IMG/VR virus record: IMGVR_UViG_2541047807_000005
Reading direction: 5' to 3' (one strand)
DNA length: 34,598 nucleotides
DNA from: a virus
Lineage: Duplodnaviria > Heunggongvirae > Uroviricota > Caudoviricetes
Of the stretch, positions 1 to 34,598 are shown piece after piece. Within the stretch, counting starts at the first letter, position 1. Each line of letters starts with the position of its first letter. The translations under genes were made by a program, and so were the position numbers. The notes below the pieces were generated by a model. The model did not search any database, was not told the origin of the DNA, and was given only the letters and a program-made list of their open reading frames with translations.

Positions 1-1038
1 TTACGGGGTAATGCCAACCGCTGCCGCCACTTTGTCGCCACTTGGCAGCGTTGCCAGAGGATTGAAACGGAGCGCCGTTTCCAGATGTGCGTAACGCATA
101 GTCATTTTTATATCGTGGTGTCCGAGAATTTTTTGTAAGGCCAGAATGTTTCCACCCGACATCATGAAGTGCGCCGCAAACGTATGGCGCAGAACGTGTG
201 TGAGTTGACCGCGAGGGAGCACGATAGACGTTTTTTCCATCACGGATAAAAATTGAAAATAGCAGTCTGTGAAGAAATTGAACCCATCAAGCGCCATGAT
301 CTCTTCGTAAAGCTCTTTACTGATAGGGATGCTTCTGTTTTTCTTCCCCTTCGTTCTTACAAAGGTAATTCGGTATTTGGTCACCTGTGAGCGGGTAAGA
401 TTTACGGCTTCACGCCAGCGTGCGCCTGTGCTTAAGCATATCTTAACTACCAGTGCCAGTATTGGGTCCTGACGTTTGCAATCAGCCAGCAATTCAACAA
501 TCTGCTCATGGGTAAGCCATGCCATCTCTTTTTCTGCGATGGTGAATTTTCGCATGTTCTCCAGTGGGTTCGGATACGACCATTCGCCCAGGCGGGATAG
601 TTCGCTAAAAACACTACTTAGATAGCTTTGCTCCAGGTTAACGGTGACCGGGCTTGCTCCTTTTTTCCATTTCTCGCTGAAGTAGATCTCACCTGTCAGG
701 CGTTTATCTCGATAGTGGGCAAACATTTTAGAGGTGAGATCGGTTGCAAGGGGATTGCCCAGAGCGTCAACCATCAGCAGTAATTTGTCATAGACATGCT
801 GCCCAGCAGTCAGAGATTTACCATGTAGTTTGAACCATAGTTCAACCAAGTCTTTCAGTGTTCGACGATCCACTGATTCACCCAGCCAGGGCTTTGCTTC
901 GGTTTCTTCCATCGTGTGACGCTCAAAAGCCAGAGCTTCGCCTTTGGTGGCGAATTGTTTACGCACACGACGCCCACTACGTCCGGCGGGGTAACATTCG
1001 CAAAGCCATTTTCCTGTGGTGAGTTTTCGTACTGCCAT
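1..1038 (-). CDS. int: Tyrosine integrase, P2/186 Int family
   Basis: ORF track (1..1194); N-terminus MAVRKLTTGKW aligns with P2 Int start, so start set at ATG 1038; C-terminal HxxR...Y recombinase region (LRHTFAAHFMMSGGNILALQKILGHHDIKMTMRYAH). Confidence 0.9.
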   Translation of the reverse strand: MAVRKLTTGKWLCECYPAGRSGRRVRKQFATKGEALAFERHTMEETEAKPWLGESVDRRTLKDLVELWFKLHGKSLTAGQHVYDKLLLMVDALGNPLATDLTSKMFAHYRDKRLTGEIYFSEKWKKGASPVTVNLEQSYLSSVFSELSRLGEWSYPNPLENMRKFTIAEKEMAWLTHEQIVELLADCKRQDPILALVVKICLSTGARWREAVNLTRSQVTKYRITFVRTKGKKNRSIPISKELYEEIMALDGFNFFTDCYFQFLSVMEKTSIVLPRGQLTHVLRHTFAAHFMMSGGNILALQKILGHHDIKMTMRYAHLETALRFNPLATLPSGDKVAAAVGITP

Positions 1039-1226
1039 AAAAAATGCCCTCCAGTGGAGAGCATTTTTACTGTATGTATAACCAGTGTCAATGTATGAAA
1101 TCCTGTGACGATACATCTCACTGAAGCCATAATGAAGTTGGCTATTCTTTTTGCTATGTGAGTATGTAAATTTTGCGGCTAACCTGCGGCTCATTTTTAT
1201 TTTAGGCGCAGATATAAAAGCAAAAG

Positions 1227-1418
1227 TTATCGTGAGTTTTTAGTACAGATTTTTTTGGATTTACTAATAGTTCCATCATTGCAAACGAATTTGCCATCTG
1301 AGGTACAGTGAGAAACACCTCCCTTTTTCCCTGAGCAGGGATAATTTCTAGCATAGGTAGTTAGTGGGTTTAATAACAAAGAACATGACAAAACCACAAA
1401 AAATACCTTACCAAGCAT
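1227..1418 (-). CDS. Small predicted secreted Cys-rich protein (63 aa), unknown function
   Basis: ORF with GGAGG RBS about 7 nt upstream; hydrophobic signal-peptide-like N-terminus then 4 Cys; AT-rich; sits between cI and int. Confidence 0.45.
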
Positions 1419-1433
1419 AGTTTCCTCCCGGTA

Positions 1434-2090
1434 CTATTTAACATACTTGACTGTTAAACTTATAATTTTACCAATTATTTCAATGTCTTCTATCTTGCAT
1501 TCGAAGGCTCTGTTTCCACCCTCGACGAAGATTCTTCCACCGGGTAAACGAGTAATGTCACGGATCGTTATTTCGCCATCAATACTTATTATCCATTTAC
1601 CATCACGTATATCATCAAATTCTTTATCACAAATAAATTCAGAATTGTTATCTGTGATGACAAAAGGTTTTTTAAACGTAGAGGGTAGAAATCCCTTATC
1701 AAAAATATAAAAACCGTCTTTCTGCAATGCTCCATCAGACAATAAATATTTTTCTACTTCTATAGTATTTGTATTTGCTGATGCTTGCTTTGAACCATGC
1801 CCTGTTGTTAGCCAATTAAGCGAGGTGCCCGTTTCAAGGGCGCACTGGATTACCCAATCTGCTGGAAAAATATCACGCATATAGCGCGTTGCCATGGTGC
1901 TCTTAGAAACACCTAAATGATCACAGAGAGCCTGACGGGTACCGAACCCATATGCTTCAACTAAACGTTCTATGGCTTTCTTACCGCCGCTATTGAAATC
2001 CACAAGTCCTCCAAAGAAATCCAAAATTCGTTGACAGATTCCAAAAGCGATCTTAAGGTTGAACCAGAAGTGTTCTTTTGGAGCCTTCAC
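1434..2090 (-). CDS. cI: CI-like immunity repressor (186 cI family); start codon uncertain
   Basis: Position divergent from apl/cox and upstream of int; N-terminal HTH-like region (ERLVEAYGFGTRQALCDHLGVSKSTMATRY...ALETG) recalled as similar to 186 CI. Confidence 0.7.
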   Translation of the reverse strand: MKAPKEHFWFNLKIAFGICQRILDFFGGLVDFNSGGKKAIERLVEAYGFGTRQALCDHLGVSKSTMATRYMRDIFPADWVIQCALETGTSLNWLTTGHGSKQASANTNTIEVEKYLLSDGALQKDGFYIFDKGFLPSTFKKPFVITDNNSEFICDKEFDDIRDGKWIISIDGEITIRDITRLPGGRIFVEGGNRAFECKIEDIEIIGKIISLTVKYVK

Positions 2091-2148
2091 TACTAATCAC
2101 GACAAACAACGGCTCGCCACAAGCCATATCTAGAAGGAATGTTGCCTT

Positions 2149-2352
2149 ATGACACCTAACATTTCAATTACTCTGAATACACCACATGTCACAATCGAAC
2201 GTTATAGCGAACTGACTGGCCTTTCTATTGATACGATTAACGACATGTTGGCTGATGGCCGACTACCTCGTCATCGTCTTCGTAAAGACAAAAAACGTGA
2301 AAAGGTAATGATTAACCTGGCTGCTCTGACTGTTGATGCTTTGTCTGCTTAA
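2149..2352 (+). CDS. Apl/Cox-like excisionase and switch regulator
   Basis: Small basic ORF, first gene of the rightward early operon, divergent from cI with ~58 bp between the two start codons. Confidence 0.6.
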
Positions 2353-2416
2353 TAGATGTCTATTTTCGCAATAAGACGCTGAGTTCGATTTTGCGATAAG
2401 TTCGGAGTTGAAAACC

Positions 2417-2926
2417 ATGTTTGATTACCAAGTTTCCAAACATCCACATTTTGATGAAGCCTGTCGTGCATTCGCACTGCGCCACAATCTGGTGCAACTG
2501 GCAGAACGTGCTGGCATGAATGTGCAGATTCTGCGGAACAAGCTGAACCCATCTCAACCTCATTTATTAACCGCACCAGAAATCTGGCTGCTTACCGATC
2601 TGACAGAAGATTCAACGCTGGTAGATGGTTTTCTGGCACAGATTCACTGCCTGCCATGTGTACCGATTAATGAGGTTGCAAAAGAGAAACTGCCGCATTA
2701 CGTCATGAGCGCAACTGCAGAGATCGGACGTGTTGCAGCAGGTGCGGTATCTGGTGATGTAAAAACTAGTGCCGGTCGTCGTGATACTATCAGCAGCATT
2801 AACTCTGTAACACGACTGATGGCGCTGGCTGCTGTTTCATTGCAGGCCCGTTTACAGGCTAATCCTGCGATGGCGAGTGCAGTTGATACCGTGACTGGCC
2901 TCGGTGCTTCATTCGGTTTGCTGTGA
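2417..2926 (+). CDS. cII: CII-like transcriptional activator (186 CII family)
   Basis: ATG 2417 with GGAG RBS; 169 aa; N-terminus [19 protein letters not shown] recalled as 186 CII-like. Confidence 0.7.
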
Positions 2927-2933
2927 GGTGCTT

Positions 2934-3134
2934 ATGCTGACGAAAGAACCATCATTTGCATCGCTGCTGGTAAATCAAAGCCCGGCAATGCACTACGGTC
3001 ACGGCTGGATCATGGGTGAGGATGGTAAACGCTGGCATCCGTGCCGTTCACAAGATGAATTGCTGGCAGAACTATCTACGAAAAAACGGGGGAACAAATG
3101 GCTATTGAAGGCGCTGCGGCTACTGTTCCATTAA
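2934..3134 (+). CDS. Hypothetical early-region protein (66 aa)
   Basis: ATG 2934 preceded by GAGGTG; position equivalent to 186 fil/dhr region. Confidence 0.45.
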   Translation: MLTKEPSFASLLVNQSPAMHYGHGWIMGEDGKRWHPCRSQDELLAELSTKKRGNKWLLKALRLLFH

Positions 3135-3439
3135 GCCCCGGTGAACGCCTGAATGGACTTAATCACATTGCGGAGTTAAGGGCGAAAGTTTTTGGCCTGA
3201 ATATTGAGTCAGAGCTTGAGCGGTTTATTAAAGATATGCGTGATCCACGGGATATCAATAGCGAACAAAATAAACGGGCACTGGCTGCCATATTCTTTAT
3301 GGCAAAAATTCCAGCTGAACGTCATAGCATCAGCATTAATGAGCTGACCACTGACGAAAAGCGGGAGTTGATTAAAGCAATGAATCATTTTCGTGCAGTG
3401 GTGAGCTTATTTCCCAGACGGCTAACCATGCCGAATTAA
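3098..3439 (+). CDS. Hypothetical early-region protein (113 aa)
   Basis: ORF with GGGGGA RBS; compact operon arrangement. Confidence 0.5.
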   Translation: MAIEGAAATVPLSPGERLNGLNHIAELRAKVFGLNIESELERFIKDMRDPRDINSEQNKRALAAIFFMAKIPAERHSISINELTTDEKRELIKAMNHFRAVVSLFPRRLTMPN

Positions 3440-3506
3440 CCAGCTAATGAAATTAATGGCGTAAACCCGCCGGGCATCCCTTTATCTAAATTCAGGAGAA
3501 TTGATT

Positions 3507-3740
3507 ATGCGTAATATTGAAACCCTCACGACTAAAACCGGACCGGATGACGCAGGGCTTAATATTTTACTGACAGAGGCTCGTCTGGAAGAACGCCGGG
3601 CAAGGGCTGAAGCAATGGCTGCCCGCCTTGATAGTCTTGCGTGTCATATCACATCCCGCCAGCTAAACCACGTCGAAGCGGCAGAACTGCTGCGTGTGAC
3701 CGCTGAAGCAATCCAGAACGAAGCGCAGGAGATCCACTAA
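3507..3740 (+). CDS. Hypothetical early protein (77 aa), possibly DUF2732-like
   Basis: ATG 3507 with AGGAG RBS at 3494-3498; stop overlaps next start. Confidence 0.5.
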   Translation: MRNIETLTTKTGPDDAGLNILLTEARLEERRARAEAMAARLDSLACHITSRQLNHVEAAELLRVTAEAIQNEAQEIH

Positions 3741-3967
3741 TGGCTGATGCAATGGATCTCGTACAGCAGCGCGTTGAAGAAGAACGCCAGCGCCATATCC
3801 GTGCTGCCCGTGCCAAAACACCGGGCGTGTCTCGCGTGCTTTGCATTGAATGTGAAGCGCCAATTCCGCCAGCACGCCGCCGCGCCATTCCAGGAGTGCA
3901 GCTTTGCATTACCTGTCAGGAAATCGCAGAGCTGAAAGGCAAACATTACAACGGAGGTGCTGTATGA
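3740..3967 (+). CDS. TraR/DksA-family C4 zinc-finger protein
   Basis: CxxC...CxxC motif ([25 protein letters not shown]); start overlaps upstream stop. Confidence 0.7.
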
Positions 3968-4266
3968 CAGGGGCTGTGCGTATCCATCAATTAAAAATTG
4001 CACCTAAGTATTTCAACGCTGTGGTTGCAGGTCAAAAGACGGCTGAACTTCGTAAAGACGATCGTGGCTATAAAGTTGGTGATGTTCTTTCTCTTTGCGA
4101 ATGGAAGCATGGCGTATTTACGGGTAGGGAATGGGCCGCGGTTATCTCTCATGTGCTTCCGGTTAATGACGTCATGGCAGTTACAGAACAATGGGTGATG
4201 CTATCAATTCGCTCATTAACCCCATTAGAAGCTTTAGGATATGTTATTGCAGGAGGTGCTGTATGA
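3964..4266 (+). CDS. ASCH/DUF3850-like domain protein
   Basis: ATG 3964 with GGAGG RBS; motif [30 protein letters not shown] typical of ASCH-like phage proteins. Confidence 0.55.
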
Positions 4267-5120
4267 GCACCATCCTGAAATGGGCGGGTAATAAAACCAC
4301 CATTATGTCCGAACTGAAAAAATACCTTCCTGCTGGCACGCGACTGGTTGAACCTTTCGCGGGTTCTTGTGCTGTGATGATGGAGACGGATTACCCCAGC
4401 TATCTGGTTGCGGATATTAATCCTGATTTAATCAACCTCTATAAAAAGGTTGCTGCTGATTGTGAGGCGTTTATATCTCGTGCCAGAGCTTTATTTGAGG
4501 AAGCAAACAGAGAGGTGGCTTATTACAACATAAGGCAGGAGTTTAATTACTCCACTGAAATTACTGATTTCATGAAAGCGGTATATTTTCTGTATCTCAA
4601 TCGTCATGGTTACCGTGGGCTATGTCGCTATAACAAGAGCGGGTATTTCAACATTCCCTACGGTAATTATAAAAATCCGTATTTCCCTGAAAAAGAAATT
4701 CGCGCATTTGCAGAGAAAGCCCAGCGGGCAACGTTTATCTGCGCCAGCTTTGATGAAACGCTGGCGATGTTGAAGGCGGGGGATGTGGTGTATTGCGATC
4801 CGCTTTATGACGGTACGTTTTCCGGCTATCACACTGATGGCTTCACTGAAGATGACCAGTATCACCTGGCATCCGTTCTTGAACATCGATCATCTGAAGG
4901 TCATCCGGTCATTGTTTCTAACAGTGACACATCCCTGATCCGTTCGCTGTATCGCAATTTTACTCACCACTACATCAAGGCAAAACGCAGCATCGGCGTG
5001 GCAGCTGGTGAGAGTAAATCTGCAACAGAAATCATCGCTGTTTCCGGGCCGCGCTGCTGGGTAGGATTTGATCCTTTGCGTGGCGTGGATTGTTCCGTCG
5101 TGTACGGAGTGCGTGCATGA
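4263..5120 (+). CDS. dam: Dam-family DNA N6-adenine methyltransferase
   Basis: N-terminus LKWAGNK...EPFAGSCAV (SAM-binding) and catalytic-motif region VVYCDPLY; ATG 4263 with GGAGG RBS. Confidence 0.85.
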
Positions 5121-7531
5121 GCCATGCTGATATGAACAACTGCAGCGGCTTTAACGAGGTCGCCGCAGCATTCTCATGGAACAGCCCGAAAAAGGCCATT
5201 AACCCTTATCTGGACCCGGCGGAAGTTGCGCCGGTTTCTGCGCTTTCAAACCTGATCACTCTGTACGCTGCCGATAACGAGCAGGAACAACTGCGCCGCG
5301 AGGCACTGAGTGATCAGGTCTGGGAGCGTTATTTCTTTAATGAATCCCGTGATCCTGTCCAACGCGAAATGGAGCAGGATAAGCTAATTAGCCGGGCAAA
5401 GCTGGCGCATGAGCAGCAGCGTTTTAATCCAGACATGGCCATTCTGGCGGACGTCAACGCCCAGCCTTCCCATATCAGCAAGCCGCTGATGCAACGTATT
5501 AAATACTTCAGCAGCCTGGGCAGGCCAAAGGCTTATTCCCGCTATTTGCGTGAGACGATTAAGCCATGCTTGGAACGACTGGAGCATGTACGCGACAGTC
5601 AGCTATCCACTTCTTTTCGCTTTATGGCAAGCCATGAAGGGCTGGACGGCCTGCTGATCCTGCCTGAAATGAGTCAGGATCAGGTGAAACGCCTGTCCAC
5701 CTTGGTAGCTGCGCATATGAGCATGTGCCTTGATACAGCTTGTGGCGATTTGTATGCCACCGATGATGTTACGCCAGAAGAAATCCGCAAGACATGGGAA
5801 AAGGTGGCAGCGGAAACCCTGCGTCTGGATGTTATCCCGCCTGCGTTTGAGCAACTTTGTCGGAAAAGAAACCGCCGTAAACCCGTGCCTTATGAACTCA
5901 TTCCGGGTTCGCTGGCGCGTATGTTATGCGCCGACTGGTGGTATCGGAAATTATGGAAGATGCGTTGCGAATGGAGGGAAGAGCAGTTGCGTGCTGTTTG
6001 CCTGGTCAGCAAAAAAGCATCTCCCTATGTCAGCTATGAAGCCGTGATGCATAAACGTGAGCAGCGCCGTAAGTCGCTGGAGTTTTTCCGTTCTCATGAA
6101 CTGGTGAACGAAGACGGCGACACGCTGGATATGGAAGACGTGGTAAACGCCAGCAGCAGCAACCCTGCGCATCGCCGCAATGAGATGATGGCCTGTGTTA
6201 AAGGTCTGGAGCTTATCGCGGAAATGCGTGGTGACTGCGCCGTTTTCTACACCATCACCTGTCCGTCACGTTTCCATTCCACGCTAAATAACGGCAGGCC
6301 CAACCCGACCTGGACAAATGCGACGGTAAGACAAAGCAGTGATTATCTGGTCGGTATGTTTGCTGCATTTCGTAAGGCGATGCACAAAGCCGGATTACGC
6401 TGGTATGGCGTGCGGGTGGCTGAGCCGCATCATGACGGTACAGTTCACTGGCACCTGTTGTGTTTTATGCGCAAAAAAGATCGCCGCGCCATTACTGCTT
6501 TGTTGCGTAAGTTTGCCATTCGTGAAGACCGCGAGGAGCTGGGTAATAACACGGAACCACGCTTTAAGTCTGAGCTGATAAACCCGCGCAAAGGTACGCC
6601 AACAAGCTACATCGCGAAATACATCAGTAAGAACATTGACGGGCGTGGTCTGGCTGGCGAGATCAGCAAGGAAACGGGTAAATCCCTGCGTGATAACGCC
6701 GAATACGTTAATGCCTGGGCGTCTTTGCATCGTGTTCAGCAATTCCGCTTCTTTGGCATTCCGGGGCGTCAGGCTTACCGTGAACTGCGATTGCTGGCTG
6801 GTCAGGCGGCAAGGCAACAGGGGGACAAAAAAGCAGGTGCGCCGGTACTGGATAACCCGCGCCTTGATGCCATCCTGGCTGCCGCTGATGCTGGCTGTTT
6901 TGCCACCTACATCATGAAGCAGGGCGGCGTACTGGTTCCCCGCAAATATCACCTCATCAGAACCGCTTATGAAATCAACGAAGAGCCGACCGCCTATGGC
7001 GATCACGGTATTCGTATTTATGGCATCTGGTCACCCATTGCAGAGGGCAAGATCTGCACTCATGCGGTGAAGTGGAAAATGGTTCGTAAGGCCGTTGACA
7101 TTCAGGAGGCGGCAGCCGACCAGGGCGCTTGCGCCCCTTGGACTCGTGGCAATAACTGTCCCCTTGCTGAAAATTTGAACCAGCAGGAGAAAGATAAATC
7201 AGCTGATGGGGACACCAGAACGGACATTATCTGCATGGATGACAAGGAGTTGCACGATTATCTGCACAGTATGAGCAAAAAAGATCGCCGGGAACTGGCA
7301 GCAAGGTTACGCCTGGTGAAACCGAAACGGCGTAAAGACTACAAACAGCGAATTACAGACCATCAGCGACAGCAGCTTGTCTATGAACTGAAGTCCAGAG
7401 GATTTGATGGCAGCGAGAAAGAGGTCGAGTTGCTCCTTCGCGGTGGCAGTATTCCGTCAGGAGCAGGCCTGCGTATCTTCTATCGGAACCAGCGTCTGCA
7501 GGAGGATGATAAATGGCGGAACATGTATTAA
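5117..7531 (+). CDS. A: Replication initiation endonuclease gpA (rolling-circle Rep)
   Basis: 804 aa; HUH-like motif VHWHLL and active-site Tyr motif YIAKYISKN; synteny after early operon. Confidence 0.9.
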
Positions 7532-7623
7532 TTACGCTGATTAACAATTCGTGCTCTTAATAATACCAGGCATATCAGGCTGATGAACGTAAAAAAACGT
7601 TTTACATCAGTAAGATTATTATA

Positions 7624-7643
7624 TACTGCAAATATAAACAGTG
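7624..7643 (+). promoter_or_regulatory. Candidate LexA (SOS) operator TACTGCAAATATAAACAGTG
   Basis: CTGC-N8-ACAG, one mismatch to CTGT-N8-ACAG consensus, ~45 bp upstream of the 7685 start; analogous to the LexA-controlled tum promoter of phage 186. Confidence 0.55.
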
Positions 7644-7684
7644 GTTATGTATACAGTATTGCTTGTGGTGTCATAGGAGGAAAA

Positions 7685-7873
7685 ATGCAGGACTATTTTT
7701 TGGAGTCTTTAAAGCTCCAGCGCATTGATTTTTTTCTTAAGCTTGTAGCGGCTAGTGAGTGTAGTGATGAAGAGAAGGGGCTGGCTTTGCAGTGGGTTTC
7801 TGAACTAACAGATGAACTCATGGCAAAAATCAGAACCCACGAATACAACCGCTCAATGGATGTCATCAGTTGA
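7685..7873 (+). CDS. Small protein (62 aa), possible Tum-like SOS-induced antirepressor
   Basis: ATG 7685 with strong AGGAGG RBS (7675-7680); downstream of LexA-box-like site; position after gene A as in 186 tum. Confidence 0.45.
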   Translation: MQDYFLESLKLQRIDFFLKLVAASECSDEEKGLALQWVSELTDELMAKIRTHEYNRSMDVIS

Positions 7874-7883
7874 GGTGACTTTT

Positions 7884-8117
7884 ATGCGCATTGAAATAAT
7901 GATCGATAAAGAGCAGAAGATTAGCCAGTCTATCCTGGACGCCCTTGAATCCGAGCTTTACCGCAATCTGCGCCCCCTGTATCCAAAAACGGTAATTCGT
8001 ATCCGCAAAGGTAGCTCTAACGGTGTGGAACTGACCGGACTGCAACTGGACGAAGAAAGAAAACAAGTGATGAAAATTATGCAGAAGGTGTGGGAAGACG
8101 ACAGCTGGCTGCATTAG
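7884..8117 (+). CDS. DinI-like protein
   Basis: 77 aa, MRIEIMIDKEQ...KVWEDDSWLH resembles DinI family; GAGGTGA RBS. Confidence 0.8.
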   Translation: MRIEIMIDKEQKISQSILDALESELYRNLRPLYPKTVIRIRKGSSNGVELTGLQLDEERKQVMKIMQKVWEDDSWLH

Positions 8118-8245
8118 AGAACGTTGCGGATGATAAAACTAGCTTTTACCATCTGCAAGGCTGAACAACGATTGTAGCGAGGTGTTAGGTGGTTCAAAAG
8201 TAAAGCGGTTATTTTGCCCGTAAAAGTGAACCACCTGTATCTTGA

Positions 8246-8986
8246 TCAGTTTTCTTTGAATTTTTCACTTAATCGTTTCGTCAATACTTCGACAGATTCT
8301 TTGCGACCGGAGAACAAGTCATTGACGACGTACTCCATAATCTCAAAAGCATCCTCAATGTCTTTGACTTTTACTTCATCGTAGGTATGGCTTCCGGCAT
8401 TTCCTAAAAATTTAATTGCCATAAGAGGTCTTGAAAACGATCCGTATAATTCAGGTAGCATCCCTAAACGGTGGTGTAGAGTTATGCGTTTGCCATTATC
8501 ATTACGTTCAGCTACATCCATAGCGGTTAGCATTCTTTCAACTGAAATTCGAATTAGGTTTGCTGCTGCGCCAGGCTGTATTAGGAAAATGGAAAATGAG
8601 GCTTCAAGCGGTTCGGTAATTTCTTCTGGGCATTTTTCAGGTATTTCGAAAGGATGCAGTGATGGGTAAAAGGTGAAAGGTCTGTGCCATTGATAGTACT
8701 CAATATCATTTCTTTCTTCATCCCAACCTTGTTCCCATCCACTCTTACCAGTACAGGCCACAACTTCACCACATTGCATTCTTGAACAGCGGGCCATGCA
8801 ACTGAAAATAGATGAATCCATTTCTAGTTCAAACCAATCTTCACTGCGGAATTTTCGGGTATCATGTGTGTCATACGAGACGAAACTTTCTTTAATGATC
8901 TGTAGGGTTTTCTGATTGCAGTTAGGGCAGGGCCACTCAACCTGCATATCGTGGAAAAACGCACCAGAGAGCTTGTGCACAGTCAT
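8246..8986 (-). CDS. Hypothetical Cys-rich protein (246 aa) at the tin/old accessory position; candidate defence gene
   Basis: ORF with GAGGAA RBS; N-terminal CPNC...C-x3-C-x4-C-x5-C cluster; AT-rich versus phage core; opposite strand to gene A. Confidence 0.6.
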   Translation of the reverse strand: MTVHKLSGAFFHDMQVEWPCPNCNQKTLQIIKESFVSYDTHDTRKFRSEDWFELEMDSSIFSCMARCSRMQCGEVVACTGKSGWEQGWDEERNDIEYYQWHRPFTFYPSLHPFEIPEKCPEEITEPLEASFSIFLIQPGAAANLIRISVERMLTAMDVAERNDNGKRITLHHRLGMLPELYGSFSRPLMAIKFLGNAGSHTYDEVKVKDIEDAFEIMEYVVNDLFSGRKESVEVLTKRLSEKFKEN

Positions 8987-9187
8987 TCTTTGTGTTCCTC
9001 ATTTTTATGATTGGTAGGGATTGTATCTTCATACACGATTACAGTTGCATTAAAGATAAGCCATAGCAAGCTACTGGAAAAGAGACGAAACAGCTGGGCA
9101 TATCAGATGTTTTTTCTTAAGGTAAGTTGTTGTGCATGCCTATACTGCATGAGATTGCATGATCGTTTGAGGATCGTTATTGCTAAG

Positions 9188-9212
9188 GCCCACCAGAACT
9201 GGCGGGCTTTTG
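9188..9212 (+). terminator. Terminator-like hairpin (GCCCACCAG-aa-CTGGCGGGC then TTTT)
   Basis: 9-bp GC-rich stem with one mismatch followed by T run, inside the cos-containing intergenic region. Confidence 0.35.
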
Positions 9213-9256
9213 CGTAGAGCATGCAGGTGCATGAAAACAACTACATAAAGCGGGCA

Positions 9257-9275
9257 GGCGTGGCGGGGATACGAT
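9257..9275. other. Candidate cos cohesive-end sequence GGCGTGGCGGGGATACGAT
   Basis: Matches the 19-nt P2/186 cohesive end as I recall it (GGCG[A/T]GGCGGGGAAAGCA[C/T]) at about 14 to 16 of 19 positions; located upstream of portal Q as expected. Confidence 0.5.
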
Positions 9276-9344
9276 TGCGCGCAGAAGATTATTATTGGTA
9301 CACTGTCGGTGACTCTCTACGCAGATCTTACACATTAATTTCTA

Positions 9345-10157
9345 ATGGGGCATGCTATGATCTTTCTAAGTCATAATCACCGTGACAAAAGGTTTGTAAG
9401 TGTTATAGCGGAAAAACTAGCAGATGTTTATGGGCGTGATAACGTATTCTACGATTCTTGGTCTATCCAACCCGGAGAGGGTATTATTGACAAGATGAAT
9501 TTAGGAATGGAGAATGTATCGTTCTTTTTCTTTTTTGTCACAGAAAATAGCTTGGCAAGTAACATGGTAAAAATGGAATGGCAAAATGCTTTAATTAAGG
9601 CATCGTCCGGGAAGTGTAAATTTATACCAATACGTTGCCAGAATATATCCTTGCCTGCTCTGCTTACTCAAACGCTATATATTGATCTTTATTCGTATGG
9701 GATCGATGTGGCAATAAGACAAATTATAGATGTCATTAATCAACAAAATACGTATATTCCTAATCCTGAGAAGTATTCAAACCTCTCCTATGATATTAAG
9801 GATGATGATGGGGGTAAGATAGTGAAATTATCAGCAATGGATTTTTTAGAACCAATTGCTGATTTTATGATGATTATGGATAATACAATTAAGCATGATG
9901 ATGTTGTTGTTATGGTCAATGGAGAAAGCTCATTCACTCAGGGGTTTATTGAAAATGCATCTTTAGAAAATGGTATGAAAGTAAGTGGTGCCACTGTTGG
10001 CCTAAATCGGGGGTTAACACCAACGATGCCAATGTATGTTTCTCTTAGGTTAAAGGATGGTTCACCTTTGAATATATTTGCGGTGCTACATCGAGTAAGT
10101 ACCGAGCGTTATGCTCCTATACCACATAAAGCCGATGATGCCTTTAGAGTAAAATAA
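9345..10157 (+). CDS. TIR-domain protein (270 aa) with uncharacterised C-terminal domain; candidate anti-phage effector
   Basis: N-terminal region IFLSHNHRDKRFV...DSWSIQPGEGIIDKM...FFFFFVTENSLASNMVKMEW matches bacterial TIR pattern; AT-rich; between cos-like site and portal gene. Confidence 0.7.
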   Translation: MGHAMIFLSHNHRDKRFVSVIAEKLADVYGRDNVFYDSWSIQPGEGIIDKMNLGMENVSFFFFFVTENSLASNMVKMEWQNALIKASSGKCKFIPIRCQNISLPALLTQTLYIDLYSYGIDVAIRQIIDVINQQNTYIPNPEKYSNLSYDIKDDDGGKIVKLSAMDFLEPIADFMMIMDNTIKHDDVVVMVNGESSFTQGFIENASLENGMKVSGATVGLNRGLTPTMPMYVSLRLKDGSPLNIFAVLHRVSTERYAPIPHKADDAFRVK

Positions 10158-10166
10158 AAAGCAATA

Positions 10167-10192
10167 TGGTGGCTATATAATTAAGGCCACCA
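10167..10192. terminator. Hairpin between convergent TIR gene and portal gene (TGGTGGC...GCCACCA)
   Basis: 7-bp inverted repeat with 12-nt loop flanked by AT-rich sequence; possible bidirectional terminator. Confidence 0.3.
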
Positions 10193-10201
10193 ATTTATAT
10201 C

Positions 10202-11230
10202 TCATAAACAATAGGATGAAAATGCAATAACTTTCTCACCCAGCCAATGGTTTAACTCCTCCATGCGTTTCTGTAATGGCAAAAGTTCATTGCGCACAAA
10301 CACATTTGCGGCCTTCTCCACATCCCCAAACCCTCCAACATTATTAGGCATAATCCCCATCATTTGCGGCGGCACGCGGTGCGCAGCCATCATGTCATCA
10401 CGGCTCACGTTCTTGATATTCAAAAACTCATCCTTCGCCGCCACCTCTGACAACGGGATAATCTGAAGCCCGTCCTTTTTGCCGTTAGGCGAGTACATAA
10501 ACAGGTTGCGGAAGTTACCCGGACCTTTGGCACTTTTCATTGCATTGCGGAGGTTGTTCACGTCCTCCTGGTTCTGCGCAGCATCGGTCATGTACATGAT
10601 GAAGCCTGCATGACTACCGTTAATGTAATACTTGCGGCGGAACAGCGTGGCGGACTCATTGAGCAGGGCGGACGGAATGGCAGAAAGATAGCCGGGCAGG
10701 CCGTAGATTTCCTGGTTAATGTCCGGTTCCATCAGATGAAAAATGCTGCCTTTCGTGAACTGATACGGCTGGGTTGTCATACCGTATTGCACAAACCAGT
10801 AGGTATCCAGGTCTAACCCGCGTCGGGTGTATTTTGCCAGAGCAGGCTCAAGGGCGATAACTTCACCGAAGCGGTTCGTGCGTTTCTCCAGGTAGGCGTT
10901 ACCAAATACCAGATAGTCCTGCACAAAACGTGAAAAAGCCTGCTGGCTGAGCAGCGGGTGAGGGATGTAGGTACTGGTCAGAATGTTGCATTTCACCGCA
11001 ATTGGTGAACTGTGATGCACGGCGGCGCGGAAGGTGCGCGCCAGTCCGTCAAAGCTTACTGGCGGCTCATACCAGCGATCTGTCTGTACGCATTCCACAT
11101 AGTCCAGTAGTTCGCGGCGATCCAGAACAGGAACGGGATCACCGAAGCTGAATGCTTCGGCTGTAGTTTGACTTTTATGCCGGATCTGGTTTGTCGACGC
11201 AGCGCGGTTCTTCTTACTCTTTCCCATCAA
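10202..11230 (-). CDS. Q: Portal protein gpQ
   Basis: 342 aa, P2 gpQ-like size and synteny; 4-nt overlap with terminase stop. Confidence 0.9.
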   Translation of the reverse strand: MMGKSKKNRAASTNQIRHKSQTTAEAFSFGDPVPVLDRRELLDYVECVQTDRWYEPPVSFDGLARTFRAAVHHSSPIAVKCNILTSTYIPHPLLSQQAFSRFVQDYLVFGNAYLEKRTNRFGEVIALEPALAKYTRRGLDLDTYWFVQYGMTTQPYQFTKGSIFHLMEPDINQEIYGLPGYLSAIPSALLNESATLFRRKYYINGSHAGFIMYMTDAAQNQEDVNNLRNAMKSAKGPGNFRNLFMYSPNGKKDGLQIIPLSEVAAKDEFLNIKNVSRDDMMAAHRVPPQMMGIMPNNVGGFGDVEKAANVFVRNELLPLQKRMEELNHWLGEKVIAFSSYCL

Positions 11231-12993
11231 AAAATCTCCACAATATTACTGGTATTGGCGGACTCGCCCTGCAGTGGTTCGTTAAACAGTGCGTGCATTG
11301 TTGCCCAGGCCAGATCGGCGTGGCTGGCTTCTTCGCTGCGGCTGGCTTCATAGGTCGGGCGGTTGCCGCTGGCAGTGGTGGCGCGACGGATTGCCATAAA
11401 GGACTGCGCTATGTCGGTGTGCCCGGCGTCAAACTCCAGGCGGCGGTGGCTAATAATGTCGTAGGCCTTGAGTACCAGGGCGTTTTTAACGTTGGGGTTG
11501 TAGACAAACTCCCGGACGGCAGGAAAAAACGCTTTCACGTTCTCGTAAACCCCGTGACCGACGCCGGTTGAGTCGATACCGATGTATGTCACGTTGTACT
11601 GTTCAGTCAGTTTTTTGATGGCGTCAGCCTGGGCGCGGAAGTCCATCCCGCGCCACTGGTGACGCTCAAGAATGCGGAACTTACCGCCCGGCACGGCTGG
11701 CGGTGCCACCACCACGCACCCGGCGCTGTCGCCGTTTTGCGTACCTTTTGCCGGGTCATAACCGATCCACACTTCGCGCCAGCCAAACGGGCGCAGGGCC
11801 AGTGCATGAAAGTCGGTCCAGACTTCCCAACTGTCCACCATGCACGCCTGCAGCTCGCTGAGCGGGAACACGGACGCGAAATCGTCCACAAACTCGCACA
11901 TCAGCAGGTTCTGGTATTCGTCCGGGCTGTACTCCATGCGCAACTGATCGAGGTCGAAAAGGTTACATCCGCCGCGCACTGCATCTTCCACGGTGACTAT
12001 CTGGCGGTATTGCCCGTCTGCGCACAGCAGGCCGGGGGCCAGATTGCTGTGGGACAGGTCGATGTCCACCTTATCGGCTTTATTGCGCCCACGGTTGAAC
12101 AGCGCACCGGACCAGAACGGATAAGCACTGTGTGTCAGGCTGGATGGCGTGGAAAAATAGGTTTGTCGCCATTTTTTGTGAATAGCCATACCGGAAGCCA
12201 CTTTGCGCAGCTCCTGGAATTTCGGTATCCAGAAATATTCATCCAGATACAGGTTGCCGTGGTAACTCTGGGCCGTGCGGGCATTGGTGCCGAGGAAGTA
12301 AAGCGTGGCTCCGTTAGGAAGCACCATCGGATCGCCTTTCAGCTCCACCTCGACTTCTTTGGCGAAGTCTATGATGTACTGCTTAAAGACGTGAGCCTGT
12401 GCCTTGCTGGCGGAAAGAAAAATCTGGTTACGTCCGGTAAGCAGAGCGTCAATCAGGGCTTCACGGGCAAAGTAAAAGGTCGCGCCGATCTGGCGTGACT
12501 TCAGCAGGTTGCGGATGCGGTTGGTTTTTCCGGCTTCCCACCAGTGGCGCTGGTAGTTGAACATGGAGGAATGGAAGATTTCTTCCAGCTTCTCAATCTG
12601 CTCATCGGTGAAAACATTCTTTTCCGGCTGACGGCGCGGGCCTTTGTTGCGGTTGGCGACGTTAGGGTTTAAGTCGGCTTCGTTGCCGCCATTGTTAAAC
12701 TTGCCGATCCGCGCGTGGCGTTCCGACTGGCGCGCCAGCAGGTCAATCTCTTTGAAATCTTTCCCTTCTTTGTGCTCCTTCATAATGAGCTGGCAGTAGC
12801 GTGCGGCGGTGGTGAGCTGCATCTGATCCAGCGGCCCATAGTCACCCCACTTGTCGCGTTTTTTCCAGCTGTGAACGGTTGCAACTTTCTCGCCCAGCAT
12901 TTCAGCAATGCGGGCTACGCGGTATCCCTGAAAGTACAGCAGCATGGCCTGCCGACGGGGATCGAGATCTGCGGGTGTCAGTGTGGTGTTCAT
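11227..12993 (-). CDS. P: Terminase large (ATPase) subunit gpP
   Basis: 588 aa, synteny divergent from O; P2 gpP-like. Confidence 0.9.
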   Translation of the reverse strand: MNTTLTPADLDPRRQAMLLYFQGYRVARIAEMLGEKVATVHSWKKRDKWGDYGPLDQMQLTTAARYCQLIMKEHKEGKDFKEIDLLARQSERHARIGKFNNGGNEADLNPNVANRNKGPRRQPEKNVFTDEQIEKLEEIFHSSMFNYQRHWWEAGKTNRIRNLLKSRQIGATFYFAREALIDALLTGRNQIFLSASKAQAHVFKQYIIDFAKEVEVELKGDPMVLPNGATLYFLGTNARTAQSYHGNLYLDEYFWIPKFQELRKVASGMAIHKKWRQTYFSTPSSLTHSAYPFWSGALFNRGRNKADKVDIDLSHSNLAPGLLCADGQYRQIVTVEDAVRGGCNLFDLDQLRMEYSPDEYQNLLMCEFVDDFASVFPLSELQACMVDSWEVWTDFHALALRPFGWREVWIGYDPAKGTQNGDSAGCVVVAPPAVPGGKFRILERHQWRGMDFRAQADAIKKLTEQYNVTYIGIDSTGVGHGVYENVKAFFPAVREFVYNPNVKNALVLKAYDIISHRRLEFDAGHTDIAQSFMAIRRATTASGNRPTYEASRSEEASHADLAWATMHALFNEPLQGESANTSNIVEIF

Positions 12994-13039
12994 GGCACAA
13001 ACCTACAGCCTTGAATGAAGGCTTTCCCCGCCTGCGGTT

Positions 13040-13057
13040 TGTGTGGTTGTCGGTACA
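13040..13057. promoter_or_regulatory. Late-promoter activator dyad TGT-N12-ACA (Ogr-type) in the P/O divergent region
   Basis: TGTGTGGTTGTCGGTACA, ~80 bp upstream of the O start codon. Confidence 0.5.
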
Positions 13058-13135
13058 AATACCGCGCATTGTTTCACTGCCCCCATCACCGCAACCATAA
13101 GGCTCCTGTAAGTTTTTTCTAACGGAGCACGGCTC

Positions 13136-13969
13136 ATGACAGTGAAAGCAAAGCGTTTTCGCATCGGGGTGGAAGGTGCCACCACCGACGGACGCGAAAT
13201 CCAGCGTGAATGGCTGGAACAGATGGCAGCCAGCTACAACCCGGCGGTGTATACCGCGCTGATTAACCTTGAGCACATCAAGTCTTATCTGCCGGACAGC
13301 ACCTTTAACCGCTACGGCAAGGTGACGGCGCTGTTTGCTGAAGAAATCACGGAAGGTCCGCTGGCAGGCAAGATGGCGCTGTATGCCGACGTTGAGCCAA
13401 CGGAATCTCTGGTGGAGCTGGTGAAAAAAGGCCAGAAATTATTCACCTCTATGGAAGTCAGCCCGAAGTTTGCTGATACGGGCAAAGCCTATCTGGTCGG
13501 CCTGGCTGCCACTGATGATCCCGCCAGTCTGGGTACGGAAATGCTGACATTCAGCGCCAGTGCAGCCCATAACCCGCTGGCAAACCGCAAGCAGAATCCC
13601 GCCAATCTTTTTACCGCTGCAGAGGAAACGGTGATCGAACTGGAAGAAATCCAGGATGACAAACCGTCCCTGTTTGCCCGTGTCACGGCGCTGTTCACCA
13701 AAAAAGAGCAGTCCGATGACGCCCGGTTCTCTGATGTGCATAAGGCCGTGGAGCTGGTCGCCACTGAGCAGCAGAACCTGAGCGCACGCACCGAAAAATC
13801 CCTGTCTGAGCAGGAAGAACGTCTGTCTGAGCTGGAGACTGCCCTGCAGGCACAGCAGACCGCCTTTAACGAACTGGTGAATAAGCTGAGTCATGAAGAC
13901 AGCCGCCAGGACTACCGCCAGCGTGCAACAGGCGGTAACGCCCCCGCTGACACTCTGACCAATTGCTGA
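13136..13969 (+). CDS. O: Capsid scaffolding protein gpO
   Basis: 277 aa, synteny, ACGGAG RBS. Confidence 0.85.
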   Translation: MTVKAKRFRIGVEGATTDGREIQREWLEQMAASYNPAVYTALINLEHIKSYLPDSTFNRYGKVTALFAEEITEGPLAGKMALYADVEPTESLVELVKKGQKLFTSMEVSPKFADTGKAYLVGLAATDDPASLGTEMLTFSASAAHNPLANRKQNPANLFTAAEETVIELEEIQDDKPSLFARVTALFTKKEQSDDARFSDVHKAVELVATEQQNLSARTEKSLSEQEERLSELETALQAQQTAFNELVNKLSHEDSRQDYRQRATGGNAPADTLTNC

Positions 13970-13985
13970 TGGAGCACAAAACCTG

Positions 13986-15044
13986 ATGAAGAAGAATACC
14001 CGCTTTGCTTTTAACGCTTACCTGCAGCAGCTGGCGTGTCTGAACGGTGTGGCAGTTGAAGAACTGTCCAGCAAGTTCACCGTGGAGCCGTCTGTGCAGC
14101 AGACGCTGGAAGACCAGATCCAGCAATCCGCCGCTTTCCTGACGCTGATTAACGTCACGCCAGTGACCGAGCAGTCTGGTCAGCTGCTGGGGCTGGGTGT
14201 TGGCAGCACCATTGCCGGAACCACTGACACCACCGCGAAAGAGCGTGAACCTGTCGATCCTACGCTGATGGTCGATGTGGAATACAAATGCGAGCAGACC
14301 AACTTTGACACGGTACTGACCTACGCGAAGCTGGACCTGTGGGCGAAGTTTCAGGATTTCCAGGTGCGTATCCGTGACGCCATCGTGAAACGTCAGGCAC
14401 TGGACCGCATCATGATCGGCTTTAACGGCGTGAAGCGTGCGAAAACCTCCAACCGTAGCGAAAACCCGCTGCTGCAGGATGTGAATAAAGGCTGGCTGCA
14501 GAAAATCCGTGAGGATGCACCGGATCACGTCATGGGCAGCACCACCACGGGTGGTGAAACCACACCGGGTGCGGTGAAAGTCGGGAAAGGTGGCGAATAT
14601 GCCAACCTGGACGCTGTGGTGATGGATGCGGTCAATGAGCTTATCGACGTGGTCTACCAGGACGATGACGATCTGGTGGTGATTTGCGGTCGTGAACTGC
14701 TGTCTGACAAGTATTTCCCGCTGGTCAACAAAGAGCAGGAAAACAGTGAAAAACTGGCAGCCGATATGATTATCAGTCAGAAACGCATGGGCGGTCTGCA
14801 GGCCGTGCGTGCGCCGTTCTTCCCGCCGAATGCGCTGCTGATCACCCGTCTGGATAACTTGTCCATCTACTGGCAGGAAGACACCCGCCGCCGTTCAGTT
14901 ATCGACAACCCGAAACGTGACCGGATTGAAAACTTTGAATCCGTTAATGAAGCCTATGTGGTTGAGGACTACCGCTGCGCCGCACTGGTGGAAAACATCC
15001 AGATTGGTGATTTCAGCGCCGCCGCAGCCGAAACCGGAGCGTAA
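13986..15044 (+). CDS. N: Major capsid protein gpN
   Basis: 352 aa, synteny and size match P2 gpN. Confidence 0.9.
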   Translation: MKKNTRFAFNAYLQQLACLNGVAVEELSSKFTVEPSVQQTLEDQIQQSAAFLTLINVTPVTEQSGQLLGLGVGSTIAGTTDTTAKEREPVDPTLMVDVEYKCEQTNFDTVLTYAKLDLWAKFQDFQVRIRDAIVKRQALDRIMIGFNGVKRAKTSNRSENPLLQDVNKGWLQKIREDAPDHVMGSTTTGGETTPGAVKVGKGGEYANLDAVVMDAVNELIDVVYQDDDDLVVICGRELLSDKYFPLVNKEQENSEKLAADMIISQKRMGGLQAVRAPFFPPNALLITRLDNLSIYWQEDTRRRSVIDNPKRDRIENFESVNEAYVVEDYRCAALVENIQIGDFSAAAAETGA

Positions 15045-15047
15045 TCC

Positions 15048-15698
15048 ATGAGCCTGAGTCCCGCACGGCAGCATCGCCTGCGCGTTCAGGCTGAACAGGC
15101 CGCCCGCGAGGGCGGCAGTGTTCGCCACGCATCGGGCTATGACCTGATGCTGCTGCAACTGGCGGAAGACCGCCGCCGTCTCAAGGGCGTTCAGTCCACG
15201 GTCAAAAAAGCGGAAATCAAGGTGGAGCTGCTGCCGAAGTACGCCGCCTGGGCAGAGGGTGTCCTGGCTGCCGGAGGCGCTCAACAGGATGACGTGCTGA
15301 TGTACGTGATGCTGTGGCGCATTGATGCCGGAGATTATGCCGGGGCGCTGGAGATCGGGCGTCACGCCCTGCGTCATGGCTGGGTGATGCCGTTGGGTAA
15401 CCGCAACGTGCAGACCGTGCTGGCAGAGGAAATGGCAGACGCGGCGCAGAGCGCAATGCTTGCCGCCACCGGCTTTGATGCTGATCTGTTGCTGCAGACG
15501 CTGGAGCTGACAGACGGTCTGGATATGCCGGACCAGTCACGGGCACGTCTGCATAAAGCGATTGGCGCTGTCCTGAGTGAAAGCAATCCGGCTTCCGCCC
15601 TTAATCATCTCAACCATGCGTTACAGCTCGATCCCCGCTGTGGCGTGAAAAAAGACAAACAGCAGCTGGAGCGCAGACTGCGCAATGACAGCCGCTGA
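15048..15698 (+). CDS. M: Terminase small/endonuclease subunit gpM
   Basis: 216 aa, synteny after N. Confidence 0.8.
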   Translation: MSLSPARQHRLRVQAEQAAREGGSVRHASGYDLMLLQLAEDRRRLKGVQSTVKKAEIKVELLPKYAAWAEGVLAAGGAQQDDVLMYVMLWRIDAGDYAGALEIGRHALRHGWVMPLGNRNVQTVLAEEMADAAQSAMLAATGFDADLLLQTLELTDGLDMPDQSRARLHKAIGAVLSESNPASALNHLNHALQLDPRCGVKKDKQQLERRLRNDSR

Positions 15699-15793
15699 CA
15701 GAACGTGCCCCCGCGCACGGGCGGCACGGGGTGGCGAAAGGCACTGCCACATCAAAACCCCGTCCACCGCCCTTTATTTCAGGAGAAAGCAGC

Positions 15794-16258
15794 ATGAAGT
15801 TTGTTGCGCCAGAACAGGCACCGGAACAGGCGGAAATCATCAGAAATACGCCGTTCTGGCCTGATGTGGACCTGTCGGAGTTTCGCAGCGTGATGCGCAC
15901 TGACGGCACGGTGACGCAGCCGCGTTTAAAGCAGGTTGCGCTGTCGGCAATTTCGGAGGTCAACGCAGAGCTGTATGAGTTTCGCAGACGCCAGCAGATG
16001 CTGGGGTATGCCTCGCTGGCAGAGGTTCCGGCGGAACAGCTGGACGGCAAAAGTGAGCGCATTCAGCACTATTTCAACGCGGTTTACTGCTGGGCACGCG
16101 CCATGCTCAACGAACGTTACCAGGACTATGACGCCACGGCATTGGGTGTGAAGCGGGGCGAGGAACTGGCGGAAGCAAGCGGTGATTTGTGGCGTGACGC
16201 CCGCTGGGCCATCAGCCGGGTGCAGGATGCGCCGCACTGCACAGTGGAGCTTATCTGA
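15794..16258 (+). CDS. L: Head completion protein gpL
   Basis: ATG 15794 with AGGAG RBS (ORF track extends to 15731); synteny. Confidence 0.8.
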   Translation: MKFVAPEQAPEQAEIIRNTPFWPDVDLSEFRSVMRTDGTVTQPRLKQVALSAISEVNAELYEFRRRQQMLGYASLAEVPAEQLDGKSERIQHYFNAVYCWARAMLNERYQDYDATALGVKRGEELAEASGDLWRDARWAISRVQDAPHCTVELI

Positions 16259-16458
16259 TGAAAGTGCGTGCGCATCAGTATGACACGGTGGACGCGCTTT
16301 GCTGGCGTCATTACGGGCGCACGCAGGGTGTCACGGAGCAGGTACTGAAGGCAAATCCGGGGCTTGCCGAATACGGCCCCTTTTTACCTCACGGGCTGCA
16401 GGTGGAGCTGCCGGACATTCCGACCACCACCGTGCAGACCGTCCAGCTATGGGACTGA
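16258..16458 (+). CDS. X: Tail protein gpX
   Basis: 66 aa, start overlaps L stop, P2 gpX-like size. Confidence 0.75.
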   Translation: MKVRAHQYDTVDALCWRHYGRTQGVTEQVLKANPGLAEYGPFLPHGLQVELPDIPTTTVQTVQLWD

Positions 16459-16461
16459 ATT

Positions 16462-16677
16462 ATGACGCTTGAGCGAATCAGCGCCTTTATCACGTATTGC
16501 ATCGCCGTCGTGCTGGCCTGGCTGGGCGATTTGTCCATCAAGGATGCCTCAACGCTGGGCGGCCTGATGATCGGTGTGCTGATGCTGGCTATCAACTGGT
16601 ACTACAAACACAAAGCCTACCAGCTTCTGCGCGACGGGCAGATCTCGCGGGAGGACTATGAATCCATCAATCGTTAA
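16462..16677 (+). CDS. Holin, two predicted transmembrane segments (pinholin-like)
   Basis: 71 aa with two hydrophobic stretches and charged C-terminus; immediately upstream of endolysin. Confidence 0.65.
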   Translation: MTLERISAFITYCIAVVLAWLGDLSIKDASTLGGLMIGVLMLAINWYYKHKAYQLLRDGQISREDYESINR

Positions 16678-17173
16678 ACGCTGCCTTGTCGGGGCCGTGC
16701 TGGCTATTGCTGCCACGCTGCCGGGTTTTCAGCAGCTTCACACCTCCGTGGAAGGGCTGAAACTGATTGCCGATTACGAAGGTTGTCGTCTGCAGCCGTA
16801 TCAGTGCAGCGCGGGTGTCTGGACCGACGGCATTGGTAATACGTCGGGCGTCATTCCCGGCAAAACCATTACGGAGCGACAGGCAGCAGAAGGGCTGATC
16901 TCCAACGTGCTGCGTGTGGAGCGGGCGCTGGAAAGGTGTGTGAAGCAACAGCCGCCGCAGAAGGTATATGACGCTACGGTGTCGTTTGCCTTCAACGTGG
17001 GAACGGGCAATGCCTGCAGTTCCACGTTGGTGAAATTGCTCAACCAGCGGCGCTGGGCGGATGCGTGCCGACAGTTGCCGCGCTGGGTTTATGTAAAAGG
17101 TGTGTTTAATCAGGGGCTGGATAACCGCCGTGCGCGGGAGATGGCCTGGTGCCTTAAAGGAGCTGGACTATGA
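16658..17173 (+). CDS. SAR endolysin, T4/P1 Lyz-type lysozyme
   Basis: Motif EGCRLQPYQCSAGVWTDGIGNT (P1 Lyz-like catalytic region) preceded by weakly hydrophobic Gly/Ala-rich N-terminus with Cys (signal-anchor-release domain). Confidence 0.85.
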   Translation: MNPSIVKRCLVGAVLAIAATLPGFQQLHTSVEGLKLIADYEGCRLQPYQCSAGVWTDGIGNTSGVIPGKTITERQAAEGLISNVLRVERALERCVKQQPPQKVYDATVSFAFNVGTGNACSSTLVKLLNQRRWADACRQLPRWVYVKGVFNQGLDNRRAREMAWCLKGAGL

Positions 17174-17598
17174 CGCGTGCGCTGGCGGTAGTGGCGGCGC
17201 TGGCACTCGTTGCGCTGGGCTGGCAGTCGTGGCGGCTTAACAGCGCCAGCCACACCATCGAAACGCAGCGCGCGGCGCTGAACAGTAAAGCGCACGAACT
17301 AACGAAGAAAAATAGCCAGCTGATCAGTCTGTCCATTCTGGCTGAAACCAATAACCGGGAGCAGGCGCGGCTCTATGCCGAAGCAGAACAGACCAGCGCG
17401 CTGCTGAGACAACGACAACACCGGATCGAGGAACTGAAACGTGAGAACGAGGATTTACACCGCTGGGCTGATACTCCTTTGCCTGCTGACATTATCCGGC
17501 TGCGGGAACGTCCGACACTCACCGGAGGTGCAGCTTACCGTCAGTGGTTGTCCGCGAGTGACGCCGTGTCGGCTGGATCAGGCAGCGCCGCGCACTAA
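17170..17598 (+). CDS. lysB: LysB, Rz-like i-spanin
   Basis: N-terminal TM segment, coiled-coil-like Q/E/R-rich body; position after endolysin. Confidence 0.7.
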   Translation: MTRALAVVAALALVALGWQSWRLNSASHTIETQRAALNSKAHELTKKNSQLISLSILAETNNREQARLYAEAEQTSALLRQRQHRIEELKRENEDLHRWADTPLPADIIRLRERPTLTGGAAYRQWLSASDAVSAGSGSAAH

Positions 17599-17731
17599 CG
17601 GTGATCTGAACGCGTTGCTGGATGAAACGGAGGCCGCCTGGGCAGTCTGTGCAGACAAAGTGGACATGATTATTGCGTGTCAGGAGCGAAACAGTGAACA
17701 AACCACAGTCCCTGCGCCACGCCCTCAATAA
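17441..17731 (+). CDS. lysC: LysC, Rz1-like o-spanin lipoprotein, overlapping lysB in another frame
   Basis: Lipobox LTLSGC after signal peptide; Pro-rich; embedded/overlapping arrangement typical of P2 lysB/lysC; GTG start assumed. Confidence 0.6.
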   Translation: MRTRIYTAGLILLCLLTLSGCGNVRHSPEVQLTVSGCPRVTPCRLDQAAPRTNGDLNALLDETEAAWAVCADKVDMIIACQERNSEQTTVPAPRPQ

Positions 17732-18125
17732 AGCGGTGCCTTATGTCCGCAATAACCCGGACAAACTGCATCTGTTTGTGGATAACGGTTCGCTGGTTGC
17801 CACGGGGGCCAGCTCCATGTCATGGGAGTACCGTTACACCCTGAACGTGGTGATTGAGGATTTCAGCGGCGACCAGAATCTGCTGATGGCCCCGGTTTTG
17901 CTGTGGCTGCGGGATAACCAGCCTGATGCCATCAATAATCCGGCGTTACGGGAAAAACTATTCACCTTTGAGGTGGACATTCTGCGCAACGATGTCTGTG
18001 ATATCAGCCTTAACCTGCAACTGACGGAGCGGGTGCTGGTCAGTACTGACGGCAGTGTGTCGAGCGTTGAAGCGGTAGCGGAACCCGATGAACCTGAAGA
18101 AATGTGGACGGTGAAACGTGGCTGA
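17694..18125 (+). CDS. R: Tail completion protein gpR
   Basis: GTG 17694 with AGGAG RBS; KPQSLRHAL...LFVDNGS resembles P2 gpR N-terminus. Confidence 0.8.
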   Translation: MNKPQSLRHALNKAVPYVRNNPDKLHLFVDNGSLVATGASSMSWEYRYTLNVVIEDFSGDQNLLMAPVLLWLRDNQPDAINNPALREKLFTFEVDILRNDVCDISLNLQLTERVLVSTDGSVSSVEAVAEPDEPEEMWTVKRG

Positions 18126-18561
18126 ACTGCAGAAAGTGGACGACTGGCTGAGTGCCTTGCTGGCGAATCTGGAGCCAGCTGCAAGAAGCCGTATGATGCG
18201 GCAGCTGGCGCAGGAACTGCGCCGGACACAGCAGCAGAATATCAGGATGCAGCGCAATCCTGACGGCAGCAGCTATGAACCGCGACGGTTAACAGCACGC
18301 AGTAAAAAAGGCCGTATCAAACGTCAGATGTTTGCAAAGCTGCGCACCACAAAATACCTGAAAACTGCCGCCAGCGCCGATTCTGCCAGCGTGCAGTTTG
18401 AAGGTAAGGTACAGCGCATTGCCCGTGTTCATCACTACGGCCTGCGTGATCGCGTCAGCCGTAAAGGCCCAGAGGTACGTTACGCTGAGCGAAATTTATT
18501 AGGAGTAAATAGTAACATCAAAACATCGATAAAGGATGTTTTGATGCAATGGCTTTTATAA
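18118..18561 (+). CDS. S: Tail completion protein gpS
   Basis: 147 aa, synteny; last ~25 codons are AT-rich (possible insertion junction). Confidence 0.8.
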   Translation: MAELQKVDDWLSALLANLEPAARSRMMRQLAQELRRTQQQNIRMQRNPDGSSYEPRRLTARSKKGRIKRQMFAKLRTTKYLKTAASADSASVQFEGKVQRIARVHHYGLRDRVSRKGPEVRYAERNLLGVNSNIKTSIKDVLMQWLL

Positions 18562-18578
18562 ATTAAGCTTCATTTGAC

Positions 18579-19316
18579 TCATTCATTGTCAAATAATTTT
18601 TGCTCTTTCAATATTTGTGTCGAAAAATTATTGCTTATTAATTTTACAAGCTTGCCGCACAAATTAAATGAATATCTAAAATAATCTAAGTCAGGGATGA
18701 GGTATTCTTTTTCTTCAGAGGATATTCCTGCCTCTAATAATTTTTTTTCATATCTTTGGTCCTTCACCCAATTATTATGGACTCCTGTGTCTCGTCTTGC
18801 TTTAATTTCAATGTATTGTTTTAAGAGATGTTCTATTTTCTTTTTGTCTAAGCATAAGAGTTTGCATAATTTATTGATGTATTCTTTGGGTGATCCAAAT
18901 GTGAGACTCGCGACTCCTTCGTTGACTAGATAGTCAAAAAGTTCATCTTCAGATAATGACTTAAACACCCCATAATCACACTTAATTTTATTTAGTTTTT
19001 CTGGATTGATCCTGAAGGTCAACTTCATGATTTCAATAATGTAATCTTCAAATGCTGAAACAAGCGAACTAAAGCACAATGATGGCATATGTTTTGTTAT
19101 TAAATCATGCCGTATTCCTTTATCTGAGATTTCAGGTGAATGTTTTTCCAGAAAGCATTCAAGATTTGTATAAGCCTCATAAAGCTGAGGGTTAGTTTCC
19201 TCATTGGCGTGAGAGATGGCAATGTTTTGAAATATAATTGTTCTGAATAAAATATCAGCTTTAATAAAATATGATGATGTGATTTTATCCAGGAAGAGAT
19301 AATTATCGGAGTGCAT
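18579..19316 (-). CDS. AT-rich moron protein (245 aa) with R-x4-H HEPN-like motif; candidate abortive-infection/toxin RNase
   Basis: ORF opposite to the late operon between S and V; GAGGAA RBS; motif ARRDTGVH at residues 174-180 (coords ~18777-18797); strongly AT-rich. Confidence 0.6.
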   Translation of the reverse strand: MHSDNYLFLDKITSSYFIKADILFRTIIFQNIAISHANEETNPQLYEAYTNLECFLEKHSPEISDKGIRHDLITKHMPSLCFSSLVSAFEDYIIEIMKLTFRINPEKLNKIKCDYGVFKSLSEDELFDYLVNEGVASLTFGSPKEYINKLCKLLCLDKKKIEHLLKQYIEIKARRDTGVHNNWVKDQRYEKKLLEAGISSEEKEYLIPDLDYFRYSFNLCGKLVKLISNNFSTQILKEQKLFDNE

Positions 19317-19343
19317 ATCATTTCCTCAAGGTAATGCGTCTAT

Positions 19344-19361
19344 TGTATCAGGCTTTATACA
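19344..19361. promoter_or_regulatory. Late-promoter activator dyad TGT-N12-ACA upstream of V
   Basis: TGTATCAGGCTTTATACA, perfect TGT-N12-ACA, ~50-60 bp upstream of candidate V starts. Confidence 0.55.
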
Positions 19362-19397
19362 TGAATGGATTGTGGATGAATATAATCATTTTCGTCA

Positions 19398-19988
19398 ATG
19401 ATACAGGCCATGAACGCACAATTAACCGAAATCATGCGCCTTATCACCAACCTGATCCGCACAGGTGTAGTCACCGAAGTGGACCGGGAAAACTGGCTTT
19501 GCCGGGTGAAAACGGGCGACCTTGAAACCAACTGGATTAGCTGGCTGACGCTGCGTGCCGGGAATGCCCGCACATGGTGGCGACCATCGGAAGGTGAGCA
19601 GGTGGTGCTGCTGAGTCTGGGAGGCAATCTGGAAACCGCCTTTGCGTTGCCCGCTGTCTATTCGAATCAGTTCGCTCCACCGTCGACGTCGGCGGACGCT
19701 TGCGTGACAGAGCATCCTGACGGCGGCTGGTTTGAATATGAACCCGCCACCGGGCGCTGGTATGTCAGGGGCATCAAATCAATGGTCATTGAGGCCGCTG
19801 ACAACATCACCATGAAAACCAGTGAGTTTGTACTGGAGGCTGACCGCACGAGCATTAACAGCGAAGTGGTGATCAATGGTGGCGTTACCCAGGGCGGCGG
19901 AGCGATGAGTTCTAACGGGATCGTGGTTGATGCGCATCAGCATACTGGCGTCCTGAAAGGCGGCGATACAACCGGAGGCCCGGTATGA
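19398..19988 (+). CDS. V: Baseplate spike/assembly protein gpV (alternative start ATG 19410)
   Basis: N-terminus aligns with P2 gpV (LIRTGVVTEVD...CRVKTG); synteny. Confidence 0.85.
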   Translation: MIQAMNAQLTEIMRLITNLIRTGVVTEVDRENWLCRVKTGDLETNWISWLTLRAGNARTWWRPSEGEQVVLLSLGGNLETAFALPAVYSNQFAPPSTSADACVTEHPDGGWFEYEPATGRWYVRGIKSMVIEAADNITMKTSEFVLEADRTSINSEVVINGGVTQGGGAMSSNGIVVDAHQHTGVLKGGDTTGGPV

Positions 19989-20266
19989 CGCTTTATAGCG
20001 GGATGAACAATACCAGCGGCAAAGTCATTACTGATATTGACCATCTGCGCCAGTCGGTGCGGGACATTCTGCTGACACCGCAGGGTAGCCGTATTGCCCG
20101 TCGTGAATATGGTTCCCTGCTGTCGGCACTGATAGACCAGCCACAAAATCCAGCATTACGCCTGCAGGTCATGTCGGCAGTGTATGTGGCGCTGAGCGGG
20201 CAGCGTAATAACGGTGTGCCTGTTTCCCTTTCCGTATCAACAGGAGCAGAGAATGGCAGTGATTGA
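19985..20266 (+). CDS. W: Baseplate protein gpW (lysozyme-like fold family)
   Basis: N-terminal region resembles P2 gpW (DIDHLRQSVRDILLTPQGSRIARREYGSLL); shorter than P2 gpW. Confidence 0.75.
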   Translation: MTLYSGMNNTSGKVITDIDHLRQSVRDILLTPQGSRIARREYGSLLSALIDQPQNPALRLQVMSAVYVALSGQRNNGVPVSLSVSTGAENGSD

Positions 20267-21161
20267 CCTTTCGCAGTTGCCTGCGCCGCAGATTGTGGAT
20301 GTGCCGGACTTTGAGACGCTGCTTGCCGAACGCAAGGCCGAATTTGTTGCGCTTCATCCGAAAGATGAGCAGGAAGCAGTGATCCGCACGCTGGAGCTGG
20401 AATCTGAACCCGTCACTAAATTGTTGCAGGAGAACGCTTACCGTGAGTTGCTTCTGCGCCAGCGCATTAACGAAGCCGCGCAGGCGGTGATGGTGGCTTA
20501 CGCGATGGGCGGCGATCTTGACCAGCTCGCTGCCAACTACAACGTGAAACGCCTGACGGTGACGACTGCTGATAATGATGCTGTGCCGCCCGTTGCAGCT
20601 GTGATGGAAAGCGATGAAGCGTTACGCCTGCGTGTGCCTGCAGCCTTTGAAGGGCTTTCTGTTGCGGGGCCAACTGCAGCTTATGAATTTCATGCCCGAA
20701 GCGCCGACGGCCGGGTGGCGGATGCCAGTGCAACCAGCCCGGCACCTGCAGAGGTGGTGCTGACTGTCCTTAGCCGCGAAGGCGATGGAACTGCAGAAAA
20801 AGACCTGCTGGACGTGGTGGAAAAAGCTCTGAACAGTGAGAACGTCCGCCCGGTGGCTGACCGTCTTACGGTTCGCAGCGCAGAAATCATCCCGTATCGC
20901 GTGGAAGCCACCATTTTTCTCTATCCGGGACCGGAAGCAGAGCCGGTAATGGCAGCGGCAAAAGCCAGCCTGCAGAAGTACATTGCCAGCCAGACGAGGC
21001 TTGGTCGGGATATTCGCCGTAGCGCCATCTTTGCTGCTCTGCATGTTGAGGGTGTTCAACGTGTGGAACTGGCTTCTCCGCTGGCGGATGTGGTCCTGAA
21101 CAAAATACAGGCGGCATCATGTACGCAGTGGAGCGTAACCAACGGAGGAACGGATGAATAG
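20253..21161 (+). CDS. J: Baseplate wedge protein gpJ
   Basis: ATG 20253 with AGGAG RBS; MAVIDLSQLPAPQIVD matches P2 gpJ start. Confidence 0.85.
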   Translation: MAVIDLSQLPAPQIVDVPDFETLLAERKAEFVALHPKDEQEAVIRTLELESEPVTKLLQENAYRELLLRQRINEAAQAVMVAYAMGGDLDQLAANYNVKRLTVTTADNDAVPPVAAVMESDEALRLRVPAAFEGLSVAGPTAAYEFHARSADGRVADASATSPAPAEVVLTVLSREGDGTAEKDLLDVVEKALNSENVRPVADRLTVRSAEIIPYRVEATIFLYPGPEAEPVMAAAKASLQKYIASQTRLGRDIRRSAIFAALHVEGVQRVELASPLADVVLNKIQAASCTQWSVTNGGTDE

Positions 21162-21759
21162 TCTGCTGCCACCGGGTTCAACTTCACTGGAGCGCCGACT
21201 GGCGCAAACCTGTAGCGGGATTTCTGATTTGCAGGTGCCGCTGCGTGACTTGTGGAATCCGGCTACCTGTCCGGTCAGCTTCCTGCCTTATCTCGCCTGG
21301 GCGTTCTCTGTGGATCGCTGGGACGAGGGCTGGACAGAAAGCGTCAAACGCCAGGTAGTGAAGGATGCTTTTTATATTCATCAGCATAAAGGAACCACCA
21401 GTGCCGTGCGGCGGGTGGTGGAACCGTTCGGATTCCTGATCTGCATTATTGAGTGGTGGCAGACCGGAGAAACACCGGGCACGTTTCGCCTGGATATCGG
21501 CGTGCAGGACCAGGGCATCACTGAAGATACCTATCTGGAACTTGAGCGACTGATAAGCGATGCCAAACCATGTAGCCGCCACATGATCGGCATGTCCATC
21601 AATCTGCAGACCAGCGGCCCGCATTGGGTGGGAGCCGCCAGCTATCTTGGCGAAGAAATCACGATCTATCCGTATATCAACGAAACGATTATTTCCGGTG
21701 GCACCGCGCATGAAGGCGGGGCGGTCCATGTTATTGACACAATGAGAGTGAATCCATGA
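21154..21759 (+). CDS. I: Baseplate protein gpI
   Basis: 201 aa, synteny, overlaps J end and H start. Confidence 0.85.
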   Translation: MNSLLPPGSTSLERRLAQTCSGISDLQVPLRDLWNPATCPVSFLPYLAWAFSVDRWDEGWTESVKRQVVKDAFYIHQHKGTTSAVRRVVEPFGFLICIIEWWQTGETPGTFRLDIGVQDQGITEDTYLELERLISDAKPCSRHMIGMSINLQTSGPHWVGAASYLGEEITIYPYINETIISGGTAHEGGAVHVIDTMRVNP

Positions 21760-23165
21760 GCACAAAATTTTATACCCTGCTGACGGATATTGGCGCGGCG
21801 AAACTTGCCAGCGCCGCCGCGCTCGGTGTGCCGCTAAAAATTACCCATATGGCGGTGGGCGATGGCGGCGGAGTATTGCCAACGCCGGACGCAAAGCAGA
21901 CGGCACTGGTAAATGAGAAACGCCGGGCTGCGCTGAATATGCTTTATATCGACCTGCAGAACAGCAGCCAGATTATTGCTGAACAGGTGATCCCTGAAAA
22001 CGAGGGCGGTTGGTGGATACGTGAAGTGGGCCTGTTTGATGAGTCAGGGGCATTGATTGCCGTGGGCAACTGCCCGGAAAGCTATAAGCCGCAACTGGCT
22101 GAAGGCAGCGGGCGCACCCAGACCGTGCGTATGGTGTTGATTACCAGCAGCACGGACAATATCACCCTGAAAATCGACCCTGCCGTAGTGCTGGCAACCC
22201 GCAAGTATGTGGATGACAAGGCACTGGAGCTGAAGGTGTACGTGGATGACCAGCTGGCAAAACACCTTGCCGCACCGGACCCGCATTCACAATATGCACA
22301 GAAAGAAAGTCCGACGTTTACCGGGACACCAAAAGCGCCAACGCCTGCGGCAGGCAATAACACCACGCAGGTTGCGACCACTGCGTTTGTTCAGGCGGCA
22401 CTGACGGCTCTTATTAATGGTGCGCCAGCCACGCTGGACACACTGAAAGAAATAGCCGCAGCCATTAACAATGACCCGAAATTCAGTACCACCATTAATG
22501 ATGCGCTGGCACTCAAAGCGCCGCTGTCGAGTCCTGCACTTACCGGGACGCCGACAGCCCCCACGGCGGCACAGTCGGTCAACAATACACAGATTGCCAC
22601 CACGGCTTTTGTGAAATCGGCGATTGCGGCAATGGTGGGTTCTGCACCTGCTGCACTGGATACACTGAACGAACTGGCGGCGGCGCTGGGAAATGCCCCG
22701 AACTTTGCCACGACAATGTTGAATGCTCTGTCAGGTAAACAACCGCTGGACAATACGCTGACTAATTTGAGTGGAAAGGATGTAGCAGGTCTTCTCACAT
22801 ACCTTGGTTTGGGAGAAGCGGCTAAAAGGAATGTAGGTATAGGGGCGAATCAGATACCTGATATGAGCCTGTTCGCGTCAATTAATACCGTAACGGCTGC
22901 TGCGCAAAAATTTCCGTCTGGATTAATTTTACAGTGCGGTCAGTTGAATGGTGCCCCGAATGTATCTTCAACATACGGGATGAGGTTTCCGATGACGTTC
23001 TCAAGAGTCATTGCTGTCGTAGTTACATTGAACGTTACTGGCGCGGCAGGGCAGCCGACTGTATCGGCGACAAGTGTCCAGAACACTGGATTTAATATTA
23101 CGGTGTCGCCCGGTTCAGGATATGGTTCATCTGCTGATGCGTATTACATTGCAATGGGATATTAA
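21756..23165 (+). CDS. H: Tail fibre protein gpH (conserved N-terminal part, AT-rich variable C-terminal part from ~22800)
   Basis: 469 aa; Ala/Thr-rich repeats; composition shift at the candidate crossover site. Confidence 0.85.
22792..22817. other. Candidate Gin/Hin/Cin-type inversion crossover site TTCTCACATACCTTGGTTTGGGAGAA inside gene H
   Basis: 26-bp imperfect palindrome with ACC..GGTTT core resembling hix/gix/cix sites, at the constant/variable junction of the tail fibre gene. Confidence 0.45.
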
Positions 23166-23169
23166 CGAA

Positions 23170-23589
23170 ATGTCATATTTTTATTCTGCATCGACAAACG
23201 GATTTTATTCGACTGAATTTCACGGCACCAATATTCCTGATGATGCAGTGGAAATCTCGGAATCAGAGTGGAAAACACTGATTAATTCACAGAGTGTAAC
23301 AAAAATGATTACCTGTGGTGAGAACGGTCACCCTGTCATTGTTGACCGTCCTTCTCCAACACCAGAACAATTAGCCTTAATAAATAATGAAAAGAAATCT
23401 GCACTGATAGCAGAGGCAACGAATGTAATAGCGCCGCTTCAGGATGCGGTTGATTTAGATATGGCAACAGATGATGAAACGAAACTGTTACTGGCATGGA
23501 AAAAATATCGCGTGCTATTGATGCGTGTTAATACTTCAACAGCACTCGATATTGAATGGCCTACGTCTCCGGCAGTTCAGGCCCGATGA
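23170..23589 (+). CDS. G: Tail fibre assembly protein gpG (Tfa)
   Basis: ATG 23170 just after H stop; N-terminus [17 protein letters not shown] typical of Tfa chaperones. Confidence 0.75.
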
Positions 23590-24154
23590 CATCCGGCGCG
23601 GTGCTGGTATCTGTTGCCGTCACCGCATCAATGTAATCCAGCACAGCGTTAAGCCGGGTGGTTTCTGTTTGCGACAGTTTTCGCCCGGTCTGCAATTTCA
23701 ACTGAATCAGACTGATGGAAGCCATAGCAGCATCAATCAGTGACTGGCGCTGTACTTCTGCCGTTTCTACTGCGGCACCGTGTTGTGCCTCAGTATCTGT
23801 CACCCATTTCTCACCATCCCATTTATCGTATGGCGTTAACGGTGAAAGCGTGACATAACCGTCTTTGATGGCACCGATATAATCCACAGTAATAGCTGCG
23901 CCATTTTCTGTTGAGTAAACAGTCTCATTGCGATGGTCTTCTTCATGGCTCCATCCCTTGCCCGTAAATACTGCCACTTTCCCCGGAATGTTTTCGCCCG
24001 GGGCAATACCAGTGGAACAGGCGGGCATACTTACACCAGTATTAATATATTCATCAGAGCAGCCCATATACTCAGATGTTTCAGCATCATAATAAAAACA
24101 ACGCATATCGCCCGGCACTGTAGCCAGCCCATTTTCATCAAAAACAGGTTTCAT
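23561..24154 (-). CDS. Alternative tail fibre assembly protein (inverted-orientation Tfa, U-prime-like), orphan
   Basis: Tfa-like N-terminus ([29 protein letters not shown]); convergent with G, 3-prime ends overlap; no cognate alternative fibre C-terminus present. Confidence 0.7.
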
Positions 24155-24179
24155 TATTTAGCCCTCACCAGAAAGTTAA

Positions 24180-24437
24180 ATGCAATATTTTTTTTATGTC
24201 ATGGGTGCTCTGGCTGAAATGGAACGCGAACTGATAGTTGAACGCACCAGGGCAGGGCTGGCTGCAGCTCGTGCCAAAGGCAGAGTAGGTGGACGCCGTA
24301 CTAAGTTGACCACCGAACAGTGGGCACAGATTGGACGTTTACTCGAGGCCGGAGAATCAAGACAACGTATTGCACTGATTTTTGATGTGGGCGTTTCTAC
24401 CATTTATAGAAAATTTCCGGCGAATAAGAGCAATTAA
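24180..24437 (+). pseudogene. Truncated serine DNA invertase (Gin/Hin/Pin family), C-terminal ~85 aa only
   Basis: FFYVMGALAEMERELIVERTRAGLAAARAKGRVGGR... matches the C-terminal half of Gin; N-terminal catalytic domain (~100 aa incl. active-site Ser) absent. Confidence 0.8.
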
Positions 24438-24494
24438 TCGCTCTGAATCAGCATTATTTTGATTATCCCTGCAAGTAGACAAATACCCTCATTT

Positions 24495-24512
24495 TGTATG
24501 AATAACTGTACA
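24495..24512. promoter_or_regulatory. Late-promoter activator dyad TGT-N12-ACA upstream of FI
   Basis: TGTATGAATAACTGTACA centred ~85 bp upstream of FI start codon. Confidence 0.55.
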
Positions 24513-24588
24513 ACTACACTTAGCTGTTTGTCAGGCACAATCACTTCAACATAGGGCGAAGCCTAATCCAATCAGGAGGTTCGCCACT

Positions 24589-25761
24589 ATGGCTCAGGAT
24601 TACCACCACGGGGTGCGCGTTGTTGAAGTCAACGAAGGCACCCGATCCATTACCACGGAGAGCACCGCCATCGTGGGCATGGTCTGCACGGGCGATGATG
24701 CCGATGCAAAAATGTTTCCTCTTAATAAACCCGTACTGATCACTGATGTGCTGACTGCCAGCGGTAAAGCGGGTGAGTCCGGCACGCTGGCCCGTTCGCT
24801 GGATGCCATCGCTGACCAGGCAAAACCAGTGACCGTTGTTGTGCGTGTGCCGCAGGGTGAAACGGAAGAAGAAACCACGACCAATATCATCGGCGCAGTG
24901 ACTGCTGAAGGTAAAAAAACAGGCATGAAAGCCCTGTTATCTGCCCAGACACAGCTCGGCGTTAAACCGCGCATTCTCGGCGTGCCAGGTCACGATAACA
25001 AAGCCGTTGCTACTGAGTTGCTGAGCGTGGCGCAAAGCCTGCGTGGGTTTGCCTACCTGTCAGCGTATGGCTGCAAGACGGTACAGGAGGCGATCACTTA
25101 CCGTGAAAACTTCAGCCAGCGCGAAGGAATGCTGATCTGGCCCGACTTTACTGGCTGGGACACGGTGCTGAATGCCGAAGCAACGGCATATGCCACCGCT
25201 CGTGCGCTTGGTCTGCGTGCCAAAATTGATGAGCAGACCGGGTGGCACAAAAGCCTGTCCAACGTGGGCGTGAACGGTGTCACCGGAATTTCTGCAGATG
25301 TGTTCTGGGATCTGCAGGACCCGGCAACCGATGCAGGTCTGCTTAACCAGAACGATATCACCACGCTTATCCGCAAAGACGGTTTCCGCTTCTGGGGTTC
25401 CCGCTGTCTGGGCGATGATCCGCTCTTTGCCTTCGAAAACTACACCCGCACGGCGCAGGTGCTGATGGACACGATGGCAGAAGCACACATGTGGGCGGTG
25501 GATAAACCGCTTAACCCGTCGCTGGCCCGCGACATTATTGAAGGTATCCGCGCCAAAATGCGCAGCCTGGTCAGTCAGGGCTATCTCATTGGTGGTGATT
25601 GCTGGCTGGATGAGTCGGTGAACGACAAAGACACGCTGAAAGCCGGAAAACTCACCATCGACTATGACTACACGCCAGTGCCGCCACTTGAAAATCTGAT
25701 GCTGCGCCAGCGCATCACCGATCAGTACCTGGTGAATTTCGCCAGCCAGGTCAGCGCGTAA
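24589..25761 (+). CDS. FI: Tail sheath protein gpFI
   Basis: 390 aa, AGGAGG RBS, synteny and size. Confidence 0.9.
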
Positions 25762-25770
25762 GGGGACAAC

Positions 25771-26286
25771 ATGGCTTTACCACGCAAATTAAAACACCTG
25801 AACCTGTTTAACGACGGGAACAACTGGCAGGGGATCGTTGAGTCGCTGACGCTGCCGAAATTCACCCGCAAATATGAGAAGTATCGCGGCGGCGGAATGC
25901 CGGGTGCAGTGGATGTGGATCTGGGGCTTGATGACAGTGCTCTGGACACAGAATTTTCCATTGGTGGTACTGAACTGCTGCTGTTTAAGCAGATGGGCAA
26001 AGCCACTGTGGATGGCATCCAGCTGCGCTTTACCGGCTCTATCCAGCGTGACGATACCGGGGAAGTGCAGGCTGTGGAGCTTGTGGTGCGTGGACGTCAC
26101 AAAGAAGTGGATTCCGGCGAGTGGAAGACGGGCGAAAGCAACACCACCAAAGTGACCAGTACCAACAGCTACGCGAAGCTGACCATCAATGGTGAGGTGC
26201 TCTATGAAGTGGACCTTATCAACATGGTGGAAATTGTGGATGGTGTGGACCTGATGGAAGCACACCGCAACGCACTCGGCCTCTGA
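25771..26286 (+). CDS. FII: Tail tube protein gpFII
   Basis: 171 aa, synteny and size. Confidence 0.9.
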   Translation: MALPRKLKHLNLFNDGNNWQGIVESLTLPKFTRKYEKYRGGGMPGAVDVDLGLDDSALDTEFSIGGTELLLFKQMGKATVDGIQLRFTGSIQRDDTGEVQAVELVVRGRHKEVDSGEWKTGESNTTKVTSTNSYAKLTINGEVLYEVDLINMVEIVDGVDLMEAHRNALGL

Positions 26287-26340
26287 TCTATCTGAACGGC
26301 GAGGAATACCGCGCCAGAAACCAATTTAAAGGACAGCAAA

Positions 26341-26643
26341 ATGAGCGATAAGCAGACTGAAAAGACCATTCAACTGGATACCCCCATCAAGCGCGGTAAA
26401 ACGGAAATCACCGAAATTGTGCTGCGTAAACCGCAGTCCGGTGCGCTGCGCGGTACACGCCTGCAGGCCATTATGGATATGGATGTGAACGCGATGATGA
26501 CCGTGATCCCCCGCATCTCCAGTCCGGCACTGACTGCACAGGAAATTGCAGAGATGGACCCGGCAGATCTCACTGCCATGTCGGTTGAGGTTGTCACTTT
26601 TTTGTTGAAGAAGTCGGTGCTTGCCGGTTTACCGACAGCCTGA
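26341..26643 (+). CDS. E: Tail assembly chaperone gpE
   Basis: 100 aa ORF before tape measure gene. Confidence 0.8.
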   Translation: MSDKQTEKTIQLDTPIKRGKTEITEIVLRKPQSGALRGTRLQAIMDMDVNAMMTVIPRISSPALTAQEIAEMDPADLTAMSVEVVTFLLKKSVLAGLPTA

Positions 26644-26777
26644 CGGTTGACGATCTGGTGGCTGATATCGCCACCATCTTTCACTGGCCGCCATCCGTTA
26701 CTGACGTTATGCCGCTGACCGAAGTGCTGGAATGGCGGTATAAAGCGATTCAGAGAAGCGGGGCCAACGATGAGTGA
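26341..26777 (+). CDS. gpE+E-prime, predicted -1 programmed frameshift product (slip at 26598-26604)
   Basis: Slippery heptamer T TTT TTG in the E frame; -1 frame stays open to TGA at 26775-26777, overlapping T start. Confidence 0.6.
26598..26604 (+). promoter_or_regulatory. Slippery heptamer TTTTTTG for -1 ribosomal frameshift
   Basis: X XXY YYZ-type sequence in frame near 3-prime end of E, as in P2 E/E+E-prime and lambda G/GT. Confidence 0.6.
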
Positions 26778-29700
26778 TAATAACCTGCGCCTGCAGGTCA
26801 TTCTTAATGCGGTTGACAAACTCACCCGCCCATTTCGATCTGCGCAGGCCAGTTCAAGAGAACTGGCTGCTGCTGTCAAAAAATCCCGCGATGCAATAAA
26901 GCAGCTTGATCAGGCCGGGAGCAGTCTGGACAGCTTCCGAAAGCTGCAGGCAGAAAATCAGAAATTAGGCGACAGGCTGAACTATGCCCGCCAGCGTGCC
27001 AATTTGCTCAGTCAGGAACTGGGAGCGATGGGGCCGCCTTCGCAACGTCAGGTTGTCGCTCTGGGCCGTCAACGGCTGGCTGTTCAGCGCCTGGAAGAAC
27101 GCCAGAAAAAGCTGCAGCAGCAGACGGCGCTTGTGCGTGCAGAACTTTATCGTGCTGGTATTTCAGCTAATGATGGCGCCAGTGCGACGGCCCGCATTAC
27201 CCGTGAAACGATGCGTTATAACAGGCAGCTTTCTGAGCAGGAAGCGAGGTTACGACGTGTCGGGGAGCAACAGCGAAAAATGCACGCCGCCCGGGGGGCT
27301 TACGTCAGGCGTCTTGAGGTAAGGGATCGTATTGCAGGTGCTGGAGCCACCACCACGGCGGCAGGGCTGGCAATGGGCGCGCCAGTGATGGCGGCAGTAA
27401 AAAGCTATACCAGCATGGAAGATGCCATGAAAGGTGTGGCAAAGCAGGTCAATGGTCTGCGTGACGATAATGGCAACCGCACTGCACGTTTTTATGAAAT
27501 GCAGGATGCCATCAAGGCTGCCAGCGAACAGTTGCCGATGGAAAACGGTGCTGTGGACTTCGCCGCACTGGTTGAAGGTGGTGCGCGCATGAACGTCTCA
27601 AACCCTGATGACAGCTGGGAAGACCAGAAACGTGACCTGCTGGCCTTCGCCAGTACGGCTGCGAAGGCGGCAACAGCCTTTGAGCTGCCAGCGGATGAAC
27701 TGTCAGAAAGTCTGGGGAAAATCGCCCAGCTCTACAAAATACCTACCCGCAATATTGAACAGCTCGGCGATGCGCTGAACTATCTGGATGATAACGCCAT
27801 GTCGAAAGGGGCGGACATCATTGATGTGATGCAACGTCTGGGCGGTGTGGCTGACCGTCTGGATTATCGTAAAGCGGCGGCACTGGGTTCCACCTTTCTG
27901 ACACTGAGCGCTGCGCCGGAGGTTGCAGCCAGTGCAGCAAACGCGATGGTGCGTGAATTGTCCATTGCCACCATGCAAAGCAAGAGTTTCTTTGAAGGGA
28001 TGAATCTGCTGAAACTCAATCCTGAAGTGATTGAAAAGCAGATGACGAAGGATGCGATGGGAACTATCCAGCGTGTGCTGGAGAAGGTGAACGCACTGCC
28101 GCAGGACAAGCGTCTGTCTGCCATGACCATGTTGTTTGGTAAAGAGTTTGGCGATGACGCAGCGAAACTGGCAAACAACCTGCCGGAACTGCAGCGCCAG
28201 TTAAAACTGACAGCGGGCAATGATGCGCTCGGCTCCATGCAGAAAGAATCCGACATTAACAAGGATTCACTTTCTGCGCAGTGGTTGCTGGTCAAAACCA
28301 CTGCGCAGAATACCTTCAGCAGCCTGGGCGAAACGCTGCGCCAGCCGCTGATGGATATTCTGTACACGGTGAAAAGCGTCACGGGGGCGTTGCGTCGCTG
28401 GGTGGAAGCTAACCCGGAACTGACGGGCACACTGATGAAAGTAGCAGCGGTTGTGGCTGCCGTTACCGTGGGCCTCGGCACCCTGGCTGTGGTGTTGGCT
28501 GCAGTGCTGGGGCCGCTGGCAGTGATCCGTCTGGGATTCTCTGTGCTGGGTATCAAAACGTTACCTTCCGTTACGGCAGCAGTAACACGAACCAGCAGCG
28601 CGTTGTCCTGGCTGGCTGGCGCTCCACTGGCAGTGCTGCGACGCGGGCTTGCTTCATCGGGTAACGCAGCGGGTTTACTTACTGCGCCGTTGTCGTCTTT
28701 GCGCCGTATGGCATCACTGACGGGAAATGTCCTGAAAACTGTAGCAGGTGCGCCGGTTGCACTATTGCGGTCCGGTTTATCCGCTTTACGTGCTGTTGCT
28801 GTGATGTTTATGAATCCTCTGGCGGTACTGCGCGGTGGACTGGCTGCCGCAGGCGCGGTGCTTCGTGTGCTGGCATCTGGTCCGCTGGCGATGCTGCGCG
28901 TTGCCCTGTATGCCGTATCTGGTCTGTTAGGTGCTCTGCTCAGTCCGATAGGTCTTGTGGTTACTGCACTGACGGGTGTGGCGCTGGTTGTCTGGAAATA
29001 CTGGCAACCCATCACCGCATTTCTCGGTGGCGTGGTGGAAGGATTCAAAGCGGCGGCAGGTCCCATCAGTGCAGCATTCGAACCACTTAAGCCTGTGTTT
29101 CAGTGGATTGGCGACAAAGTGCAGGCGCTGTGGGGCTGGTTTACTGATCTGCTGACGCCCGTTAAGTCGACCTCTGCTGAACTGCAGAGCGCAGCGGCAA
29201 TGGGGCAACGATTCGGGGAGGCACTGGCGGAAGGACTGAATATGGTCATGCATCCGCTGGACTCCCTGAAATCCGGCGTATCCTGGTTGCTGGAAAAACT
29301 CGGCATTGTCAGTAAAGAGGCCGCAAAGGCAAAACTGCCGGAAAGCGTGACGCGTCAGCAACCTGCGACGGTGAATGCAGACGGCAAAGTGATGATACCA
29401 TCGGGTGGTTTTCCGTCATGGGGATATGGCTTTGCGGGGATGTATGACAGCGGCGGCTATATCCCGCGCGGGCAGTTTGGCATCGTCGGTGAAAACGGGC
29501 CTGAAATTATCAACGGCCCGGCAAATGTGACCAGCCGGAAAAATACAGCTGCACTGGCTGCCGTTGTTGCCGGAATGATGGGCGTTGCTGCCGCGCCTGC
29601 AGAGCTTCCACCGTTACATCCTTTGGCACTTCCCGCGAAAGGCGGCGAAGCGATGGTGAGTCGTGCAGCCACTGTGCCGCCCGTTCAACGGATTGAGGCA

Positions 29701-29847
29701 CCGACGCAGATCATCATTCAGACGCAGCCAGGACAAAGTGCGCAGGATATTGCGCGGGAGGTGGCCCGCCAGCTTGATGAACGTGAACGCAGGCTGAAGG
29801 CAAAAGCCAGGAGTAACTACAGCGATCAGGGGGGATACGACGCATGA
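26770..29847 (+). CDS. T: Tail tape measure protein gpT
   Basis: 1025 aa, coiled-coil N-terminal region, hydrophobic Ala/Leu/Val-rich central region; synteny. Confidence 0.9.
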   Translation: MSDNNLRLQVILNAVDKLTRPFRSAQASSRELAAAVKKSRDAIKQLDQAGSSLDSFRKLQAENQKLGDRLNYARQRANLLSQELGAMGPPSQRQVVALGRQRLAVQRLEERQKKLQQQTALVRAELYRAGISANDGASATARITRETMRYNRQLSEQEARLRRVGEQQRKMHAARGAYVRRLEVRDRIAGAGATTTAAGLAMGAPVMAAVKSYTSMEDAMKGVAKQVNGLRDDNGNRTARFYEMQDAIKAASEQLPMENGAVDFAALVEGGARMNVSNPDDSWEDQKRDLLAFASTAAKAATAFELPADELSESLGKIAQLYKIPTRNIEQLGDALNYLDDNAMSKGADIIDVMQRLGGVADRLDYRKAAALGSTFLTLSAAPEVAASAANAMVRELSIATMQSKSFFEGMNLLKLNPEVIEKQMTKDAMGTIQRVLEKVNALPQDKRLSAMTMLFGKEFGDDAAKLANNLPELQRQLKLTAGNDALGSMQKESDINKDSLSAQWLLVKTTAQNTFSSLGETLRQPLMDILYTVKSVTGALRRWVEANPELTGTLMKVAAVVAAVTVGLGTLAVVLAAVLGPLAVIRLGFSVLGIKTLPSVTAAVTRTSSALSWLAGAPLAVLRRGLASSGNAAGLLTAPLSSLRRMASLTGNVLKTVAGAPVALLRSGLSALRAVAVMFMNPLAVLRGGLAAAGAVLRVLASGPLAMLRVALYAVSGLLGALLSPIGLVVTALTGVALVVWKYWQPITAFLGGVVEGFKAAAGPISAAFEPLKPVFQWIGDKVQALWGWFTDLLTPVKSTSAELQSAAAMGQRFGEALAEGLNMVMHPLDSLKSGVSWLLEKLGIVSKEAAKAKLPESVTRQQPATVNADGKVMIPSGGFPSWGYGFAGMYDSGGYIPRGQFGIVGENGPEIINGPANVTSRKNTAALAAVVAGMMGVAAAPAELPPLHPLALPAKGGEAMVSRAATVPPVQRIEAPTQIIIQTQPGQSAQDIAREVARQLDERERRLKAKARSNYSDQGGYDA

Positions 29848-30329
29848 TGATGGTGCTGGGATTGTACGTGTTTATGCTGCGCACCGTGCCGTATCAGGAA
29901 CTGCAGTATCAACGCAGCTGGCGACATGCGGCAAACAGCCGGGTAAACCGTCGTCCGTCCACGCAGTTTCTGGGACCGGAAAACGATATGCTGACGCTTT
30001 CCGGTGTTCTTATGCCGGAGATAACAGGCGGCAGGCTGTCGTTGCTGGCACTGGAGCAGATGGCAGAACAGGGGAAAGCATGGCCCCTGATTGAAGGCAG
30101 CGGCACGATTTACGGCATGTATGTGATTGAGGGACTGAATCAGACTAAAACGGAGTTTTTCCGCGACGGTATGCCGCGCCGGATTGAGTTCACCCTGTCG
30201 CTAAAACGGGTGGATGAATCCCTGTCCGATATGTTCGGTGATCTCAGTACTCAACTGAATAATCTGCAGGACACGGCAACGTCTGCTTTAAGCGATATCA
30301 GTAAAACGGTGGGAGGGCTGCTGTCGTGA
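29844..30329 (+). CDS. U: Tail protein gpU
   Basis: 161 aa, overlaps T stop, synteny. Confidence 0.8.
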   Translation: MMMVLGLYVFMLRTVPYQELQYQRSWRHAANSRVNRRPSTQFLGPENDMLTLSGVLMPEITGGRLSLLALEQMAEQGKAWPLIEGSGTIYGMYVIEGLNQTKTEFFRDGMPRRIEFTLSLKRVDESLSDMFGDLSTQLNNLQDTATSALSDISKTVGGLLS

Positions 30330-31434
30330 ATTTCAGCTCTGAACTGCTTAACAAAGGCAACAAAACTCCGGCATTCAGCATCAGTGTTGAGGGCAGGGAT
30401 ATCACCACTGTGCTGGACAACCGCCTGATGGGGCTTACGCTGACGGATAACCGGGGCTTTGAAGCGGACCAGCTTGATCTGGAGCTGGACGACGCTGATG
30501 GAAAAATCGTGCTGCCGCGCCGTGGTGCGGTCATTACGCTGGCGCTGGGCTGGAAGGGACAGCCGCTTTTCCCGAAAGGGGCATTCACGGTGGACGAGAT
30601 TGAACACACTGGCGCACCGGACCGCCTGACCATCCGGGCGCGAAGTGCTGATTTTCGGGAAACGCTGAATACCCGCCGTGAAAAATCGTGGCACAAGACC
30701 ACGGTCGGGGAAGTGGTGAAGGAAATAGCTGCGCGGCACAAACTGAAGATGGCACTGGGTAAAGACCTGTCGGATAAGCCCGTGGAACATATAGACCAGA
30801 CCAATGAGAGTGACGGCAGTTTTCTGATGCGGCTGGCGCGCCAGTACGGTGCTATTGCGTCGGTGAAAAATGGCAATCTGTTATTCATCCGGCAGGGACA
30901 GGGCAAAAGCGCCAGCGGTAAACCTCTGCCGGTGATCACTATCACACGCAAGGACGGCGACAGTCACCGCTTTACCCTGGCAGATCGCGGAGCCTATACG
31001 GGCGTAATTGCCAGTTGGTTGCATACCCGCGAACCCGCGAACCCGCGAAGAAAGAAAGCACCACGGTGAAGCGTAAGCGCAGGACCGCAAAGCAGAAGAA
31101 AGAGCCGGAAGCGAAGCAGGGCGATTACCTGGTGGGTACGGATGAAAACGTGCTGGTACTTAATCGCACTTATGCCAACCGGAGCAACGCCGAACGGGCA
31201 GCGAAAATGCAGTGGGAACGCCTGCAACGCGGCGTTGCATCATTCTCGCTACAACCGGCGGAAGGGCGGGCAGATCTCTACACAGAAATGCCTGTGAAGG
31301 TCAGTGGCTTTAAACAGCCGATAGATGATGCGGAATGGACCATTACGACTCTGACGCATACCGTCAGCCCGGATAACGGTTTTACGACCAGTCTGGAGCT
31401 TGAAGTGAGGATTGATGATTTCGAAATGGAATGA
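30326..31434 (+). pseudogene. D: Tail protein gpD, interrupted by frameshift at an 8-bp tandem repeat (two ORFs 30326..31069 and 31015..31434)
   Basis: The two ORFs together equal P2 gpD length (~386 aa) and both resemble gpD; removing one CCCGCGAA copy fuses the frames. Confidence 0.75.
31026..31049 (+). repeat. Tandem octamer CCCGCGAA x3 within gene D
   Basis: Three perfect direct copies at 31026-31033, 31034-31041, 31042-31049. Confidence 0.9.
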
Positions 31435-31524
31435 TTCTTCGCAATGGAGAACTTTTAAGTTTGCAAAATGGAATGATGCGGTATCATTATTGTGAATTTA
31501 GCAAAAATGGGGAGAACTCGAAAA

Positions 31525-31743
31525 ATGATGATTTGCCCACTGTGCGGAAGTGCCGCCCATACTCGCAGCAGTTTTCAGGTATCTTCATTGACCAAAGAGC
31601 GTTACAACCAGTGCCAGAACATTAACTGCAGCCATACTTTTGTTACCCATGAAACTTTTGTTCGTTCGATTGCAACGCCAAAAGAGTCAAATCCGGTTCA
31701 GCCGCATCCAATGAAATCAGGACAGGTGGCGCTCTCTCTTTGA
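31525..31743 (+). CDS. ogr: Ogr late-gene transcriptional activator (zinc finger)
   Basis: 72 aa from ATG 31525; CPLCGSAAH...ERYNQCQNINCSHTF matches P2 Ogr pattern. Confidence 0.85.
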   Translation: MMICPLCGSAAHTRSSFQVSSLTKERYNQCQNINCSHTFVTHETFVRSIATPKESNPVQPHPMKSGQVALSL

Positions 31744-31823
31744 CGCTGCCGCCATTTTGTCGCCATCGTTAAAAAACAGTGCTTCTAACGTCATGATTTT
31801 AAACGGCATAAATTTCAGGCAAC

Positions 31824-31866
31824 AAAAAACCCATCAACCTTGAACCGAAATGGCGGGGTTGATGGG
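31824..31866 (-). terminator. Intrinsic terminator on minus strand, likely for ybjL
   Basis: 10-bp inverted repeat CCCATCAACC / GGTTGATGGG with a U run on the minus strand, ~110 nt past ybjL stop. Confidence 0.5.
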
Positions 31867-31978
31867 CTCCACAAAATGGGGACATCAAAGAAAAGCAGTG
31901 GCACTAATTAAGACTGATGCCCTGCGGAAAAGTTCTGCGGTTGTGCAAAAAAATTTCATTTTCAGGGCAACTTCAGTT

Positions 31979-33664
31979 TTATCCTAATCCTGGCCATACC
32001 ATGACGATGATTGTCCCTGCCAGCGTCAGCAGGACGTTGGCGATTGCATAGGTGCCCGCATAGCCCAGCGCCGGGATGTTACTGCGAGCTGTATCACTGA
32101 TGATCTCCATTGCCGGCGCGCAGGTGCGTGCGCCCATCATTGCGCCGAACAACAGTGCGCGGTTCATTCGCAATACATAAGCACCGAACAAGAAACAGAT
32201 AACCACTGGCACAAGACTGACAATTAATCCGGCAATCAACATCTGACCGCCAATCGTGCCCAGGCCGTTATTAATACCGCTACCGGCGCTCAGACCAACG
32301 CCTGCCATAAACACCATTAAGCCGAACTCTTTCACCATGCTTAATGCACCCTGCGGAATGTAACCGAAGGTCGGGTGGTTAGCGCGCATAAATCCCAGCA
32401 TAATTCCGGCGAATAACAACCCGGCAGCGTTCCCCATGCCGAAACTGAATGTGCTGAACTGGAAGGTGATCATCCCGATCATCAGCCCAATAACAAAGAA
32501 GGCGCAGAATGCCAGCAAGTCAGTGACCTGGCTATGAATCGAGATAAAGCCGATGCGATCGGCGATGGTTTTTACGCGACGGGCATCGCCGCTGACTTGT
32601 AAAACGTCACCTTTGTTAAGCACGACGTTGTCATCTATCGGCATCTCAATCTGGCTACGAATGACGCGGTTAAGGAAGCAACCGTGATCGGTCAACTTCA
32701 GTTGTGCGAGACGTTTGCCAACGGCGTTATGGTTTTTAACGACCACTTCTTCAGTGACGATACGCATGTCGAGAAGGTCACGATCGAAAACTTCTTTGCC
32801 GTTACGGAAGCTGGGATCGAGTCGGGCGTGGGCGTCGGGATAGCCTACCAACGCTATTTCATCGCCCATTTGTAGCACAGCATCACCGTCTGGATTCGCC
32901 AGAATCCCGTTACGTCGAATACGTTCAATGTAGCAGCCAGTTTGTCGATAAATACCCAGTTCACGCAGATTTTTGCCGTCGGTCCAGGCCACCAGCTCCG
33001 GGCCGACGCGGTAGGCGCGGATCACCGGTAAATAAACCTTACGGTTGGCATCAGTGTCCAGGCCACGTTCGCGGGCGATTTGCTGGGCGCTGGTCTGTAA
33101 GTCCTGATGCTGCAATTTCGGCAAGTAACGCGCACCAACAATCAAACTCACCAGACCGATTAAATAGGTTAAGGCATACCCGAGGCTCAGATTATCCAGT
33201 GCCAGTGAGAGCTGCCTGCTTTCCATGCCGGAATGACGCAGTGTATCGCCAGCACCGACCAGAACCGGTGTTGACGTCATAGAGCCAGCTAACATACCGG
33301 CCGTCAGGCCAATATCCCAGCCAAACAGCTTACCTAACCCTAAGGCGATCACCAGCGCACTGCCAACCATCACCAGTGCTAACATTAGGTAATTTTTCCC
33401 ATCGCGAAAAAAAATGGAAAAAAAGTTCGGTCCGGCTTCGACCCCGACGCAGAAAATAAACAGCATAAAGCCAAGATTAAGCGCGTCGGTGTTAATGCTG
33501 AAATGTTGTTGGCCTAATAACAGCGATACGACTAAAACGCCAATGGAATTACCCAGTTGGATCGAACCAAGTCGTAATTTCCCGAGACATAGCCCAAGCG
33601 CGAGGACCACAAATAATAACAGAATGTAATTCCCATTTAACAATTCGGCGACGTTTATATTCAC
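31979..33664 (-). CDS. ybjL: Putative transport protein YbjL (YidE/YbjL family)
   Basis: 561 aa multi-pass membrane protein; sequence recalled as E. coli YbjL. Confidence 0.85.
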
Positions 33665-33933
33665 GGAGGCTAACTTCTTGTTTACTAGTAAGCTGTTGAA
33701 AGAAATGGTAATTTACGATAATGTTTTTTACCAGAATTCAGGGCGCAGATTCATTCAGCGCACCTAAACGATAGTAAAGTAACAATATATTTTACTAGTG
33801 TAATCACATTAGGTATCAACGGCTATATGAATTGCGTTGGCCTATATTAGCATGGAATGCGAAGCGGCTTTATCTTACTGAACGCCACACTGGCGAAAAA
33901 TGTGTTCGATAGACGCAGTGTCAGGAGGAACGA

Positions 33934-34311
33934 GTGAAACATAAACAACGTTGGGCGGGGGCAATCTGCTGTTTTGTCCTCTTCATTGTGGTGTGTCTTT
34001 TTCTGGCGACGCACATGAAAGGCGCTTTTCGGGCTGCCGGGCATCCTGAAATCGGTTTGCTATTTTTCATTCTTCCTGGTGCAGTTGCCAGCTTCTTTTC
34101 ACATCGTAGAGAAGTCCTGAAACCTCTGTTTGGCGCAATGCTGGCGGCACCCTGTTCGATGCTCATTATGCGGCTGTTTTTTTCACCGACGCGCTCATTC
34201 TGGCAAGAGCTGGCATGGTTATTAAGTGCGGTGTTCTGGTGTGCGCTGGGGGCATTGTGTTTCTTATTTATCAGTAGTTTGTTTAAACCACAGCACAGAA
34301 AAAATCAATAA
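33934..34311 (+). CDS. ybjM: Inner membrane protein YbjM
   Basis: 125 aa hydrophobic protein, GTG start; conserved neighbour of grxA in E. coli. Confidence 0.75.
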   Translation: MKHKQRWAGAICCFVLFIVVCLFLATHMKGAFRAAGHPEIGLLFFILPGAVASFFSHRREVLKPLFGAMLAAPCSMLIMRLFFSPTRSFWQELAWLLSAVFWCALGALCFLFISSLFKPQHRKNQ

Positions 34312-34330
34312 AGCCCTCAACGCGAGGGCT
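34312..34330 (-). terminator. Hairpin AGCCCTC-aacgc-GAGGGCT between ybjM and grxA, likely grxA terminator
   Basis: 7-bp GC-rich stem, T-rich tract on the minus strand after the stem. Confidence 0.4.
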
Positions 34331-34340
34331 TGTCAGACGA

Positions 34341-34598
34341 TCAGGCGTCCAGATTCTCTTTCACCCATGCAGCAAAATCGGTATAGCCGCCGATATGTTG
34401 CTGATCGACAAAAATCTGCGGCACGGTTTCTACGGGTTTACCTGCCTTTTGTTGTAGATCTTCTTTAGTGATCCCTTCCGCACGAATATCTACATACTGA
34501 TACTGGAAATCATCGCGTTCATTGCTCAATTTCTCAGCCAGATCTTTTGCACGCACACAGTAAGGGCAACCCGGACGACCAAAAATAACGGTTTGCAT
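34341..34598 (-). CDS. grxA: Glutaredoxin 1
   Basis: 85 aa, CPYC active site; start codon at last 3 bases of window. Confidence 0.9.
   Translation of the reverse strand: MQTVIFGRPGCPYCVRAKDLAEKLSNERDDFQYQYVDIRAEGITKEDLQQKAGKPVETVPQIFVDQQHIGGYTDFAAWVKENLDA

Follow-up and report, generated by a model that had tools for sequence, protein, structure and literature searches.

A P2-like prophage of Escherichia coli carrying the probable remnant of a dead tail-fibre switch

Can a prophage that possesses a tail-fibre gene, two tail-fibre assembly chaperone genes facing each other and the last part of an invertase gene still change its fibre by inverting a segment of its DNA? The question is raised by a 34,598-nucleotide stretch of viral DNA (IMG/VR record IMGVR_UViG_2541047807_000005, referred to here as the window and analysed over its whole length), which is a P2-like (Peduoviridae) prophage of E. 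coli adjoining ybjL. It is 99.96–100% identical to prophages of strains Rb-23, TUM14697 and 1002W03, and about 98% identical to a prophage of SCU-115. The P2 gene order V-W-J-I-H-G-[cargo]-FI-FII-E-T-U-D-ogr could be followed through it, using the RefSeq annotation of an identical prophage, the P2 record and Pfam matches for H, G and FI. The locus that concerns us lies between G and FI, where P2 has fun(Z); an earlier reading of the DNA from its sequence alone (the sequence-only reading) had placed it at this Z/fun cargo position, and correctly so. Invertases and fibre cassettes are reported to be frequent cargo of this hotspot (bioRxiv 10.1101/2024.10.15.618418).

Our answer is that the locus is, with a probability of roughly 0.9, the dead remnant of a tail-fibre switch of the Mu G-segment type. 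In its intact form, a Gin-family serine invertase encoded just to the right of the segment would recombine two inverted 26-bp sites, one inside H and the other just upstream of the invertase gene, and inversion of the segment of 1.5–1.9 kb would couple the constant part of H with one of two pairs, tip A with chaperone A or tip B with chaperone B. Some 0.8 kb would then have been lost through illegitimate joining at a short T run: tip B almost entirely, the right-hand site, the promoter region of the invertase gene and the first c. 103 invertase codons. H would have been left fixed to a Gp53-like tip and the forward chaperone, while the inverted chaperone gene and the invertase tail would have become unexpressed relics, now beginning to gather damage. 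The features on which this account is built are collected in Table 1.

Table 1. Features of the tail-fibre locus and its right-hand edge (positions are those of the window)
Feature	Position	Strand	Evidence
Tail-fibre gene H, 469 aa; constant N-terminal part joined in frame to the expressed variable tip	21756–23165	+	Phage_tail_fib N-terminal domain, E 6.4e-64; Gp53-like_C, E 1.6e-12
Only 26-bp invertase crossover site left (gix/hix/cix-type), where the constant and variable parts of H meet	22792–22817		Unique in the window; likeness to the left site of relatives and to Mu gix
Variable fibre tip, probably locked on; Gp53-like C-terminal domain	22818–23165	+	Pfam PF21882, residues 385–469
Forward tail-fibre assembly chaperone (P2 G / Mu U equivalent)	23170–23589	+	Caudo_TAP, E 1.3e-31
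Inverted orphaned tail-fibre assembly chaperone (Mu U' equivalent), 197 aa	23561–24154	-	Caudo_TAP, E 2.3e-24
Last 11 codons and stop of the missing alternative fibre tip (KNIAFNFLVRAK, then stop)	24154–24190	-	Translation match to the C-terminus of the inverted tip of 503025
Probable deletion junction, with short T-run microhomology	24188–24190		Three-way alignment
3' remnant of a Gin-family serine invertase, about residues 104–185 of 188 (end of helix E and HTH DNA-binding domain)	24189–24437	+	Pfam, Gin 3uj3, codon comparison, RefSeq
FI tail sheath gene, right-hand edge of the G–FI (Z/fun) hotspot	24589–25761	+	Phage_sheath_1, E 1.5e-32; P2 order H-G-fun(Z)-FI

The surviving site and genes

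Within H (annotated 'phage tail protein' in Rb-23), the constant and variable parts meet at the 26-bp sequence TTCTCACATACCTTGGTTTGGGAGAA, the two 12-nt halves of which are alike at 10 of 12 positions. The sequence-only reading had taken this palindrome for a gix/hix-like crossover site, and comparison with other phages bears it out: there are only one or two mismatches to the left crossover site of intact relatives, which occupies the same place in H, and 17 of the 26 positions, in the same layout, are shared with the sites at the two annotated boundaries of the G segment of Mu (TTATCCAAAACCTCGGTTTACAGGAA and its inverted copy, both read from the Mu record with its annotation). Mosaic parts of the sequence likewise meet here. 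The fibre tip and forward chaperone gene show 95–98% nucleotide identity to those of the Shigella phages SfI, SfII, SfIV and SfV, but this homology begins only at 22801 and extends rightward, and the match to phage Cartapus and to the prophage of strain 503025 reaches only as far as 22865.

The forward chaperone gene G and the inverted orphan gene beyond it are both as first read, scoring 109.9 and 86.5 bits respectively with PF02413 (Caudo_TAP), the gathering cut-off of which is 22.1 bits. In RefSeq the forward ORF is slightly longer, being given an upstream ATG start. The inverted ORF is intact, its 3' end overlapping the 3' end of G by 29 bp, and it shares 94.4% identity with its counterpart in phage 500465-2 and strain 503025. 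An ORF in this state could point to a recent deletion, or to continued use of the gene.

The invertase is represented by a plus-strand ORF of 85 codons (24180–24437), which covers positions 112–144 of the 145 in the Resolvase profile and then an HTH_7 domain (E 2.9e-15). It aligns to residues 102–184 of Mu Gin (3uj3, E 2.5e-30) and to the DNA-binding domain of Hin (1hcr, E 2.2e-09), with the C-terminal helix-turn-helix present. The catalytic domain with its N-terminal active-site serine is absent, the homology starting at about residue 104; intact relatives begin MLIGYVRVSTNDQ and have the conserved serine in this N-terminal region, which has gone from the window. Moreover, tblastn with three intact invertases found the remnant alone in the whole window. 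Thus the earlier description of a Gin/Hin-family invertase reduced to its C-terminal 85 or so residues, and deprived of its catalytic domain, was accurate. The ATG at 24180 appears to be fortuitous, since it comes from the other side of the junction and true invertase homology starts at 24189.

Even the surviving part is damaged: codon comparison revealed a change of proline to threonine in the GGRRPKL arm and a premature stop, which look like the results of drift. A scan of positions 23000–24650 for promoters and terminators gave nothing above shuffle expectation to drive either the remnant or the inverted chaperone gene, and both are probably silent. The remnant is labelled 'recombinase family protein; incomplete; missing N-terminus' in RefSeq; it is therefore already annotated in public E. 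coli genomes, and is a commonplace case, reduced to a pseudogene, of a system long known.

Intact relatives and the breakpoint

What has been lost can be read from P2-like prophages in which the module is intact, a comparison proposed with the sequence-only reading: the ML35 prophage and Cartapus have every part that is missing. The ML35 prophage is 95.4% identical to the window and collinear with it over 21700–23842, and again from 24189 onward. Between these two stretches ML35 has a fibre tip in inverse orientation, a further 26-bp site, also inverted (4912–4937 in its own numbering), and a full 188-aa invertase (4993–5559). The inverted cassette of ML35 differs from that of the window, and ML35 serves here as the best intact comparator. 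The layout is the same in Cartapus and in the plasmid-prophage p13P477T-2. The second, inverted site copy of intact relatives, TTTTC[A/T]TAAACGTTGGTTTGGGAGAA, lies just upstream of the full-length invertase gene.

That such modules do invert in nature is evident from 500465-2 and the 503025 prophage, which are 99.95% identical and differ solely by the precise inversion of a 1.8-kb segment between their two 26-bp sites, one endpoint being the homologue of the site in the window. It is only for these intact relatives that both orientations, with their endpoints at the sites, were found; in all five copies of the window's lineage the orientation is identical. P2-like prophages with invertible fibre segments have already been described, and inversion in those of E. 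coli (EPEC) has been documented by sequencing (Goldberg et al., 2014; PMC4272514).

One of the related P2-like elements, p13P477T-2 (CP019275.1, a 37-kb circular plasmid record), retains both crossover sites, and its invertase gene (4615–5173) is frameshifted and has acquired a stop codon, an independent route to the loss of the same switch.

The breakpoint in the window was located by a three-way alignment. On the left, homology to the cassette of 500465-2 and 503025 runs through the inverted chaperone gene and up to 24190; on the right, homology to the invertase of Cartapus and ML35 starts at 24189. The join thus falls in a run of T residues, with one to three bases of microhomology. The sequence-only reading had postulated a deletion that fused the start of the inverted chaperone gene (c. 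24154) to the middle of the invertase gene (c. 24185), with the alternative fibre C-terminus missing. A deletion fusion of this kind fits the alignment, but the breakpoint lies past the start codon of the chaperone gene, and the alternative tip, though nearly all lost, has left a stub: its last 11 codons and stop match the end of the intact inverted fibre tip of 503025 (RPRNIAFNFLVRAK, then stop).

Compared with intact relatives, about 0.8 kb is missing (a size estimated from the coordinates of the relatives). The missing DNA comprises the alternative fibre tip apart from the stub, the right-hand crossover site, the spacer between this site and the invertase gene, and 309 nt of the invertase gene itself, including its start, which amounts to approximately the first 103 codons for the 188-residue protein. 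Deletion by the invertase was considered and rejected, as neither breakpoint is at a crossover site and the junction is one of plain T-run microhomology.

How did the join come about? We infer a deletion in place; an exact intact ancestor (having tip A, chaperone A, chaperone B and the invertase type of the window) is absent among 5426 complete E. coli genomes. The same absence of any intact genome with the cassette combination of the window would be expected if, instead, illegitimate recombination between two phages had linked a chaperone and tip cassette of the 500465-2 type with an invertase gene of the ML35/Cartapus type, at its middle, in which case the lineage would never have had a working module. 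The different affinities of the two flanks are in keeping with such an origin: DNA to the left of the junction resembles 500465-2 and 503025 at 94.4%, whereas that to the right resembles Cartapus and ML35 at 95–96% and, over a short stretch, the 503025 invertase at only about 83%. Cassette mosaicism around such sites is usual, however, so that an intact ancestor that has escaped sampling is equally plausible, and both flanks have exactly the order and orientation of an intact module from which an interior part is missing. We therefore regard a join between two phages as conceivable but rather unlikely. The functional outcome is identical whether the join was a deletion in place or the meeting of two phages.

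Loss of inversion and the sequence of decay

Inversion by the Gin/Hin family requires two sites, four invertase subunits and an enhancer bound by Fis (PMC3798978; PMC2427008). In the Hin system the Fis enhancer is about 100 bp from one hix site (PMC3798978), and the region equivalent to its location, at the 5' end of the invertase gene, is deleted in the window. The second crossover site, present in intact relatives, is missing as the sequence-only reading had it. No other site was found in the whole window at up to three mismatches (with none expected from shuffled sequences), nor did a second one appear at up to seven mismatches using the left site, the right site or Mu gix as queries, or with a degenerate pattern for the family; furthermore, the site region has no inverted-repeat partner anywhere in the 34.6 kb. 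A segment left with a single site, and lacking its enzyme, has no means of inverting. Since neither a second site nor an invertase is available in cis, and the family needs two sites, a tetramer and an enhancer, no inversion is to be expected and H should stay with its Gp53-like tip. Host range is probably fixed as a result, as the sequence-only reading had proposed.

Might the relics nevertheless not be inert? A truncated invertase translated from the ATG at 24180 would consist of the end of helix E and the helix-turn-helix, and could act as a dominant-negative blocker, binding to 26-bp sites and damping inversion at those of its own and other prophages. Alternatively, an invertase acting in trans could recombine the lone site with the sites of other prophages, giving rise to large chromosomal inversions. 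We consider either activity very improbable.

Hardly more credible, and if anything less so, is the idea that the module still switches, by means of an invertase supplied in trans from another prophage and a cryptic, diverged second site. Gin/Hin-family invertases are generally described as able to substitute for each other in trans, and some carrier genomes do contain further P2-like modules, such as those indicated by the three to four matching places in 1002W03. Yet the searches just described revealed neither a diverged second site of either type nor an inverted-repeat partner in the window, and there is no alternative fibre tip remaining that could be brought into use.

The exact junction is present in four of the 5426 complete E. 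coli genomes, with ybjL as the neighbour in every case. These four assemblies, from Japan and the USA, were independently sequenced and are 98.5–100% identical to the window. It could be supposed that the real module is intact and that an assembly collapse dropped the inverted tip, the second site and the 5' end of the invertase gene, as inverted repeats and mixed orientations of invertible segments can confuse assemblers; but the copies are about 2% diverged around the junction, the invertase remnant is not the same in all of them and the breakpoints are outside the inverted repeats, and the occurrence of one and the same junction in four independent complete assemblies therefore excludes local misassembly to within the smallest of doubts.

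The carriers also allow the lesions to be placed in order. The loss of about 0.8 kb is common to every one of them, including SCU-115, in which W, T and D are annotated as intact and the remnant has its normal stop codon and lacks the proline-to-threonine change. This change and the premature stop are found in the three Japanese copies and the window, as is a frameshift of gpD by tandem duplication of 8 bp; the window alone has, in addition, lost 78 bp of gpW in frame, between direct repeats of 11 bp. Because the switch deletion is present in SCU-115 with W, T and D annotated as intact, and the later lesions are in sub-lineages, the switch deletion came first. This suggests that the phage may have persisted for some time with a fixed fibre, and that the window copy is no longer a viable phage as a consequence of the later lesions. 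The locking of host range is thus partly moot in the window copy, because tail genes D and W are damaged too: the expression 'locked host range' would be historically right, but of little present consequence.

The individual tail-gene lesions can be described as follows. The gpW gene (19985–20266) specifies 93 aa, compared with 119 aa in all four reference copies; the deletion point is at 20186–20196, between two copies of the 11-bp repeat GTGGCGCTGAG, and the Pfam GPW_gp25 score of the product (26.0) is under the family cut-off of 27.2. The gpD gene (30326–31434) is split into two ORFs (30326–31069 and 31015–31434), and differs from the intact gene of SCU-115 by the 8-bp tandem duplication (ACCCGCGA, near 31020–31035) and a 3-bp deletion; RefSeq gives it as 'frameshifted' in the three Japanese strains. 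The tape-measure gene, gpT (26770–29847), is intact in the window (1025 aa) and annotated as frameshifted in Rb-23, TUM14697 and 1002W03. The sole difference seen from Rb-23 is one base missing in a GGGG run, which could be real or a homopolymer error in the three assemblies.

Elsewhere in the window, we draw attention to the P2 old/tin hotspot (between gene A plus a DinI-like gene and the portal gene), which holds two cargo genes, 8246–8986 on the minus strand and 9357–10157 on the plus strand. One cargo protein is a DUF4145 protein with a weak PADLOC match to PD-T7-4 (E 1.6e-05), and another has a TIR domain (TIR_2, E 3.9e-23) and weak matches to TIR-NLR and ThsB; judged by these similarities, the pair looks like a candidate anti-phage defence. 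A further piece of cargo, an ORF of 245 aa on the minus strand (18579–19316), between the virion-morphogenesis gene and baseplate gene V, has no match in Pfam or PADLOC, and in SCU-115 it is split into two ORFs.

What the locus offers is a clean, datable example of the dying of a phage host-range switch, with little importance beyond annotation. In that respect it does carry a lesson for host-range prediction and prophage typing, where two chaperone genes and a match to 'recombinase' are no proof of a working switch: pipelines need to check both crossover sites and the catalytic domain before a switch is called functional.

Comparison with known inversion systems

In its position the locus corresponds to the Z/fun hotspot of P2, but where P2 carries fun(Z), the window has no fun(Z) homologue, and its cargo is the debris of a fibre switch, with no defence gene.

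The locus had been called shufflon-like in the sequence-only reading, and it is true that in the R64-type shufflon (Rci), as here, DNA inversion varies the C-terminus of a surface adhesin. Shufflons, however, use a tyrosine recombinase (Rci) acting on many sfx sites that bound several segments, whereas the remnant in the window is of the serine family and its relatives have two sites and one segment. The name therefore has to be given up in favour of a single-segment switch of the Gin/Hin/Cin/Pin type, worked by a serine invertase.

The closest counterparts are the intact modules of other Peduoviridae: those of the ML35 prophage, Cartapus (an Elveevirus), 500465-2 (a Gemsvirus) and the EPEC prophages. 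These resemble the window in lying between G and FI, in the constant part of H and in the left site (at one mismatch), and the 3' end of the invertase gene is 95–96% identical; the window differs in being without some 0.8 kb, and in the additional damage to its remnant.

More widely, the arrangement is that of the Mu G segment with Gin, a kind of system to which the P1 C segment with Cin, the e14 P segment with Pin, and Salmonella Hin also belong. The host phage of the G segment is Mu-like and that of the window P2-like, and the window is deprived by deletion of its inverted tip, of the second site and of the 5' half of the invertase gene, which encodes the catalytic domain. The order shared with Mu runs from the constant fibre through the 26-bp site, the tip, the chaperone, the inverted chaperone, the inverted tip and the inverted site to an invertase gene on the plus strand.

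What the first reader, a model, noticed from the sequence alone, without database searches (positions are those of the whole stretch)
31026..31049. Frameshift in essential tail gene D caused by a triplicated 8-bp repeat
CCCGCGAA occurs three times in tandem exactly where the gpD reading frame breaks into two ORFs. Deleting one copy restores a single ~384-aa frame encoding ...HTREPAKKESTT..., so the ancestral state probably had two copies. This is either an inactivating slipped-strand duplication (a cryptic, tail-defective prophage), a reversible copy-number switch, or a sequencing or assembly error.
Basis: seen in the sequence. Interest (0 to 1): 0.65.

Follow-up and report, generated by a model that had tools for sequence, protein, structure and literature searches.

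The report
Slippage frameshift kills prophage tail gene
An extra copy of an 8-base repeat has broken the baseplate-hub gene of a P2-like prophage in one E. coli lineage; it is a real, inherited mutation at a site that slips repeatedly, and an ordinary case of a prophage decaying.

Summary
CCCGCGAA occurs three times in tandem at 31026-31049 and splits gpD (baseplate hub, Pfam Phage_GPD) into a 247-aa and a 139/122-aa ORF. Removing one unit restores a 366-aa protein (not ~384 aa). It is not an assembly error: the exact truncated product is on 137 public contigs, including strains AA86, M605 and three complete Japanese genomes where PGAP marks the gene 'frameshifted'. Two copies is the normal state: 775 of 779 complete E. 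coli genomes alignable across the site, and the Klebsiella phage 4LV2017 genome record. The prophage is decaying. Sister strains carry a second frameshift in the tape measure gene (35 contigs). The window itself has a 78-bp deletion in baseplate gene W (59 contigs). The site is a recurrent slippage hotspot: the +8 expansion appears on at least four different gpD alleles, a -8 contraction in strain JP538, and a 4-copy state on the window's own allele (16 contigs). Every non-2-copy state seen is out of frame, and I found no canonical ribosomal-frameshift signal. A regulated reversible switch is unlikely, although occasional reversion cannot be excluded. Verdict: ordinary slipped-strand pseudogenisation of an essential tail gene, with low novelty.

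The parts
31026..31049 (+). Three perfect tandem copies of CCCGCGAA. The third copy is the +8 insertion that shifts the gpD reading frame.
   Evidence: orthologues have two copies
30326..31434 (+). The whole gpD (baseplate hub, 'late control D') pseudogene. With one repeat unit removed it is 1101 nt / 366 aa.
   Evidence: Pfam Phage_GPD scores 96.3 bits on the restored protein, spanning residues 67-345. PGAP marks the identical gene 'frameshifted' in Rb-23, TUM14697 and 1002W03.
30326..31069 (+). 5' ORF of the broken gene: 247 aa, made of 239 native residues plus the 8 out-of-frame residues NPRRKKAPR... , ending at TGA 31067-31069.
   Evidence: this exact product is on 137 public contigs
31015..31434 (+). 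3' ORF in the -1 frame, carrying the C-terminal third of the hub domain. Gene callers start it at TTG 31015 (139 aa) or at GTG 31066 (122 aa). The GTG overlaps the ORF1 stop codon as GTGA.
   Evidence: Pfam Phage_GPD profile positions 215-302
31050..31058 (+). Adjacent GAAAGAAAG run, a second small slippage-prone tract. Another E. coli allele (P0018) has lost 4 nt here.
   Evidence: P0018 tail ...EPAKKAPR
19985..20266 (+). Baseplate gene W (gp25 family) with a 78-bp in-frame deletion between 11-bp direct repeats. One copy of the repeat remains at 20186-20196. This is a second tail lesion, private to the window's sublineage.
   Evidence: The Pfam score falls from 50.2 to 26.0 bits, below the 27.2 cut-off. 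The 93-aa product is on 59 contigs.
26770..29847 (+). Tape measure gene, intact in the window. The GGGG run at 28509-28512 is GGG in the three Japanese sister strains, which is a second frameshift in that sublineage.
   Evidence: intact product on 98 contigs, 584-aa truncated product on 35 contigs
31524..31742 (+). ogr/Delta late-gene activator, the last prophage gene before the chromosomal gene ybjL. It is intact and fixes the synteny U-D-ogr.

Best explanation
A replication slippage event added one 8-bp unit to a CCCGCGAA dimer inside gpD. gpD encodes the baseplate hub of a P2-like (Elveevirus-like, Peduoviridae) prophage integrated between rcdA and ybjL of E. coli. The +8 shift makes translation stop 8 codons later. 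The product has only the first 239 of 366 residues and lacks the C-terminal third of the single Phage_GPD domain. From what is known of P2 gene D, the prophage should be unable to build tails or infectious particles. This is inferred, not tested here. The mutation was fixed in a clonal host lineage and inherited vertically. With no selection left on the tail module, sublineages gained further lesions: -1 G in the tape measure gene, a 78-bp deletion in gene W, and a further gain to four repeat units. The dimer itself is a mutational hotspot. It is perfect in most alleles, and the CGCG cores of adjacent units can pair as a small hairpin on either strand, which could stabilise a looped-out unit (inferred).
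For: The repeat and the frame break are real. The same 3-copy gene, 100% identical, is in three complete genomes, annotated 'frameshifted', in M605 and in metagenome assemblies. The exact product is on 137 contigs. Two copies is the norm: 775 of 779 full-coverage complete E. coli records, A16 and Klebsiella phage 4LV2017. Nested secondary lesions: tape measure -G in Rb-23, TUM14697 and 1002W03 (35 contigs), and the gpW 78-bp deletion in the window only (59 contigs; Pfam below cut-off). Recurrence: 3 copies on the L006 allele, which is 95.8% identical to the window but 99.0% identical to the intact KE58 allele. 3-copy products also exist on the P0004 and A16-like alleles. JP538 has 1 copy and is annotated 'frameshifted'. 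A 4-copy product exists on the window's allele (16 contigs). The break lies inside one Pfam hub domain, residues 67-345, homologous to the R2 pyocin hub 6u5h_C. A CGCG-N4-CGCG hairpin of -4.6 to -4.8 kcal/mol forms on both strands.
Against: Loss of function is inferred from sequence alone; there are no induction or plaque data. The break falls in a variable, Lys/Arg-rich linker, and ORF1's stop codon overlaps a GTG start for the C-terminal fragment, so a two-piece hub is not formally excluded. An exact 2-copy product on the same protein background exists on 6 contigs. These could be revertants rather than ancestors.
Confidence: 0.88

Rival explanations
1. Reversible copy-number switch (contingency locus). 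The octamer tract gains and loses units often enough that a lysogen population keeps toggling tail production OFF (3 or 4 units) and ON (2 or 5 units).
For: Copy number is polymorphic on one identical protein background: 2 copies on 6 contigs, 3 on 137, 4 on 16. The same site has slipped independently on other alleles. The repeat can form a small hairpin.
Against: The tract has only 2-4 units, far shorter than typical contingency tracts (established knowledge of Haemophilus and Neisseria loci). All derived states seen (1, 3, 4 copies) are out of frame, and no 5-copy product was found. All 3-copy DNA loci retrieved are uniformly 3-copy. Two other essential tail genes have been lost in sublineages holding 35 and 59 of the roughly 137 contigs, which should not happen if the ON state were under selection. 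Among complete genomes, 775 of 779 hold 2 copies.
Confidence: 0.06
2. Sequencing or assembly artefact: the true genome has two copies.
For: None found. Short tandem repeats can in principle be miscounted.
Against: The identical 3-copy sequence is in three independently assembled complete genomes, the M605 draft genome, several ENA metagenome assemblies and an IMG/VR provirus. The exact truncated product is indexed in 242 blocks and on 137 contigs.
Confidence: 0.01
3. The gene still works. Either a low-level -1 ribosomal slip in the 31015-31066 overlap makes some full-length hub, or termination-reinitiation at the GTGA overlap (31066-31069) makes a C-terminal fragment that assembles with the N-terminal fragment across a flexible linker.
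For: ORF2 is in the -1 frame and open through the overlap. Weak single-tRNA slip sites C_CCG (31042) and A_AAG (31051) are present, and the ORF1 stop overlaps a GTG. The break lies in a linker that varies in length, and an extra Pro is tolerated there in strain WEC. Only three hub subunits would be needed per virion if, as expected for hub proteins of contractile tails, gpD forms a trimer (from memory, not checked here).
Against: There is no canonical X_XXY_YYZ heptamer, no long homopolymer and no clear Shine-Dalgarno sequence before the GTG. The two-ORF arrangement is not conserved: 3 of 779 complete-genome records. The split cuts through a single Pfam domain. Secondary tail lesions and a shift to a different frame in the 4-copy form indicate relaxed selection.
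Confidence: 0.05

Closest known systems
P2 gene D (baseplate hub; Pfam PF05954 Phage_GPD) and its conditional-lethal mutants
   Same: Same gene family and same position in the tail operon (T-U-D-ogr). The restored protein matches Phage_GPD at 96.3 bits, is 54% identical to P2 gpD, and has E = 3e-52 to the R2 pyocin hub 6u5h_C. Truncation is expected to give the tail-defective phenotype of P2 D mutants. This rests on classical P2 genetics recalled from memory; I found no readable paper here to cite for it.
   Different: The lesion here is a natural +8 frameshift fixed in a wild lineage, not a laboratory amber mutation. The gene belongs to the Elveevirus-like branch (96-97.5% protein identity to Klebsiella phages), not to P2 itself.
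Defective or cryptic prophages decaying by point lesions and deletions
   Same: A single inactivating lesion is followed by further independent lesions in descendant lineages. Related contigs show large deletions and rearrangements (L006, L117, L125, L128).
   Different: This is a very early stage. Only gpD, gene W and an invertase remnant are damaged in the window, and every other gene is annotated intact in the sister strain.
Simple-sequence-repeat contingency loci (slipped-strand phase variation, e.g. in Haemophilus and Neisseria)
   Same: The repeat unit is not a multiple of 3, lies inside a coding region, and its copy number differs among close relatives.
   Different: The tract is very short (2-4 units), reversibility has not been shown, the OFF states predominate, and neighbouring essential genes are decaying.
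Programmed -1 frameshift of P2 tail chaperone genes E/E'
   Same: Both are two overlapping ORFs in a -1 relationship in the same tail operon. The genuine E/E' site T_TTT_TTG is present at 26598-26604.
   Different: The gpD overlap has no slippery heptamer, and the split is absent from nearly all homologues.

Membership tests
Phage_GPD baseplate hub (P2 gpD family) | Pfam PF05954 match above the gathering score | tested here: met
   Restored protein scores 96.3 bits and the 5' ORF 60.2 bits, against a cut-off of 30.1. The 3' ORF scores 29.8 bits, just below it.
Phage_GPD baseplate hub (P2 gpD family) | Position between gpU and ogr at the end of the tail operon | tested here: met
   PGAP annotation of the identical locus in Rb-23, and the gene tables of the carrier contigs.
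Phage_GPD baseplate hub (P2 gpD family) | A single uninterrupted ORF covering the whole domain (functional member) | tested here: not met
   The frame is broken at 31026-31049 with a stop at 31067-31069. PGAP flags it 'frameshifted'.
Slipped-strand (tandem-repeat) frameshift pseudogene | A perfect tandem repeat, with a unit not divisible by 3, lies exactly at the frame break | tested here: met
   (CCCGCGAA)x3, 100% matches.
Slipped-strand (tandem-repeat) frameshift pseudogene | Intact orthologues differ by a whole number of repeat units | tested here: met
   Two units in 775 complete E. coli records, in A16 and WEC, and in Klebsiella phage 4LV2017. The exact 2-copy product on the same background exists.
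Slipped-strand (tandem-repeat) frameshift pseudogene | Heritable: the same state is found in independent assemblies of related strains | tested here: met
   137 contigs, three complete genomes, M605, and metagenome assemblies.
SSR phase-variable contingency locus | Copy-number variation among close relatives | tested here: met
   Products for 2, 3 and 4 copies on an identical protein background.
SSR phase-variable contingency locus | A long tract that gives a high switching rate (usually 5 or more units) | tested here: not met
   Only 1-4 units were seen anywhere. Products for 5 and 6 units are absent.
SSR phase-variable contingency locus | ON and OFF states interconvert within a clone | not testable with these tools
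   This needs reads or amplicon sequencing. The DNA of the 2- and 4-copy carriers could not be fetched.
SSR phase-variable contingency locus | The switched function is otherwise kept intact by selection | tested here: not met
   The tape measure frameshift (35 contigs) and the gpW deletion (59 contigs) arose inside the 3-copy lineage.
Programmed -1 ribosomal frameshift | A slippery heptamer X_XXY_YYZ in the ORF overlap | tested here: not met
   None in 31012-31066; only the tetramers C_CCG and A_AAG.
Programmed -1 ribosomal frameshift | The two-ORF arrangement is conserved among homologues | tested here: not met
   3 of 779 complete-genome records have it.
Programmed -1 ribosomal frameshift | A stimulatory downstream RNA structure | tested here: inconclusive
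   The 75 nt downstream fold at -14.2 kcal/mol without an obvious well-placed hairpin. No shuffle control was run.

The most novel reading that the evidence does not exclude
The octamer dimer in gpD of Elveevirus-like P2 prophages acts as a low-rate, reversible on/off site. Most cells of the lineage carry a tail-dead prophage that keeps its immunity and its TIR/DUF4145 accessory genes. Rare 3-to-2 revertants, possibly the 6 contigs with the exact intact product, regain infectivity, which would be a bet-hedging prophage. A variant of this idea is that the truncated hub, switched on by the Ogr protein of an incoming related phage, poisons that phage's baseplate assembly.
Probability: 0.06. Interest if true: 0.6.

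Novelty: new member of a known kind. Interest (0 to 1): 0.22.

Why it matters
In practical terms, this prophage should be scored as defective, not as an active P2-like phage, in AA86, M605, Rb-23 and their relatives. The example also shows clearly how prophage decay starts. One slippage event hits an essential tail gene, and different second hits follow in different sublineages, so the order of the lesions can be read from public assemblies. The 16-bp dimer is shared by hundreds of E. coli and Klebsiella P2-like prophages, and it has slipped independently at least five times. That makes it a predictable weak point and a useful marker for judging whether such prophages are intact. It does not reveal a new mechanism.

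Tried and rejected
(1) The GTDB species-representative scan for (CCCGCGAA)x3 returned 96 loci. The 80 listed are unrelated GC-rich microsatellites in Actinomycetota, Acidobacteriota and similar groups.
(3) Looking up the shared 122-aa downstream ORF showed only 3-copy places.
(4) Allele-marker scans of IMG/VR and of the metagenome collection, with a pattern allowing any copy number, found 16 two-copy loci. All are 94-98% relatives, not the window's own prophage.
(6) Literature searches found no description of this lesion or hotspot. A 2026 P2-tail cryo-EM preprint was listed but could not be opened. Two other papers said nothing relevant about P2 gpD.
(7) Programmed frameshifting was considered and rejected, because there is no slippery heptamer and the arrangement is not conserved.
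(8) The mosaic metagenome scaffold L111 was not used as evidence, because it may be an assembly chimera.

Full report
**Observation**

Window positions 31026-31049 read CCCGCGAACCCGCGAACCCGCGAA. Tandem Repeats Finder gives period 8, 3.1 copies and 100% matches. None of 100 dinucleotide-preserving shuffles of the window contains the 24-mer, even with two mismatches allowed. The reading frame breaks at this point. ORF 30326-31069 (247 aa) ends ...HTREPANPRRKKAPR*, and an overlapping ORF in the -1 frame (31015-31434, 139 aa) carries the rest of the protein. Removing one unit gives a 1101-nt frame of 366 aa that reads ...HTREPAKKESTT....

**What the gene is**

The window is a P2-like prophage integrated between rcdA and ybjL of E. 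coli, with the gene order tape measure, gpU, gpD, ogr.
- The restored protein matches Pfam Phage_GPD ("phage tail baseplate hub") at 96.3 bits over residues 67-345. The break therefore lies inside one domain.
- Its closest solved relative is the hub of the R2 pyocin baseplate, 6u5h_C, at E = 3e-52.
- It is 96-97.5% identical to gpD of Klebsiella Elveevirus phages and about 54% identical to gpD of P2.
- The repeat encodes the start of a Lys/Arg-rich linker. That linker aligns poorly with the pyocin hub and is about 17 residues longer in P2.

**The mutation is real and inherited**

- The 1109-bp gene is 100% identical in three complete genomes from Japan: Rb-23, TUM14697 and 1002W03. PGAP marks it "frameshifted" in all three.
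- The exact 247-aa product is indexed in 242 blocks of the public assembly collection and on 137 contigs. These include strains AA86 and M605 and several metagenome assemblies, always at the same chromosomal site.
- An IMG/VR provirus (L007) and a metagenome contig (L130) carry the same 3-copy gene at 100% and 99.98% identity over the stretches held.

An assembly error is excluded.

**Two copies is the normal state**

With a 78-nt junction query, 779 complete E. coli records align across the site. Of these, 775 have two units, 3 have three units, and one (strain WEC) has two units plus an extra CCC and is intact. Strain A16 has an imperfect dimer and an intact gene. The genome record of Klebsiella phage 4LV2017 has the perfect dimer and an intact gpD.

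**The prophage is decaying**

- The three Japanese strains differ from the window, over 7.1 kb, by a single missing G in the GGGG run at 28509-28512. This frameshifts the tape measure gene. The resulting 584-aa product is on 35 contigs, and the intact one is on 98.
- The window has its own second lesion. A 78-bp in-frame deletion between 11-bp direct repeats removes 26 residues of baseplate protein W and drops its Pfam score below the family cut-off. That 93-aa product is on 59 contigs.
- An invertase next to the tail-fibre genes survives only as a C-terminal remnant.

The gpD frameshift is shared by both sublineages, and each sublineage has a private second hit. The most parsimonious order is gpD first, then loss of constraint on the tail module. 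This order is an inference.

**The site is a hotspot**

- L006 is a scrambled prophage remnant that also has three copies. Its gpD is only 95.8% identical to the window, with differences right next to the repeat, but 99.0% identical to the intact two-copy allele of strain KE58. Its expansion is therefore independent.
- Exact look-ups found three-copy products on two further allele backgrounds.
- Strain JP538 has a one-copy contraction, also annotated "frameshifted".
- Another allele has lost 4 nt in the adjacent GAAAGAAAG run.
- On the window's own protein background there is a four-copy product on 16 contigs and the intact two-copy product on 6 contigs. Products for 1, 5 and 6 copies are absent.
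- The CGCG cores of neighbouring units can pair as a 4-bp hairpin on either strand, at -4.6 to -4.8 kcal/mol. This could stabilise a looped-out unit; that role is inferred.

**Rivals**

- A regulated reversible switch is unlikely. The tract is short, every derived state seen is out of frame, and other essential tail genes are being lost. It is not excluded, because I could not fetch the DNA of the 2- and 4-copy carriers to see whether the 2-copy strains are ancestors or revertants.
- Translational rescue is also unlikely. The overlap has no X_XXY_YYZ heptamer, only the weak tetramers C_CCG and A_AAG. The two-ORF form is found in 3 of 779 complete-genome records.
- One feature keeps a two-piece hub formally possible. 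ORF1's stop codon overlaps a GTG start (GTGA, 31066-31069) for the 122-aa C-terminal fragment, and the split is in a variable linker. However, there is no clear ribosome-binding site.

**Comparison and novelty**

This is slipped-strand pseudogenisation of an essential phage tail gene in an otherwise nearly intact prophage. The kind of event is well known, and RefSeq already flags the gene as frameshifted. Three things appear to be new, since I found no published description: the cause, the recurrent use of the same octamer dimer on different alleles, and the nested order of lesions. Loss of tail function is inferred from sequence and from classical P2 genetics recalled from memory, and was not shown here.

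**Verdict**

Interest is low to modest.

Noticed in passing
window 19985-20266 (junction 20186-20196): Baseplate gene W (gp25 family) has a 78-bp in-frame deletion between two 11-bp direct repeats (GTGGCGCTGAG). It removes RWEPRLTLDSITINSNFDGSMVVALS. Sister strain Rb-23 has the full gene. The short product is on 59 public contigs.
   Followed up: yes
window 28509-28512 (tape measure gene 26770-29847): This GGGG run is GGG in Rb-23, TUM14697 and 1002W03, which frameshifts their tape measure gene. The window's copy is intact. The truncated 584-aa product is on 35 contigs.
   Followed up: yes
window 24183-24437: A remnant of a serine invertase: only the last 33 residues of the catalytic domain plus the HTH_7 domain. 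It sits beside two tail-fibre-assembly genes in opposite orientations. This looks like an invertible host-range segment that can no longer flip.
   Followed up: partly
window 8246-8986 (-) and 9357-10157 (+): Two accessory genes lie between the replication region and the portal gene: a DUF4145 protein (weak PADLOC match to PD-T7-4) and a TIR-domain protein (weak matches to TIR-NLR and PDC-S66). They may be anti-phage cargo, which could explain why a defective prophage is kept.
   Followed up: partly
window 18579-19316 (-): A 245-aa hypothetical gene on the opposite strand, inserted between the tail/virion-morphogenesis genes and baseplate gene V. It has no PADLOC match.
   Followed up: partly
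window 26598-26604: The expected programmed -1 frameshift site T_TTT_TTG of the tail chaperone genes E/E' is present, and in the correct frame.
   Followed up: partly
L006, L117, L125, L128, L132: Several IMG/VR and metagenome contigs carrying related gpD genes are heavily deleted or rearranged P2-like remnants. Pieces of the prophage are joined out of order.
   Followed up: no
L111 (ENA ERZ28647082 scaffold_15), aligned to window 21064-34598: This metagenome scaffold has 141 mismatches to the window upstream of about 29990 and is identical downstream. It still shares both the -G at 28509 and the 3-copy gpD. It is either a recombinant prophage or an assembly chimera.
   Followed up: partly
L104 (E. 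coli WEC, NZ_CP114592.1) locus 1-829: A different P2-like prophage, at ssrA, has an intact gpD with an extra proline codon next to the repeat. Its tape measure and gpU genes are both annotated as frameshifted.
   Followed up: no
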